From an uncultured Acidobacteriota bacterium (GTDB lineage: Bacteria; Acidobacteriota; Vicinamibacteria; Vicinamibacterales; UBA2999): 64,000 nt of DNA. The first letter of the stretch is position 1. Each line of letters begins with the position of its first letter. This document shows, in pieces, positions 1-64,000 of this stretch. The notes under the pieces were generated by a model. It had not been told where the DNA came from and ran no database searches. It was given only the letters and a program-made list of their open reading frames with translations. Location: the NCBI GenBank assembly GCA_963742105.1, contig CAVUKN010000002.1:79702-143701 (forward strand). The letters are read 5' to 3'. The translations under genes were made by a program, and so were the position numbers.

Positions 1-2
1 AC

Positions 3-581
3 AGCTCGCCGGCGCACCCGCGCCCGAATCGGCCGGAGGCGGCCGGCCGATGGTTCACGCCACACCGGCCCACGACGTCGGCATGCGGGGACGGCGCCAT
101 CGACATGCTCGCATGGGCGCTCCTCCGGCGTTATGGTGTGATCTGTCGACGACTGCTGACCCGTGAGACGCCTGGCGTGCCGTGGCGGGACCTCGTGCGC
201 GTCTACCGGCGGCTCGAAGCCCGCGGCGAGATCCGCGGCGGCCGATTCGTGAGTGGCGTTTCCGGTGAGCAGTTCGCGCTGGGCGACGCTGTCGAGCGCC
301 TGCGCGAGATCCGTCGTGCCGGCGACGACAATCGACTGATCGTCGTCAGCGGCGCGGACCCGCTGAACCTGACAGGTGTTCTCTCGGCTGGCAACCGCAT
401 CCGCGCGTCGGTCGGCACGCGGCTGGTGTACCGGAACGGCGTGGTGCTCGCGGCGATGGAAGGCGACATGCTGCGAATGCTGGCGCCATTGGAAGGCGAG
501 GACGCTGCGAGTGTCGCGGCAGCCGCGGCTGGCCGACGAGTACCGGTCATCCGCGGATATGTCGGGCGGTTCGGGCGCTGA
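3..581 (+). CDS. Lhr-like DEAD/DEAH-box helicase, C-terminal part (5' end outside window)
   Basis: Frame open from window start; AGRW, LLRRYGV, LEARGEIRGGRFVSGVSGEQFA and SGADPLNLTG motifs are typical of Lhr-family C-termini. Confidence 0.85.
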   Translation, partial: SSPAHPRPNRPEAAGRWFTPHRPTTSACGDGAIDMLAWALLRRYGVICRRLLTRETPGVPWRDLVRVYRRLEARGEIRGGRFVSGVSGEQFALGDAVERLREIRRAGDDNRLIVVSGADPLNLTGVLSAGNRIRASVGTRLVYRNGVVLAAMEGDMLRMLAPLEGEDAASVAAAAAGRRVPVIRGYVGRFGR

Positions 582-749
582 CGCGCCGCTTTAGCTCGTC
601 CATCGGAATTTCCGGATCCGCCGCTTTTCCCCCGATGGTATCCTTCCCCGGTCACTTGTTGGATCCCGCCGAGTTCCTCTGCCTGCGTCAGTATCGCTGC
701 ACGCTTCCAGTCAGCCCGCCGCTTTCCAACGTTTCAAAAGGACTGTGCG

Positions 750-1094
750 ATGAGACTTTACGTGGGAAACCTGTCATTCAACACTGAGGAGCCGCAGCTG
801 GAGCAGTTGTTCTCCTCACACGGCGCGGTGGAATCCGTGCACCTGGTGCGCGATCACGTCACCGGGCGCTCGCGAGGATTCGCGTTCGTGGAAATGCCGG
901 ATGACGATGCGGGACGTGCGGCGTGCCAGGCACTCGACCAGAAGGATTTCGAGGGTCGTCGGCTGAACGTCAACGAGGCGCGTCCCCAGGAGCGTCGAGG
1001 CGGTGGCGGCGGCTTTGGCGGGGGCGGCGGCGATCGCAACCGCGGCGGTGGCGGCGGCTTCGGCCGCGGGCCGAAACGCGAAGCGCGCTGGTAA
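750..1094 (+). CDS. RRM (RNP-1) RNA-binding protein with Gly-rich tail
   Basis: RNP-2 LYVGNL, RNP-1 RGFAFVEM, LNVNEARP, G/R-rich C-terminus; AAAGGA RBS. Confidence 0.95.
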   Translation: MRLYVGNLSFNTEEPQLEQLFSSHGAVESVHLVRDHVTGRSRGFAFVEMPDDDAGRAACQALDQKDFEGRRLNVNEARPQERRGGGGGFGGGGGDRNRGGGGGFGRGPKREARW

Positions 1095-1182
1095 CCTGAC
1101 AAGGAATGTGAGCGCTGTGCGAATGGATGCGGCGGCCTATTCAGGCAACGGCCACACAAACCGCCCATGCAACGCTCACGAT

Positions 1183-1686
1183 TTACGACTCGCGACTCCA
1201 GGGATCCGCGAGCGGCTTCGTCATCAGCACGAGGTGCGCGGGCCTGGTCAACGTCACGTGATCGTGTAAGGGCGCCGTGCCGAACGGCGCAAATCCGAAC
1301 TGCCGGTAGAAGGCCGGCAGTTCGGAACGAAGATTGACGACGCTGATATCGAGGAAGCGGCACCCCGCCGCTCGACAGTGATCTTCGACGGCCGTGATCA
1401 GAGTCCGCGCCAGTCCGCGACCCTGATGATCCGGATCCACGGCCAGCATCCCTAAATACCCGCGATCGGCTCGTACTTCCACCCACACACATGCCGCGAG
1501 CCGACCGCGGACCTGCGGATCGTCGATGGCCAGGAACCACGACCCCGTTCGGGTCATCCGGTCGCGAACCTGGTCCGGGTTCGTCCGATCGCCGTCAACG
1601 AAGAACTGCTCGACGACGTAGGCGCGGTTGATGACGCGGACGAGTTCAGGGATGTCCGCCTCTTCGGCGATCCGGATCTGCAGCAC
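1183..1686 (-). CDS. GNAT-family N-acetyltransferase
   Basis: LAVDPDHQGRGLARTL acetyl-CoA motif A; FYRQFGF motif. Confidence 0.9.
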   Translation of the reverse strand: MLQIRIAEEADIPELVRVINRAYVVEQFFVDGDRTNPDQVRDRMTRTGSWFLAIDDPQVRGRLAACVWVEVRADRGYLGMLAVDPDHQGRGLARTLITAVEDHCRAAGCRFLDISVVNLRSELPAFYRQFGFAPFGTAPLHDHVTLTRPAHLVLMTKPLADPWSRES

Positions 1687-1735
1687 TCACGTCCCGTTGG
1701 CTGACTCGTGCTTCGAACTTCGAACGTCCTGCTTC

Positions 1736-1951
1736 CTACTTCTTCTTGGCCGTCTTCTTTCGCGACGCTTTTCGCGTGCCCTTGCGCTTGGGCACCTTCG
1801 CGCCCTTCGATCGCGCTTCGGAGAGACCGATGGCAATCGCCTGCTTCCGGCTCTTCACCTTGCGTCCGGAGCCGCTCTTCAACGTCCCTTTCTTGCGGCG
1901 GCGCATCGTGCTCGCCACCCGTTTGCCAGCAGCCTTGCCGTACTTCGCCAT
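1736..1951 (-). CDS. Small basic protein, DUF6496-like
   Basis: GTLKSGSGRKVKSRKQAIAIGLSEAR motif; GGAGG RBS before MAKYG. Confidence 0.85.
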   Translation of the reverse strand: MAKYGKAAGKRVASTMRRRKKGTLKSGSGRKVKSRKQAIAIGLSEARSKGAKVPKRKGTRKASRKKTAKKK

Positions 1952-2104
1952 ATGTCCTCCCACGTCGCATCGCGAATCGCGAATAGCGAACGGCAGATGC
2001 CGATGCTAACATCCTGCCGTTCCGCCTCCATCCGTGGATATCATCTCGCTTACACGACAAGACCCGCGCCGCGACCGCTTGAAACCTGACGCCTGCGACC
2101 TCTG

Positions 2105-3483
2105 GTGCGGGTCCCGCGTTGGCAGCGCGCCGCACGTGAGCACTACCCCGGCTTTTGCCGATGTCACAGCCTCGTCGATCGACGTCGATCCGGCCGCCGC
2201 TTCGCGAAGGAGCAGGCCCTGAGCGGTCTGCGTCGTCGGTTGCGCGGGTGGCTCGGCATCGACGCCACCGAGCAACTCGCGCAGCGGACCATCGAGGTCT
2301 CCACGAGAGCCGCCGACGCGAGCGTCGTCGCCATGGAAGCCACAGCGCGCGAAGCCGGCGAATCCCGCAAGCTGACCGAACGAACCGCACGTGAGGTGCG
2401 CCGGCTCGCGCGCCAGATCGCGGTCCTCAACGGGATCGTTCAATACCAGACTGAAGCCACGACCGAGGCGCTGAAGCGGACTGGCTGGCAAAGCGAGGAG
2501 GAGACCCTCGAGCAGCGTCACCTGCAGCACGCGTTCGAGGCGATTGAGGGAACGGGGGACGTCATCGCCGGCCCCTGGACCGGCGAAGTCGGGTTCGAGC
2601 TGCTGTACTGGATCCCGTTTCTCAACTGGCTGCAGTCGCACGGCCTGGAGAGCCGGAGGCTGATCATCGTGTCGCGGGGGGAACGGCGGGGTGGTACAGC
2701 CACCTGACGTCGCGTTACATCGATCTGTTGTCGCTCATGTCACCCGAACAGCTGCGACAACGGACGACGGAGTCGCAGGAGAAGCGGAAGCAGTACGACC
2801 CGAAGCGGCCGCTCGATCAGGAGATCCTCTCGGCTATCGAGGCAGCCTACGGGGTCACCGATGCGGCGCTGGTTCATCCGGCGGCGATGTTCAGACTGTT
2901 CGGAGCGTTGTGGCGCAAGCGCGTCACGTCAAGCCTGGTCGATTCGTTTACCAGCTATCAACGGCTCGGCGATCCGCAACCGGCGCCTGCGTCACTGGGC
3001 ATTCCGGCGCCGTACGTGGCCGCAAAGTTCTATTTCAGCGACGCCTTTCCGCCCACAGACGACAACCGCGCGTTTGTGACTGACCTGCTGCGGCGCACCG
3101 GTGAGCAGATGCCCGTCGTCCTGCTCAGCACGGGCGTTCGGATCGACGATCACGCCGACTTCGCGGGCATCGCAGCGCCGAACCTTCATATCGTCGATAC
3201 CGGCGATGAGCCGCAGAAGAACCTCGAGCGGCAGACCGCGATCATCCGTGGGGCATCAGGATTCATCGGCACCTATGGCGGCTTCTCGTACCTCGCACCG
3301 TTCTATGGCGTCCGTTCGGTCTCGTTCTTCTCGCGCCGCAGCTTCGAATCTCATCACCTGGAACTGGCCCATCGTGTCTTCGATAAGCTGCTGCCCGGTG
3401 GTTTCGTCGCGCTGGATCGACGGGCGATCGACTCGGTCGCGCCGGCGATGGATCGGTGGAAGCAAGGGAGTCGTGATTCTTGA
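2105..3483 (+). CDS. Hypothetical protein, possibly glycosyltransferase-like; one gene split by a frameshift near 2676-2681
   Basis: GPWTGEVGFELLYWIPFL...IIVSRG continues as GTAGWYSHLTSRYIDLLSLMSPEQL if one G is added to the G run; C-terminal FIGTYGGFSYLAPFYG; start uncertain (may be near 2219). Confidence 0.6.
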
Positions 3484-3537
3484 ATCGTGAATCGTGAATC
3501 GTGAATCGTGAATCGTGATTCACGGTTCACGGTTCAC
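3471..3537. repeat. Heptamer tandem repeat (TGAATCG)x5 plus TTCACGG copies
   Basis: Directly visible between convergent genes. Confidence 0.9.
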
Positions 3538-3539
3538 CC

Positions 3540-4160
3540 CTATCGTCCGGGGGTAGGCGTCGGATCCCAGCACAGCGTCGGCTGCCCTATCCGCATCGTC
3601 GGCTTCACGATCGTCTGCGGGACCTGTGGCTTCGTCGGCGGAGCGGGATTGGTTCTGTCGCTGAAGGGCATCGCCTGCGGTGGACGCACACCGGGCACGA
3701 CAATCTTGGGATCGACGTTGGACGGCGTGATCATCGTCAGGCCGCAGACCACGCGGCGCGCCGGACCTGCCGGCGCCGGATCGGCGGCCGCGTTTCCCCG
3801 ATTCGACGGTTGTAATTGCACGTCCAACCGGAATTCATCGCCGCCGCCGCCAATCTCCAGGTCGCGAATCGCGGAACCGAAACCGGACAGCCTGGCGGTC
3901 AATACATACACACCCGGAACGACGCGCTCGAAGCGGTAGGTGCCGTCGTTTCCGGTAGTCACCGTTCGGACCGAACCGTTTGCCGCGGGCAGACTCAGCT
4001 CGACCGTCGCTCCCGGCAGAGGTCGGCCACTCTGGTCCGCGACCGTCCCGAGCAGGGTGTGCGACTGAACAAGCTGTCGGCCAGGCGCGCCGGCGGCAAC
4101 GAGGCCGGCCGCAGCAACCACAAGAATGGCGGCCGAGAGCACGATCCATCGGGCCGACAT
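3540..4160 (-). CDS. Secreted carboxypeptidase-regulatory-like domain protein with Pro-rich tail
   Basis: Signal peptide; GTVADQSGRPLPGATV...GTYRFERVVPGVYVLTARLSGF. Confidence 0.8.
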   Translation of the reverse strand: MSARWIVLSAAILVVAAAGLVAAGAPGRQLVQSHTLLGTVADQSGRPLPGATVELSLPAANGSVRTVTTGNDGTYRFERVVPGVYVLTARLSGFGSAIRDLEIGGGGDEFRLDVQLQPSNRGNAAADPAPAGPARRVVCGLTMITPSNVDPKIVVPGVRPPQAMPFSDRTNPAPPTKPQVPQTIVKPTMRIGQPTLCWDPTPTPGR

Positions 4161-4216
4161 GATGCACCTCCCTGCGATTAGACGGCCGGCCGGTCCACTT
4201 AGCTGGAAGTCGTCGG

Positions 4217-4273
4217 CCAGCCACCAGCTACCGGCTACCGGCTACCGAGCTACCAGCTACCAGCTACCGGCTA
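4217..4273. repeat. Heptamer tandem repeat (GCTACCR)n
   Basis: About 8 visible copies between divergent genes. Confidence 0.9.
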
Positions 4274-4295
4274 GAGACGCGTGTAGTATCCCGGC

Positions 4296-5660
4296 GTGTC
4301 CCTCGCTGCCCTTTCTTTAGCCGCTCTCGTCGCCGCCCTTGTCGTCAGCTGCGTGTCGCAGCTCAACATCGGCGTCCTCGCCATCGTGCTGGCCTGGCTC
4401 GTCGGCGTCTATGCGGGGGGGATGCGCGTCGAGCAGGTGCTGGCCGGTTTTCCGGTCTCTCTGTTCGTGACGTTGGTCGGTGTGACATTGCTCTTCGCGC
4501 AGGCGCAGGCCAACGGCACGCTCGAACAGCTCGCACGCCGGGCCGTTCAACTGTGCCGCGGCATCCCCGGGCTCATTCCGATCATGTTCTTCGGCCTGAC
4601 CGCAGCGCTGTCGTCGAGCGGTCCGGGAAACATCGCCGCCACGGCGCTGATGGCGCCGCTGGGTATGGCAGCCGCAGGACGATTTCAGATTCCGCCGTTC
4701 CTGATGGCGATCATGATCGCCAACGGTGCAAGTGCCGGCTCCGTATCGCCGATCGCGCCCACCGGAGTCATCGTCAATCAACTGGTCGCCAAGCTGGGAT
4801 TGCCGGATGCGCGCTGGACGATCTATGTCAACAACCTGCTAGCGCACGCCGCCGTAGCGCTGGCCGGTTACTTCCTGCTCGGGGGGCTCGTACTCCTGCG
4901 CCGGGGAGTCAGGCCAGCTCCGCCCGTGGCTGTATACGGTGCCGCTGGCGGGGGCAGCACGACCCAACCGAGGATCGACGACTTTGCGGATCGAACGCCG
5001 GACCCGGAGCCGGCGATTAGCGAACGTTCAGCTGATCACGGCAGTCATTCCGCAATGAATTTTGGCTGGCAGCACTGGCTGACGATCGCCGTTATCGCCG
5101 CGTTGATCATCGGAGCCATTGCGTTCAACGTGAACGTGGGCATGGCCGCGCTGATCGGCGCCCTGGTCCTGACGGTCGCGCGTGCCGCCGATGAACGCGC
5201 CGCGTTCAAGGCGATGCCGTGGAACGTCATCGTCATGGTCACCGGCGTGACGGTTCTGGTCGCCTTGCTCGAAAAAACCGGCGGCATGGACCTGTTCGCC
5301 CGGTTCATCGGCAACCTTGCCACGCCCGCAACGTTGACGCCGTTTACTGCCTTCTTCACCGGCCTGGTCTCGATCTACAGCAGCACGACAGGCGTGGTCC
5401 TGCCCGCCATGCTGCCGATCGTGCCGGGACTGATTCAACATGCCGGTGGCGGCAACCCGATGGCGCTCGTCTCGTCGATGGTCGTCGGCGGGCATCTCGT
5501 CGACGTCTCACCGCTGTCAACACTCGGCGCCTTGTGCCTGGCGTCCGCGCCGCCGGGAACCGATACGCGGCGGCTGTTCAACCAGCTACTCGCGTGGGGA
5601 GTTTCGATGACGATCGTCGCGGCGGTCGTCTGCTGGATCTTTTTCGGCCTGCTCGAATGA
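4296..5660 (+). CDS. IT-superfamily (SLC13/CitMHS-like) di/tricarboxylate transporter
   Basis: About 12 hydrophobic helices; SPIAPTG and VDVSPLSTLGAL motifs. Confidence 0.8.
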   Translation: MSLAALSLAALVAALVVSCVSQLNIGVLAIVLAWLVGVYAGGMRVEQVLAGFPVSLFVTLVGVTLLFAQAQANGTLEQLARRAVQLCRGIPGLIPIMFFGLTAALSSSGPGNIAATALMAPLGMAAAGRFQIPPFLMAIMIANGASAGSVSPIAPTGVIVNQLVAKLGLPDARWTIYVNNLLAHAAVALAGYFLLGGLVLLRRGVRPAPPVAVYGAAGGGSTTQPRIDDFADRTPDPEPAISERSADHGSHSAMNFGWQHWLTIAVIAALIIGAIAFNVNVGMAALIGALVLTVARAADERAAFKAMPWNVIVMVTGVTVLVALLEKTGGMDLFARFIGNLATPATLTPFTAFFTGLVSIYSSTTGVVLPAMLPIVPGLIQHAGGGNPMALVSSMVVGGHLVDVSPLSTLGALCLASAPPGTDTRRLFNQLLAWGVSMTIVAAVVCWIFFGLLE

Positions 5661-5744
5661 TCGAGACTTTATTGTCCGCGGGTCTTTGCTGTGCTGACGA
5701 CCTCATGAGAGTTCCGCGTGCTGAAACAGGCGTAGAGTGTTGAC

Positions 5745-6248
5745 GTGGGATTCGCCCCGCGTTCGAGCCGCCTTCTGGCGCTGCTTGCGTGCCTGGCCAC
5801 GGTCGGCTGCGACCGCGTCACCAAACATGCGGCCGTCACGCTGCTGGCCGACGCACAGGACCGATCGTTTCTGGCCGACACCGTCCGCCTGTCGTACGCG
5901 GAGAACACCGGCGGGTTCCTGAGTCTCGGCGCCGACCTCCCGGTCGAGCGTCGGCTGGTCGTGTTCACCATCATCACCGGCGTGCTGCTGGTGACCCTCG
6001 CGGCGGCGGCGATTCACCGCCGCTGGGCCGGGGCGCGACTCCTCGGTGCTGCACTGATTGTCAGCGGCGGCGCATCCAACTGGATCGATCGCGTCGCCGT
6101 CGGCTCGGTCGTCGACTTCCTCAACCTCGGGATTGGCCCCGTGCGGACGGGAATCTTCAATGTCGCTGACGTGGCGATCATGGCCGGAGTCGTGCTGCTG
6201 ATGGTCGCCGCCCGGACCTCGCCTGGAGAGATAGTCACCAAGGACTGA
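5745..6248 (+). CDS. lspA: Lipoprotein signal peptidase II
   Basis: ENTGGFLSLG, GGASNWIDR, VVDFL, IFNVADVAI motifs. Confidence 0.9.
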   Translation: MGFAPRSSRLLALLACLATVGCDRVTKHAAVTLLADAQDRSFLADTVRLSYAENTGGFLSLGADLPVERRLVVFTIITGVLLVTLAAAAIHRRWAGARLLGAALIVSGGASNWIDRVAVGSVVDFLNLGIGPVRTGIFNVADVAIMAGVVLLMVAARTSPGEIVTKD

Positions 6249-6267
6249 CGCACATGTCGATACAGCA

Positions 6268-7023
6268 ATGGCGGGCGGGGTGAGCGGCCACGGTGTCCTG
6301 GGGATGCTGACAGCATTCGCCATCGCCGCGTGGTCCTCGCCAGCAGCAGCCGCGGCGCAGCAGGCGCAGATCGCGAACCTGACCGGGACCGTCTACGATC
6401 CGAACGGACAGCCGGCGGAGAACCTGCTGCTGATGCTCGTCGGACGCGACTCGGACGTGTCGGTGAATGTGCGCAGCGACGGCGATGGACGTTTCCGCGT
6501 GACATCGATTCCACCAGGCCGATACCTGCTGCGCACGCCGGTGACGGATCTGCTGTCCCCGGCGGTGGTGGAGATGACCACGGGTGAGAACAGTGTCGAA
6601 GCCCACATGGAGCTTGACGATACCGCCGTGCTGATTCGCGTCTGTCGAGAGTGCAAGCCTGCCGAATACCGGCTGCCGGACGCGATCACGCACGAGTTCA
6701 CCGATCAACATGACGAGCTGTCGGCGGCGATCCTGCGGCGCGCCGAGCCCGAGGAGGGCTGGGACGCATTCAACCAGCGCCCGTATCCGTATCCGCCGGC
6801 GATGAAGAATTCGAAGCTGGAAGGATCAGTCGAGATCAGGGGGATGATCGCCATCGACGGCGGGAGCAGCGATCTGGAGGTCGTCTCGTCGACCGACCGC
6901 CGCCTGACCGATTCGGCAATGCAGCTCGCGCAGCAGCTGCGCTGGCATCCGGCACGCCTCCGCTCGACAGCAGTCCGGGTGCCGCTGCGTGTGACCGTCG
7001 AGTTCTCGATCTACGGCGATTGA
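6268..7023 (+). CDS. Carboxypeptidase-regulatory-like domain + TonB C-terminal domain protein
   Basis: Signal peptide; GTVYDPNG...PPGRY; YPPAMK...EGSVEI...WHPA TonB_C-like motif. Confidence 0.75.
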   Translation: MAGGVSGHGVLGMLTAFAIAAWSSPAAAAAQQAQIANLTGTVYDPNGQPAENLLLMLVGRDSDVSVNVRSDGDGRFRVTSIPPGRYLLRTPVTDLLSPAVVEMTTGENSVEAHMELDDTAVLIRVCRECKPAEYRLPDAITHEFTDQHDELSAAILRRAEPEEGWDAFNQRPYPYPPAMKNSKLEGSVEIRGMIAIDGGSSDLEVVSSTDRRLTDSAMQLAQQLRWHPARLRSTAVRVPLRVTVEFSIYGD

Positions 7024-7122
7024 GAGTGTGATGCGCGAGAGAGCTCCGCATCGCGACGAGGGTGAAAAAGAAAACGGCCGGCTGCTCTCGCAACCGGCCG
7101 TCGTATCCAACAGGACCGCGCG

Positions 7123-7545
7123 TTACTGCTGTTGCTGCTGCGCTGCTTCACGCTGCGCGGTGCCGCCGGCGAACATGCGACGACCGTCAGCGGTGGTGAT
7201 GGTGGCGTTGCCGACGTTGGTGGAATCCTCACGCTTCGCGCGGATGCCCTTGACCGACACCTGCTCGCCGACCTTCAGCGTGTCCTTGCGCCAGCCCGAG
7301 CGGTACAGAGCGTTCGGTGCGCCGCCCTCGACGCGATAGACGATGGTCTTCCCGTCCGCGCCTTTCGTTTCCACCTGGGTGTAGATGTGCGGGTTCGTCC
7401 ACTCCACCTTCTTGACGGTGCCGGTGAACTCGACCGGCTTGCTGGTATCGAATTCCGCTGACACGGAATGGTGTGCACGCGCCGGCGTCACGGCGACGAT
7501 GGTGCCGAACGCCAGTACGGCGAGCCCAGAAATGAGCTTCTTCAT
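7123..7545 (-). CDS. DUF6152-family secreted protein
   Basis: Signal peptide then AHHSVSAEFD; VEWTNPH; LKVGEQVSVKG. Confidence 0.85.
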   Translation of the reverse strand: MKKLISGLAVLAFGTIVAVTPARAHHSVSAEFDTSKPVEFTGTVKKVEWTNPHIYTQVETKGADGKTIVYRVEGGAPNALYRSGWRKDTLKVGEQVSVKGIRAKREDSTNVGNATITTADGRRMFAGGTAQREAAQQQQQ

Positions 7546-7554
7546 AGATCCCTG

Positions 7555-7971
7555 CTATTTCCCTACTGTTGCGCCTGCGCGCCGCCGCGTGCCCGCGAAC
7601 ATCCGACGGCCATCCGCTGTGGTGATGGTGGCCTGCCCGACGTTCAGCGAATCGTCGCGCTTCGCACGAATTCCCTTTACGGTGACTTCCTCGCCGACCT
7701 TCAGCGAGTCCTTGCGCCAGCCCTGACGGAACAGCGAGTTCGGCGGTCCACCTTCGACGCGGTAGACAACCGTCTTGCCGTCGGGCGTCTTGGTTTCGAC
7801 CGACGTATAGATGTGCGGGTTCGTCCAGTCGACTTTCTTGATCGTTCCCTTGAATTCGATCGGCTTGCTCGTGTCGAACTCCGCCGCGACCGAGTGATGA
7901 GCCCTTGCCGTGGCCGCACCAACGATCATCGCGACGACGGCAACGAACAGGACCGAGGCTTTACGTGCCAT
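7555..7971 (-). CDS. DUF6152-family secreted protein (tandem paralog)
   Basis: AHHSVAAEFD, VDWTNPH; mature region very similar to 7123-7545; GGAGG RBS. Confidence 0.85.
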   Translation of the reverse strand: MARKASVLFVAVVAMIVGAATARAHHSVAAEFDTSKPIEFKGTIKKVDWTNPHIYTSVETKTPDGKTVVYRVEGGPPNSLFRQGWRKDSLKVGEEVTVKGIRAKRDDSLNVGQATITTADGRRMFAGTRRRAGATVGK

Positions 7972-8015
7972 TGAAATTCCTCCCTGCATGAATCGCACGC
8001 GGACCGAATCCGCTA

Positions 8016-8966
8016 TCAATAATCGTCCTCCGGTGGGGTCCACCGCTTGATCGCGCCGCTCAGAATATTGTCGAGATTATTCTCCTCGCACGAATATTCC
8101 ATGATGACATCGCCCGCCGGCTTGATGCGCCAGGTGCGGACGTTCATCCAATCCTGCGTGTAGGTCAGCGGGTCGTGCACGGTGACGGTGTGCTCGATCG
8201 TGTTCGAGTCCGTCCGCTTCAAGGTGTTGGTCATCACCAAGTCCTTGCTGTGCGGATGACCTGACGTGTCGAGGCGCGTGTAGCCGTTGAATCCCTTGGT
8301 CTCGATGATCAAGGTGTCGCCGTCCCATCGGCCGGTCGAGATACCGTTCCAGCTCTCCGGGATGTCGGCCGGCCACTTGAAGGCAGGGTTGGTCGGGACC
8401 CAGTGGAACCAGGTGTTCTGCTCGAACATGATTGCCAGCGCGTCGTTGTTCTGCACCATCTGCAGGCCGTGCGGCGAGTTGATGTTGCGAGACATCCCGA
8501 ACGGCAGGCAGGTGCCGGCATAGTCACCCTTGTTGACCGGGTCGTATTCCTTCCAATGCTTCAGGCCCTTCTCGGTGTAGGGCAGGTCGTAGGTACGGGC
8601 GCCCCGACCGGTTGCCGAGGCCCGCGCATCCGCCAGCGGCTCACCCATGCGCGCGAACTGCAGCGGCATGCGCGTCTTGGGATCGAGCACCGATCCGCGC
8701 GCCGCCATGTCGGGCGTGTAGGGGTTGTTCCAGTGGCCGCTCATATCCGGCTTGCCGTTCGGCAGGCGTGGCGTTGGACCCGCTGGCGGCAGGTTCGCCG
8801 CACCGCGACCACCACCGCGGGCACCACCTCCAGCCGGTGCCCCTTGCGCCCCCTGCGCACCCGGGGCCGCGCCACCCTCGCGCTGCGCCAGCGTCAGCAC
8901 CGGCGTAACGGCCATCGCCGCCACGATCGCCGCCCACATCAGGCCCTGATTTAAACGAGTGCTCAC
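8016..8966 (-). CDS. Conserved secreted hypothetical protein, usual partner of DUF6152 genes
   Basis: PRLPNGKPDMSGHW, CLPFG, GISTGRWDGDTLIIET, IMEYSCEENN; GTG start after GGGAG. Confidence 0.8.
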   Translation of the reverse strand: MSTRLNQGLMWAAIVAAMAVTPVLTLAQREGGAAPGAQGAQGAPAGGGARGGGRGAANLPPAGPTPRLPNGKPDMSGHWNNPYTPDMAARGSVLDPKTRMPLQFARMGEPLADARASATGRGARTYDLPYTEKGLKHWKEYDPVNKGDYAGTCLPFGMSRNINSPHGLQMVQNNDALAIMFEQNTWFHWVPTNPAFKWPADIPESWNGISTGRWDGDTLIIETKGFNGYTRLDTSGHPHSKDLVMTNTLKRTDSNTIEHTVTVHDPLTYTQDWMNVRTWRIKPAGDVIMEYSCEENNLDNILSGAIKRWTPPEDDY

Positions 8967-9345
8967 GGTCAATCTCCCTGAAGAATCCACCCGGATCGGG
9001 ACGCGCCACGGACGCCGCCCCAGATATCTGTAACGCGTGAGGATAATCCGTGCATGAGCGAAGGGCAAGACGATTGCACGGCCGCGCCGCCGATTGCTTG
9101 AGAAATGGCTTGTCTCGGCCATCTCATTGATTCTACAGATGTTGGCCCGCCTGGGCTGTCCGCCGCAGGTCGTCCGCCGATTTCACATCTGCACCTTCTT
9201 CGACCGTCTGACGGGTCGGAACCCTCCCGAGACGGCGCGGACCTGACAAAACGCCGACACCATCCTCGAAACTTCCCTACCGAGTTCGGTCCCGAGGGCT
9301 CGACCTGAGCCTTTGGGAGTCGGGCCGTCGTCAGCCGTTTCGGAG

Positions 9346-9867
9346 TTAGGCGTCATCACCGCCTGCGAGAAACGAGGCTGGGAAGAGATGGGCACTCCCG
9401 TCCATGTTTCCGGTTTCTGAATACCGCAGTGGCGTGCCGTCGGGTTTAAGGAGGTCGCCCGCGACCACGTGCGCGACCACGATGATGTGATCCCCCGCTG
9501 GAAGGTGCCGGTCGACGTGACAGCCAAGCCATGACACGGCGTCCGGCAGCACGACGAAACCTTCCGGCCCGGTGTTCGTGCGCACGCCAGAGAACTTGTC
9601 GAGCTCGCGTCCCGAGGTCAGGCCGAAATGACGCGCCACCTCCAGCTGACTCGAGTCGAGCACATTGACCGCAAACCGACGGCCCGCCTCGATCAGCGGC
9701 CAGGTGGCATTGTGCGGATTGACGCTGACCGCGAGGAGCAAAGGAGCGAACGACACCTGCATCACCCATGCGGCCGTGAATCCGCCCTGCGTCCCCTCGT
9801 GCGAGGCGGTCACGACGTAGACGCCGGTGGTGAGACGACGGAACAGTTCGACGGGAGGCGCGGGCAC
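9346..9867 (-). CDS. Flavin reductase-like protein
   Basis: TGVYVVT, QVSFAPLL, FAVNVL, DKF, AGDHIIVVA. Confidence 0.9.
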   Translation of the reverse strand: MPAPPVELFRRLTTGVYVVTASHEGTQGGFTAAWVMQVSFAPLLLAVSVNPHNATWPLIEAGRRFAVNVLDSSQLEVARHFGLTSGRELDKFSGVRTNTGPEGFVVLPDAVSWLGCHVDRHLPAGDHIIVVAHVVAGDLLKPDGTPLRYSETGNMDGSAHLFPASFLAGGDDA

Positions 9868-9885
9868 GGAGAAATCTTAACGATT

Positions 9886-10037
9886 CTTGATTCTGATTCT
9901 GACTGATTCGTGATTCGTGATTGGGATTCGCCTTGGGTTTCCGGAGGGCTCGCGCATAATCCTCGTGAATGTTGCTCTGCCGTCTGCTGCGAGGCACTGT
10001 CGCGTCCGTCCGATTCACGAATCACGAATCACGAATC
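9886..10037. repeat. Inverted heptamer arrays (GATTCGT)n at 9886-9929 and (ACGAATC)n at 10011-10037
   Basis: Directly visible, flanking a divergent intergenic core. Confidence 0.85.
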
Positions 10038-10049
10038 CAAGGAGCCGCC

Positions 10050-10451
10050 ATGTCTGACCGCTATCTCCGCATCGTGCTCACCATCATCGCCGTTGAACTG
10101 GGGTGGCTGGGCGTCAAGGACGTGATGCCGACGGTTGCCTCCGCGCAGGCGCAGCCGGCGGCGACGCGAGTTGTGATCACCGGCGTCGATCTACCGACGC
10201 GGACCCAGTTTCTTCCGGTTGCCGTCGCCGGCAGCGTTCGCGGCGTGACCGTTCCGCAGTGGGCGCAAGCGGACGCCCTGCACGTCGAACCAGGCGAGCG
10301 CGGCTTCCGTGTGGAGTCCGGCGATCGGCCGCTGCGCGTCGAGGTCAGCGGTCCGGTGAATGCACGCGTCGTCGAGCCGATCCATGTCGACACGTCACAA
10401 CCCCTCGACGTGCGCGGCGTGGTCCAGACGTCAGCACGGCCGGGCATATAG
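10050..10451 (+). CDS. Hypothetical membrane-anchored protein
   Basis: AAGGAG RBS; DRYLRIVLTIIAVEL N-terminal hydrophobic segment. Confidence 0.7.
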   Translation: MSDRYLRIVLTIIAVELGWLGVKDVMPTVASAQAQPAATRVVITGVDLPTRTQFLPVAVAGSVRGVTVPQWAQADALHVEPGERGFRVESGDRPLRVEVSGPVNARVVEPIHVDTSQPLDVRGVVQTSARPGI

Positions 10452-10477
10452 GGCGTTCCGACGGAATGTTCTGACCG

Positions 10478-10899
10478 ATGTCTCCTGACGATCGGTGCAG
10501 CGAAGCCCGCCGGCTGCAACAGATCGACGCCGCGATGCGCGCCGGGACCTCGACGCGTTACGCGCGGCCGTGGGCGATCCGGCGGTGATTCCCAACGGGC
10601 GCCTGCATCCGGCCATGGGGACCTGTCTGGTACGGGCGATCGCGCTCAGCCCCCTGCCCTTCATCCGGACGCTGCCGGAGCTTGGCGCCGATCCGAATGC
10701 GCCGGCCGACGATGGCTTTCCGCCCTTGATCTCCGCTCTGTTCAGCGGACGCAGTGCGCCGGGATTGACGCCGCGCACCGACGTCACCGAGCTCGTCCGC
10801 CTGCTGCTCGCCTTCGGTGCGGATCCGAATCAGCGCGGCATCAACGACTACACCGCCGACGCGGCAGCGTCTCCGCTCGGGGCTGACGCTGCTCACTGA
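10478..10899 (+). pseudogene. Ankyrin-repeat protein, frameshifted near 10545 and apparently truncated
   Basis: MSPDDRCSEARRLQQIDAAMRAG joins DLDALRAAV with one added G; LGADPN...DDGFPPLISAL; LLLAFGADPNQRGINDYT. Confidence 0.65.
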
Positions 10900-11239
10900 C
10901 ATTCCCGGGATCGGCGGACCTGTCCGGCGGCAGCACGTTTATCGGATCAGGCTGCGACTTCTCCTCAATCGAGGCGAGGCGGTGCGCTGGACGACGCCGT
11001 GGGGTCCCGTCGGTGCGGCCCGCCTGGAAGACGACGGCGAGACGCTGGTCATCGAGGTGCGCGTCGATCGGCGATCGTTCATCAGCGGATTGTTCTACGG
11101 GATCGATGGCATGCGGGTCGGCGGCACGCGACGACTCGAAATCGCGCCTCACCTCGGCTACGGCGAGCAGGGCGTGCCCGGCATCATCCCCGGCAACGCG
11201 GTGCTGATCGCGGAGGTCACGGTGGTCGGGGAGAGATAG
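10860..11239 (+). CDS. FKBP-type peptidyl-prolyl isomerase domain (possibly C-terminus of the ankyrin gene)
   Basis: GMRVGGTRRLEIAPHLGYGEQGVPGIIPGNAVLIAEV; no convincing start codon of its own. Confidence 0.75.
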
Positions 11240-11351
11240 TCGTTCGAGGCGTTCGAATCGTTCGAGGCATTCGAATCGTTCGAGGCGTTCTGAGTCGTTC
11301 GACTTCGCGAACCGAAGGGTTCGAACGCGTCGAACGACTCGAACGATCGGA
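11239..11351. repeat. 9-mer repeats (GTTCGARKC)n with inverted TCGAACGAC arm
   Basis: Directly visible between convergent genes; related copies at 50034-50068, 54099-54138, 56662-56677. Confidence 0.8.
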
Positions 11352-11354
11352 TCG

Positions 11355-11747
11355 CTACTTCACGTGCTTGCTGACCAGCTTGGTCATCTCGAACATGTTG
11401 ACCGAGCCCTTGCCAGCGAACACCGGCTTCAGCGCCGCGTCGCTGTTGATCATCCGGCGGTTCTTCTGGTCCTGGAGGCCGTTCTTCTTGATGTAGGCCC
11501 AGAGCCGCTTGGTGACTTCGGTGCGCGGCAACGGCTTGTCGCCGACCACCGCCGCGAGCGCCGAGTCCGGTGTGACAGGGGCCATGAAGGCGGCGTTCGC
11601 CCGGCCGCGGCCGGCGGACTTGCGGGCACCCTTGGCGCTCTTCGCGCTCTTCTTCGCTGCACCCTTCCGCGCCGGAGCGGCGCGCTTGACGCTCTTCACA
11701 CTCTTCTTCTTCGCACCCTTCGCACTCTTCGCGCTCTTCTTGGCCAT
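11355..11747 (-). CDS. SWIB/MDM2 domain protein with Lys/Ala-rich N-terminal tail
   Basis: LAAVVGDKPLPRTEVTKRLWAYIKKNGLQD...MFEMTKLVSKH; AAGGAG RBS. Confidence 0.92.
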   Translation of the reverse strand: MAKKSAKSAKGAKKKSVKSVKRAAPARKGAAKKSAKSAKGARKSAGRGRANAAFMAPVTPDSALAAVVGDKPLPRTEVTKRLWAYIKKNGLQDQKNRRMINSDAALKPVFAGKGSVNMFEMTKLVSKHVK

Positions 11748-12004
11748 CCGTGCTCCTTCACGCGCCCGTGTCGGCCGCGGTCTGCGGCGGCGATCGACGC
11801 TGAAAACAGGGAGATTATGCCTGAAAAGTGGAGCGATGGCGCAGGAGAAATCGCACGATCACGCTGTCGATCGCCGCCGCGATCGTCGGCACGCGCGAGT
11901 GACGATCGTGCCGCGAGCCTCGTCAGGCTCGCCTGGAGATCAGCATTGATGGTGCGGTTCGATCACTAGGTCCTCCTGGCGACTCGGTGATCCCTCTCGC
12001 AGCG

Positions 12005-12460
12005 CTACCGCAGTCGCGCCGTCGCGACCACCGCCGAATGAAGGCGCAGCACTTCGCCGGGAACGGTGCCCAACGTGCTCTCGTCCCAGCGAAATTGGAT
12101 GGTTCGCTCACCGTCATCATCGCGGCGTTGCACGGTCATTGTCGTGGTCACGCAGTCGCTGCAGATACCGGAAGTGCCCACAGCGGGGTGTGCCGAGACA
12201 TCCGCAACCAGGCGAACGTCTGCGACCAGCTTTCCTATCGATTGCTGGGCCCCCGCAGCCAGACGTGAAGGACACGACGCTGTCGACGGGCAAAGCAGCT
12301 CTCCCGCGGAACTCGCGGTGAAGCTCCCCGAGCCGCGGCCGGTGAAGCCGCCGCTCGTCTCGATCCGGACAATCCAGGCTCCGGCCCCCGCAGGGAGCGC
12401 GAACGTCGGAGATTGAGCCACCTGCGCAGCCAGGAAGAGGAGCACAACGGTTGCGGTCAC
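12005..12460 (-). CDS. Secreted hypothetical protein
   Basis: Hydrophobic N-terminus; IETSGGFTG motif; co-oriented with neighbours. Confidence 0.6.
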   Translation of the reverse strand: MTATVVLLFLAAQVAQSPTFALPAGAGAWIVRIETSGGFTGRGSGSFTASSAGELLCPSTASCPSRLAAGAQQSIGKLVADVRLVADVSAHPAVGTSGICSDCVTTTMTVQRRDDDGERTIQFRWDESTLGTVPGEVLRLHSAVVATARLR

Positions 12461-12466
12461 GCTGGA

Positions 12467-12937
12467 TTAGACGGACTGCCGCAGCCGAGAGTTGGAGCGA
12501 TGCAGGCGCTCGAGCACGTGCACCAGTTCCGGCGGGTACATGGGGATCTCTCCGCCTGTCAGCCGTCCGATTGCAACCCATACCGCCGGGCCGTCACAAA
12601 CGGTCTCGTTGACGACGAACCGTTCGTGCTCATAGGACGAGGGATCGGCGAATGTCGCATCGAAGAGGAACGTGATTTCGTGGTGCAGACGTCCACCCCA
12701 CTCACAGACGTCCTCGACGACATCCAGCGGTGACACGTCGCCCAGCTCGACGCCGATTTCCTCGTGCAGCTCACGCCGGACCGTGTCGGCGGCCCGCTCG
12801 CCGAACTCGATCGCGCCGCCGAGAAATCTCCCGTAACGGACGCCGGAGGCGGGGTCGAGCGCGAACGAGAGCAACACGTCGCCGCCGCGTCGAATGATGG
12901 CCCTCGCCTTGACCTTGATGGGCAGACCGCGGTTCAT
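12467..12937 (-). CDS. NUDIX hydrolase
   Basis: Nudix box GGAIEFGERAADTVRRELHEEIG. Confidence 0.9.
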   Translation of the reverse strand: MNRGLPIKVKARAIIRRGGDVLLSFALDPASGVRYGRFLGGAIEFGERAADTVRRELHEEIGVELGDVSPLDVVEDVCEWGGRLHHEITFLFDATFADPSSYEHERFVVNETVCDGPAVWVAIGRLTGGEIPMYPPELVHVLERLHRSNSRLRQSV

Positions 12938-12940
12938 GTG

Positions 12941-13762
12941 TCAGTCGACGAGGCGCTTGGCGTCCCGTTCGTTCTCGAGGCAGACAAACTCGATCAGCTC
13001 GTCCGCCGCCAGCAGCCGCTGATTTATTCGCACCGTCCACGGGCGGGTGTAGGCCCTGGGATCGTTGACCGTCACGTCGATCTCGAGGCGACCGAACGTA
13101 GGCCGTCGGAAGCGTTCGGTGATGCGCGCCTCCGTGGTGAAGGGACTCCCGTTCACGTCCAGCCAGCCGTTGTCGCGCAACCCCGTCGTCTCGACGACGA
13201 GGGTGTCGCCATCCCAATGGCCCACCGAATACCCGAACCACCAAGGCTCATGATCGCCGGTCGGCACCGGGCGCCCATCGAGAAACACCTGGCGCAATCC
13301 GGCGTTCGCCTCGTAGGCGATCACCATCACCGTTGCCGACTGCACGATCTTGCGTGGCTGCGAGTGCGTGTGGAGTTGCATGAAGCCGAGCGGCAGGCAA
13401 TGGGCGTCGGGATTGTCTCGCGAGTTGCTCGCCATGCGCTGCCGCCGCAGTTCGGCCGCCCACGGCGTGAATGGCAGGCCGTCCTTGAGGTTCGCCCCGA
13501 CGTTGACGAACGTTGCGACCGGTGCGCCATCGAGCGACGGCAACATCGGCGCGCCGAGACGTCCCGCCGGCGGCACGCGGCTATCCCAGACGCCTGACAG
13601 GTCCGGCTTGCCGTCGGGTGTCCGCGGTGCGGCAGCGGCCAGGTTCACCGTGCCGTCCGACAGCCGCGGCGTGTTCGGAGGTACGTAAGAAGGCCACTGT
13701 GCCGAGACCGACACAGTGGCCAGGAGAACCAGGACGAACGCGCAGCGACAGGCCGCGTGCAT
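12941..13762 (-). CDS. Conserved secreted hypothetical protein (same family as 8016-8966)
   Basis: PRTPDGKPDLSGVW, CLPLG, GYSVGHWDGDTLVVET, IEFVCLENE. Confidence 0.8.
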   Translation of the reverse strand: MHAACRCAFVLVLLATVSVSAQWPSYVPPNTPRLSDGTVNLAAAAPRTPDGKPDLSGVWDSRVPPAGRLGAPMLPSLDGAPVATFVNVGANLKDGLPFTPWAAELRRQRMASNSRDNPDAHCLPLGFMQLHTHSQPRKIVQSATVMVIAYEANAGLRQVFLDGRPVPTGDHEPWWFGYSVGHWDGDTLVVETTGLRDNGWLDVNGSPFTTEARITERFRRPTFGRLEIDVTVNDPRAYTRPWTVRINQRLLAADELIEFVCLENERDAKRLVD

Positions 13763-13772
13763 CGCCCTGTTG

Positions 13773-14423
13773 TTACTTCGAGACCGACAGCCCGGTGATC
13801 GACACGTCCGGCAGGGCGTGGTTCACGCGCATGCCCCAGATGCCGTCGGTGTTGATGCCGGTCTTGGGCGTCGACGTCACCACGGTACCGTTGACGACAT
13901 AGTCGATCTTGTCGGCGAGCACGCGGACTTCGAGTGTGTTCGCGGCCTTGCCGCTGGCGTCGAGCTTCACGATCGCCGGGCTCTGCGCCTTTGCCACGAC
14001 GTCCTTGGTGTCGTTATTGCCCGCGCCGGTCCGCTGCTTGACGAGATAACTGCCGTCCTGCGGCGCGACCAGGAAGTAGGTATAGCTCTCGGTCGGCCCG
14101 CCCAGATCCTTTCCGCCGAAAACGAACCCGATGTAGTTGACGTGGCTGCTGCGCGCGTTCTGAGTGAAAGTCCCCTTCAGCGTGTAGGCGCCCGTCGCCG
14201 TGTTCGACGGGTGATAAAACACGGCCGCCTTGGGGTTGGCGGTGTGAAATCCACCGGCAATGGCGGTGAACTTCACATCGCCAGCCGGATCCGGATCGGA
14301 CGCCTCCGTGCTCGCGTCAACCCGCTCCTTCCAACCGGCGGTCGAGGTCAACTGCGACTGCGCGCTGACCGAAATTCCGGCGAGAGCCACTACGGCCGCC
14401 GCCACCACAAGATAACGCTTCAT
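13773..14423 (-). CDS. Secreted hypothetical protein, possible beta-sandwich (ConA-like) fold
   Basis: Signal peptide; GFVFGG...NTLEVRV...YVVNGTVV...GIWGMRVN; GAGGAG RBS. Confidence 0.7.
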   Translation of the reverse strand: MKRYLVVAAAVVALAGISVSAQSQLTSTAGWKERVDASTEASDPDPAGDVKFTAIAGGFHTANPKAAVFYHPSNTATGAYTLKGTFTQNARSSHVNYIGFVFGGKDLGGPTESYTYFLVAPQDGSYLVKQRTGAGNNDTKDVVAKAQSPAIVKLDASGKAANTLEVRVLADKIDYVVNGTVVTSTPKTGINTDGIWGMRVNHALPDVSITGLSVSK

Positions 14424-14475
14424 CTGAACGCTCCTCGAAAAAGACTCTGAGACTCTACCAAAGTTCTAGTGTGAT

Positions 14476-14712
14476 TCAATTCAGGCGGATATCGCGGCCG
14501 AGTACGGAAAAGACAAGCCCGATGTCGATGATGGCCAGGCAGGGCGTGACGAGTTGCGGATTCAGTCGCGGTACGGCCAGCCAGACGCCAGCGCCCAGAA
14601 ATACCGCGACGATGGCAACGCGGCGTTTCCCCTCCAACAGCGCCCAGCCGACCAGAATCAGGAAGACGAAACGCGCGATCCACGCACCGGCGGCGACGGA
14701 CCCGGCATCCAC
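14476..14712 (-). CDS. Small membrane protein
   Basis: Three hydrophobic segments; ends GRDIRLN. Confidence 0.6.
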   Translation of the reverse strand: MDAGSVAAGAWIARFVFLILVGWALLEGKRRVAIVAVFLGAGVWLAVPRLNPQLVTPCLAIIDIGLVFSVLGRDIRLN

Positions 14713-14765
14713 CCGAGCTTAGACGGTACACCAGGATCGGCGGCCGTGCCTGCGATACTCACAGG

Positions 14766-15410
14766 ATGCGTGTCGATATCTGGTCCGACATCGTCTGTCC
14801 GTGGTGCTACATCGGAAAACGCCGGTTCGAACAGGCGCTCACGCGGTTCGAACACAGCGTTCCCGTCATCGTCCTCCACCACTCGTTCCAGCTGAATGCG
14901 GGGGCGGCGCGCGATCAGACGAGCGATCGCCGCGAGATGCTGATGCGTAGGTACCGGCTGACGGCGCGCCAGGTCGAAGCGATGGATGAGCGGATGACCG
15001 AGACCGCAGCAGCTGAAGGGTTGGACTATCACCTCGAGGGGACGGTCACCGGTAACACAGCGGCGGCACACCAGCTGGTACACCTGGCCCATCACCATGG
15101 ACTGCAGGACACCATGCTGGAACGTCTCTATCGGGCCTACTTTGTCGAGCAGCGGTCCATCTTCGACCCGGCCTCACTGATCGGCCTGGCGGGTGAGACC
15201 GGGCTCGATTCGACGGAGGCCGCAGCGGCCCTGCGCGACGAACGCTATGCAGCCGCGCTCGAGCGCGACCTGGATGCCGCGCGGCAACTTCGGATTACCG
15301 GCGTTCCGTTCTTCGTGATCGACGGACGACTCAGCGTGTCTGGCGCGCAGCCGCCGGACGTGTTCCTCGACATGCTGAATCGAGCGGCCGGAGAACCGAT
15401 CGACGCGTGA
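14766..15410 (+). CDS. DsbA/FrnE-family oxidoreductase
   Basis: WSDIVCPWCYIGKRR; ITGVPFFVID. Confidence 0.93.
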   Translation: MRVDIWSDIVCPWCYIGKRRFEQALTRFEHSVPVIVLHHSFQLNAGAARDQTSDRREMLMRRYRLTARQVEAMDERMTETAAAEGLDYHLEGTVTGNTAAAHQLVHLAHHHGLQDTMLERLYRAYFVEQRSIFDPASLIGLAGETGLDSTEAAAALRDERYAAALERDLDAARQLRITGVPFFVIDGRLSVSGAQPPDVFLDMLNRAAGEPIDA

Positions 15411-15416
15411 GGGCTT

Positions 15417-15580
15417 TCCGGCGACCGGCCACCAGCTACCGGCCACCGTCTTCCGACTACCGGGCTACGGGCTACAGCTACCGGCCACCAGCCACCGGGC
15501 CAAAAGCTACCGGCCACCGGCTACCGGCTAGCGGGCCAAAAGCTCCGGCCACCGGCTAGCCGCAGCACCCAGCTACCCCG
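15417..15580. repeat. Degenerate heptamer array (GCYACCG)n
   Basis: Directly visible between convergent dsbA-like and dinB-like genes. Confidence 0.85.
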
Positions 15581-16085
15581 CCGGCCACTCTGGTTTCGGA
15601 CGACCGCGCCAGAGCCAGGCGATGTAGTCCACCATTGGCGGCTCGGCGCCGACCGCCCGTAAGCGCGTGTTCACCTGCGCCCTGTGATGCGTGCTGTGGC
15701 TGATGACCTGCAGGATCGTCTCGCCCAGCGTTGTCGGCGCCAGCGTCTGTTTTGATTGCTGCTCGATCCAGCTGACCCAAGGGAGCCGGATCGTCCCCTT
15801 CAGCGCATCCCCGTCGAGATCGGCGATGAACGCCCGTGCCTCGGGGTAATAGGTCCGCACACCGGCGAGTTCCTCGTCGAGGTGCACCGCGTCGAAGTTG
15901 TCACGGAACGTAAAGGGACGTCCCTTCCACGCATCGAGGAACGCGCGCTGCACGCTGGACGCGTGCAGCAGGTACTTGCACAACTGCGCGTCCGCAACCG
16001 CGGCTGGACGTGTGAACGTGGCACTCCAGACCGCGGCGTCGGCCGATTCCATGTGATCGAAGAGGTCGAGGAGGACGTGGTTCAT
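15573..16085 (-). CDS. DinB-family protein
   Basis: LLH...; QVISHSTHHRAQV metal-binding His motif. Confidence 0.85.
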   Translation of the reverse strand: MNHVLLDLFDHMESADAAVWSATFTRPAAVADAQLCKYLLHASSVQRAFLDAWKGRPFTFRDNFDAVHLDEELAGVRTYYPEARAFIADLDGDALKGTIRLPWVSWIEQQSKQTLAPTTLGETILQVISHSTHHRAQVNTRLRAVGAEPPMVDYIAWLWRGRPKPEWPAG

Positions 16086-16206
16086 ATCAGGCGCCCGCAC
16101 GACGCGACTTGCGAGTCATCGAATCTTCCGTTTCGCATGTTGCAGTGGCGCTTTGCATTTCGCATTTCGCATTTTGCATTCTGAATTCTGCATTCATATC
16201 GACGTC

Positions 16207-17913
16207 CTACCACTCGGTCGGCTTGTAGTCCTTCAGAAACTGGCCCCAGACGTGCGCGCCGCTGTTGATCCCGCTGATGATCGGGTCGACGATGCGCGCG
16301 GCGCCATCGACGATATCGAGCGGTGGATGGAACCGGTGCTCGGCCGTCTTCCTCGCGGCGATCTGAACCGGGTCCTCATCGGTGATCCAGCCGGTGTCGA
16401 CGCTGTTCATGTGGATGCCGTCATGGTGGTAGTCCGCGGCGGACGTGCGCGTCATCATGTTCAACGCCGCCTTCGCCATGTTCGTGTGCGGATGTCGCGT
16501 CGTCTTGAAGTTCCGGTAGAACTGACCCTCCATCGCCGACACGTTGACGATGTGCTTGTCGCGCTCCGGCGTGCGGAGCATCAGCGGTTTCAGGCGCGCG
16601 TTGAGGATGAACGGGGCGACCGCGTTGACCAGGTGAACCTCGAGCAGTTCGACTACAGGGACCTCGTGCAGCAGCAGCCGCCAGGAGTTGCGATCGCGCA
16701 GGTCGATCTGCTGCAGATCCTGATCGAGTCGCCCCTGCGGAAACATGGTGTTGCCGGATTCGGCGCGGCCGCGACGCAGCTCCCCTGCGTCATCGAGCCC
16801 GGCGGCCGCGTCCGGCGCAGCGGACCCGGCGTCGTAGCGTGGGCCGCGCGCAGCAGGCCCGGCGTCGTAGCTCGCCCCTCGCGAAGCAGGCCCGCCGTCG
16901 TAGGCCGGGCCTCGCGGAGCAGGCCCGGCGTGATCCTCCGGCAGCAGCGCCACCTGCGACAACTGCGCGGAGTGGGTCAGTCCGGCGACGTTGGCCATGT
17001 CACGCGCGAGCGTGTCCTCCGCAGCGCCGCCTTCAGGCAGCATCCGATACGCGCGCAAGCCTTCGTACTTGCCGAGCAGCCCTCGCACGTCAGCAGACAT
17101 GTCGGCGTGCGCCGCCTGCTCACCCGCCATCATGTGCGCGTAAAACGCCGGCGGGCGGCGCACGGTCTGACACGCGTTGTTGACGATGAAGTCCAGCCGG
17201 GCGTGCGTGGCCAGGATCTCGCGGCAGAATGCCTCCACGCTCGGCGTGTGGCGAAGGTCCAGTCCGTAAATCTCGAGGCGATCCTTCCAGTCGGCGAAAT
17301 CGGGTTCCTGCGCGTATCGCGTCGCCGAGTCGCGCGGAAACCGTGTGGTGACGATCAGGTGCGCACCACAACGCAGCAGCTTCAAGCCGGCCTGGTAGCC
17401 GATCTTCACGCGGGCGCCGGTCACCAGCGCGACGCGACCCCGCAGGTCGGCCAGCTCGGTCCGCTTGGCGAAGTTGAGGGCGGCGCACTCGGGACAGAGC
17501 TGGTCGTAGAAGTGGTGAATCGTGGTGTACTTCTGCTTGCAGACGTAGCAGTGTTTCAGCTCCGACGCTTCGGCCGGCGCATCAGCGAGGGGTTCGAATG
17601 CGGTCTCGGGCAGGAAGTAGTTCGGGGTGGTAAACACCGGCTTGCGACGCAGCGTGCGGATGCCGGTCTCGTGCAAGCTCGCCTCGGTCCGTTGCACGCG
17701 CGCCGCCTTGTGAACCCGCCGCTCATCCTTCTGCAGCTTCCGCCGGAGCGTGCGATCCGGATAGGCGATGCGGCTCACTGCCTCCTTGAAGCGTGCGCGC
17801 TCCTCGTCCGCCAGCCCGTTGAGCAAGCCGGGGTCCGCCGCAATCGCCTCGAGCCGCTCCAACGTTTCCTGCAGATACCGAAGATCCGCGGCCGTCGTCT
17901 TGTTCTCCCGCAT
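16207..17913 (-). CDS. SDR oxidoreductase with N-terminal CxxC...CxxC motif and internal 11-aa repeat insert
   Basis: CYVCK...LCPEC; ALVTGARVKIG; IVNNA; NVSAMEG; HPHTNMAKAALNM; VDTGWI. Confidence 0.88.
   Translation of the reverse strand: MRENKTTAADLRYLQETLERLEAIAADPGLLNGLADEERARFKEAVSRIAYPDRTLRRKLQKDERRVHKAARVQRTEASLHETGIRTLRRKPVFTTPNYFLPETAFEPLADAPAEASELKHCYVCKQKYTTIHHFYDQLCPECAALNFAKRTELADLRGRVALVTGARVKIGYQAGLKLLRCGAHLIVTTRFPRDSATRYAQEPDFADWKDRLEIYGLDLRHTPSVEAFCREILATHARLDFIVNNACQTVRRPPAFYAHMMAGEQAAHADMSADVRGLLGKYEGLRAYRMLPEGGAAEDTLARDMANVAGLTHSAQLSQVALLPEDHAGPAPRGPAYDGGPASRGASYDAGPAARGPRYDAGSAAPDAAAGLDDAGELRRGRAESGNTMFPQGRLDQDLQQIDLRDRNSWRLLLHEVPVVELLEVHLVNAVAPFILNARLKPLMLRTPERDKHIVNVSAMEGQFYRNFKTTRHPHTNMAKAALNMMTRTSAADYHHDGIHMNSVDTGWITDEDPVQIAARKTAEHRFHPPLDIVDGAARIVDPIISGINSGAHVWGQFLKDYKPTEW
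16831..16929 (+). repeat. Three 33-bp GTAG-palindrome (REP-like) units inside the SDR gene
   Basis: Units start at 16831, 16864 and 16897 with GTCGTAG; third unit has the perfect stem GCCGGGCCT/AGGCCCGGC. Confidence 0.8.
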
Positions 17914-17934
17914 TCCTTTCAGCGTAAACCGGCT

Positions 17935-18140
17935 GGCGGCTAGCTGGTAGCCAGTAGCCGGTAGCTGGTAGCCGGTAGCCAGTAGCGGGTAGCTGGTAGC
18001 CCGCTAAGGCCGAGCGGACTGGCGGCTCATCGCTACGGCGACCAGCTCGCACCACTTACCACCGACCACCGACAGCCACCGGCCACCGGCTACCGGCTAC
18101 CGGCTACCGGCTACCGGCTACCGGCTACCGGCTACCAGCT
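17935..18140. repeat. Inverted heptamer arrays (GGTAGCY)n and (CCGGCTA)n
   Basis: Directly visible, flanking a divergent intergenic core. Confidence 0.9.
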
Positions 18141-18151
18141 AGACTCCTCCC

Positions 18152-18508
18152 ATGTCCGATCGCAACGCTCGCACGGTCTACTCAACAGCCACTGGCGGTA
18201 CCTGCGTGAAGTGCGGGTGGCCGCAACGCGACTGCAAGTGCAGCAGCCAGTTCGCCCGTGACGAGCCGCTGCCGTCGAAGATCGTCGCCAAGCTGCGAAT
18301 GGAGAAAAAGGGGCGCGGCGGCAAGACCGTCACCGTCGTGTACGATCTGCCCGATAACGCGGCCTTCTTGAAGGAACTCGCCGGCGAATTGAAGCGTGCC
18401 TGCGGGACCGGCGGCAGCGTCGTCGACAACACCGTGGAGATCCAGGGCGATCAGCGGGAACGCGTGCGTGACGTCCTGCTGAAAAAGCGGTGGACCGTCA
18501 AAGGTTAG
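18152..18508 (+). CDS. yciH: Translation initiation factor SUI1/eIF1-like
   Basis: EKKGRGGKTVTVV, LKRACGTGGSV, EIQGDQRE; N-terminal CxxC...CxC. Confidence 0.92.
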   Translation: MSDRNARTVYSTATGGTCVKCGWPQRDCKCSSQFARDEPLPSKIVAKLRMEKKGRGGKTVTVVYDLPDNAAFLKELAGELKRACGTGGSVVDNTVEIQGDQRERVRDVLLKKRWTVKG

Positions 18509-20332
18509 TCAGCGGTTCGCCACCGCGCCGAACTCGGACGGGGGCCGCCGGTGGTGGGTGGCCGCCTCATAGGCTGACGCGATCCGGATCAGCAGCATCT
18601 CGTTGAACGGCGCCGCGATCACGTCCACGCCGACCGGGAGTTGCGCGGAAACGGGACCGACCAGCCGCGTGCCATTCTGTCCGTCTCGCTCACGATCCCA
18701 CACCTCGGTGGTAAAACCGGCCGGCACGGTGATCGCCGGAAATCCCTGCTGGCCGATCACCGACCAGCCAATCGGCGTGCGTCCGGCGGCTGCCGGCTCA
18801 CGCGGATTTGTCAGCTTGCGCGGGGGCACCGTCGACATCGGCGAAAACCAGGCATCGACCTTCTGTTCCTGCATGCACTGCAGCAGCAGCGTCTGCAGCC
18901 CGGCGCGCAGTTCCAGTCGCTGCGACGGGTCGTACATCGCCTGGCGTTCCGCGGTCTCACGCGCCTGCTTGCGGTTCGGAAAATTCGGATCGGTGTAGAA
19001 GCGTGCCTTGGTGATCAGATCAGCGTTCGACGTGATGTTCGCGTCGTCGCGTTCGCTCAAATACTTGTTGATCTGATAGCGATCCTCGCCGACGACCGCT
19101 ACGGTGTTGAGAGTCAGCAGTGATACGGGAGGTCGAACGCGCAGCAGTGTCGGAGTCCATCTCGCAAAGCACTGATCGAACAGCGCCTTACCGGGACCTG
19201 GATCGACGACGGTCGCGCCCAGCTTGCGAAGATCTTCGATCGCCTTCTCGGCGAGAGCCAGGCTCTGCTCGTCCGCCTTCGTATAGGCATCCCGGTTCAT
19301 GTACTCACGGATGACGCCGATGCGCACGCCGTCCAGACGCCGCGCCGATGCCGCGGTTGCGTACGGCTGCGCTGGCGTGCGCCCGACGCTCTGCACGGTA
19401 ACGGGATCCATCGGGTCGTAACCGGCGATCACGTCCAGGATCTTCGCCGCGTCGGCCACCGTCCGGCAGATTGGACCGGTTCGCATGTTGATACCCGCAC
19501 CGATCATCCCGTCGTGGCTGACGAGCTCCACGGTGGGAGCAATTCCGACCAGGCTGTTCACGGCCGACGGCCAGCGGATCGACACGACCGTCTCCTCGCC
19601 GATCGCACACGTCACCAGGTTCGCGGCTACCGACGATGCCGAACCCGCGCTCGACATTCCGGGTTCCCGCTCGGTGTCGTACGGGTTGCAGAACGTGCCG
19701 CCGAAGGAGCTCCGCGCGCCGTCAACGGCGTACTCCGCCAGATTCGCCTTCGCGAGGATGATTGCGCCCGCATCCCTCAACCGCTTCACGAACGTCGCAT
19801 CGTCGGGCGGGCGATCGTTCGCGTAGTCGGCATCGGCACCGGCGGTCGTCCGCATGTCGAAGGTGTCGTACTGGTCCTTGATCGCCATGACGACGCCGTG
19901 CAGCGGGCCGACGAGTCGGCCGGTACGGGCGAACTGGGCATCCTGCGCTGCGGCGGTCTCGAGCGCATCGGGCATGGACGGCCGGTTGTCGGTGGTATCC
20001 GTCAAGCTTCGCGCCTTCCGCGCGTCGAATCCCCATTTCTCACGCGTCGCCGGCCGCAGGTTCAGCGTGACGAGCGCGTTGATCTGCCGTGCGTGCGGGA
20101 TAGTGGTGATCGGGCCGAGTATGCCCTGGGGCTGATTCACGCAGGTCCCGTTGTACGACTGTGCACGCCACAGGTACTGCTCGACGAGTGCGGCGGTCGT
20201 GATCTGTTTCTGCTGCAGCGCCTGCTGAATGCCGGCGATGGTTGCCTCTTCCACCGTGAACGGAGGTCGCCGCGTTTGCGCGACGAGCGTCGCTGTCGAG
20301 AGGGCCAGGATGATCGCGAGAGCCTTCATCAT
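18509..20332 (-). CDS. Secreted amidase-signature family enzyme
   Basis: GPLHGVVMAIKDQYDT, AGAIILAKAN, PGMSSAGS, GEETVVSIRWPS; signal peptide. Confidence 0.9.
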   Translation of the reverse strand: MMKALAIILALSTATLVAQTRRPPFTVEEATIAGIQQALQQKQITTAALVEQYLWRAQSYNGTCVNQPQGILGPITTIPHARQINALVTLNLRPATREKWGFDARKARSLTDTTDNRPSMPDALETAAAQDAQFARTGRLVGPLHGVVMAIKDQYDTFDMRTTAGADADYANDRPPDDATFVKRLRDAGAIILAKANLAEYAVDGARSSFGGTFCNPYDTEREPGMSSAGSASSVAANLVTCAIGEETVVSIRWPSAVNSLVGIAPTVELVSHDGMIGAGINMRTGPICRTVADAAKILDVIAGYDPMDPVTVQSVGRTPAQPYATAASARRLDGVRIGVIREYMNRDAYTKADEQSLALAEKAIEDLRKLGATVVDPGPGKALFDQCFARWTPTLLRVRPPVSLLTLNTVAVVGEDRYQINKYLSERDDANITSNADLITKARFYTDPNFPNRKQARETAERQAMYDPSQRLELRAGLQTLLLQCMQEQKVDAWFSPMSTVPPRKLTNPREPAAAGRTPIGWSVIGQQGFPAITVPAGFTTEVWDRERDGQNGTRLVGPVSAQLPVGVDVIAAPFNEMLLIRIASAYEAATHHRRPPSEFGAVANR

Positions 20333-20367
20333 CGACGGTCTCCAGAAGTTCAGTGAATGCGGCCAGC

Positions 20368-20766
20368 CTACACGCGTGAGGTGTGGCGAGCGGCAGCATA
20401 TGTCTGCAGACGCCCGTAAGCCACGACGCACAGCAGCACGCCAGCGACGAACGGCAGTATGGCGAGCGACACCGGCTGTGTCATCAGCGTAACCGTCACG
20501 GCGCCGATCATGATGATGAGCAGGCCGATCGCCGCGATCGGCGTCAAGCGTGGAAGGATACCCGTCAACTGCGGCACGATCAGGCCGATCGCGCCCAGGC
20601 ATTCGCATACGCCGATGAAGCGGATGAAACCCGCGGACACCGGGGATCCGGGTGGGGCCATCTGCGCGGGATCCATGAAGAACTTCGACGTGCCGGCGAA
20701 TGCATACAGCAGGGCCAGCAGGATCTGCAGTGTCCAGAGAAATTTGTTGCTTCGAACTATGGCCAT
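20368..20766 (-). CDS. DoxX-like membrane protein
   Basis: LWTLQILLALL.AFAG.SK, FIGVCECLGAIGLIVP, AAIGLLIIMIGA. Confidence 0.88.
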   Translation of the reverse strand: MAIVRSNKFLWTLQILLALLYAFAGTSKFFMDPAQMAPPGSPVSAGFIRFIGVCECLGAIGLIVPQLTGILPRLTPIAAIGLLIIMIGAVTVTLMTQPVSLAILPFVAGVLLCVVAYGRLQTYAAARHTSRV

Positions 20767-20909
20767 CGTCTCTCCTCGAGCCCGCGATGCTCGGCTCTGT
20801 GTATACGTCGAACCAGCCCGGCGTCAATCGACATGGCGGAGATTGTGGGAACCCGTCGGTTTGAGTACAGTCTGTCGGTTCAACGTTTCAACGCGCAGGA
20901 GCCATAGCA

Positions 20910-21605
20910 ATGCGAAGCAGAATCCTGAGTTCAGCACTGGTACTGATGATGGTGGCGGCCTTCGCCTTCGAGGTTGCCGCGCAAGGCGGACAGCCGGGTG
21001 GCGCAGCTCCGGGGGCACAGGGCGCTCCCGCCGGCGACGGGCGGCCGGGTGGCGGTGGACAGGGCGGCGGGGCGGCACGCGGCGGCGGTCGCGGCTTCAG
21101 CCTGCCGCCGCTGTTGATGGAAACCGATGCCTACCCCGATGGCGGCATCATCCCGGCGAAGTACGTCTCGGCGAACAATGGCGGAAACACGCTGCCCGCG
21201 TTCAAGGTGTCGAACATCCCGGCCGGGACGATGTCGTTCGCGGTGATCTTTCATGACCTCGACGTCGCGCTGGGTGGTCCTGCCGACGTGCTGCATATGA
21301 TGGCGTGGAACATCCCTTCTTCCGCCAACGGCTGGCCCGAGGGCAAGCTGCCTGAGGGATCGGTGTATGGCCAGAACTCGATGCGGAACGCCGGCTACAC
21401 CGGACCGGGCGCGCCGGCGGGACCGCGCTTCCACCATTACGTCTTCGAACTCTACGCATTGAACAGCAACCTCGACCTCCCGCCGACAGCAACCCGCGAC
21501 GACCTCATCAAGGCGATGGCGGGTAAGACCACGGCGAAGGCGGCATACGTCGGCCGCTACCGTTCCGGTGAAGCGCCGGCTGCCCCTGCGGGGGGCCGGC
21601 AGTAA
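20910..21605 (+). CDS. YbhB/YbcL (PEBP/Raf kinase inhibitor-like) protein
   Basis: FAVIFHDLD, HMMAWNIP, YTGPGAP, HHYVFELYAL; signal peptide. Confidence 0.9.
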   Translation: MRSRILSSALVLMMVAAFAFEVAAQGGQPGGAAPGAQGAPAGDGRPGGGGQGGGAARGGGRGFSLPPLLMETDAYPDGGIIPAKYVSANNGGNTLPAFKVSNIPAGTMSFAVIFHDLDVALGGPADVLHMMAWNIPSSANGWPEGKLPEGSVYGQNSMRNAGYTGPGAPAGPRFHHYVFELYALNSNLDLPPTATRDDLIKAMAGKTTAKAAYVGRYRSGEAPAAPAGGRQ

Positions 21606-21612
21606 GAGCGGG

Positions 21613-21640
21613 TCGCGGACCTGACAAGGTCCGCGCCACG
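21613..21640. repeat. REP-like hairpin CGCGGACCT-GACA-AGGTCCGCG; exact inverted copy at 22139-22166
   Basis: 28-nt exact reverse-complement match; half copies at 9236-9249 and 21691-21702. Confidence 0.85.
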
Positions 21641-21757
21641 CCGATCCCCAATCGCCGGCTGACACGGCGCGCGCCAACGCTGACGTTAAATCGCGGACCT
21701 GAGACTATCGCGCGGTCTACCCGAGATTGCGCGCCTCACAACCGCGGAGTCAAACAC

Positions 21758-21790
21758 AGGGCGGTCCTGACGGACCGCCCTTTCGCTTTT
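21758..21790 (+). terminator. Intrinsic terminator
   Basis: AGGGCGGTCC-TGAC-GGACCGCCCT stem-loop followed by TTCGCTTTT. Confidence 0.7.
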
Positions 21791-21842
21791 CGGAAGCGTT
21801 TCGCAGCGCGGAAACGGCATCCCGCTTGTTTCTGCCCGGTTC

Positions 21843-22028
21843 ATGCGGTGGATGTTTCTGGTCGCCGCCGTGCTGGCCTTGCCGCTTGCGCCAGAGCCGT
21901 CAACAGGTCCAGTCGGCGTCGATTTTCAAAACGTGCACGTCCACGTGGCTCCTGGAGTCGTAATGGAAGTGCAGCACCTCCAGGGCGCGCTCGTCAGCAA
22001 CGTTGACGGAGCGCCTCCGACCTGGTGA
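21843..22028 (+). pseudogene. Probably truncated secreted protein (signal peptide + about 40 aa)
   Basis: Good signal peptide and beta-strand-like sequence stop abruptly where the repeat array begins. Confidence 0.45.
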
Positions 22029-22040
22029 GACCCTTTCCGT

Positions 22041-22412
22041 GTTAGTGCGAGGTGTGGTTCGTGCTGGTGCGATTCGCGATCCTTGCTGGTGCGAGGCTCG
22101 ATCCGTGTTGGTGCGAGGCGCGATTGTGCTGGTGGAGACGTGGCGCGGACCTTGTCAGGTCCGCGAGAGGAAGTCTCGCCAGACCGCGAACCGCTTCGGT
22201 CAGCTCCGGCTGCGACGCGGCGCCGTAGGAGATTCGCAGAAAGCTTTCGCCGTGCGGACCAAATGCGGCACCGGGAATCGTCACGATATCGGCTCCCCCA
22301 TCGCACCATCACGGATCACCGTCGCACCCACAAGCATCACCATCGCACCGCCGGGTATCACCCTCGCACCATCGGCGATCACCATCCGCACCGACACGCA
22401 TCGCCTCGCACG
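22041..22412. repeat. Inverted 21-22 bp arrays: GGTGCGA arm (22041-22138) and TCGCACC arm (22300-22412)
   Basis: Periodic cores directly visible. Confidence 0.8.
22170..22295 (-). pseudogene. Remnant C-terminus of a class I/II PLP aminotransferase
   Basis: DIVTIPGAAFGPHGESFLRISYGAA..ELTEAVRGL matches the PG.AFG..G..FLRISY terminal motif; no upstream part. Confidence 0.65.
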
Positions 22413-22413
22413 T

Positions 22414-23268
22414 CTAGCGCTGACAGACCGGACAGTAGAACGTGGAACGCCCGGCCTGCACGATCCGCTTGATCGTGCCGCTGCACCCGCGCCGGGAACA
22501 GCGCCGTCCCTCGTGGTCGTAGACACGAAATCGATCCTCGCCGCCGGCCCGGTGCTGGTTGGCGATGGCGTCGTGCAGCACCGACCTGATGGCCTTCACG
22601 AGTGCGACCGTTTCAGGACGAGGCTGGCCAGTTCGGTTGACGATGGAGCCGGCCCGACGTTTCGGGGAGAGCCGCGCAACGTGAAGCGCCTCGCAGGCGT
22701 AAATGTTTCCCAGACCAGCCACGATGCGCTGGTCGAGCAGCGCAACCTTGAGTGGCGTCTTGCGACCCGACAGCGCGCCGGCGAGGGCCCCGGCGGAGAA
22801 ACCGCGATCCAGCGGCTCCGGACCGAGGTCGCCGACGGCGCTGTCCGTGGTGCGCTCTTCCGCTGTCAGGAGCCTCATCAATCCAAAGCGGCGCGGATCG
22901 GTGAACACGATCGTCGCGCCCGTCGACATCTCGAACAGCACGTGATCGTGCTTGCCGAGGATGTCGCTCTCGCGATCGCCGTACTCGCGGTACGTGACGC
23001 GACGCCGGCCTCGCATGCCGAGGACCCGCAACCAGCCGGACATGCCGAGATGCATCAGGAGGCTGTCGCCGGACGCGAGCTCGATGAGCAGGTACTTGGC
23101 CCGGCGCCGCACGGCCCGGACCGTTTGCCCTTCCAGGCGCTCCGCGAAGTCCGCCGAAAACGGCAGCCGCAGGTCTGCTCGCCGGAGAATCACCTGGTCG
23201 ATGCGTGCACCCTCCATGGCCGGTTGCAGGAACCGGCGGACGTATTCGACCTCCGGGAGTTCAGGCAC
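22414..23268 (-). CDS. mutM: Formamidopyrimidine-DNA glycosylase
   Basis: MPELPEVE, RRAKYLL, HLGMSG, DPRRFG, VAGLGNIYACE, C-terminal zinc finger RSTFYCPVCQ. Confidence 0.97.
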   Translation of the reverse strand: MPELPEVEYVRRFLQPAMEGARIDQVILRRADLRLPFSADFAERLEGQTVRAVRRRAKYLLIELASGDSLLMHLGMSGWLRVLGMRGRRRVTYREYGDRESDILGKHDHVLFEMSTGATIVFTDPRRFGLMRLLTAEERTTDSAVGDLGPEPLDRGFSAGALAGALSGRKTPLKVALLDQRIVAGLGNIYACEALHVARLSPKRRAGSIVNRTGQPRPETVALVKAIRSVLHDAIANQHRAGGEDRFRVYDHEGRRCSRRGCSGTIKRIVQAGRSTFYCPVCQR

Positions 23269-23291
23269 GGTACGCAGCTATAGTGGTGGTC

Positions 23292-25355
23292 ATGACCCGA
23301 TTTTTAGCCATCGTGCTCACCGCAATCATGGGCGTTGGCGTCGGTGCCGATGAAGGCATGTGGACATTCGACAATGTGCCCAGGGATACGATTGCGCGCA
23401 AGTACCAAGTCTCGCTCACTGACCAGTGGCTGCAGCGCGTACAGCAGTCAGTGGTCCGTCTGGAAAGCGGGTGCACCGGCTCGTTCGTGTCCGCCGAAGG
23501 GCTGATCCTGACCAACCATCATTGTTCAGCCGAGTGCCTGAGTGATCTCTCAACCGCGCAGCGCGACCTCATCGCGGACGGATTCGTGGCCACCGGACGC
23601 GAGCAGGAGCTCCGCTGTCCCGGTCAGCAGGTGTCGGTGTTGATGGCCACGGAGAACGTGACGCCCCAGGTCACCAAGGCGATTTCGGGAGTGCCGGCGG
23701 CGCAGGTCGCCGCATCCCGGAACACGGCACTGACCAATCTCGAGAGTCAATGTGAGGACGCGGCCACGAAAGCGGGGACCCCCCGCAAGTGCGAAGCGGT
23801 GACGCTGTATCAGGGCGGCCAGTACTGGCTGTACAAGTACAAGCGGTACGACGACATCCGGCTCGCGTTCGCACCGGAAGCGGCGGTCGCCGCGTTCGGC
23901 GGCGATCCAGACAATTTCCAGTTTCCGCGGTGGTGTCTCGACATGTCGATCCTGCGAGCCTATGAAAACGGCAAGCCGGCGGCAACTCCGACACACCTGA
24001 CGATCAACTGGGCCGGCGCGATGGCCGGCGAGCCGGTGTTCGTCGCCGGTCACCCCGGCACCACGCAACGGCTCCTCACCGATGCCCAGCTGAAGACCCA
24101 GCGCGATCTCGTCCTGCCGTTCTGGTTGTTGCGTTATTCGGAATTGCGCGGCCGGCTGATTCAGTTCTCCAAGACGTCTCCCGAGGCGCAGCGAACCGCC
24201 AAGGAGTATCTCGACACCATCGAGAACTCGCATAAGGTGCGGCGTATGCAGCTGTTCTCACTCCTCGACGACCGGCTGATGAACCAGCACGCCGCCGACG
24301 AGCGCAAGCTGCGAGCGTCCGTGCAGGCGAGCGGCAACAAGGCGACCGCAGCGACGTGGGACCAGATTACCAAGGCAGAGGAGCGCTATCGCGACATTTT
24401 GATCCCGTACACCTTCCTCGAGGGCGCCGCCGGGTTCAACAGCGATCTGTTCCTCTACGCCCGCCAGATCGTCCGGGCGGCCGACGAGCGTGGCAAGCCG
24501 AACGCCAGCCGGCTACGCGAATACACCGACGCAGCGCTGACGCAGTTAAAGACCGAGCTCGAGGCGAAGCGGCCGATCTATCCTGACGTCGAGCAGGTGC
24601 GACTTTCGTTCTCGCTCGAACGGATGCGCGAATATCTCGGCCCGGACAACGACGTGATCAAGACGGTGTTCGGCACGGCCAGCGCTGACGAGCGCACGAA
24701 GGAGCTGGTCACGAAGTCGACGCTGGCGGATCCGGCTGCGCGGGTCACGCTGTTCGACGGCGGCCAGGCAGCGGTGGCCGCGAGCACCGATCCGATGATC
24801 CTGCTGGCGCGGGCGGTCGATGCCGAATCGCGGCGGCTGCGAACGATCTACGAGAACGAAGTAGACGGCCCGGAGCGGCGGGCGCAGCAGACGATCGCCG
24901 AGGCCCGCTTCAAGACCTACGGCACTCGCGTCTACCCGGATGCGACGTTCACGCTACGCCTCACCTACGGTGCCGTCCAAGGGTGGAACGAAGCCGGAAC
25001 CGCGGTGGATCCGTTCACCCGCCTGGACCGCCTCTACGCGCGCGCCACCGGCGCACCACCGTTCGCGCTGCCCAAGAGCTGGCTCGATGCGAAGTCACGG
25101 CTCGACCTGAACGCCCGCGCCAACTTCGTCGCTACCACCGACATCATCGGCGGCAACTCCGGAAGTCCGATGGTGAATGCGGCCGGCGAGGTTGTCGGCC
25201 TGATCTTCGACGGGAACATTCACTCGATCTCGGGTTCGTACTGGTTCGACGCCGCCAAGAACCGGTCGGTGGCGGTGCACCCGCAGTTCATCCGCGCCGG
25301 CCTGACGCAGGTCTACAAGGCCGAGGCGCTCGCCCAGGAGCTCGGCGCGCGGTAG
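23292..25355 (+). CDS. S46-family dipeptidyl peptidase
   Basis: ADEGMW, GCTGSFVS.EGLILTNHHC, FGGDPDNF, YPDATFTLRL, DIIGGNSGSP, GLIFDGN. Confidence 0.95.
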   Translation: MTRFLAIVLTAIMGVGVGADEGMWTFDNVPRDTIARKYQVSLTDQWLQRVQQSVVRLESGCTGSFVSAEGLILTNHHCSAECLSDLSTAQRDLIADGFVATGREQELRCPGQQVSVLMATENVTPQVTKAISGVPAAQVAASRNTALTNLESQCEDAATKAGTPRKCEAVTLYQGGQYWLYKYKRYDDIRLAFAPEAAVAAFGGDPDNFQFPRWCLDMSILRAYENGKPAATPTHLTINWAGAMAGEPVFVAGHPGTTQRLLTDAQLKTQRDLVLPFWLLRYSELRGRLIQFSKTSPEAQRTAKEYLDTIENSHKVRRMQLFSLLDDRLMNQHAADERKLRASVQASGNKATAATWDQITKAEERYRDILIPYTFLEGAAGFNSDLFLYARQIVRAADERGKPNASRLREYTDAALTQLKTELEAKRPIYPDVEQVRLSFSLERMREYLGPDNDVIKTVFGTASADERTKELVTKSTLADPAARVTLFDGGQAAVAASTDPMILLARAVDAESRRLRTIYENEVDGPERRAQQTIAEARFKTYGTRVYPDATFTLRLTYGAVQGWNEAGTAVDPFTRLDRLYARATGAPPFALPKSWLDAKSRLDLNARANFVATTDIIGGNSGSPMVNAAGEVVGLIFDGNIHSISGSYWFDAAKNRSVAVHPQFIRAGLTQVYKAEALAQELGAR

Positions 25356-25356
25356 G

Positions 25357-26389
25357 CACCTCGAGGGTGCGAGAGCGATTCTCGAGGTGCGAGGGTGAAC
25401 CGCGAGGGTGCGAGAGTGATTCTCGAGGGTGCGAAGGTCGGACTCTCGTTGGTGCGAGCGTGACGCTCGAAGGTGCGAGAGCGATTCGCGAAGGTGCGAG
25501 GGTGAACCGCGAGGGTGCGAGAGTGATTCTCGAGGGTGCGAGAGCGATTCGCGAAGGTGCGAGAGCGATTCGCGAAGGTGCGAGGATGACGCTCGCAGGT
25601 GCGAGGGCGATGCTCGTGGTGCGAGAGCAAATCGCGAAGGTGCGATGCTCATCCGGGTTGGTGCGATCGTGAGCCGCGTTGGCATGCTTGTCCGGGCGCG
25701 GCGCACGGTGCGACCACGCGGCCAGTCGCTTGGAGCGACATCTCGTTCGCGACAAGTGTGATGATCGTGTTGGGACAGGACCGACCACGGTCGTGCGAGC
25801 GCGTATCACGATGATGTGATCGTGCGCCAGGTCGACGTCATCACCGCTTTACCGAAGCGCTCGTCCCTGGCCGACATGGTCGCGATCTGATTCGCCGACC
25901 ACCAGCGTGAATTCAGCACCGATCATCGATTCGTCCTCGCACCGGCGAGAGTCGAGCTCGCACCGTTGAGGCCGGTCGGCACCAGCGAGAATCGCCCCCG
26001 CACCGACGAGGACCGACTTCGCACCCTCGGGGTTCGCTCTCGCACCAGCGCGAGTCGGACTCGCACCATGAGCATCGCGCTCGCACCCCCGCGGTTCACG
26101 CTCGCACCACGAGCATCGCCATCGCACCTGCGAGCGTCATCCTTGCACCTTCGCGAATCGCTCTCGCACCCCGCGGTTCACGCTCGCACCAACGAGAATC
26201 CGACCCTCGCACCGTCGAGGTTCACTCTCGCACCAGCGAGAATCGCCCTCGCACCGTCGAGGATCCTCCTCGCACCAGCGAGAATCGCCCTCGCACCGTC
26301 GAAGTTCTCCCTCGCACCAGCGAGAGTCAGCCTCGCACCCTCGAGATGCATCCTCGCACCTGCGAGATGCTTCCTCGCACCGTTGCGAT
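25357..26389. repeat. Inverted 21-bp repeat arrays (GGTGCGA left arm, TCGCACC right arm)
   Basis: Left 25557-25626 and right 26101-26170 are near-exact reverse complements; arrays degenerate towards the centre. Confidence 0.92.
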
Positions 26390-27715
26390 TCACCCTCCCA
26401 CCTTGAGCCGTCCGGTGCTGTCCCCGATCTTGTCGAGCTGCACGCCAACCGCGTCCATCGTCGTCAGCAGCAGGTTGGACATGGGCGTGTCCATCTCGTA
26501 GCGGACATGGACACCGGTCTTGACCTTTCCGCCCAGGCTGCCGGCGAGCAGGCACGGCAGGTCGGCGTGGCGGTGCAAGTTGCCGTCGCCCATGCCCCCG
26601 CCATAAAGGACCAGGGAGTGATCGAGCAACGACCCATCGCCATCGGGCGTGCGGTCCAGCCGCTCGAGGAAGTACGCCAGCAACTGCGCCTGATAGACGT
26701 CGATCTTGGCCTTCTTCGCAATCAACTCGGGGTCGTTGCGGTGGTGCGACACCGCGTGATGCTGCTCCGGCACACCGATGGCGGCGAACGTCCGCGAGCT
26801 CAATTCGCGCGACAGCACCAGGCTGAACACCCGGGTCACGTCGGCCTGCCAGGCGAGCGCCTGCAGATCGAACATCAGCTTCGTATGCGCGTCGAAGCTG
26901 GCGGGAACGTCGGTCGGCCGCTCGGGCAGCTCGAGATCGATCGGCTGCGATTCGACGTGCTGGATGCGCTGCTCGATTTCGCGAACCGAATCGAGGTACT
27001 CACCGAGCTTGGCCTGGTCACCGGCGCCGAGGCTGTTCGCCACTCGACTCGCTTCGGCCCTCACCGAATCGAGGATGCTGCTGCGGCTGCGCACCCGCGC
27101 CAGTCGCGCCGCTGCGTCCCCGCCGTCGCCGAACAGCCGTTCGAAGACGATTCGCGGGTGCTGTTCAGTCGGATTCGGCGTGGTGTCGTTCCGCCACGAC
27201 ACCGTGTTGATGTAGAAGCAGTCGCCCGAATCGCAGGATCCCTGAGTCGGCTGATCGACGGCCAGTTCGAGCGACGGAATCGGCGAGTCCTTGCCGATCG
27301 CCTGCGCAATGTACTGATCGGCCGTCGTTGCCAGCTTCACTTCGACATCGGGCCGCGTGCGATCGAACGCGTGCACACCGGTCAACCAGACCGCCGACGC
27401 GCGCGGATGATCGCCGGTACCGTCGCCAAACGTGTCGGCCTGCAGATGTGACAGACCCGTCAACACCGAGATCTTGCCGCGCACGTTGGCGAACGGGGCG
27501 AGGATTGGCGTCAGTCCGAAATCGGCCCCGGTCGTGGCCGGCACCCACTGGTTCTGAATGACGCCGTTGGCGATGTAGACGAACCCTACACGCGGCGTCG
27601 GCTGGCCCGCGGCCGTGAGCGCCGGCACCATGGCATCGAGCATCGGCAACGCCACCGTCGCGCCCATCGCTCGCAGGAAGGTCCGCCGGGGAAGCGCTTT
27701 CTTGCTTATAAACAT
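26390..27715 (-). CDS. DUF1552 (HXXSHH) protein with Tat-like signal
   Basis: PRRTFLR..GATVALPMLDAM; HHAVSHH; GMGDGNLH. Confidence 0.92.
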   Translation of the reverse strand: MFISKKALPRRTFLRAMGATVALPMLDAMVPALTAAGQPTPRVGFVYIANGVIQNQWVPATTGADFGLTPILAPFANVRGKISVLTGLSHLQADTFGDGTGDHPRASAVWLTGVHAFDRTRPDVEVKLATTADQYIAQAIGKDSPIPSLELAVDQPTQGSCDSGDCFYINTVSWRNDTTPNPTEQHPRIVFERLFGDGGDAAARLARVRSRSSILDSVRAEASRVANSLGAGDQAKLGEYLDSVREIEQRIQHVESQPIDLELPERPTDVPASFDAHTKLMFDLQALAWQADVTRVFSLVLSRELSSRTFAAIGVPEQHHAVSHHRNDPELIAKKAKIDVYQAQLLAYFLERLDRTPDGDGSLLDHSLVLYGGGMGDGNLHRHADLPCLLAGSLGGKVKTGVHVRYEMDTPMSNLLLTTMDAVGVQLDKIGDSTGRLKVGG

Positions 27716-27881
27716 CGTTCACCTGTCACGCAAAGACACCACGACGGACACGAAGATCTGGAAGGTCACGACGCAGGGACACGATTCCGGCACACGAGCG
27801 ACGGGACACGACGACGACGAAGCCTCGAACGTTAACTGTATTCATGGCCTAGGTGGCCTTCGTGGTTGGCTTTTCGTGACC

Positions 27882-30383
27882 TCATTCTGCGACCCGCATC
27901 TGGAATGGTTGGCTCTTCACCACTGCCATGACCAGCGACGGCATCGTGTCACGACCCGCCGCAGCCTCGCGCACGATCGCGCGAACCGACGGCTGATCGT
28001 AGTACTGCAGGTTGCGCCCGATGGCGTACATCAGCAACCGCTCGGCGACGGTACCCACGAACTGGTCCGATTGCTTGAGCAGGACCTGCTTCAGACCGCC
28101 GACACCGTTGAACGCAGTGCCATCCGGGAAGACACCACTCGTATCGATCGCGCCGCCGGCATCGACGTCGCGCCACTTGCCGATGGCGTCGAAGTTCTCC
28201 ATCGCAAATCCGATCGGATCCATGCGCGCGTGGCAGGTCGCACACGACGGGTTGGCGCGGTGTGCGGTCATCGCATCACGCAGGGTCAACGGCTTGCCGG
28301 CGCCTTCCGTCTTCAGCGAAGGTATGTTCGGCGGCGGAGGGGGCGGCGCCGACGAGAGCAGGTTCTCGAGGACCCATTTTCCGCGCAGCACCGGCGACGT
28401 GCGGTTCGCGTACGACGTGATCGTCAGCACACTGCCCTGACCCAGCAGTCCGCCGCGTGTGCTCCCGTCCGGCAGCGTGACGCGACGGAAGTAGCTGCCG
28501 CGCACGTTCGGAATTCCATAGTGCTTCGCCAGCCGCTCGTTCAAGAACGTGTAGTTGGCGGTCAGCAGATCAGTCACGCTGCGGTTGTCGCGGAAGACGC
28601 TGTCGACGAACAACTCTGTCTCGCGCGCCATTGCCTCACGCAGCGTCCCGTCGAAATCGGGGAACAGGATCTCGTCCGGGAACTTCGCGAACAGGTCCCG
28701 CAAGTACAACCATTGCGCGGCGAAGTTGCTAGTCAGCGCCTGCGAGCGTGCGTCGGCCAGCATCCGGCGCACCTGCTGCTCGAGCACCTTGGGATCCTTC
28801 AGTTTCCCCGCCGCCGCCGCGTCGATCAGTTCATCGTCGGGAATGCTGCTCCAGAGAAAAAATGACAGGCGTGACGCGAGTTCCACATCACTGACGCGAT
28901 AGGGTGTTCCTGTCGCAACCGCCGCCGGCTGACGTTCGATCTGAAAGAGGAACTGCGAGCTGACCAGCAGCCGTTCGAGCGCCTTCTGGATGGCGAAGTC
29001 GAAGGTGCCACTGGCGCGCCCCTGCTCATAGAAGGGCATCAGATCCTGCAGGTCCGCATCGGTCACCGGGCGACGATACGCGCGGCGCGCGAGCGTCGAC
29101 AGGATCCGTTTCGCACATCCCACCTCGCTCGTCTCGGATTCCGTCGTGCCACGTCGCGACCCTGTCACCGCCGCCGTGGAGCCGCCGGCAGGCTCGTCAC
29201 CGGCGGACGTCGGGCGGCACACGAAGATGCGGCGACGACTGGGCGAGTCGCCCGGCGAGCTGACGTCATACGGGCCGGCAATCGTGACGCTGGCGAGGGC
29301 TGGCTGCGTACCGCGACCGCGTGTCCGTGGCCGTAACGTCCCTTCGTCACGCGCCTCAGTCCGCTGGAGGAACGCGACGCCGATCAGATGCAGGCCGGCC
29401 TTGATCGGCACTGGAATCTCCAGCGCCGCCGCCGGCCGCCGCAGATCGGCCCGTTCACCGTCGACGGTGATTTCGAGATTGCCTGGATCGCGCCCCGCGC
29501 CCGCCATCTCCACTTTGACGATATAGGTGGCGTCAGCCGGGAAGTCCGCCCGGACCGCGATGCCTCCGCGCGTGCCGAACGGGAGCTCGTCCACCCGTTC
29601 GTCCTGCGGATGCTCCTCGTCGATCTTGTGAATGTTGACGAGTACCGGCATCGACGGATCGCCGACAGCGAAGCGGCTGATCTTGGTTGCCGCGTCGAGA
29701 TATCGTTCGAGCGTCACCGGGGACATGAAGAGCAGGTCGGCGATGTTGTCGAAGCCGCTGCTGATGTTGTCCGCCGGGAGCAGGAAGTCGATGCGGATCT
29801 CGCGCGGCAGCGCTTCGAGGCCGAGGAGATCACGGATCGCGTGCTGATATTCGGTACGCGTCAGGCGGTGCACGAGGGGGAGCTTCCCGAGCTGTGGATG
29901 TGCCGCCGCCGTTCGATCGAGCTCCGATTCAAGGTAGCTGGCCAACGCGTCGGATGTTGCCGCATCAGGACGCGGCGCGTTTGCAGGGGGCATCGAGGCG
30001 GTCCGCAGCTTGCGCACGACCTTCTCCCACTGCTCCGCTGCCGCGGACACGTTCGTGATCGCGGATGGATCGATGACCAGTCCGCCCGTCTTGAGCCGAT
30101 CGTTGTGGCACGTGACGCAGTACTGCTGCAGCGTCGCGCCGGGATCCACGTGTGATCCGGCGGGGTCGATACCAGCCCTTTTCTGGGGGGCGGGCTGGTC
30201 GCGCTGTGCTGTCACGGCGCGGGCCTGGTCAGGCCTGGAGGGTGTCGTGGCGCGGGCGTTTTCTGGCGCACCTGCTACTGCCACCCCCTGTGACGCGGAC
30301 GTCGTCAGGTTCCTGGCGCAGACCACGACCAGACCCACGAGCAGAGTAGCCAGGAGCCGGACGAACCGACTGGGCCGCGACAT
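27882..30383 (-). CDS. Planctomycete-type cytochrome c protein (DUF1587/1595/1592/1588/1585)
   Basis: CVTCH and CATCH haem motifs; HRLTRTEY, ELASRLSFFLWSSIPDDEL, RTSPVLRGKWVLENLL. Confidence 0.93.
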   Translation of the reverse strand: MSRPSRFVRLLATLLVGLVVVCARNLTTSASQGVAVAGAPENARATTPSRPDQARAVTAQRDQPAPQKRAGIDPAGSHVDPGATLQQYCVTCHNDRLKTGGLVIDPSAITNVSAAAEQWEKVVRKLRTASMPPANAPRPDAATSDALASYLESELDRTAAAHPQLGKLPLVHRLTRTEYQHAIRDLLGLEALPREIRIDFLLPADNISSGFDNIADLLFMSPVTLERYLDAATKISRFAVGDPSMPVLVNIHKIDEEHPQDERVDELPFGTRGGIAVRADFPADATYIVKVEMAGAGRDPGNLEITVDGERADLRRPAAALEIPVPIKAGLHLIGVAFLQRTEARDEGTLRPRTRGRGTQPALASVTIAGPYDVSSPGDSPSRRRIFVCRPTSAGDEPAGGSTAAVTGSRRGTTESETSEVGCAKRILSTLARRAYRRPVTDADLQDLMPFYEQGRASGTFDFAIQKALERLLVSSQFLFQIERQPAAVATGTPYRVSDVELASRLSFFLWSSIPDDELIDAAAAGKLKDPKVLEQQVRRMLADARSQALTSNFAAQWLYLRDLFAKFPDEILFPDFDGTLREAMARETELFVDSVFRDNRSVTDLLTANYTFLNERLAKHYGIPNVRGSYFRRVTLPDGSTRGGLLGQGSVLTITSYANRTSPVLRGKWVLENLLSSAPPPPPPNIPSLKTEGAGKPLTLRDAMTAHRANPSCATCHARMDPIGFAMENFDAIGKWRDVDAGGAIDTSGVFPDGTAFNGVGGLKQVLLKQSDQFVGTVAERLLMYAIGRNLQYYDQPSVRAIVREAAAGRDTMPSLVMAVVKSQPFQMRVAE

Positions 30384-30494
30384 ATTTGGCGGGTGTATAT
30401 TACGACCTTCAACCCTGTGGGGCGAGCCATGTGTGGCTCGCCTCCGGACCTGACCACGCCGGCGCCACGCCACTTTTCAGAAGAGAGCTCTCGG

Positions 30495-32072
30495 ATGCGA
30501 CGCTCGTTGTTCGTAGCCATCTTGATCCTGGCGGCGGCTACCGTCGGCCGAGCTGCCGGGACGAACGAGCTGATCGATGCCGTCAAGCGACAGGACGCGG
30601 CGGCCGTCCGGACCCTCGTCGCCAGGCACGTCGATGTGAACGCCACCGCGGCGGACGGTTTCACAGCCCTTCACTGGGCAGTTCAACGCGACAACCTGCC
30701 GCTCGTTGACGTGCTGCTGAAGGCAGGGGCCAGCGCCACTTCGAACACGCGCTACAACGTCACACCGTTGTACCTTGCGGCCAACAACGGCAACGCCGCA
30801 ATCATCGGACGCCTGCTCGACGCCGGCGCGGATCCGAACGGCACCGCATTCGAAGGTCAGACGCCGCTGATGACCGCGGCATTGGCGGGCCGGGCCGATG
30901 CCGTGCGCCTGCTGCTGACGCGCGGCGCCAGAATCGATGTTGTCGAACCTTACAAGGGGCAGACCGCCCTGATGTGGGCGGCCGCCGAGGGTAATACCGC
31001 CGCGGTCGACGTACTGTTGGAAGCGGGCGCACGGCTCGACGCCAAATCCACAGGCGGTTTCACACCGTTCCTGTTCGCTGTCCGCAACGCACGCATCGAT
31101 ACGGCGGTCACGCTGCTGAAGCACGGCGCCAATGCGAACGAGCTGGCCCCCGACGGGTCGAGCGCGTTGAGCATGGCAACCGTCAACGCGTACTACGAGC
31201 TGGCCTCCGTCCTGCTCGATTACGGGGCCGACCCGAACCTGCCGGATCCGCGAGCCTCGCCGCTCCATACCGTCGCCTGGCTGCGGAAGCCGGGCGCCGA
31301 CGGCGCCGCCGGCGTCGGTAACACGCCGCAAGGCACACCCGTCCCAACTGGCAAGGTGACCGACCTGGAGCTCGCGCGCAAGCTGCTCGAGCATGGCGCG
31401 AATCCGAACGCGCGCGTCGATTGGCGCGAGCCGACGTTCGGCAAGGAGGGCGGCACGGCACGCAACCCGCCGAACATCCGGCTCGGTCGGCATCTCCTCA
31501 GCTATAACGGGGCGACGCCGTTTTATGTCGCCGCGAAGAACGGCGACGTCGCGCTCATGCACCTGCTGGTCGAGTTCAAGGCGGACCCGACGATCACGTC
31601 GCGGGCCGGCATCACGCCGCTCATGGTGGCCGCCGGCCTTGATTACTGGGAGGGCGAGAGTCCCGGCCCGTTCACCGGCGTGCCGGAGGCGGAACGGCTC
31701 GAAGCGGTCAAGTACGCGCTGGAGCTCGGGAACGACGTCAACGCACACGCCCTGTTCGGCAGCTACCCGATGACCGGTGAGGTGGACTACACGCTTCTGT
31801 ACTACCCGCACAACATCGACGAGCTGCTGGAGCTCGGTGTCGGCGATCCGCGGTGGAGCGGCAGCACGGCGCTGATTGGCGCGGTCGTCTCGGGTCAGCC
31901 CTCGATCGTCCAGTTCCTGGTGGACCACGGCGCCGACGTCAACGCGAAGACGGCGCTCGGCTGGACTCCGCTCAAGGTGGCCGAAGGCGTGTTCTTCGCC
32001 AACGCGAAGAAGGAGTTCCCGCAGGCGGCCGCGATCCTGCGCAAGGCGGTGCAGCAGCGCGCGTCGAATTGA
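30495..32072 (+). CDS. Secreted ankyrin-repeat protein
   Basis: Many G.TALHWA/TPLM.AA repeats; signal peptide. Confidence 0.92.
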   Translation: MRRSLFVAILILAAATVGRAAGTNELIDAVKRQDAAAVRTLVARHVDVNATAADGFTALHWAVQRDNLPLVDVLLKAGASATSNTRYNVTPLYLAANNGNAAIIGRLLDAGADPNGTAFEGQTPLMTAALAGRADAVRLLLTRGARIDVVEPYKGQTALMWAAAEGNTAAVDVLLEAGARLDAKSTGGFTPFLFAVRNARIDTAVTLLKHGANANELAPDGSSALSMATVNAYYELASVLLDYGADPNLPDPRASPLHTVAWLRKPGADGAAGVGNTPQGTPVPTGKVTDLELARKLLEHGANPNARVDWREPTFGKEGGTARNPPNIRLGRHLLSYNGATPFYVAAKNGDVALMHLLVEFKADPTITSRAGITPLMVAAGLDYWEGESPGPFTGVPEAERLEAVKYALELGNDVNAHALFGSYPMTGEVDYTLLYYPHNIDELLELGVGDPRWSGSTALIGAVVSGQPSIVQFLVDHGADVNAKTALGWTPLKVAEGVFFANAKKEFPQAAAILRKAVQQRASN

Positions 32073-32220
32073 CGCGAGAGCCCGCCGACGATGGTTCACT
32101 CGCCACGGACGTTAGCCACGGAGACACAAAGACCCGAAGCTACGAGGTACCGAGGAAACCAACAACACTCCGTGCCTTCGTGGCCAAGTACGTGACACGC
32201 ATTCCTGCACTCACGACGCC

Positions 32221-32643
32221 ATGAAACGAATTCTGATTCTTGCGACATTCGCCTGCACCGTCCCGCTCGTCGCGTCGGCGCAACAGTCCAAAGCGACGTA
32301 CGTCGAAGCCGCGAAGGTCGCGGCGGGCGGCACCTTCACGACCACGGCCGACTACACGGTGCAGATGCTGAAGCGCACGGCCGCGGGTCAGGTCGAAGTT
32401 CACACCAAGGAGACCGACATCTTCTATGTGGTGGACGGCGAGGCCACAGTCGTCACCGGCGGGACGATGGTCGGCGGCACGGAAACGCAGCCGAACCAGC
32501 TTCGCGGCACGTCAATCGACGGCGGTGAAACGTATCACCTGAAAAAGGGCGATGCGATCACGATTCCTGCCGGCGTGCCGCACTGGTTCAAGGAAGTTCC
32601 TCAGTCGATCCAATACTTCACCGTCAAATCGATCAAGCCCTAG
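32221..32643 (+). CDS. Secreted cupin-domain protein
   Basis: EVHTKETDIFYVVDGE; GDAITIPAGVPHWF. Confidence 0.88.
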   Translation: MKRILILATFACTVPLVASAQQSKATYVEAAKVAAGGTFTTTADYTVQMLKRTAAGQVEVHTKETDIFYVVDGEATVVTGGTMVGGTETQPNQLRGTSIDGGETYHLKKGDAITIPAGVPHWFKEVPQSIQYFTVKSIKP

Positions 32644-32659
32644 CGATGCGGGATGCGCG

Positions 32660-33900
32660 ACCGTGCAAGACGGGATACGCGCTACACGGGTTGGTGCGAG
32701 GGGGCGACACGGGTTGGTGCGAGGGGTGACACGGGTTGGTGCGAGGGACGACGCGGGCTGGTGCGAGGTGCGACGCGGGTTGGTGCGAGGCTGAATCTTG
32801 TTGGTGCGAGACGGGATCAGGATGGTGCGAGGTGCGACGCGGGCTGGTGCGAGGTGCGACCCGGGTTGGTGCGAGGCGCGATTCGTGTTCGTGCGAGCCG
32901 AATCTTGGTGGTGCGAGTCGGGATGTCCAACGGTGCAAGACGGGATACGCGCTGGTGCGAAGAAGATACCCGTCGTGCAGGCATACGAGCGCGAATCCTG
33001 ATGTGCGCTGACGCGAATGCTGACGGTCGGGTGTCAACGCCGGCCCAAAATCCGACAGTTCCGCCGGTTGAAAATCCGACAGATCGGCGAGGGGACGAGC
33101 CTCAGAGCGTCGCTGGTGCGCTCGATACAAGGTTCGGCGCCGATTTCGCCCAGCGTCGGAGCGCATAACCGGCGCGGCGTGCGATCGGAGCCCGTCGGGG
33201 TCCCATCTGGTCGCATCTGGTCGGACCTGGGCACCGACGGGTGTGCAAGCGGAGCTGAGCGAACCAATCGGGCCGGTCTGTGACGCACAGTTTCCGAGAA
33301 CCGCTGATACGCACCAGCCTTGCACCAACACGCATCCGGCCTCGCACCGACAAAGATCGAGCTTCGCACCAACTCTGATCGGGCCTCGCACCAACACAAA
33401 TCGAGCTCCGCACCGATCCAGGTCGAGCTTCACACCAACACGAATCGCACCTCGGTCCGACAAGGATCGAGCTTCGCACCAACTCTGATCGCGTCTCGCA
33501 CCAACACAAATCGAGCTCCGCACCGATCGAGGTCGAGCTTCGCACCAACACGCATCCGGCCTCGCACCGATAAAGATCGAGCTTCGCACCAACTCTGATC
33601 GCGTCTCGCACCAACACGAATCGCGCTCCGCACCGATCGGGGTCGAGCTTCGCACCAACACGCCTCGCGCCTCGCACCGACAAAGATCGAGCTTCGCACC
33701 AACTTTGATCGGGTCTCGCACGAACACGAATCGAGCTTCGCACCCACTCTGATCGGGTCTCGCACCAACACGAATCGAGCTTCGCACCGACGCGCGTCAA
33801 GCCTGCACCAACTCGGTCGGGCCTCGCACCAACACCAATCGAGCGTCGCACCAACCCGGATCGGCTTCGCACCAACCCGGATCGCGATCGCGCCACCCCG
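32660..33900. repeat. Inverted ~22-bp repeat arrays; right arm has a 110-bp higher-order repeat
   Basis: GGTGCGA cores 32693-32960; TCGCACC cores 33310-33890; CGCACCAACTYTGATCG recurs at 33365, 33475, 33585 and 33695. Confidence 0.92.
33032..33082 (+). mobile_element. Orphan IS21-family-like terminal sequence
   Basis: Begins TGTCAACG, followed by the duplicated motif GCCGG-nnn-AAAATCCGACAG; no istA/istB in window. Confidence 0.55.
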
Positions 33901-33910
33901 CCCCCCGTGC

Positions 33911-34687
33911 TCAGGCGCGCTGCGGCCGTGGCGTCGGGAGGGGATGCACCTCGCACAGGATGTCGATCACGTCGGCGGCGGTGCTCGTCTCGCGACCGCG
34001 CACCAGGAGAAGAGCAGCCGACGTGAGCAGCGGCGGATAGAGGAGCGCCCGGCCAAGCAACGCGGCCGCCAGGTCCACGGCGTCGATGTGAAGTTGCTGA
34101 TCGTCAGGGTCGAGCGGTGCGAGCCGCTCCGCCACACTCCAGGCGACGTTTCTCGCGAGATCGAGGTTGAACGCGGCGAGCACGCTGTCCACATTGCCGG
34201 CCGCGGCGGCAACGAGATCGATCCAGGGTGACACCGCACTGATCTCTGATTCCACGCCAGCCATCAGATCCGCCAGGATGACGTTGATCTCGTTGAAGTC
34301 GCGCTGCAGCGCCGGCAGCGACGCGCCGGGCGCCACGATCGCCGCGGCAATCCCCAGATCGAAGTTGATATGGGCGTTCATGCCGAGCAGAAGGTGCTGC
34401 AGAATCACGGGTCTCCAGCGGGTGGAGGCGTCAAAGGCCAGCCGCCAGCTGCGCGGCACGGGTCTGCCCTGGCGATAGGCATCGAAGGCGTCGAGATACC
34501 GGCGCGCAAAGATCACGTCGAGTCGTTCCATTCGGACCGGGTCCTCGAACCGGCCCTGCGCGATGCCGCGCTGCACTTCGATCGTCACCGTCCGATAGAG
34601 CGCCGCGAAAAAGCCCAGCCGGCTGTTTGTCCGCCGAGCCCATGTAGTGATTCCGGTCAGCCGCTCGACGATGTCGCCGATCTGCAC
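33911..34687 (-). CDS. DUF5995-family protein
   Basis: GFFAALYRTVT, FEDPVRMERLDVIFARRY, LLGMNAHINFDL; start approximate. Confidence 0.85.
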   Translation of the reverse strand: MQIGDIVERLTGITTWARRTNSRLGFFAALYRTVTIEVQRGIAQGRFEDPVRMERLDVIFARRYLDAFDAYRQGRPVPRSWRLAFDASTRWRPVILQHLLLGMNAHINFDLGIAAAIVAPGASLPALQRDFNEINVILADLMAGVESEISAVSPWIDLVAAAAGNVDSVLAAFNLDLARNVAWSVAERLAPLDPDDQQLHIDAVDLAAALLGRALLYPPLLTSAALLLVRGRETSTAADVIDILCEVHPLPTPRPQRA

Positions 34688-34787
34688 GCGTCATCGTGCC
34701 ACAGCTGAACCGCGGCGCATCGGTACGAGCGCCAGCGCGGTCGCGTCTGGCGACCAGCTTGCTATTGATGGCAGTTGGGAGGAAGCC

Positions 34788-36434
34788 ATGTTCAAGTTGA
34801 CCGCTGCTGCTGTGCTCGGCCTGCTGGCCACGTCTGCGTCTGCGCAGGCACCGGCAAACCCAACGCAACAGCGCGTTACCGACAATCAGACCGCGATCTT
34901 TCACGTCACCGTCGTCGGACGGACCATTTCGGCTATCAACTACCGCCCGCGCAACGGGTCGACCAAGGTCGACTTGGCGGGAACCACCCTGCTGCCCGAG
35001 GGGAAAGGGTATGCCGAGGTTTCCGGCGAAAAGGGCTACATGAAGATCGATGCGCACTTTGACAACCTGCAACCGGCGATGAAGTTCGGGCCGGAGTACC
35101 TCACATATGTGCTGTGGGCGATCACGCCGGAAGGACGCGCGAAGAATCTCGGCGAAGTGCAGGTTGACGACAAAGACGCGCGCATTCAGGTCACGACCGA
35201 GATGCAGGCGTTCGGGATGATCGTTACGGCTGAGCCGTACTTCGCCGTCACCCAGCCGAGTGACGTCGTGGTCTTCGAGAACGTGGTGACAGACAAGACC
35301 AAGGGAAAAGTTGAGGCTGTCGAGGCGAAGTACGAGCTGCTGAAGCGCGGCACCTATCTGATGAACCAGGACGCGGGCAAGCTGAAGGTGAAGCCTCTCG
35401 AACCCGGCGCACCGCTCGATCTTGCCGAAGCACGTAATGCGGTCGAACTCGCAAAGCTGGCGGGAGCGGACCGCTACGCGGCCGACACGTTCGTGAAAGC
35501 CTCACGACTGCTCGCGGATGCCGAGGTCGCCCGTGAGAAGCACAAGAAAGGCAACGAAGTGCAGCAGCCCGCCCGCCAGGCGGCACAGACCGCTGAAGAC
35601 GCGCGGTTGATTGCAATGCAACGGCAGGAAGAGGAATTCCAGGCCGCCCAGCGCGCCGCGGCGGCGGAACGCGAGCGCGTCGCACAGCAGCAGGCGCTCG
35701 CCGCACAGCAAGCGGCGCTGGAGGCGCAGCGGCGGACACAACAGGAACAGGACCGGGTTCGCCAGGAGCAGGAGCGCCGGCGTCAGGCGGAGCTCGATGC
35801 CCAGACGGCCGCCGCATCGCGCGACCAGGCCGAGCAGCTGCGACTCGAGGCAGAGCGGCAGCAGCAGGCCGCGCTGCAGGCGCGGGCGGACGCGGAAGCC
35901 GCACGTGCCGCCGCCGATGCGGAGCGACAGCGAGCCGATGAAGCGCGCCGCCTGGCCGAACAGCAGGCGCAGCACGCGCAGGCTGCCGCAGCGCAGTCGG
36001 AGCAGGAGAAGGAGCGCCTTCGCCAGCAGCTCCGTGAACAGCTCAACGTGATCCTGGAAACGCGCGAAACGGCGCGTGGACTCATCGTCAACCTGTCCGA
36101 CGTGCTGTTCGATACCGGCAGCGCCAACCTGAAGCCGGGTGCCCGTGAGAAGCTGGCGCGCGTCGCCGGCATCCTCGCCTCCCATCCGGATCTCCACATC
36201 GAGATCGAGGGTCACACCGACAGCGTCGGTGGCGAGGATTTCAACCAGCACCTGTCGGAAAAACGCGCCGAGTCCGTGCGCGCGTACCTGGTCGAGCAGA
36301 AGGTGTCGCCGTCAGTTGTCGGCACCGCGGGCTTTGGCGAGAGCCGACCCGTAGCGACCAATGGCACGGCCGCAGGGCGTCAACAGAATCGTCGCGTCGA
36401 GATCGTCGTAAGCGGCGAGTCGATCGGACGGTAG
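34788..36434 (+). CDS. OmpA-C (peptidoglycan-binding) protein with long Ala/Gln/Glu coiled coil
   Basis: Signal peptide; DVLFDTG, IEGHTDSVG, LSEKRAESV, GRQQNRRVEI; GGAGG RBS. Confidence 0.92.
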   Translation: MFKLTAAAVLGLLATSASAQAPANPTQQRVTDNQTAIFHVTVVGRTISAINYRPRNGSTKVDLAGTTLLPEGKGYAEVSGEKGYMKIDAHFDNLQPAMKFGPEYLTYVLWAITPEGRAKNLGEVQVDDKDARIQVTTEMQAFGMIVTAEPYFAVTQPSDVVVFENVVTDKTKGKVEAVEAKYELLKRGTYLMNQDAGKLKVKPLEPGAPLDLAEARNAVELAKLAGADRYAADTFVKASRLLADAEVAREKHKKGNEVQQPARQAAQTAEDARLIAMQRQEEEFQAAQRAAAAERERVAQQQALAAQQAALEAQRRTQQEQDRVRQEQERRRQAELDAQTAAASRDQAEQLRLEAERQQQAALQARADAEAARAAADAERQRADEARRLAEQQAQHAQAAAAQSEQEKERLRQQLREQLNVILETRETARGLIVNLSDVLFDTGSANLKPGAREKLARVAGILASHPDLHIEIEGHTDSVGGEDFNQHLSEKRAESVRAYLVEQKVSPSVVGTAGFGESRPVATNGTAAGRQQNRRVEIVVSGESIGR

Positions 36435-36463
36435 ACGCGTCCACTGCCGCATCATGCATCAGG

Positions 36464-36492
36464 GTAGGGCGGGCCTCTTCGGCCCGCCCTAC
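36464..36492. terminator. Perfect 12-bp hairpin between convergent genes (terminator or GTAG REP-like)
   Basis: GTAGGGCGGGCC-TCTTC-GGCCCGCCCTAC. Confidence 0.7.
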
Positions 36493-36493
36493 G

Positions 36494-37108
36494 CTACCTC
36501 GGTGAGGTAGACGTTCCTTCCATGTTCGCAAGGTTGGTTTCGTAGGCCTGCACGCCGTCCTCATCGCCAAGCTGGCGACAGATGTCGCGTGCCTGGCTGG
36601 TCGCCGCGCGGGCGCGGGTGACGTCGCCGGCCTGGTATAGCGCGATGCCAAGCTTGCCAAGCACGCGCGGCCGATAGAAGTCGACGGCGCTTCCCCGCAA
36701 CTGCGCCAGGTGATCGGCCAGCGCGGCGAGCACCTGCGCCGCTTCGTCCAACCGCGCCTGGCCGGACAGCGACGCGGCGATCGCTATCTGCTCGTTCCAG
36801 GACTCGACTGGCATGTCCTGCGGGTCCGACTCGAGCATCCCCAGCAGGCTGGCGTCGCCGTCGTGGTCGACGATGCGGGCAACCGCGAGCAGCATTTCGC
36901 CGTAGTGCTCGAGCAGCGTTTGATCCTCCTTCATCGCCATCGGCACGGTCACCCACCCGCTGAACTCGGCGATGATGGTGTCCCGATGCTGCCGCACGAG
37001 GCGCGCCACGCCGTTGAGGTCCTTCCGTGCGACGAGCGTCACGAGTTGAGTCCGTAGATCCTGGCGAGCGGCGGCGGGCGAACGTTTCAGAAACGTGAGC
37101 AGGCCCAT
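36494..37108 (-). CDS. Hypothetical protein with TPR-like C-terminus
   Basis: VLGKLGIALYQAGD...ARDICRQLGD. Confidence 0.65.
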   Translation of the reverse strand: MGLLTFLKRSPAAARQDLRTQLVTLVARKDLNGVARLVRQHRDTIIAEFSGWVTVPMAMKEDQTLLEHYGEMLLAVARIVDHDGDASLLGMLESDPQDMPVESWNEQIAIAASLSGQARLDEAAQVLAALADHLAQLRGSAVDFYRPRVLGKLGIALYQAGDVTRARAATSQARDICRQLGDEDGVQAYETNLANMEGTSTSPR

Positions 37109-37113
37109 AGTTC

Positions 37114-38856
37114 CTATCTTTGCGCCGCGATCCAGGTCTCGACCTGCTCGCGCAGCATCGGCAGCGTGACGGCGCCGCGGCCCAAAACCGTATCGTGAAA
37201 GGCGCGAATATCGAAGCGGCTGCCCAGAGCGGCCCGCGCCTTGTCGCGCTGCGCCATGATTTCGCGCTCCCCGATCATGTAGGCGAGTGCCTGGCCCGGC
37301 ATGATGATGTAGCGATCGACCTCCGACTGGACCAATGGTTCCGCGGTGGCGGTGTTCTTGAGCATGTAATCGATTGCCTGCTGGCGCGTCCACTTCCGCG
37401 AGTGGATCCCGGTATCCACGACAAGGCGTGCGGCACGCCACGCCTGCAGCGACAGCATCCCGAAGCGGTCCAGATCCGACGAATACAGGCCCATCTCGTC
37501 GGCGAGGCGCTCGGCGTACAGGCCCCACCCCTCGATCAGCGCGGTGCTGCCCGAGATCTGCGTCAGCAGATGGGCCCCACGCTGCTCCTGCGCAAGAGCG
37601 ATTTGCAGGTGATGCCCGGGAATGGATTCGTGGAACGTGATCCCTTCCAAGTCCACCGTCGACGTCTGCTGCGGGTTCAGCAGGTTGATCATGTAGAGCC
37701 CGGGCCGGCTGCCGTCGAGGGAGGGATCACGATACTGGGGCGGCGGTGTCCCGGCCGCTTCGAAATCGGGAAACGGCTGAAGGATGACGTCTGCCTTCGG
37801 CAGCCGGCCGAAGTATCGGGGGACGGCGGACTTTGCCCGCGCGATGGCGTCGGAGGCCTTCGCGCGGATCTCGGCGGATGTCGTGAAGCGGAGCGCCGGA
37901 TCCGATCGCACCCGCTGCAGCGCCGCGGTTACGTCGGTCGTGTTGAACCGCCGCTCCGCGATGACTTGCATCTCGGTGTGGATTTGATCCATCAGCGTGA
38001 GCCCGGTTTGATGGACATCATCAGCGGTCAGCGGCAGCGTCGTGTACGTTCCAACCAGCGCTCGATAACACGCGTCGCCCTGCGGCTGGGCCGACACGCC
38101 AACGTCGGCCCGGGCCACGCCGCGATACTCGCCGAGAAATCTGCGGTAGCGTTCGAGCGCCGGGTTGAGGTCACTGGCCACGACCGCGGCGACGTCACGG
38201 CGGAATGTCGCGTCCTGCGATTCCTTCGCAAACGACGCAAACGGCGATTCGGCGGCCTCGCCCGATTTGAGCGCATCGATCTGCGCGATCACGCGATCGA
38301 CGTTTCCCTGCGGCGCCGAGTACTTGTCCTTCAAACCGTCGCGGAGATTCGCGATCTCCTGGTCGATGAATTTTGGATACTGGCGAAGCCGCGTGAGCGC
38401 TGCGGCCCGATCGGCGGCGGTGGCGATCGGCTGGCGCAGCAGTCGTCCGGGGATGCGCGTCTGCCATCCGAACAACTGGTTGACGCCCCACTTCTCGAAC
38501 CGGCACGCGCGGCTCCCGGTCTCGGCATCGAGTTCCTGCTTCAAAAAACCATACGTGACCGCCTCGGGGCGGCCGGCGAGCGCGATGCTGTCGATCGTCT
38601 GCAGACGCTTCACGAACTCGTCCACACGCCGATCCCAGGCCTGCTGGGCGGCCGGCGAATTGTCGAAGACACGATCGTTGCGGGCATTCGGCAGGCCGAC
38701 GAACGTCGCGCCCTCCGGATCGCGTTCGGTGATCGCGGCAACGTAGTCGTCCGCGAGGCGAGTCATCACCGTCGCCGCCGGAGACGGAGTCTGGGCGCCG
38801 AGGCTGACGACGATCAGAATCAGTGAGAAGGAAGCCGCAGGGATCGATCGGACCAT
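37114..38856 (-). CDS. DUF885-family (zincin-like) protein
   Basis: HESIPGHHLQ, IEGWGLYAE, WRAARLVVDTGIH, PGQALAYMIG. Confidence 0.93.
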   Translation of the reverse strand: MVRSIPAASFSLILIVVSLGAQTPSPAATVMTRLADDYVAAITERDPEGATFVGLPNARNDRVFDNSPAAQQAWDRRVDEFVKRLQTIDSIALAGRPEAVTYGFLKQELDAETGSRACRFEKWGVNQLFGWQTRIPGRLLRQPIATAADRAAALTRLRQYPKFIDQEIANLRDGLKDKYSAPQGNVDRVIAQIDALKSGEAAESPFASFAKESQDATFRRDVAAVVASDLNPALERYRRFLGEYRGVARADVGVSAQPQGDACYRALVGTYTTLPLTADDVHQTGLTLMDQIHTEMQVIAERRFNTTDVTAALQRVRSDPALRFTTSAEIRAKASDAIARAKSAVPRYFGRLPKADVILQPFPDFEAAGTPPPQYRDPSLDGSRPGLYMINLLNPQQTSTVDLEGITFHESIPGHHLQIALAQEQRGAHLLTQISGSTALIEGWGLYAERLADEMGLYSSDLDRFGMLSLQAWRAARLVVDTGIHSRKWTRQQAIDYMLKNTATAEPLVQSEVDRYIIMPGQALAYMIGEREIMAQRDKARAALGSRFDIRAFHDTVLGRGAVTLPMLREQVETWIAAQR

Positions 38857-38945
38857 GGTGGCGTTGTCCTCCCGAACCAGGCGCGGGTCGTGGCCGCCGG
38901 CGAGTCGTGAGAGTCGCGGACGGAACGCGAACAATTCGGACGCCC

Positions 38946-39404
38946 CTATTGTCGGCCTACCGGCCGCTTGCCGTCGACGAGAACATCCCACCAGCCGAAG
39001 TGGGCAGCCAGAAGGTGATCCAGTTCGCGCGTGTCCGGCGTGCTGCCGGCCTGCTCGGATGCCGGGAGGCAATAGGCGGCGTGCCGCGAGGCGGCGAGCA
39101 TGTGCTGCACGCCGTCGGAGAAGCCCCGGCCGGCGTAGGCGACGCAGCCGGCCATCGGCAGCGCCTGGAGGTCGTCGAGTGCGTAGGGAATCTTTTCGTC
39201 GACGGTTCCCTGGCTGTCCTGGAACTTGCACTCGATCGCGAAGGCTTCGCGGCCGTCGCCGCTCACACAGAAGATGTCGATGCAGCGGTTCTTGCCGATG
39301 ATGGTCTTGCCGACGCGCACCTCGCGATACACCTGGAGGCCGCGCGACGCGAACCGCCGGGAGAGGTAGGCGGCTACCAGATTCGCATAATCGCCTCCGG
39401 TCAT
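38946..39404 (-). CDS. PD-(D/E)XK nuclease superfamily protein (restriction endonuclease-like)
   Basis: RCIDIF...AIECKFQDSQGTVDEKIPY; ATGA overlap with upstream MTase. Confidence 0.75.
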   Translation of the reverse strand: MTGGDYANLVAAYLSRRFASRGLQVYREVRVGKTIIGKNRCIDIFCVSGDGREAFAIECKFQDSQGTVDEKIPYALDDLQALPMAGCVAYAGRGFSDGVQHMLAASRHAAYCLPASEQAGSTPDTRELDHLLAAHFGWWDVLVDGKRPVGRQ

Positions 39405-40162
39405 CGGCGCTCAGGCAGCGAGAGCAGATCGGCCTGAACGGGTTCGGCGTCGGCGCCCGTGCTCACTCGAGGTGTCGCGGTGGGACGATCCACCGGGACG
39501 AGCCGCTGTCGCGCACACTCGACCGCTTCGGGGTTGAGATCGTTGCCGAGAAACCGGCAGCCACGCCGCAACGCCGCGATCCCGACGCTGCCAGACCCCA
39601 TGAACGGGTCCGCCACGACCTCCCCCGGGACCGAGCTCTGTCCGATGAGGACATCCGCGACCTCCCACGGCTTCTCCGCCGGATAACCGCCGCGAACACG
39701 CGGCACGCTGATCACGTCGGCAATCCCGAGATCGTTGAGCCGCCGCTTCCCCTTCTCGAAGAACAGGATGAATTCGTAACGCGCCCGGTAGTGATATCCC
39801 ATGCCGATGGTGCACTTGTCCCAGACCAGCGGCTTCCAGAACCGGAACCCCGCCTCTTCGGCGATCGGCTTGGCGACGAACATCGTTTCCGCATCGCACA
39901 GCAGGTAGAAGTGGGTATTCCGGCGAAGGACCCGAAACGTCTCCCGGAACAGCTCACCGAAACGGGCGTTCGGAAAAATCTGGAACCAGTCGTTGCTCGA
40001 CGACTTGCTATGCTTCAGCCGCGTCGTCGTGCCGATGGCGCGATGCTTTTCCAGCGATTCGTAGGCCGGATCGGTAATCACCAGGTCGATCGATTCGCTC
40101 GGCTGCGTTCGCAGCCACTCGACCGCATCCTGCGTCGACAATTCGAACGGACGGGAGCTCAC
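39401..40162 (-). CDS. Site-specific DNA methyltransferase (N6A/N4C, beta class)
   Basis: Motif IV-like ITDPAY precedes motif I DPFMGSGS; LVWDK..GMG..YR; YPAEKP. Confidence 0.9.
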   Translation of the reverse strand: MSSRPFELSTQDAVEWLRTQPSESIDLVITDPAYESLEKHRAIGTTTRLKHSKSSSNDWFQIFPNARFGELFRETFRVLRRNTHFYLLCDAETMFVAKPIAEEAGFRFWKPLVWDKCTIGMGYHYRARYEFILFFEKGKRRLNDLGIADVISVPRVRGGYPAEKPWEVADVLIGQSSVPGEVVADPFMGSGSVGIAALRRGCRFLGNDLNPEAVECARQRLVPVDRPTATPRVSTGADAEPVQADLLSLPERR

Positions 40163-40327
40163 ACGGGCCTCGGGACTGAATGGGGACGCGGCATTGTACG
40201 CGGGGTCCGCACCGCGCGGACCCCGACCAGCAGTAGGAGAAGTGTGCTCCGCACCCGTGACAGGCCAGGTCACGTACACTGGACCGACGTCTGACGTCGA
40301 ACTGCCAACCTCGGATTTCGAACTGCC

Positions 40328-40600
40328 ATGTGCCGCAACATCCGGACGCTCTTCAACTTTGATCCACCCGCCACTCCGGAAGAAATTCGCGCCGCCTCGC
40401 TCCAGTTCGTGCGCAAGCTGTCCGGCTTCACCGCACCGTCGAAGGCAAATGAAGCGGCGTTCAACCAGGCGGTCACCGAAGTGGCGGACGTAGCCGAGCG
40501 GCTGATTGCCTCGCTGGTGACGAGCTCGCCGCCACGCGACCGGGAAGAATGGACCGCGCGCGCGAAGGCCCGCTCGGCCGCTCGATACGGGAAAGGATGA
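40328..40600 (+). CDS. DUF2277-family protein
   Basis: MCRNIRTLFNFDPPATPEEIRAASLQFVRKLSG. Confidence 0.9.
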   Translation: MCRNIRTLFNFDPPATPEEIRAASLQFVRKLSGFTAPSKANEAAFNQAVTEVADVAERLIASLVTSSPPRDREEWTARAKARSAARYGKG

Positions 40601-40689
40601 TCCCTCTCGCACCGCGAGAGGTGCCTACTAGAGCTTGATGGGTTGAGCTTGCCTGCAAAAATGTTGTTCTTTACAGTCCGATCATCACG

Positions 40690-41214
40690 ATGCCCTCCCT
40701 CCCCCCGCTGACGACACCTTCCGAGCGCCGCGTCCTTCCCCGTCCCCAGCGCGTCCTCGTCGTCGACGACTCCGCCGACGTTCGGGAGTTGTGGACCATG
40801 TGGCTGCAGTTCTGGGGCTTTTCAGTGGAGCAGGCCGGCAACGGTCTCGACGCCGTCAAGAAGGCGCGGACCTTCCAGCCCCATCTCGTGCTGATGGATC
40901 TGTGGATGCCGGTGGTGGACGGCCTTGCCGCCACGGAAACGATGAAGGCGGACCCGCACATGAAGGACGTGCCGGTGCTCGCGCTCAGTGCCGACACGTT
41001 CTCGCCGGCCAGTGAACGGGCCTTGCGAGCGGGAGCCGATCGCTTCCTCCCCAAGCCCGTGTCGCCAGATGCCCTGCTCGAAGCCATCCGGGAGTCGCTC
41101 AGCGCCCTGATCCGGCGGGAAAGATCCGCCAATTCCGCCCGGGACCCTGCCATCGGAATACTGATTCCCGGCGGCCGGAGGATTTCCCACATTCAAACCA
41201 CTCGAACGATTTAG
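40690..41214 (+). CDS. Single-domain response regulator (receiver)
   Basis: VLVVDD, LVLMDLWMPVVDG, LALSA, FLPKP. Confidence 0.9.
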   Translation: MPSLPPLTTPSERRVLPRPQRVLVVDDSADVRELWTMWLQFWGFSVEQAGNGLDAVKKARTFQPHLVLMDLWMPVVDGLAATETMKADPHMKDVPVLALSADTFSPASERALRAGADRFLPKPVSPDALLEAIRESLSALIRRERSANSARDPAIGILIPGGRRISHIQTTRTI

Positions 41215-41227
41215 TACGATTTATGCT

Positions 41228-41681
41228 GTGAAACCCGCCCGCGACATCGTCGTCCGCATCGTCCTGGTCTCACCGCCCGTGGGGGTGGACTACGGGATCC
41301 AGAAAGGCAGCGGCAGCGACTACCAGACTCTCTTCCTGCAGCGTCCCTTCGAATCCGCGCGCCCAAATCGTTTTCGACGTGCCGATGACGGTGACCGAGC
41401 GGCCCGACGGCCAGCCGAATTTCGGCGGCCCATTCGTGCAGGGCAAGCCGACCGAGCGCTTCCTCTACGTCGACATCGGCAAATATGCCGGCCAGCGAAA
41501 CACGGAGTGGGCCCGCCGGATGAAGGTGCCGCTGACGAGCATCAGCTGGCCGCTGATCGAGCAGGCGGCGAAAAGCGGCAAGGCGATCGAGACCCGCATT
41601 CCCGGTACGGCCAAGGACGGCAGCCCGACCGCCGCCAGCACGGTCAAGCTGCAGAGCGCCTGGACGCTGGTCGCGAGGTAG
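41228..41681 (+). CDS. DUF5990-like protein, frameshift near 41345-41375
   Basis: VRIVLVSPPVGVDYGIQKG N-part joins GPFVQGKPTERFLYVDIG...WARRMKVPL...KDGSP in another frame. Confidence 0.75.
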
Positions 41682-41692
41682 CCGGGCGCTTC

Positions 41693-43183
41693 CTAGTTCC
41701 CTACCGCCGAGGTCACGTCCGCCTTCGTCAGCGGGCGATCGGGATTGGGTGGGTGCGCGGGAATGAACGCGGTGTAGTCGAATCGGCTCGTTGCCGTGTG
41801 TACCGCACGCAGGGTCGCGAGCTGCGTCGGGTTCGGGTTCACGACTGTCACGTCTGCGGACCACAAGACCTTCTCGGCCGGCAGGTGCACGACGAGCATC
41901 CCGTCACTGTGCTCGTTCGGCACGTGATGCAGTTCGACGACCTTGTTGTTGGTACCGCGCCGCACGTCGCGATCTCCGATCCCCTGGACGACATCATTCC
42001 TCCGGTTCGTCACCTTGGCCAGGCTGTCGCCGGTCAGCGTGCGCGGGCCGGACAGGAATCGTTCGAGCACCGGTTCGTTGTTGCGGTGCGTCAGGATCGT
42101 CGCACCCTCTGCGACAGCCGCCTGGAGTCCGCTGGCGTGATCGAAGTGAGGATGCGAGTTGACGACGAAGCGAACCGGTTTGCCGGGAATCGCCTGCTTC
42201 GCCGCTGCGATCACGGCCTGACCGCGTGCGTCACTCTGGCCGCTCTCGACGACGAGGATGTGATCGCCCATGTCGACGGCGAGCGACGTGTAGTTGCCGC
42301 CGATCCTGAACACACCGTCACCGAGCTTGTCGACTGGAGGAGCCGCGTTCGCGGCCACCTGCGGAGCGGGCGCTGGTGCCGCTGCGGGTGCGCCGGCGCC
42401 GCCGGCGCGTCCCGGAGGCGGTGCAACGGTCAGCAATTCTGCCAGATTTGGCGGATTCGGCGTCGCCGCCGTGATCGTCGCGTCGAACGTCGTCAGGCCG
42501 GCCTGCTTCTGGACGATTCGAGCCGGCACCTGGACACCATTCATCGCCTGATAGCCCGTGTACTCGAACTCGACGGGCAGGTCGCCGACCACCGGGTGCT
42601 CGACCCGCGTCTCCACTTTCGCGACGCGATTCTGGCTGTCGATGTAACCGGTCACCACGTACGGCTGTCCGGACGGCGACTTCAGGTTCGCCGGCGAGAA
42701 CGACACGACCTGCTGGCCGCCCTGCTGACGCACTGTCGCGTTGTTCGACGCCGCGCCCTTGAGAAATCCCCATGGTGTCGTCCAGACGTTCAACGCCTGC
42801 GTCCAGTTGTTGCCGAGTTGCGCAGCGGTGACGTTCTGATTGAAAACGCCCGCGGCCTGCGCCGGAACGCCGGGGATAGTTGGCGGTTGTGTCGTGCCCG
42901 TCGCCCGCGAGACGAGCGCGTTCTGGTCGCTTGGCGCGGCAAACGTGATGGTGCGTGTGTACTGCGTGATCTGGGTGACGTTGACCGCACCCATCGGGTC
43001 GCCGATCGCCTTGCTTTGACCGAATGCGCCGTTACGGGCGGTACCGGAGTAGGTGATCGAGGTGAGCGAGTCGGCGCCCATCGCTTTCGATGCGGCCGCG
43101 AGCACCGCCGTGGCGTTCTGCGCTGCTGCACTGGTCGCAAGGCCGAGGACCAGCGCGACAGCAGACATCGTTCGTATGAACAT
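41693..43183 (-). CDS. Secreted MBL-fold metallo-hydrolase
   Basis: VNSHPHFDHASG, NEHSDGML, WSAD, IPAH; signal peptide. Confidence 0.9.
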   Translation of the reverse strand: MFIRTMSAVALVLGLATSAAAQNATAVLAAASKAMGADSLTSITYSGTARNGAFGQSKAIGDPMGAVNVTQITQYTRTITFAAPSDQNALVSRATGTTQPPTIPGVPAQAAGVFNQNVTAAQLGNNWTQALNVWTTPWGFLKGAASNNATVRQQGGQQVVSFSPANLKSPSGQPYVVTGYIDSQNRVAKVETRVEHPVVGDLPVEFEYTGYQAMNGVQVPARIVQKQAGLTTFDATITAATPNPPNLAELLTVAPPPGRAGGAGAPAAAPAPAPQVAANAAPPVDKLGDGVFRIGGNYTSLAVDMGDHILVVESGQSDARGQAVIAAAKQAIPGKPVRFVVNSHPHFDHASGLQAAVAEGATILTHRNNEPVLERFLSGPRTLTGDSLAKVTNRRNDVVQGIGDRDVRRGTNNKVVELHHVPNEHSDGMLVVHLPAEKVLWSADVTVVNPNPTQLATLRAVHTATSRFDYTAFIPAHPPNPDRPLTKADVTSAVGN

Positions 43184-43272
43184 TTAGTGCCTCCAGAGCG
43201 TTGTGAAGGGGGACCTCGGACTAGACGAACGTTATACGGCCCGCGCCACGCGTCCGTTTATCCTGTCGCTGA

Positions 43273-44083
43273 ATGGATGAGCCCGAGGGCGTGGGGCACA
43301 CGGCTAACTTTCCCTTGCAGGCCGCCGCCGTCCGACGCGCGTTGCGGGCCGAGGCCTCACCGGCACGGGCCGCCGCGGTCGCGCGCTTCTTCAAAACCGG
43401 GGTGGGCGAGTACGGCGAGGGCGACCGATTCCTCGGCGTCACCGTCCCCACGCAGCGGACCATCGCTCGCCGGTTCCGCGATCTGCCCGCTCAAGGAGAC
43501 CGACGCGCTGCTCCAGTCGCCGATTCACGAGGATCGGAGCACTGCCCTGCTGATCCTAGTGGGTCAGTTCACGCGCCGTCATACGGACGTACAGCTGCGC
43601 GAGCGCATCTTCCGCCTCTACATGAGGCGTCTTCGCTTCATCAACAACTGGGATCTCGTCGATGTGAGCGCCGCACCGATCATTGGCGGCTGGCTGGCCA
43701 GTACGCGGGCGCTCGCGTCGCGCAACGCCCGGCTCGCGGGTCATGACCGCGAAAACGACCTTCTGGTGCGCCTGGCCCGCTCGCGGAACGTCTGGTCCCG
43801 CCGTGTCGCGATGATCGCGACCCTGCACTTCACTGTCCGCGGCGACCATAGAGAGGCGATTCGTATCGCGACGCAGCTCGTCAACGACGAGCACGACCTC
43901 ATTCACAAAGCGGTCGGCTGGATGCTGCGCGAGGTGGGCAAGCGCGCGAGTCTCGACGCGCTCCGCCGATTTCTTCGAGAGTACGCCGGCACCATGCCTC
44001 GGACGACGCTCCGATACGCTATCGAACGCCTCCCCCCGGCTGAACGCGCCCGATGGATGCGGGCACATCTGGAATGCCGGTGA
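43273..44083 (+). CDS. AlkD-like DNA alkylation repair protein, frameshift near 43487
   Basis: [61 protein letters not shown]; start approximate. Confidence 0.88.
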
Positions 44084-44111
44084 TCCCGTAGCCCGCCGCA
44101 CCCAAAGTAAC

Positions 44112-44155
44112 CATCTGCTACCTGTACCTGCTACCTGTTACCTGTTACCTGCTTA
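44112..44155. repeat. Heptamer repeat (TACCTGY)n
   Basis: Directly visible between convergent genes. Confidence 0.8.
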
Positions 44156-45727
44156 CCGGCTAGCCCCGACCGGCTGCTCCTGCGGCGCGCGGGCGTGAAT
44201 CGCGGCCGCGACCGATCGGCCGGACTCCAGCGCACCGTTCATCCAGCCAATCAGATAGGTCATATGGTCGCCGGCAAAGTACATCCGGCGGTCGCCTTTG
44301 ACCATGGCGGCGTACGTCGTCTTGCGCCCCTCGGCCGACCAGCTCGCCCAGCCGCCTCGCGTCCATGGCACCCGATGCCACGACACCGAAAAACCGGTCT
44401 CGAACTCCTGCGGATATTGCGGGTGGATGGCCGCGCCCTGGCTCAACGCCATCTTCTCGCGTTCCGCATGAGGCTTCGCGCCGGTCACGCCCGCCTCGGC
44501 GCCGATCTGGTAGTAGCCGACGAGCATGCCTTTCTTCGAGAGATACCCGGATGACGGATAGATGACCTGAGAGATGTCGAGGTCGGTGGTGCTGTTGCCG
44601 CCGAAGATCTGATCGTCTTCCTCCCAGAAGCGGCGCTTGAACTGCAATCCGATCTTCCCGACCTGCGCATACCGCACTGCACCGAGGCCGGACTTGATTA
44701 CGGGACTGAAGTCGGCCACAGGAAGACCGGCCATCACTGGAATCGGCAGCGTGCAGACGCCGTATGACGCCGCCGCCTTCTTCGCCTGCCCGTCGACCGT
44801 GTACGCGACGCTGATGCCGTCGGCGGACTGGGTGATCTCCTTCACCTCCGCGCCGTAAACGATTCTCTCGCCAACCTTCGCCGCGAACCCTGCCGCGAGC
44901 CGATCCGTGCCGCCCGCGATCTGGAACATCGGCGCGCCGTGCAGGTACTCCACCTGCAACGACATCGGCGTGCGCGATTCCAGCAGTTCGTGCAGGGGAA
45001 TCGGAAGTGACAGCTCACCGTCCTCGAGTCCGACACCGGGCCTGGTCTTGTAACCACGTTTCGTGGTGCCGGCGTATTTGCCGGTCGCGTCAAGGCCACC
45101 GTTTTTCTTCAGGTACGAGACGAATGCCTCCGCATCAGCCTTGGTCAGCTTCGCATTCAACGCCGCTGGCGACAGCGCCTTGGCCAGCAGCTCCGACGTA
45201 TAACCAGTGATGTCGGACTTCACCTCGCGACGACGGTACTTCGTATCCTTCGCCCCGGCTGCTCCGGTCTTGTGCATATAGGCGTTGTCGTTCTCCTCGA
45301 TGAACACTTCAACGGGCACGCCGAGTTCCTTCGCATACCCGAGTGTCGTCGAGTGGTGGTGCGGGATGCGCATCGGACCGGGATTGAAGTACATCCCCTC
45401 GTCATAGGCCGCCACCTGCGTCGAGCCTTCCTCTTCACTGGCGGTCCCCTTGCGGATGGTATGGCAGCGGCCGCCCGGACGGGTGCGCGCCTCGAGAATC
45501 GTGCAGTGGTATCCGAGTTTGCCGAGTTCGTAGGCGGTACTCATGCCCGCGAGACCCGCGCCGAGGATCAGGACTTCGGTGTTGGCCGGGGCAGGCCCCT
45601 GTAAAGCAAACGCACGTGCGGATTCCGGCACCGCGACAAGTCCCAGCGCCACCATCGCTTCGTATGTCATTGCGGCGCCCGCCGTGCCGGCGATGCGCTC
45701 GAGAAAGAGTCGTCGTGTGAACGCCAT
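44153..45727 (-). CDS. Flavin monoamine oxidase / L-amino-acid oxidase with Tat-like signal
   Basis: TRRLFL; ILGAGLAG; EARTRPGGR; NPGPMRIP; FAGDH...GWMNGALESG. Confidence 0.92.
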   Translation of the reverse strand: MAFTRRLFLERIAGTAGAAMTYEAMVALGLVAVPESARAFALQGPAPANTEVLILGAGLAGMSTAYELGKLGYHCTILEARTRPGGRCHTIRKGTASEEEGSTQVAAYDEGMYFNPGPMRIPHHHSTTLGYAKELGVPVEVFIEENDNAYMHKTGAAGAKDTKYRRREVKSDITGYTSELLAKALSPAALNAKLTKADAEAFVSYLKKNGGLDATGKYAGTTKRGYKTRPGVGLEDGELSLPIPLHELLESRTPMSLQVEYLHGAPMFQIAGGTDRLAAGFAAKVGERIVYGAEVKEITQSADGISVAYTVDGQAKKAAASYGVCTLPIPVMAGLPVADFSPVIKSGLGAVRYAQVGKIGLQFKRRFWEEDDQIFGGNSTTDLDISQVIYPSSGYLSKKGMLVGYYQIGAEAGVTGAKPHAEREKMALSQGAAIHPQYPQEFETGFSVSWHRVPWTRGGWASWSAEGRKTTYAAMVKGDRRMYFAGDHMTYLIGWMNGALESGRSVAAAIHARAPQEQPVGASR

Positions 45728-46093
45728 GCGCCGCATAGAGCAACCGATGCGCCACGATGGGCGCAGCGGACATCGATCACGCGAACGCGCATTTGCTTGA
45801 GTAAAACGGGCCGATTCGCGAACGCCGGCGTCTTTCGGCGAATTCCGGCAGGGCGATCAAATTCGTGCGGCGGTGCCCGGACGGCCGCCAGATTTGCAGG
45901 TTTCCATCGACGAACGCGGCGAGATGCGCGTGCGGGGCGTCACGATGGTCGCAGCGAGTTCGACACAATCGCAACAATCCGCGCACGATGCTTGACTGCG
46001 CCAGCCCTGCACCTCGTTCGCACGACGACTTTGTCAGAGCCGATGATCGTCCATCGCAGAAATGTTCGAGACCATTGGCCCGGCCCGCGCGCT

Positions 46094-46495
46094 TTACGGC
46101 GTCGCCAGTTTGATTTGCTTGAGGTCGGCTTCTGCTTCCGGTAGTTCGACCTTCCCCGCCGGCAGCTTGTTGTTTTGAAGAATGTAGGCGACGACATCGC
46201 GCGTCTGCGCGGCGGAGAGCGAGCCGGGAGCATCCTCGGGCATGAAGTTCTTCACCACGTCATACACCTCGAACACGCTCTTTTCCGGCCAATCCTGGCC
46301 CCACATCCGACTGGCGTGACAGGTGACGCACTTCTCGTCGTAGACAGCGCGACCGCGCGTCGCCTGCGCCGTCGTGTAGACGCCGTCCTTCACTGATCGC
46401 GCGGGCGATTGCGCGACGAGGGCCGCCACTGCCAGGCCGAAGAAAGCTCCAGCGACACCTGCCCATCGCGCAGGTCGGGAACGATGAATTTGCAT
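46094..46495 (-). CDS. Monohaem cytochrome c
   Basis: Signal peptide; VYTTAQATRG; CVTCH; distal MP; VVAYILQNN. Confidence 0.88.
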   Translation of the reverse strand: MQIHRSRPARWAGVAGAFFGLAVAALVAQSPARSVKDGVYTTAQATRGRAVYDEKCVTCHASRMWGQDWPEKSVFEVYDVVKNFMPEDAPGSLSAAQTRDVVAYILQNNKLPAGKVELPEAEADLKQIKLATP

Positions 46496-46604
46496 CGGGG
46501 TCTCCTGGCGCGAGCGACCGTGCAAGGAGGAGGCCGTGTGCGGCAGACGTGTCGCCGCGGGACTGGTACGATCGATGCGAATCATGCGTCAGAGGAGTCC
46601 ACGC

Positions 46605-46754
46605 ATGATCCGCAAGCTCAAGTCCGGCGAGTATCGACTCTACTCACGCAAGAAGGATCCGAAGACCGGCCGCCGCCGCAATCTCGGGACATTCGGCAGC
46701 CGAGCCGCCGCAGAACGACACGAGCGACAAGTCCAGTTCTTCAAACGGCACTGA
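46605..46754 (+). CDS. Small basic protein (49 aa)
   Basis: GAGGAG RBS; MIRKLKSGEYRLYSRKKDPKTGRRRNLGTF...HERQVQFFKRH. Confidence 0.8.
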   Translation: MIRKLKSGEYRLYSRKKDPKTGRRRNLGTFGSRAAAERHERQVQFFKRH

Positions 46755-46826
46755 CGGACCTCGCGAGTGCACCTGCTGGGATCGGCCCGACTCGCGACGA
46801 CCATACAGGATCGTCAAGCGCCGCAT

Positions 46827-47516
46827 CTACTCCGTTGCCCTGGCGAGTGCCGCCCGCGCCAGCAGGCGGGTCGAGTCGAGCGTCGGCAGCGGCGAGTTGC
46901 CGTCGTGCATCAGCAGCGGGATCTCGGTACACCCAAGCACCACCGCGTCGCACCCCTCGCCTTGCATCCGCCTCATGATGCGCTGAAACGTCGTCTCCGC
47001 GGCGGACGAGAAGATCCCCTTCACCAGCTCGCCGAAGATGATCCGGTGCATCGCGGAGCGCTCATCCGGCGTCGGTCGCACGAACTCGACACCGCGTGAC
47101 GCGAACTGCCCCGGATACACATCACTCTCGACCAGCCACCGCGTTCCAGTGAGGCCGACTCGCCGGAACCCGCGAGTGACGGCTTCGTCCGCGACAACGC
47201 GCGCGATGTGCAGCCATGGCCGCGGCGAGCCCGGCTCCACGTATGGCAGCGCCTGATGGATGGTGTTGTCCGGGCAGATGAGAAAATCGGCGCCGGCGGC
47301 CGCCAGCTTGTGCGCGGAGGCGAGCATCAGATGGCCCACCCGCTGCCAATCGCCGGCATCGGCCGGAACGAGGTACTCCGCCAGCGAGTAGGTGTGCATC
47401 GATACTTCCGGATGAGCGTGCTCACCCAGGTATCGCTCCCCTTCGGCGCAGATGGTTCGATAGCAAAGCGCGGCGCCCTCGGCCGAACAGCCGACGATGC
47501 CGATGTGTTGAGACAT
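46827..47516 (-). CDS. Aspartate/glutamate racemase family
   Basis: GADFLICPDNTIH; LGCTEIPLL; LDSTRLLA. Confidence 0.9.
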   Translation of the reverse strand: MSQHIGIVGCSAEGAALCYRTICAEGERYLGEHAHPEVSMHTYSLAEYLVPADAGDWQRVGHLMLASAHKLAAAGADFLICPDNTIHQALPYVEPGSPRPWLHIARVVADEAVTRGFRRVGLTGTRWLVESDVYPGQFASRGVEFVRPTPDERSAMHRIIFGELVKGIFSSAAETTFQRIMRRMQGEGCDAVVLGCTEIPLLMHDGNSPLPTLDSTRLLARAALARATE

Positions 47517-47608
47517 GTCGGCCGAGGATACGCCAGCGTTCGCCAGGATTGTCCTGCTGATACTTGAGCTGCTGGCGGCCCGGGCCGGCGCTTGCAAGGT
47601 GTCACGGT

Positions 47609-48244
47609 ATGGACGTCGGGACAGTCGCCAACATCATCGTGTCGCACGGCTATCCCGCCATCGCGCTGATCATCGGCCTCGAAAGCATGGGGTTGCCGCT
47701 GCCTGGGGAAACAGCGCTCATTACGGCGGCTATCTACGCCGGGTCCACGCATACACTCGCGATTGGACCTCTGGTGGCAGCGGCTGCCGCAGGAGCGATC
47801 GCCGGAGACTCGGCCGGCTTCTGGATTGGCCGCTGGGTGGGAGATTCGTTGATCCTGCGGCATGGACCGCGGCTGCGGCTGACGCCGGCGAGGCTCGCCG
47901 CCGGACAGCACCTGTTCAATCGATACGGCGGTACGGTGGTCTTCTTCGGTCGCTTCGTTGCCCTGCTACGGACGCTTGCTGCACTGCTGGCCGGTGTCAA
48001 TCACATGCCGTGGCAGCGCTTCCTGGCGTTCAATGCCGCCGGCGGATTTGCGTGGGCAGCATCAATCGGCTTGGGCGCCTACTTTCTCGGCCAACGTATC
48101 GAAGAGGTACGAAGTGTCATCGGCATTGTCGGGGTGATTGCCGCTATTGCCGCGGGTGCCGTGTTCTGGTTGCTGTTCAAACGGTACGAGTCGCGATGGC
48201 TCACCAGGTTCGTGCCTCAGCACGACGGTTCGCCCAGCCGTTAG
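47609..48244 (+). CDS. DedA-family membrane protein
   Basis: ESMGLPLPGE, GAIAGD..GFWIGR, FFGRFVALLR. Confidence 0.92.
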   Translation: MDVGTVANIIVSHGYPAIALIIGLESMGLPLPGETALITAAIYAGSTHTLAIGPLVAAAAAGAIAGDSAGFWIGRWVGDSLILRHGPRLRLTPARLAAGQHLFNRYGGTVVFFGRFVALLRTLAALLAGVNHMPWQRFLAFNAAGGFAWAASIGLGAYFLGQRIEEVRSVIGIVGVIAAIAAGAVFWLLFKRYESRWLTRFVPQHDGSPSR

Positions 48245-48291
48245 GTAAGACGGCCTCGATTCTGCAACGTCCGACAGTTGGAGGAGTATTC

Positions 48292-48609
48292 ATGAAACGC
48301 ACTCTTGCGGGATGCCTCGTCGCGATGATGGCGATTAGCGGGTCAGCATACGCACAATCGAGCGGAACCAAGGAAGAAACGAAGGAGGCCGGGTCGTCTG
48401 CAAAGGACGCCGGCAAGGCCGCCGCCGACGCCGGCAAGCACGCGGGCAAGGCGGCAGAGAATGCCACGAAGAAGACGGGCAAGACCGTCAAGAAGACTGT
48501 TACTGGCGATGCGCACGCCACCTGCGTCGACGGCACGCGCCAGGCCGGTACCACTGAAGAGGCTGCCGCCGCGGCATGCGGTGCTCACGGTGGCGTGGCC
48601 AAGAAGTAG
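48292..48609 (+). CDS. Small secreted protein with DUF3761-like C-terminus
   Basis: GGAGGAG RBS; signal peptide; ATCVDGT...ACGAHGGV. Confidence 0.7.
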   Translation: MKRTLAGCLVAMMAISGSAYAQSSGTKEETKEAGSSAKDAGKAAADAGKHAGKAAENATKKTGKTVKKTVTGDAHATCVDGTRQAGTTEEAAAAACGAHGGVAKK

Positions 48610-48685
48610 CCGATGACGCCGGTGCGATCGACCTCCGAGCGCACCGGCTCTACACACGAGTAGAATCGGCATCCTCGATGGGAGG

Positions 48686-49165
48686 ATGTCCATGGATGGC
48701 GTTATTGCCGAACTCGTGACCCGGTTCGAACGCGGCGGGCTGACCCGGCGCCAGGTGGTGCAAGCTCTCGCGGCACTCGTTGCGGCCGGGGACGCCTCGG
48801 TCGCGGCTGCCCAAACCACCGGGCTGCTGGCGACGGGGATTAACCACACGTCGGTCCTTGTCACCGACCTCACGCGGTCCGCGGACTTCTACGGCCGCAT
48901 CTTCGGGTTGAAGACCGTCAGCGAAGACAAGCCCAACAAGATTCTTCGGCTCGGGACCGGCGGCTCCGGAGTCTCCAGCACCCTGGTGTCTCTGCGACAA
49001 CAGCCACCGGCCGGCTCCATCGATCACTTCGCGATCAGCGTTCAGGGGTTCAACCGCGATAACGTGACGCAGGTGCTGAAACAGCATGGCCTCGCGCCAG
49101 CGGACAATGTCGAGTTCGGCTTCCACGTCAAGGATCCGGACGGCGCCGTGGTGCAGATCGTCTAG
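48686..49165 (+). CDS. VOC/glyoxalase protein with Tat-like signal
   Basis: LTRRQVVQAL; INHTSVLVTDL; IDHFAI; KDPDG. Confidence 0.88.
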   Translation: MSMDGVIAELVTRFERGGLTRRQVVQALAALVAAGDASVAAAQTTGLLATGINHTSVLVTDLTRSADFYGRIFGLKTVSEDKPNKILRLGTGGSGVSSTLVSLRQQPPAGSIDHFAISVQGFNRDNVTQVLKQHGLAPADNVEFGFHVKDPDGAVVQIV

Positions 49166-49247
49166 AGCGGCCCTCGTAATGGATGATTGACCAATCCCGA
49201 TCACGCTATCCTGTGCCCGCCTCCCCGGCACGCAGCGGAGAACGACA

Positions 49248-50033
49248 ATGCCGAGCCATTTCATCTGGTACGAACTGCTCACGCCCGACGTCGAGGCGTC
49301 ACAGCGTTTTTACACCGCCGTCGTCGGCTGGGCGGTGAACCCGAGTCACCATGCTGCCAGCCACTATCGCCACCTCACTGCACCCGACGGTGAAAGCGTC
49401 GGCGGCATGCTGCAGCTTACCGAGCAGATGACTGCGGGAGGCGCTCGCCCGGTCTGGCTCGGTTACATCGACGTGCCCGACGTGGACGCCGCAGTCACGT
49501 CGATCGAAGCACAGGGCGGCAGGACGCAGATGCCGGCGATGACGATCGAGAGCGTCGGCCGGATGGCGATGGTGGCCGATCCCCAGGGTGCGCCTTTCTA
49601 CGTGATGACGCCGACACCTCCTCCCGATCGTCCTGACGCGCGGAGCACGGCGTTCCTGCGGAATGCGGTGGGCCACTGCGGCTGGAACGAACTGGCGGCG
49701 AGCGATCCCAAGAAGGCCTTCGCGTTCTACACGGGCCAGTTCGGATGGATCGACGGCGGCTCGATGCCGATGGGCGAGGTGGGGGACTACCAGTTCTTCA
49801 ACGACGAGAGTGGCATGATCGGCGCCGTCATGAGCAGTTCCGCCGGTAGTCGGCCGTCGCTGTGGACCTACTACTTCCGGGTCGCCGACATCGATGCCGC
49901 GAAGGCAGCCGTCGAGGCAGGTGGCGGGACTGTCATGCACGGCCCGCAGGATGTTCCCGGTGGTGACTACATCCTCATTGGTGTCGATCCGCAGCACGCC
50001 ATGTTCGCGCTGATCGGACCACGGCGGAGCTGA
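49248..50033 (+). CDS. Two-domain VOC/glyoxalase protein
   Basis: FIWYELLTPD; GRMAMVADPQGA; WNELAASD; DPQHAMF. Confidence 0.92.
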   Translation: MPSHFIWYELLTPDVEASQRFYTAVVGWAVNPSHHAASHYRHLTAPDGESVGGMLQLTEQMTAGGARPVWLGYIDVPDVDAAVTSIEAQGGRTQMPAMTIESVGRMAMVADPQGAPFYVMTPTPPPDRPDARSTAFLRNAVGHCGWNELAASDPKKAFAFYTGQFGWIDGGSMPMGEVGDYQFFNDESGMIGAVMSSSAGSRPSLWTYYFRVADIDAAKAAVEAGGGTVMHGPQDVPGGDYILIGVDPQHAMFALIGPRRS

Positions 50034-50143
50034 GTCGTTCGGGTCGTTCGGATCGTTTGCTGGTTCGAGTTGATGATCCGAATTCGCATAGTCCTGCCTC
50101 GCTGGCGGAGGTAGTAGAAGCTCTGACACGAAAGGACGTCATC

Positions 50144-50431
50144 GTGCCGGCACACGTCATCGTTCAATTCGCCGCGGAATACGAGGGCGCGCGCGGGAAG
50201 CCTGAAGAAGGCAAGACTGCCGCGCCTCCTGTGACCGCCCGGGTGAAAAGACTTGTGGCCGACCATGACGGCCAGTTGTCCCTCACTCCTTCGGAACCCG
50301 GAACCTCCCCCCCTTCCATGGCCATGATCACCGTTCCGGACATGGACCGGGCCAATGCGCTCGCCAACGCGCTGCGCGACCTCGACGGAGTTGAAACGGC
50401 GTACTCCAAACCGGGCGAGGAACTGCCTTAA
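50144..50431 (+). CDS. Small protein resembling a stand-alone subtilase prodomain/inhibitor
   Basis: AAAGGA RBS + GTG; C-terminus LRDLDGVETAYSKPGEELP parallels LAASELVDAAFVKPGTELP in the downstream S8 prodomain. Confidence 0.65.
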   Translation: MPAHVIVQFAAEYEGARGKPEEGKTAAPPVTARVKRLVADHDGQLSLTPSEPGTSPPSMAMITVPDMDRANALANALRDLDGVETAYSKPGEELP

Positions 50432-50446
50432 CGACGGAGCACCGAC

Positions 50447-52391
50447 ATGGCACGAAAACGCGCGCGCACCAGCCAGAAATCTCAGTCTTCAGCGGTCATG
50501 CTGCCAGGCGAACTGGTCGTCGTGACCCGGCGGGAGGCGGCCTTCCGGTCGTCCGCCGGCCGGTTCGAGTCGGCGTCGGGTCAGAACGTGTCCGACCTGG
50601 CCAACCTGTTGAAGCGGCACGGCGCCAGAATGAGCCCGATCTTTGGCGCCACCGAGGAGCGCGTCATGGCGCGCATGGCCGCGGTTCGGGAAGCGGCACA
50701 CGCCCCGATGGAGGACCTGTCGGTGTTCTATCGCGTCGACGCGCCCGCCCGAGCGACTCCCGGAGCTTCGCGATCGATTGGCGGCCAGCGAACTCGTGGA
50801 TGCCGCGTTCGTCAAGCCCGGGACCGAGCTCCCCGCGATCAACGACATGACCGCTGCGCCCGAGGAGCCCCCACCGGCAAGCCCCGACTTCAGCGCGCGG
50901 CAGACGTATCTGGACGCTGCGCCGGGCGGCGTCGACGCCCGCTGGGCATGGACCCAGTCGGGTGGCCGCGGCCGCGACGTCCGGATCTTCGACGTCGAGG
51001 GCAACTGGCGCTTCACGCATGAGGATTTGACCCAGAACCAGGGTGGTGTCGTCGGCGGTTCACCGCTTGCCGGTGTGGACTGGACCAATCACGGCACCGC
51101 CGTGCTCGGCGAGTTCAGCGGCGACGTCAACAGCATCGGCATCGTCGGTATCTCTTCGGATGCCACCGTCAGCGCGGTGTCGCACGGGGGCATCGGATCG
51201 GCCGCGGCGATCAACCAGGCCGCCTCGCGCTGCCGCGCCGGCGACATCATCCTGCTCGAGATGCATCGACCCGGACCCCGCTTCAATTTCGCATCCCGCA
51301 CCGACCAGCGCGGATACATCGCGGTCGAATGGTGGCCTGACGACTTCGCGGCGATCGTCAACGCGACCAGCCGCGGGATCATCGTGGTCGAAGCCGCGGG
51401 GAACGGCGCCGAGAATCTCGACGATGCGCTGTATCAGACAGCGGCGGCCGGCTTCCCGTCCGGGTGGCGAAATTCGTTCCGTCGATCGAATCGCGACTCG
51501 GGAGCCATTGTCGTCGGAGCCGGCGCCCCGCCTCCAGGCACGCACGGTCGCGATTGGGGTCCCGACCGGTCCCGTCTCGACTTCTCGAACTGGGGTGCAC
51601 TGATCGACGCGCAGGGCTGGGGCCGCGAGGTGACGTCCTGCGGGTATGGCGATCTGCAGGGTGGCACGAGCGAGGATCTCTGGTATACCGACACCTTCAG
51701 CGGTACGTCGAGCGCGTCGCCCATCGTTGTCGGCGTCATTGCCTGCGCACAGGGCATCGCGAAGGCGCGTGGCAGCGCGGTGCTCACGTTCACGCAGATC
51801 CGGAACTGCCTCCGGTCGACGGGATCTCCCCAGCAGGACGCGCCAGGGCGTCCCGCATCCCAGCGCATCGGCAATCGTCCCGACCTGCGCGCCTTCATCG
51901 CCTGCGCATTGCCGAAGCGGAAGGAACTCGTCAAGGAGATCGCCAAAGAAATCGCCAAGGAGGCGGTCAAGGAAATCAAGGACACGAAGGAAGTCAAGGA
52001 AATCAAGGAGAAGGAAACGAAAGAGCTCGTCAAGGAGGTCAAAGAGAAGGACGTCAAGGAGTTCAAGGAAGGCAAAGAGGTCAAGGAGACGATCAAGGCC
52101 GAAGGCAAGGAACTGAAAGAGAAGGACAAGGATAAGGACCTTGTCGAGGGCAAACTGATCGAGAACAAAGTCGCTGAAACCCTCGGTGGCCTGCAGCAGT
52201 TGAACACGGGGGCAGGAGGAGCGGGCGTCGGCGAGCGGCTGTCGGCTCTCGAACAGACGGTCCAACAGCTGGTTCACTTCATCGGCCAGGAACTCCGGCC
52301 CGACCTCAGTCGATCCGCGCTTCAGGGCAGCAGCCAGGCGGCCAAGGACGATAAGGATCTCAAGGACTCGGAGAAAGGGTCCGAGTCGTAG
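50447..52391 (+). CDS. S8 serine peptidase with Lys/Glu-repeat C-terminal tail; frameshift near 50748
   Basis: Catalytic IFDVEGNW (Asp), NHGTAVLG (His), AAGNG (oxyanion Asn), FSGTSSASP (Ser); ORFs 50447 and 50643 join at RVDAPA/ERLPEL after removing one C. Confidence 0.9.
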
Positions 52392-52434
52392 CCTCCTGAC
52401 CGGCGCCAGCATCCTGGCGCCGGTCATCACCCTG

Positions 52435-53145
52435 ATGCTGGTGATTCTGTGTCATCCCGACGACACTTCTGCGCTCTGGCTCGATCGCCAGCTATCGGAA
52501 GCCGGCGTGGACGTCACGCTGGTGTCGGTCGAACAACTGGTGTTCAGCCGGAGCATCACGCACGCACTCACCTCGACGGCTGATACCGGCACCATCCGGC
52601 TCGCTGACGGCCGCGTGTTGCATCCCGAAGCCATCGCCGGGCTGATCAACAGGGTGCGATTCGTCCCGACGCAGCACTTCACCAATGCAGCTACCGGCGA
52701 TCGTGAGTACGCGACGGCGGAGCTCCACGCCTTCCTGCTGGCGTGGCTCAATGGCGTTGCCGGTCGCGTGTTGAACCCCGCTCGACCGCTGCTCCTCGGC
52801 GGCGGCATCAACGACATGGCCGCCATCCGACACTATGCGGCCCTGGCGGGGCTGCCGGCGCCGGGATGGAGTCGAACCACCCGTCGCGTCGATCTTGACA
52901 GCCCCGTCTCTCCGACCCACAACGTCATCGTCCTCGACGGCCGAGGATTCGGTCCGATCATTCCCGCGGAACTTCTGGGCGGATGCGGCCGTCTGGCGGC
53001 GTATCTGGGTACGCCGCTGCTGCAGATCGCGTTCTCGCGGAACGCAGTCGGGAGGTGGGAGTTTCTCCACGCAACGGCGAAGGTCGACTTCGAACGCGGC
53101 GGCCGGCCGCTGGCCGCCGCGCTCGCGCGCACGGTGGCCGCGTGA
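52435..53145 (+). CDS. Degenerate ATP-grasp-like accessory protein
   Basis: LVILCHPDD...INRV...LLAWL...VLNP..AALAGLPAP resembles the N-half of ATP-grasp ligases; canonical ExN motif absent; GTGA overlap with next gene. Confidence 0.6.
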   Translation: MLVILCHPDDTSALWLDRQLSEAGVDVTLVSVEQLVFSRSITHALTSTADTGTIRLADGRVLHPEAIAGLINRVRFVPTQHFTNAATGDREYATAELHAFLLAWLNGVAGRVLNPARPLLLGGGINDMAAIRHYAALAGLPAPGWSRTTRRVDLDSPVSPTHNVIVLDGRGFGPIIPAELLGGCGRLAAYLGTPLLQIAFSRNAVGRWEFLHATAKVDFERGGRPLAAALARTVAA

Positions 53146-54095
53146 TCCTGATCGCCGGGATCTCCGACGAAACACCGGTGTCGCAAGTAATCGAGGCGCT
53201 CGAAGGCAGCGGCGCGGAGTATCGCGTGTTCGATCAGCGCGGTGTTGCCGCGGTGCACATGACTCTCGAGATCGGAGATGCCGCGGCGGGAGGAGCGCTC
53301 GGCGGGTACCTCGAACTGGACGGCGAGACCGTTCCCCTGTGCCGTATCACCGGACTCTACTTGCGGACGATGGACGACCGCCTGCTGCCGGAGATCGTCA
53401 ATGCGCCGGTCGGTGCACCGCAACGCCTCCACGCGCGCCGACTGCACGAGCTCCTGCTGGCATGGGCCGACCTGATGCCCGGCCGCGTACTCAACCGTCC
53501 GACGGCGATGGCGTCCAATCAGTCAAAACCGTACCAGGCCCAAATCATCCGAGAGGTCGGATTCGGGATTGCGGAGACGTGCATCACCAACGACCCGGAC
53601 GCCGCGCGCGCGTTCATCGCGCGCATTTGGGGGGAAGGCGGCGGCGTGATCTACAAGTCGATCAGCGGCATCCGTTCGATCGTCCAGAAGGTGACGAAGC
53701 ACGACCTCGATCGGCTCGATCGGATCCGCTGGTGCCCGACCCAGTTCCAGCGGCTTGTGGAGGGACAGGACATCAGGGCGCATGTGATCGGTCGCACGGT
53801 GATCGCGACCGCGATTGCGAGCGCCGGCGTCGACTACCGCTATGCCGCGCGCGACACCGGGACACCGGCGCAGCTCGAGGCCGTGACGCTGGAACCAGCG
53901 ACGGTAGCGCGCTGCGTGGCGCTGTCGCAGCGTCTGGAGCTACCGCTGGCCGGCATCGATCTGCGGCGGACGCCGGATGGGGAGATGGTCTGCTTCGAGG
54001 TCAACCCGAGCCCCGCCTTCAGCTTCTACCAGCAGGGCGCCAGCCAGTCGATCGCCACGTGTATTGCGCACTACCTGGCCGGTGACTGCGATTGA
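53142..54095 (+). CDS. RimK-like ATP-grasp ligase
   Basis: VLNRP...NQSKPYQ, IYKSISG, FQRLVEGQDIRAHVIG, AGIDLRRTPDGEMVCFEVNPSP. Confidence 0.9.
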   Translation: MILIAGISDETPVSQVIEALEGSGAEYRVFDQRGVAAVHMTLEIGDAAAGGALGGYLELDGETVPLCRITGLYLRTMDDRLLPEIVNAPVGAPQRLHARRLHELLLAWADLMPGRVLNRPTAMASNQSKPYQAQIIREVGFGIAETCITNDPDAARAFIARIWGEGGGVIYKSISGIRSIVQKVTKHDLDRLDRIRWCPTQFQRLVEGQDIRAHVIGRTVIATAIASAGVDYRYAARDTGTPAQLEAVTLEPATVARCVALSQRLELPLAGIDLRRTPDGEMVCFEVNPSPAFSFYQQGASQSIATCIAHYLAGDCD

Positions 54096-54133
54096 GCGTG
54101 AACGATCGAACGATTCGAACGACTCGAACGATT

Positions 54134-54796
54134 CTAGAACTTCGCCTCCTGCACCAGCCCGACCACACCGTTCCAGAAGATCGCGACACCCACACACAGC
54201 AGGATGAACGCGGACAGTCGCAGGAACACATTGGTTCCCGTTTCCCCAAGCGCGCCGATCAGTCGGGTGGCAAAGCGGTAACAGACGTTGATGGTCACCG
54301 CGACAATGGCGGCGCCGATAATGCCTGCACCGACACGTATCAGGCCGGCCGGCCGATCGAGCGCAGCGCCGGCACCGAGCGTGATGGCGACGGAGATCGA
54401 CCCGGGACCGACCGTCAGCGGGAAGGTGAGCGGGTAGAAACCGCGCTTCGCGGCCTCGCGTTGCCACGCATCGGTGATGCTCGTGGGTGGCGCGTCGGAC
54501 GCGTCGGGCGTATCACCGGCGTGCAGCAGTTTCCAACCGGTTGAAAGCAGCACGAGTCCGCCCGCAACCCTGACGATCGGGATCGAGATGCCGAAAAAGG
54601 CAAGGAGATGCGAGCCGCCCAGCATCGCGGCGACCAGCAGCAGGAAGGCGTTCCTCGCCACCACCCAGGCGAGCTGCTGGCGGGCGGCCGCCGGCAGATC
54701 CGCCGAATGCGCAAGAAAGATCGGCGCGCTGCCTAAGGGGTTGACGATCGGCAGCAGCGCCGCGACGGTGACGAGGATCGCCTCGAGTCCCTGCAT
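54134..54796 (-). CDS. MarC-family membrane protein
   Basis: IVNPLG, RVAGGLVL, YPLTFPLTVGPGSI, RLSAFILLCVGV. Confidence 0.92.
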   Translation of the reverse strand: MQGLEAILVTVAALLPIVNPLGSAPIFLAHSADLPAAARQQLAWVVARNAFLLLVAAMLGGSHLLAFFGISIPIVRVAGGLVLLSTGWKLLHAGDTPDASDAPPTSITDAWQREAAKRGFYPLTFPLTVGPGSISVAITLGAGAALDRPAGLIRVGAGIIGAAIVAVTINVCYRFATRLIGALGETGTNVFLRLSAFILLCVGVAIFWNGVVGLVQEAKF

Positions 54797-54855
54797 GCGT
54801 CCGTGGCTCGGCTGAACTGCCGGTCATCCGCGGCTTCCCGTCGCCAACGGGCCGC

Positions 54856-55551
54856 TCAGAAGCGTACGCCGATGCTGCCGGAGATCTCCACGTTGTGCAG
54901 CGTCGCATCGTCGTCGATGCCGACCTCGTGAGCGATGTCTGTCAGGTCGAAATCGTCGGGACCGATTTTGGTGATGTGATCGCGCACGTCGCCGCGCAGC
55001 GTCAATCCTTTGATGTTGACCTTCAGGCCACCGCCAAAATTCCAGCCTGCCTTCTCCACCTTGGCGTCGATGGAGCTTGTTCCGCTACCGACGTTGAGGT
55101 CGAAGTCGTAGGAGTGCCATCCCGCACCGACGCTGAGGAACGGCTTGACCGGACCAGGAAGAAGGAAGAACAGGATGTTGCCCTCACCGTAGTAGACCTT
55201 GGCGTCGAGCCCGACGGGAACATTAGTCCCAGAAATCGACACACCAGCCGGGCTCACGACAAAGCTGCCCTCGAGGCCGATAAAGCCTCCCATCCAGCCG
55301 GCCCGGAAGCCGTAGAGCGGACCATTGTCGAACGTCGACTTCAGTGAGCTGGTGCCCTGGAGCAGGTTGTTCAAATCGCCACCGAGCATGCCGCCGATCA
55401 CACCGCTGACTTCCGGCTGTGCATAGGCCCTGGCCGGCAAGAGCATCAGCCCGCCAACCATCGCGATGAAAGTCGTGGCCCGCAGCCAACGGGCAGTTGT
55501 GTTCATGCACGCACGATTCCGCATAGTCATCTCCTGAGGGTTCGATGCCAT
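54856..55551 (-). CDS. Outer-membrane beta-barrel protein
   Basis: Signal peptide; amphipathic strands; C-terminal IGVRF; start uncertain. Confidence 0.8.
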   Translation of the reverse strand: MASNPQEMTMRNRACMNTTARWLRATTFIAMVGGLMLLPARAYAQPEVSGVIGGMLGGDLNNLLQGTSSLKSTFDNGPLYGFRAGWMGGFIGLEGSFVVSPAGVSISGTNVPVGLDAKVYYGEGNILFFLLPGPVKPFLSVGAGWHSYDFDLNVGSGTSSIDAKVEKAGWNFGGGLKVNIKGLTLRGDVRDHITKIGPDDFDLTDIAHEVGIDDDATLHNVEISGSIGVRF

Positions 55552-55644
55552 CGTGACGGATTCCGCTAAAGCAGGCTGTGCGTTTCCGGCGGTCTCAGCC
55601 CACTCGGTATCGAGCTGCCCCAGCTTCTATAATCGGGTCGAGCC

Positions 55645-56659
55645 ATGTTCGGCACCGACCTTCCGATCATCCAGGCACCGATGGCCGGTGCACAGGGCAG
55701 CGCGATGGCCATTGGCGTGTGCAACGCAGGCGGAATGGGATCGTTGCCATGCGCGATGCTCACGCCGGATGGCATCGCGAAGGAAATCGCGCAGATCCGC
55801 GCGCACGTCCAGGGCCCGTTCAACGTCAACTTCTTCTGTCACACGCCACCTGAACCTGACGCCGAACGCGAGCGCACGTGGCGAACGCTGCTCTCGCCCT
55901 ATTACGCGGAACTCGGCCTCGAGCCACCAGCAACGAAAGGCCCGGTCCGGACGCCGTTCGATGCCGCTGCTGCTGCCGTGCTCGAGCAGCTCACACCGCC
56001 GATCGTCAGCTTCCACTTCGGACTGCCGGCCGACCCGCTGCTGCAGCGGGTCCGTGCCACCGGCGCAAAAATCTTCGCGTCGGCGACGACGGTGGACGAA
56101 GCGCTGTGGCTGCAGGGGAAAGGCGTGGACGCGGTCATCGCTCAGGGAGTCGAGGCCGGAGGACATCGCGGTATGTTCCTGTCCGACGACATCACCACGC
56201 AGGTTGGAACGATCGCGCTGGTCGCGCAACTCGTCCACGTGCTGTCGGTGCCGGTGATCGCGGCAGGCGGTATCGCCGACGCCAGCGGCGTGAGGGCGGC
56301 CCTCGCACTTGGGGCGGTGGCAGCCCAGGTTGGGTACTGCCTACCTGCTCTGCCCCGAAGCGACGACGACCGCGGTCCATCGCGCTGCGCTGAGCAGCGA
56401 CGCCGCCCGACACACGGCGTTGACCAACCTGTTCACCGGACGACCGGCCCGCGGTATCGTCAACCGCGTGATGCGTGAGCTCGGGCCGATGCGCACGGAC
56501 ATTCCGCCGTTCCCTCTCGCCTCCGCTGCGATCGTGCCGTTGCGCACCGCAGCCGAGGCCACCGGGAGTGGGGATTTCTCGCCGTTGTGGGCCGGTCAGA
56601 ACGCCGCGGGTTGCCGCGCTGTGTCCGCCGGCGCGTTGACGCGACAACTGGCGCCGTAG
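55645..56659 (+). CDS. Nitronate monooxygenase family, frameshift near 56332
   Basis: PIIQAPMAG, VSFHFGLP, AQGVEAGGHRG, IAAGGIAD, AQVG/TAYLLCPE, FTGRPARG, LWAGQ. Confidence 0.9.
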
Positions 56660-56719
56660 CTGAACGACTCGAACGATGTCCGAGAGGCTCTGACTCCCAG
56701 TCAGTCGCCGACTCGACTC

Positions 56720-57166
56720 TCATCGTGGCCGTACGTCAGGGTACGTATACACGCACGGACTGGATCCGCAGCTCCAGCGGTCCGCCTCGCCGGCTGTCGG
56801 TCCGAAAATCATCCTCGATCCGTCCGCGAAGCTGACCTCGCGTCCGCTGAATGCGCGCGCGTTCGGGTCCTTCGCCGGCCATCCCGAGATCGTGATCCTA
56901 CTGCCGGGCTGTAACCGTTCCTGGAAGTCCTTCATACGTCTCAACAATGCGCTTGGCGGGTATCCTTCGAACGCCCAGCGGCCCGTGCGACCGTCAGGCC
57001 CCGCCCCATCGACGATCAGCACGACGTGCGGATTGATGGCGCGAAGTTCGGCGACGACGCCGGTGACGGACCCCGGCCTGGACGCGTCGTAATACGGCGT
57101 GAACGGATGGTGTGCGCCGGCGGGAAGCACGGCGATCGCGACGAGAGCTGGTAACAAGAATTTCAC
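56720..57166 (-). CDS. DUF6152-family secreted protein
   Basis: AHHPFTPYYD, INPH, WAFEG, LQPGSRITISG. Confidence 0.8.
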   Translation of the reverse strand: MKFLLPALVAIAVLPAGAHHPFTPYYDASRPGSVTGVVAELRAINPHVVLIVDGAGPDGRTGRWAFEGYPPSALLRRMKDFQERLQPGSRITISGWPAKDPNARAFSGREVSFADGSRMIFGPTAGEADRWSCGSSPCVYTYPDVRPR

Positions 57167-57391
57167 GGGCTCCCCTTCTCCTGTCGACACGACCGCTGAC
57201 GCTCGGATTATCGCAGAACGATTGACAGGCTGGCGTCTGCTTCGCGACAGGTTGCGCCCTGGGCGCCGAGCCGCACGTCGAGCAGTCGCATCTCGCCCTG
57301 CAACATCTGCTGGACCTACTCGATTCAGACATTCAACGAACCCAGCCGAAAATGGGATTGCCGCGGCGCAGCTCCAAGCGTAGTGGCCGGT

Positions 57392-57931
57392 TCAGTGCTC
57401 GGCTCGTCCTCTCCTTACCTCTCCCTCGATCCGCTCACCTGCTTCGATGGCCTCGTTCGTCTCGAACCGGGTGGGGGCGGTGGCCGACGTGCCGAGCGCG
57501 TGGAAGAACATCGCCTCTGAGGTGGTGAGTCCAGGCACGCGCAGCATCTCCCATGCATGCTGAAGCTCGTGACCGATGGCTCCAAGCAGCCCCGCACGAT
57601 CGCGGCGTGTGTCGACGACGACGCGCAGGATGCGATTGGGCCCAGCCACGATCATGCTGTGAGTCAGGCACGCTCGGACTCCGAACTTGCACTGGCCAGT
57701 CTCGATATAGACGATGCCGTTCGTTGTCTCGATATCAAGGACCAGCCGCCGAAAGGTCTCGGAAAGCGTCGTCGCGTCGACGATGAGTCTGGCCATCACC
57801 GCATCCTCCGAACGGACGCGAGGCATCGCCGGGACCGATTGTGCCTGTGCCCAGCACGCCGTCAGCGTCGTCGTCAGAACGGCTGCGGCACGGAATAGCT
57901 GGAGACGACGGGTTCTGCAGCCTGCGGTCAT
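57392..57931 (-). CDS. Secreted hypothetical protein with HEXXH motif
   Basis: GAIGHELQHAWE; FETNEA; GGAGGT RBS. Confidence 0.75.
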   Translation of the reverse strand: MTAGCRTRRLQLFRAAAVLTTTLTACWAQAQSVPAMPRVRSEDAVMARLIVDATTLSETFRRLVLDIETTNGIVYIETGQCKFGVRACLTHSMIVAGPNRILRVVVDTRRDRAGLLGAIGHELQHAWEMLRVPGLTTSEAMFFHALGTSATAPTRFETNEAIEAGERIEGEVRRGRAEH

Positions 57932-58056
57932 CGGCGTCCACCTCCGAAGACCGCGTAATTGCGGTCCTCAGTGGCAGAGGCAGGAACGGCGCGCGAAACC
58001 TCTCATCGGGCGTTTATTGACGGTTTGGACTGGAATGCCGGCAGTAGAATCGCGCC

Positions 58057-58624
58057 ATGGCCGCCACCGCTCAGGACGCCTACGGCGCTGCTCGTTGCCT
58101 GGGGGCACGGGGACCAGGCGGCGTTCGATGCGCTGATGCCCCTGGTGCACGACGAACTGCATCAGATTGCCCGGAGACAGATGGCCGGGGAACGTCCAGG
58201 CCACACGCTGCAGGCGACCGCGCTCGTCAACGAGGCGTACCTGCGGCTGATCGAAGTGAAACGGATGCAGTGGCAGAACCGCGCGCACTTCTTCGCTATG
58301 GCCGCGCGGGTCATGCGGCGCATCCTCGTGAACGCGGCGCTTGCCCGCGGGTATCAGAAGCGGGGCGGCGGCGCGCAACGCGTGACGCTGGACGAAGGCC
58401 TGGCGGTGTCACCTGCGATCGCGCCTAACGTCGTGGCGCTCGACGATGCCCTGACGAAGCTGGCGGTCACTGAACCTCGCAAGGCGCAAGTGGTGGAGTT
58501 GCGCTTCTTTGGCGGCCTGACGGTGGAGGAGACGGCTGAAGCCCTCCATGTGTCCACCGTGACGGTGATGCGCGACTGGCAGTTCGCCAAGCTGTGGCTG
58601 TTGCGCGAGATGAGCGCCATTTGA
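58057..58624 (+). CDS. ECF sigma-70 factor (kinase-associated, planctomycete-type); probable frameshift near 58075
   Basis: HTLQATALVNEAYLRL, NRAHFFAMAARVMRRILV, VELRFFGGLTVEE, RDWQFAKLWL. Confidence 0.9.
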
Positions 58625-61466
58625 ACAAACTGGCCGACGTCGAGCGGATTTGTCTCGCCGCGCTGGAGCACCCGGCGAGCGAACGTGCGGCGTTCGTCGT
58701 CGAAGCCTGCCAGGGCGACGAGGCGCTGCGGCACGAGGTCGAGTCGCTGCTGGCGCACGCCTCGCCGGCCGAACAGTTCCTCGCGCAGCCGGCACTGCAC
58801 GCGGACGCGGCGCTCGCCGGCCTGAGCGGGCTGTCGATCGGGCAGCGCCTTGGCGCGTATCAGATCATCGCGCAGGCTGGGCGTCGGCGGCATGGGTGAG
58901 GTCTATCGCGGCCGCGATACCCGACTCGGACGCGATGTCGCGATCAAGATCCTGCCGGTCGTCTTCGCGGCGGACCCGGAGCGGCTGGCGCGGTTCGAGC
59001 GCGAGGCCCGTCTCCTCGCCTCGTTGAACCACCCGCACATCGCCGCCATCTACGGGATCGAAACCGGCCCCGAGGAAACCGGACACCAGGTGCGGGCGCT
59101 CGTCATGGAACTGGTGGAGGGCGTTGCGCTGTCGGACCGGATCGCGCGCGGCCCCGTGCCGGTCACCGAGGCGCTGGCCATCGCGCAACAGATCGCCGAC
59201 GCCCTCGCGGCGGCGCACGAGCAGGGCATCATCCATCGCGATCTCAAACCGGCCAACATCCGGCTCCGCCCCGACGGGACCGTGAAGGTGCTGGACTTCG
59301 GCCTGGCCAAGGCGCTGCCCGCCTCATCGGCACTGGCACACCCCTCGTCGGCGTTACCGACGGCTCACCTGTCCGAGTCGGGGATCATTCTCGGTACCGC
59401 CGCCTACATGTCGCCGGAGCAGGCACGCGGACAGTCGGTCGACAAGCGATCCGATGTCTGGGCGTTCGGCTGCGTCCTCTTCGAAATGCTCGCAGGCCGG
59501 AAGGCGTTCGCCGGCGAGACCGCGACGGACACGCTCGCCGCGATCATCGAACGCGAGCCGCCGTGGACGACGCTGCCAGCGTCCGTGCCCGCGAGTGTTC
59601 GACGCCTGTTGCAGCGTTGTTTCGAGAAGGATCCCAAACGGCGGCTCCGTGACATCGGCGACGCGCGCCCGGAGCTCGAGGACAGTCAGGGCGGGCAGCC
59701 TGGCCTCCCCATCGTCCCGGTGCCGTCACGACGCCGCGAGCGGCTGGCGTGGCTGTCGGGCCTCGCGCTCGTCACACTGATTGCCGCCGTGACGATCGTA
59801 TGGGCGTTGCGTTCGGCGCCAACCCTGCCCGAGACACGGTTCGATATCCACACGCCTCAGACGAGGGACCTGTCGATGGCGATCGCGCCCGACGGGCAGA
59901 CGCTGGCGTTCGTGGCGGCCTCCGAAAGTGGCCCGAGAGTGTGGCTACACTCGCTGCTTTCCGGCTCCGCGCAGCCCCTGGCAGGAACTGAAGGAGGGCG
60001 TTCTCCGTTCTGGTCACCGGACAGCCGGTTCGTTGGATTCTTCGCAGAGGACAAGCTGAAGCGAGTCGATGTCGCCGGCGGAGGAGTCCAGGTGCTGGCA
60101 AATGCACAGAACGGGTTCGGCGGAGCCTGGAACCGCGACGGCACGATTCTGTTCGGCATGTCGCCGAACGCACCAATTTTTCGCGTCTCTGAGACCGGTG
60201 GCGTGCCTGCGCCCGTGACGCCCGCAGGACAACCTGGCCAACACATTTTCCCGGCATTCCTCCCCGACGGTCGTCATTTCCTGTACTACGTCGAAGACAT
60301 CGCCGAACCCGGGATCTATGTCGGGCAGATCGACGGTGGTGAAACGCGGCGCCTGCTGGCCGCAGACTCCCCCGCGGTGTACGCCCCCTCGGGACAACTG
60401 CTGTTCATCCGGAAGGACGCGCTGTACGCGCAGAACTTCGATCCCGTGCGTCTGGAACTGACTGGAAATCCCTATCCGGTTGCGGGCGGCGCTCTGAGCG
60501 GGTCCGTGTCCGTGTCGGCGACGGGCGCCGTCGCGTATCGCCCCGGGGGGATTCGGAGTGGGATCTGCTCCGCAACAATTGATTTGGTTCGACCGGTCCG
60601 GCCGGGAGATTGAGAACGCAGGCGATCCGGTGCACTCGGGTCGGGCAAACCCCGAGATGTCTCCTGACGGTCGGCACGTTGCGCTATGGCGCATAGTGAG
60701 CGGGAATATGGATGTGTGGTCGTTCGACCTGCGTCGACGTGCGCTCAGCCGGCTGACCACCGACGCGTCGTCAGACAACAACCCGATCTGGTCACCGGAC
60801 GGGTCCCGTATCGTGTTCACCTCGGACTCGGAAGGGCACGTACTTGATCTCTACGACGATGTCGGCCACAGGCGCGGGAAGCGAAAAGCCGCTGCTGGCA
60901 ACAGGACAGAGTCTGAATCCGTCGGACTTTTCGCGTGACGGGCAGTTCCTGCTGTACAGCAGCGCCGATCCAACAACGCGGCACGACATCTGGGCATTGC
61001 CGATGCGTGGCGGGGGAAAACCGGTTTGCGGTCGTCCAGACGAGTGCCGACGAACAGCACGCGCAGTTCTCGCCGGACGGCAAGTGGATCGCGTACCAGT
61101 CGGACGAATCAGGTCGCGACGAGGTCTATCTCCAGCCGTTCCCAGGGCCAGGAGGCCGATCGACGATGTCCACCAACGGCGGCGTCCAGGTCCGTTGGCG
61201 GCACGACGGCAAGGAACTGTTCTATATCGCGCTCGACGGCCGCCTGATGGCGGTTCCGATCCGACTCTCTGCCGACGGTCACACCGTCGAGGCGGGCGTC
61301 CCGGCTGCGCTGTTTCTCACGCGCGTGTTCGAAATTCATGGAATCAACATCCGGCAACAGTACATGCCGTCCCCGAACGGCCAGAGCTTTCTCGTCGATT
61401 CGGTCACGGAAGAACCTGCTCCAGTCGCCGATTACAGTGATCCTGAACTGGAAGCCCAAGCCGTAA
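58621..61466 (+). CDS. Ser/Thr protein kinase with TM segment and PD40/TolB-like beta-propeller; about 5 frameshifts
   Basis: LGVGGMGEVY, VAIK, HRDLKPAN, DFGLAK, GTAAYMSPEQ; SPDG repeats; ends ITVILNWKPKP; pieces join near 58875, 60550, 60857, 61024, 61423. Confidence 0.88.
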
Positions 61467-61582
61467 TCTGGCAGGGTCGTCTCGCGCGTTGCGCATCGGT
61501 AATCCGTTTGATGGTGGGCTGACGGCGGCCGGGTGCGACACGGCCCGAGTGGTGTCATCGGTCGCATAACGACGATTCCGTC

Positions 61583-61708
61583 GACGAGGCATCGCCGTGA
61601 CTGGTTGTGCCTGGGCCCAGCACGCCGTGAGCGTCGCCACCAGGACGGCTGCGGCGCGGACTGGCTGGCAACGACGGGTTCTGAAGCCTGCGGTCATCGG
61701 CATCCACC
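61583..61708 (-). pseudogene. Truncated duplicate of the 5' end of gene 57392-57931
   Basis: MTAGFRTRRCQPVRAAAVLVATLTACWAQAQPVTAMPR vs MTAGCRTRRLQLFRAAAVLTTTLTACWAQAQSVPAMPR; similarity then ends. Confidence 0.8.
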
Positions 61709-62451
61709 CGATTCCAGCCTGAACTCTAGAGCGTGGCTCCGCCGTCCTCGTCATCGGATCGCGTCGGTGTCGGTGTCTTGAAAGGTGAAACACGACGCGG
61801 TTTGACGTCTTCCCGCGCATCAACCCAACTGCTCACGACGACCGCAACGACTTCGCCGTCAGTGTGGGTGTCCTCGAACTTCCACGATATCCGCTCGACG
61901 CGGAAGAGCGTCACGGTGCTGTCCTGCTGTTCCGCTCGGGCGAGGCATCCACACTCCAGCACGGCCAGGTGGCCGATGGGCGGCTGTCCGGCCATTGTCG
62001 CTCCGCGCATTCCGTCGTGGGAGCAAACGGCGAGCCGCACCGGACCGCGGCTAGACGCTGGCTCAGCGCCAAAGACTACATCGCACCAGCTTCAACCGCA
62101 GCGTGACTGATGTCACGATATCCGAGCACGGAACGACTTGGCCGATTCTGCGATTGCAGAACGGTATGACGGCACGTCTCGTTCCCGTCGTCCGCAAGCC
62201 TGCTAGTGTTGTGGCCGTGGCGTGGTGACCCGAGGCACCGCGCCACACGGCGCCAGTGCGAGTCCGTATGGCCGGAGGAAAACCGTGGCAAGTGTTTTGG
62301 CATAGCCGCCCTGTCGGGCGGCGGAGCTGAGGGGCGCGGATCAAGGCGGTTTTCCGGAGCGCCATACGGATTCGCGCTGGTGCGCTGCGGCGTACAAGCG
62401 GATCAGAACGCCTCGGCGGGGCACTAGCTCGCGGAAAACGGAAAAGGACAC

Positions 62452-62928
62452 ATGAAACCCAAAAATACAATCTGCCTCTGGTTCGACAAGGATGCACACG
62501 ACGCGGCGCGGTTCTATGCCGCCACGTTTCCCAACAGTGAAGTGACCGCTGTCCACAAGGCGCCGACGGACTACCCGAGTGGCAAGGCCGGCGATGTGTT
62601 GACGGTGGAGTTCACCGTGCTCGGGATTCCCTGTCTCGGCCTCAACGGCGGCCCGACATTTACGCATAGCGAGGCCTTCTCTTTCCAGGTCGCAACGGAC
62701 GACCAGGCAGAGACGGATCGCTACTGGAATGCAATCGTCGGCAACGGCGGCCGGGAGAGCGCGTGCGGCTGGTGCAAGGACCGCTGGGGCCTGTCGTGGC
62801 AGATCACCCCGCGCGCGCTGACCGACGCGCTCGCGGCCGGTGGCGCTGAGGCCAAGCGCGCCTTCGAGGCGATGATGTCGATGAAGAAGATCGACGTGGC
62901 CGCCATCGAGGCGGCACGACGCGGTTGA
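62452..62928 (+). CDS. PhnB-like VOC protein (3-demethylubiquinone-9 3-methyltransferase family)
   Basis: ICLWFD, LNGGP, CGWCKDRWGLSWQI, MKKIDV; AAGGA RBS. Confidence 0.93.
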   Translation: MKPKNTICLWFDKDAHDAARFYAATFPNSEVTAVHKAPTDYPSGKAGDVLTVEFTVLGIPCLGLNGGPTFTHSEAFSFQVATDDQAETDRYWNAIVGNGGRESACGWCKDRWGLSWQITPRALTDALAAGGAEAKRAFEAMMSMKKIDVAAIEAARRG

Positions 62929-62957
62929 CGACGAATGCCGCAGCAGCCTGATTCGGA

Positions 62958-63998
62958 TCAGGAGAACTCGCGCCGTGCGCGGTCGAGTGTGAGCTTCCGC
63001 TCCCGCATGAATTCGATGAATTCGCGAGAACGGCGCAGGCTGTCGAGCGCGGTGTCGTGTTCGAACAGCAGGTAGGGCGAGTACCCGCATGCGCTCGCCT
63101 CCTTCAACCACGACATCGCCTGTGCGCGATCGCCCGCGAGCGCGTAGATCTGCGCGATGGCGTAGGCGTCATGGTGGTAGAACGGGTCTTTGACCGGGTG
63201 CCTGCTCAGGATGGCTGGAACCGCCGCCTCGGCGGATTGGATGTCGCCGTTCATCGCCGCCAGCAGCGCCCTGGACGGCTGCAACTGCGATACTCCGAAC
63301 GTATCCGTTGCCGTTGGTGCGTCCATGGCGCGTTGCGCGTCGCCGAGACGACCCGTGGCGAGGAAGTACCACGGTTCGATGGGTGCGGCGGGAGTAAAAC
63401 GGCGAAATGCCGCCAACCAGTCGTCGTAACGAGCCGCGGACTCGTACGCGCCCAGCAGTTGTCCCTTCGCGAAGTCGCTCGTCGGATCGACTTCCAGCGC
63501 ACGTTGCGCGGCTCGTTCGGCCATGTCGGCCAATCCCAGGTGAGTGTAGAGGTATGCCAGCTCGCCGTGCCCGATGTTGGGGTTGGTCTGCTGCGCGGTG
63601 CGAATTACCCGAACGGCTGCCTCGAAATCGAAGTTCCCGTACCGGCTCGACAGCAGCTGAAAGCGGGCGAGCGCGGTGTCCACCATATGCGGATCGAGCG
63701 CCTCTGCGCGGGCGATTTCCTCCCGCGCGCGTTCGGCCCAGACGGTCTGCGTGGGATCGGTGAAGACGGCTTTGATTGCGAAGGCATAGGCCAACGCCGC
63801 GTGCGCCAATGCGAAGTTGGGATCGGCCGCGATTGATTGTGTGAAAAAGCCGATCGTGACGTCGCTCTGTGGTGAATTCTGCGACAGTCGTTGATCGAAG
63901 TTGTACAGACCCTTGAGATAGAAGTCGTAGGCCAGCGCGTTCGCGGTCGGCCGGCGGGCGAGCGGCGCCTGTGCGGACCCGTTGAGCCTCAGCTTGAG
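62958..63998 (-). CDS. TPR-repeat C-terminus of a larger signalling protein (5' end outside window)
   Basis: Frame open to window end; PTANALAYDFYLKG, DPNFALAHAALA, ALEVDP, LDSLRRSREF. Confidence 0.8.
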   Translation of the reverse strand, partial: LKLRLNGSAQAPLARRPTANALAYDFYLKGLYNFDQRLSQNSPQSDVTIGFFTQSIAADPNFALAHAALAYAFAIKAVFTDPTQTVWAERAREEIARAEALDPHMVDTALARFQLLSSRYGNFDFEAAVRVIRTAQQTNPNIGHGELAYLYTHLGLADMAERAAQRALEVDPTSDFAKGQLLGAYESAARYDDWLAAFRRFTPAAPIEPWYFLATGRLGDAQRAMDAPTATDTFGVSQLQPSRALLAAMNGDIQSAEAAVPAILSRHPVKDPFYHHDAYAIAQIYALAGDRAQAMSWLKEASACGYSPYLLFEHDTALDSLRRSREFIEFMRERKLTLDRARREFS

Positions 63999-64000
63999 AT

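Follow-up and report, generated by a model that had tools for sequence, protein, structure and literature searches.

A lysine- and acid-rich C-terminal tail as the predicted substrate of a graspetide-type ligase and its likely inactive paralogue

A gene cluster in a 64,000-nucleotide stretch of DNA from an uncultured soil bacterium of the Acidobacteriota (the window) contains a conserved unit of three parts: a Lys/acid tract with a C-terminal motif, an ATP-grasp protein that has lost its active site (pseudo-ligase), and an intact ATP-grasp ligase. The protease that carries the tail in the window is not part of this unit. In the proposed mechanism the ligase, likely aided by its dead paralogue, would bind the conserved motif near the C-terminus of the protease and use ATP to join lysine amines to glutamate or aspartate carboxyls, many times along the adjacent tract. 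The product would be a full-size protein whose tail bears multiple cross-links, with the protease as cargo. Judged from sequence, this binding and the formation of many Lys-Glu/Asp isopeptide links in the tail are probably what the ligase does, and the chemistry would be intramolecular amide formation.

The cluster consists of four co-oriented genes on the plus strand, 50144-54095 (Table 1). The tight packing noted in the preliminary description was found again in every detail, with gaps of 15 bp (50432-50446) and 43 bp (52392-52434) and a GTGA overlap (53142-53145). As given, the protease gene occupies two frames: the frame opened by the ATG at 50447 reaches a stop at 51022, and the catalytic part is encoded in a different one. 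Near 50744 an extra base produces the shift; it is absent from three of the four DNA runs (X1, X2 and X5), and in the remaining run the contig begins at 50745, past the base. Because the base is missing in these runs and the relatives L001, L009 and L036 have the protease as a single intact ORF, the frameshift most likely arose in assembly, and the protease most likely has a true length of about 647 aa. The preliminary description did not mention this frameshift. The 19-nt inverted arms around the cassette (50032-50050 and 54107-54125) were rejected as element ends, having 32 genome matches at two or fewer mismatches, and the inverted-arm joints were likewise discounted for their short sides. 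No sigma-70 promoter was found at the cassette, and terminator matches there were at chance level only. Contigs from four RNA-library runs cover the small gene, tail or ligase, though two of these runs (X17 and X18) seem to be a single data set; such contigs fall short of proving transcription of the cassette.

Table 1. Features of the cluster, in window positions
Feature	Position	Strand	Remarks
Free-standing copy of S8 prodomain, 95 aa	50144..50431	+	Ends where the protease's own prodomain ends (KPxxELP)
Prodomain of S8 protease	50447..50834	+	No evident signal peptide; 62-70% identity to L001, L009 and L036
S8 subtilase catalytic domain	50835..51914	+	PF00082, E 2.9e-9
(Lys-Glu/Asp-x)n tract, 75 aa	51915..52139	+	Predicted core for Lys-Glu/Asp isopeptide links
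Motif RLxxLExxVxxLxHFIxxxLRPDLxxxAL	52236..52322	+	Predicted ligase recognition sequence, after the core
Short second Lys/Asp repeat after the motif	52344..52376	+	Present in the 12 S8 relatives inspected
Pseudo-ligase, 236 aa	52435..53145	+	N- and C-terminal ATP-grasp domains; lacks middle domain, DYR loop and ExN
Intact ATP-grasp ligase, graspetide-synthetase type, 317 aa	53142..54095	+	Catalytic positions kept

The gene at the head of the cluster is prodomain-like: the last 29 aa of its 95-aa product match a profile of 20 fused S8 prodomains (E 6e-8), and a similar small ORF, partly judged by eye, lies upstream in 17 of the 19 S8 loci with DNA available. The protein has no match in Pfam (E<=0.1), NCBIfam or PHROG, and thus none to Pfam Inhibitor_I9; it shares homology to a subtilase prodomain with the I9-like free propeptide inhibitors. 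Its sequence makes a trans inhibitor or chaperone of the protease the likely role. It would most likely restrain the protease, and would belong only to S8-bearing loci. The S8 domain passes the Pfam cut-off (37.1 bits against 21.8) and has the Asp (50991), His (51090) and Ser (51708) of an intact triad together with the oxyanion Asn (51402), as first described; no signal peptide is evident, again as in the preliminary description.

Two sets of loci establish what travels with the ligase. The first comprises the best 80 of 147 ligase relatives; the second, the best 80 of 153, was drawn from a different collection by searching with the second paralogue of the genome, and 38 of its loci have about 1.5 kb upstream. 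In the first set the window's own sequences as queries recovered the pseudo-ligase in 78/80 loci and the tail end in 72/80. Profiles, built from most of the same loci that they scored, found the pseudo-ligase in 80/80 and the motif in 76/80; in the four misses (L002, L050, L053 and L054) the contigs run out at the pseudo-ligase gene or just short of it. A charged tract is present in 71 of the 76 tail proteins examined. Had such pairs usually stood without a K/E-rich neighbour, the substrate proposed in the preliminary description would have been in doubt; these counts show the reverse, and the K/E tail remains the likely substrate of the ligase. The second set gave the pseudo-ligase in 38/38 and the motif in 35/38, made up of 27 loci with tract and motif by threshold and eight more with the motif and a weaker or cut-off tract. 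Its exceptions are L123, L143 and L156, where a small protein with other repeats replaces the tail, and L176, which has a degenerate motif and no K/E tract; the sister loci L087 and L088 have small K/E-repeat proteins lacking the FI...RP motif. The locus counts are not independent trials, since the loci are kin and only the best-scoring ones were kept.

Searches from the other direction agree. Starting from the motif, 401 genomes of the phylum yielded two strong matches, both directly upstream of a ligase pair, in the two genomes whose ligase scores are highest, and two weak matches that cover the helix only. As a reverse control, members of the same S8 family were located at 22 sites spread over 20 other genomes, in none of which the ligase has a match at E<=1e-30; neither tract nor motif appeared in any of the 20 ORFs parsed there. 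Ligase relatives at E<=1e-20 number 4591 of 7999 scored, some of which may lie outside the system; none was found in viral contigs or plasmids at E<=1e-30. Cargo labels are scattered over a quick tree with outgroup ligases on long branches, used only for this purpose and for one 81-row clade: S8 requires six changes and trypsin-like five, of which starred branches force only one.

The tail can be a protein by itself or part of an S8, trypsin-like, Kelch, DUF6519 or TIG protein. In the first set (best 80 of 147), 44 of 75 tail ORFs are shorter than 330 aa, and the stand-alone genes inspected encode K/E repeats and the motif only, with no catalytic domain. The 31 long carriers of that set include 19 S8 and 9 trypsin/NAL1-like proteins, two more trypsin-like ones being found besides. 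The 31 carriers of the second set are 10 Kelch, 4 DUF6519, one tyrosinase, one alpha/beta-hydrolase-like protein, one weak Phi_1 match and 14 of no family. One carrier is a protein at the end of a contractile-tail-like operon. Could the tail be a RiPP precursor fused to its own protease, the S8 domain freeing cyclic peptides, perhaps protease inhibitors, once cyclisation is complete? The chemistry would be the same as in the favoured reading and only the fate of the tail would differ. Proteases are the main large cargo of the first set, the junction after the S8 domain is conserved (one 8-mer is common to 64 of the top 120 relatives), and for the proteases of group 32 a part in maturation or resistance has been suggested (Carter 2026, PMC13097080, available in part). 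Such a precursor is nevertheless unlikely, given the many short tail ORFs, the mostly Kelch, DUF6519 or family-less carriers of the second set, and the neighbourhoods of 41 stand-alone loci, where just 1 of the 77 neighbouring ORFs (a single ORF on each side, chosen heuristically) has a peptidase domain and no peptidase or transporter recurs. The earlier proposal that the substrate is fused to the protease which processes it thus fails as a general rule, and for stand-alone tails such a protease is not generally nearby either.

The composition of the tract bears on the proposed links. Its 75 residues include 25 Lys, 19 Glu, 5 Asp, 3 Thr, 1 Arg and no Ser, so that Lys is the main possible donor. 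The tail had been described as about 90 aa of the residues that graspetide ligases join (Glu/Asp with Lys, Ser or Thr); the K/E richness stands, the tract is shorter, and Ser/Thr residues are few. Lys is followed by an acid 23 times, against 8.1 in shuffles, and the underlying DNA has 9-nt periodic repeats. Over the 71 tracts of the first set (best 80 of 147), chosen by a score blind to K versus R, Lys outnumbers Arg 1997 to 165 and does so in every tract, whereas the adjoining enzymes show the opposite bias (K 712, R 3477); the second-set tracts have 617 Lys and 37 Arg. This 12- to 17-fold preference fits an amine donor, because charge alone would tolerate Arg. Ser and Thr together make up 2.9% of the tracts. 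K-x3-E/D spacing is enriched 1.54-fold overall and in 43/71 proteins, a consequence of the 3-residue period, and is weak in the window tract (p 0.07). Low-complexity tracts rich in Lys are also known in unmodified form. Among filtered charged segments in the genome's long ORFs, the protease tract is the only one of 16 in which Lys reaches five times Arg or more; two of the genome's three K/E/D-rich ORFs directly precede a ligase pair. The second Lys/Asp repeat, kept in close S8 relatives, is a possible further core.

In an extended chain the same period would turn Lys to one face and acids to another, a geometry that could instead join Lys of one tail to Glu/Asp of another chain and give covalent oligomers, networks or partner links. 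Kelch, TIG, DUF6519 and contractile-tail-like operon carriers would suit this, and ThfB is able to cross-link assembled chains (PMC12291112, in its available part). Inter-chain joining is nonetheless quite unlikely to be the main outcome: natural graspetide links are intramolecular in the accessible parts of the papers cited here, and Lys and acids are near-equal in number on the same chain.

Intramolecular amide formation also accords with the kinship of the ligase. Its R75, K129, K172, R212, D231-Y-R233, D273, E286 and N288 are invariant in 66/66 rows, and it keeps the equivalents of PsnB R72, K172, R213, DFR and the metal-binding D/ExN. The six best PDB matches are graspetide synthetases (profile E 1e-20 to 2e-39, PsnB best at 2e-39), against 6e-10 or weaker for RimK, and its N-terminal domain is matched by graspetide synthetases only. 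TIGR04187 is the best family, yet far under its cut-off (107.6 against 350). RimK adds free glutamate, and resembles the present system in its ATP-grasp fold and in modifying the tail of a full-size protein, as predicted here. Addition of free amino acids such as glutamate to the tail or C-terminus, in the manner of RimK or TTLL, would explain the Pfam RimK match (E 1.2e-6) and a tract rich in carboxyls and amines. It is very unlikely all the same, since the RimK family TIGR00768 scores 49.7 bits, below its cut-off of 143.4 and below the graspetide families, the structural matches favour graspetide synthetases as above, and carrier C-termini vary, many by eye finishing in Lys. These comparisons support a graspetide-type enzyme rather than RimK; the ligase described earlier as intact and RimK-like is intact but not of RimK type. 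RimK sequences contain residues similar to the catalytic Arg and DFR (bioRxiv 10.1101/2021.03.09.434688, available in part), so these residues do not on their own exclude RimK-like chemistry.

The second ATP-grasp protein, reported at first as lacking ExN, indeed reads A-T/S-P where that motif is expected. The pair is thus not one of two active ligases, because this copy has lost its catalytic residues. By sequence its profile finds nothing in the PDB at E<0.1, and its kinship emerged from a fold search: an AF2 model (pLDDT 90.6) has PruB, AMdnB, MdnB and MdnC as top Foldseek matches (E 7e-12 to 1e-10). Alignment with the ligase gives 97% and E 1e-10 in hhalign. By analogy it is likely a partner subunit in a heterodimer with the ligase. 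In a single case, L025, the two share one stop-free frame; longer, fused pseudo-ligase forms number 0 among 7996 candidates, which is weak evidence.

The motif, overlooked in the earlier account, is more conserved than any other part of the tail. Its R, E, F, I, R and P are invariant in 66/66 rows, and the FI...RP core recurs in 35/35 of a second subtype, partly by a hand-made pattern. Its place is on the C-terminal side of the repeats, in the present case within a protein about 647 aa long, rather than in a small precursor with an N-terminal leader, and it would be a recognition sequence placed after the core rather than before it. That the tail is an unmodified charged spacer with a binding motif, through which the pair targets the carrier while the ligase substrate is encoded elsewhere, is highly improbable: a few loci such as L176 lack a proper tract, and in Makarova 2022 the substrates of branches 7 and 8 are suggested to be pieces cut out of other proteins (PMC8939145, available in part), but stand-alone genes encode repeats and motif alone, the Lys bias is strong, and most K/E/D-rich ORFs of the genome directly precede a pair.

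Poly-isopeptide formation on the tail leads to a wider, tentative reading, held at somewhat below even chances. In an archaeon and in bacteria of at least 11 phyla, a ligase/pseudo-ligase heterodimer could read a natural C-terminal motif and build a poly-isopeptide segment which full-size carriers then keep (proteases, Kelch, Ig-repeat proteins, a contractile-tail-like operon component), making the tail a portable protein-modification tag. Nature would then have a graspetide-type enzyme that acts on whole proteins in follower orientation, possibly one that links tagged chains to each other. Candidate roles for the cross-linked tail are a rigid spacer, a protease-proof handle, an oligomer cross-link or a released product. 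If the reading is right, graspetide chemistry reaches beyond small peptides with N-terminal leaders, and a widespread bacterial isopeptide modification of folded proteins has gone unrecognised. The system, first put forward as a candidate new one, is not wholly new, because Carter 2026 and probably Makarova 2022 already include the ligase family. The gene group is published too, as are some stand-alone tails, the latter in a supplementary table, and the new part is the substrate logic, not the enzyme family. No published description of such a tail as substrate was found in a search that covered few subscription papers.

Among known systems, the ligase family appears by an indirect sequence match to be predicted graspetide group 32 of Carter 2026 (PMC13097080; this and the other papers compared here were available in part). 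The precursor of group-32 row MBV9141700.1 matches by eye the tail protein of L073, whose ligase resembles that of the window (48%, E 2e-82) and falls with it in the 81-row clade (SH-aLRT 94, quick tree). By hand count the FI...RP motif occurs in 15 of 50 group-32 table rows, about nine of the 15 with K/E/D repeats; the other 35 list unrelated ORFs as precursors. For these mixed candidate substrates a tail, a motif and a partner are now named. The survey speaks of "diverse families of neighboring proteases", whereas here the proteases carry the tail; its available part tests no group-32 member, and "follower", "fused" and "inactive" are absent from its main text. The family is also probably, as matched by description, the precursor-less branch 8 of Makarova 2022 (PMC8939145), with 48 ligases of 284-335 aa except one of 243 aa, most overlapping with Iyer et al. 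2009. Branch 8 loci contain unrelated peptidases and an inactive shortened ATP-grasp protein, and no precursor was found there; the tail is thus a candidate substrate for a group in which that survey had none. Like group 32 and branch 8, the present loci have peptidases of unrelated families (S8, trypsin-like). The inactive copy of branch 8 has two N-terminal domains only, whereas here N- and C-terminal domains are kept and the middle is lost, the short copy with internal loss occurring in 80/80 loci (best 80 of 147). Makarova 2022 places the substrates elsewhere, whereas the tail adjoins the pair; four motif strings do not appear in the available text of its supplement.

Repeated Lys-acid lactams made by graspetide ligases, as predicted here, are known from corallotide (CorA/CorB, group 15), with five KxxxD lactams on a 22-kDa precursor (PMC13097080), and from myxomiditide (KxxE). 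Their substrates are dedicated precursor peptides, whereas here the tails sit on folded enzymes, and KxxE, the MyxF target, is depleted in the tracts (0.70x). MyxD2 works only when bound to its paralogue (MyxF, MyxD1/D2; PMC12848669) and still makes rings, unlike the partner here, which has no active site. PsnB, the closest solved structure, shares its catalytic set with the window ligase and is an asymmetric dimer with one subunit empty (bioRxiv 10.1101/2021.03.09.434688). ThfB accepts a leader moved to the C-terminus, and its key motif RPFG (PMC13003496) resembles the RP-x-hydrophobic core of the motif; it also cyclises and cross-links whole proteins (PMC12291112). PsnB and ThfB form mostly ester links and have natural N-terminal leaders, C-terminal placement and protein substrates being engineered. 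A C-terminal tag of about 30 residues that recruits a lactam-forming enzyme would thus be a handy tool, because Link and colleagues had to engineer the layout that the present loci appear to offer naturally.

The C-terminal tail of the S8 protease, a Lys/Glu tract followed by a short motif, is a conserved unit in its own right, and the protease is not. Searching with the ligase returned 147 related loci, and among the best 80, labelled in their records as 11 bacterial phyla and one archaeon, the window's own sequences detect a pseudo-ligase just upstream in 78, the protease's final 67 residues in 72 and an S8 domain in only 20. Profile searches find the pseudo-ligase in 80 of 80 and the tail motif in 76 of 80 (in the remaining four the contig breaks off), which bears out the co-occurrence of ligase and K/E-rich protein raised in the preliminary description; kinship among the loci inflates these and all later counts. 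The upstream proteins end in RLxxLExxVxxLxHFIxxxLRPDLxxGAL, preceded by the Lys/Glu tract. A motif-first search of 401 genomes of the window's phylum gave a strong match in two, each directly upstream of a pair; these two genomes also rank first and second by ligase score. Two weak matches are limited to the helix. The unit is patchy, since the motif is absent from each of 12 further genomes belonging to the window's own family. One pair stands beside two tail-bearing proteins at L007, L015, L076 and L104, so a single ligase likely serves several carriers.

The four genes of the window are laid out as first described, with gaps of 15 and 43 bp and a GTGA overlap. The protease has the intact triad ascribed to it. 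Signal peptides are not evident: a crude hydrophobicity screen flags one of 75 tail ORFs at related loci, itself truncated where its contig stops. Its frame starts at ATG 50447 and shifts near 50744, where one base is absent in three of the four DNA runs covering the stretch (X1, X2 and X5, one of which may be the origin of the window sequence; the contig of the fourth, among those listed, starts at 50745). Close relatives have one uninterrupted ORF. Misassembly is the most likely cause of the shift, and the true protease is most likely about 647 aa long. Further errors of assembly possibly affect a nitronate-monooxygenase-like ORF (55645 onward, by eye), which seems to shift frame near 56310 (window 56257-56659), and a kinase ORF, seemingly frame-shifted near 58850-58899. 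At least half of the stretch's words are present in 14 of 24 listed runs, 13 of these being labelled soil or rhizosphere. The 19-nt arms around the cassette, with 32 genome matches at up to 2 mismatches, are probably a dispersed intergenic repeat.

The first gene was rightly called prodomain-like: its 95-aa product matches the end of the S8 family's prodomain (E 6e-8) and ends at the same KPxxELP as the protease prodomain. A similar ORF lies upstream of 17 of the 19 S8 genes with DNA available (some read by eye), and the gene goes with the protease, not with the ligase unit. Subtilisin propeptides provide the precedent, and by analogy the 95-aa protein likely serves in free form as an inhibitor or chaperone. 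In the accessible portion of the Carter 2026 table, the group-32 "precursor" of row WP_176228580.1 resembles by eye this kind of free prodomain.

Locations of features in the window and at related loci
Feature	Location	Strand	Remark
glyoxalase-like protein	49248-50033	+	flanks cassette
19-nt inverted arms	50032-50050 and 54107-54125		bracket cassette
95-aa prodomain-like ORF	50144-50431	+	
tail: tract; motif	51915-52139; 52236-52322	+	C-terminus of S8 protease
pseudo-ligase	52435-53145	+	
ligase	53142-54095	+	
MarC transporter	54134-54796	-	flanks cassette
L081 (G000:C7:1862000-1878000)	6732-12737	-	second pair and 228-aa Lys/Asp-repeat protein
2-oxoglutarate/Fe oxygenase-type genes	L081:6037-6741; L081:4399-5298	+; -	weak: WelO5 E 4e-4, PhyH E 9e-4
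small PVETK/PVKTE-repeat proteins, C-terminal helix	L156:450-947; L143:533-823; L123:1-297		precede pair
sister systems	L087:4244-6653; L088:6108-8662	-; +	pseudo-ligase, ligase, one or two small K/E-repeat proteins

The 317-aa ligase had been described as an intact, RimK-like member of a graspetide-like system; it is intact, and its kinship is closer to graspetide synthetases than to RimK. Equivalents of PsnB Arg72, Lys172, Arg213 and the DFR loop, taken from the accessible part of bioRxiv 10.1101/2021.03.09.434688, are invariant together with D273, E286 and N288 in 66 of 66 rows (the window and 65 of the 80 loci, picked because all three parts are complete; 66 had passed that choice, and L058 was left out for its broken ligase frame). 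Graspetide synthetases score better than RimK: TIGR04187 (E 7e-31), MvdD (1e-22) and MvdC (3e-19) lead the families and RimK is lower (3e-13), all under their cut-offs. The six top PDB sequences for the 66-row profile are PsnB, MdnC/MdnB, CdnC, AMdnB and PruB (E 2e-39 to 1e-20, over nearly the whole length), and RimK matches in its C-terminal part only (E 6e-10). The 236-aa upstream protein, without a Pfam or NCBIfam match, aligns over its full length with the ligase (97%, E 1e-10); the middle domain and DYR loop are deleted and ExN, as noticed earlier, is replaced. Its predicted structure (pLDDT 90.6) finds its best matches among graspetide synthetases. It is a conserved dead paralogue, and the idea of two ATP-grasp ligases as an active pair falls with the loss of these three elements. 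The simplest role for it would be that of a permanent partner subunit.

What does the tail carry? Tail ORFs below 330 aa number 44 of 75, two being fragments, and the short ones listed hold repeats and the motif only. The 31 long carriers comprise 19 S8, nine trypsin/NAL1-like, one with a B-lectin domain and two without family, and three more were found, two trypsin-like and one a 1903-residue frame with IPT/TIG repeats. The last lies at L025:98-5806, a locus where pseudo-ligase and ligase occupy a single stop-free frame (L025:5963-7720). Cargo labels are scattered over a quick tree, with six changes for S8 and five for trypsin-like, and its strongly supported branches are compatible with a single origin. 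A protease-first search finds this S8 family at 22 sites, in 20 other genomes with no ligase match at E<=1e-30, and none of the 20 S8 ORFs parsed there has tract or motif (two were unparsed, one open-ended). Of the 120 proteins closest to the protease of L001, a related locus, 97 have tract and motif, three the tract only, apparently cut short, and 20 neither by our own test, with one unparsed. Could the fused protease release the tail? The preliminary description suggested a substrate joined to its own processing protease. Around 41 stand-alone loci, however, 77 neighbouring ORFs were picked heuristically, at one per flank, and a single one has a peptidase domain, so the unit needs no protease of its own, and release by the fused protease is unlikely. 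No transporter recurs among the same 77 ORFs.

A charged tract of at least 25 aa is present in 71 of 76 tail proteins. The tracts, picked by a score that does not tell Lys from Arg, contain 1997 Lys versus 165 Arg, with Lys in excess in 71 of 71, whereas neighbouring enzymes contain 712 versus 3477 and the genome's long ORFs 32088 versus 107171. Ser and Thr make up 2.9%. The tracts repeat every three residues (Lys-Lys pairs at lag 3 stand at 1.62 times shuffles), and Lys-to-acid pairs stand at 1.94 times shuffles at lag 1, 0.70 at lag 3 and 1.54 at lag 4, this last enrichment following from the three-residue period and being weak in the window (p 0.07). A second set of loci gives Lys:Arg 617:37, with Lys-to-acid pairs at 2.43 (lag 1) and 1.64 (lag 4). 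This composition would fit an amine donor and amide links, and K-x3-E/D is one candidate link pattern, comparable to the KxxxD of the corallotide lactam in the accessible part of PMC13097080. Judging from sequence, the ligase, partnered by the pseudo-ligase, would probably bind the C-terminal motif, phosphorylate Glu/Asp side chains and join them to Lys, repeatedly down the tract. That it links tails between chains instead, drawing on the same residues, is less likely than release by the protease; that it adds amino acids, as RimK does in tailing, is more doubtful again beside the better scores of graspetide synthetases. An unmodified binding tail is the least credible alternative.

The same genome holds a second ligase/pseudo-ligase pair (L081). 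A search with its ligase yielded 153 metagenome loci, of which the best 80 form the second set. Where about 1.5 kb lies upstream, a pseudo-ligase is present in 38 of 38 loci; 27 of the 38 pass the tract-plus-motif threshold and eight more have the motif (GRxFIxPEERPxVG in this subtype) with the tract weaker or cut off, the misses being L115 (contig end), L156 and L176. The 31 carriers scanned include ten Kelch, four DUF6519, one tyrosinase, one alpha/beta-hydrolase-like and one weak Phi_1 protein, with 14 lacking a family. Several loci count against tract modification guided by the motif: a small protein with other Thr/Lys/Glu repeats replaces the tail at L123, L143 and L156, the motif is degenerate and the tract absent at L176, and the small K/E-repeat proteins of L087 and L088 lack the FI...RP core. 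The latter share an N-terminal segment and a C-terminal helix, and the pseudo-ligase partner of L087 is nearly full length. Downstream of L143 and L156, on the opposite strand, lies a further conserved gene; at L113, L114 and L117 tail gene and pseudo-ligase converge on the ligase from the opposite strand (L115 is cut by the contig end). The L081 pair and its 228-aa repeat protein end an operon resembling a contractile tail or injection system (one gene matches the baseplate wedge family phrog_6 at E 9e-34, the remaining genes being judged by eye), a context that DUF6519 carriers may share. Both oxygenase-type genes of L081 sit just past the second ligase. The accessible part of PMC13097080 describes hydroxylation of the corallotide lactam by an enzyme of this type.

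The three-part unit is real and widespread, and the mechanism proposed for it is specific and inexpensive to test. A literature search of limited depth found no published account in which this tail is the substrate. By description only, and as far as the accessible text goes, the ligase/pseudo-ligase unit fits branch 8 of Makarova 2022 (PMC8939145), which has peptidases of unrelated families and a shortened, inactive ATP-grasp and for which no precursor is described. Among the groups that Carter 2026 (PMC13097080) predicts, the ligase goes with group 32, whose neighbouring proteases are diverse; in the accessible part of that source a hand count finds a motif-bearing sequence in 15 of 50 rows, the other 35 being unrelated ORFs, and one row matches by eye the tail protein of L073. 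A C-terminal recognition sequence is functional in ThfA once engineered into that position (PMC13003496, accessible part), and the key motif there, RPFG, is reminiscent of the RP-x-hydrophobic core of the tail motif. The unit would work like a graspetide system in its predicted chemistry, but it is not classed as a conventional graspetide because its substrate is not the small precursor with an N-terminal leader expected of those systems.
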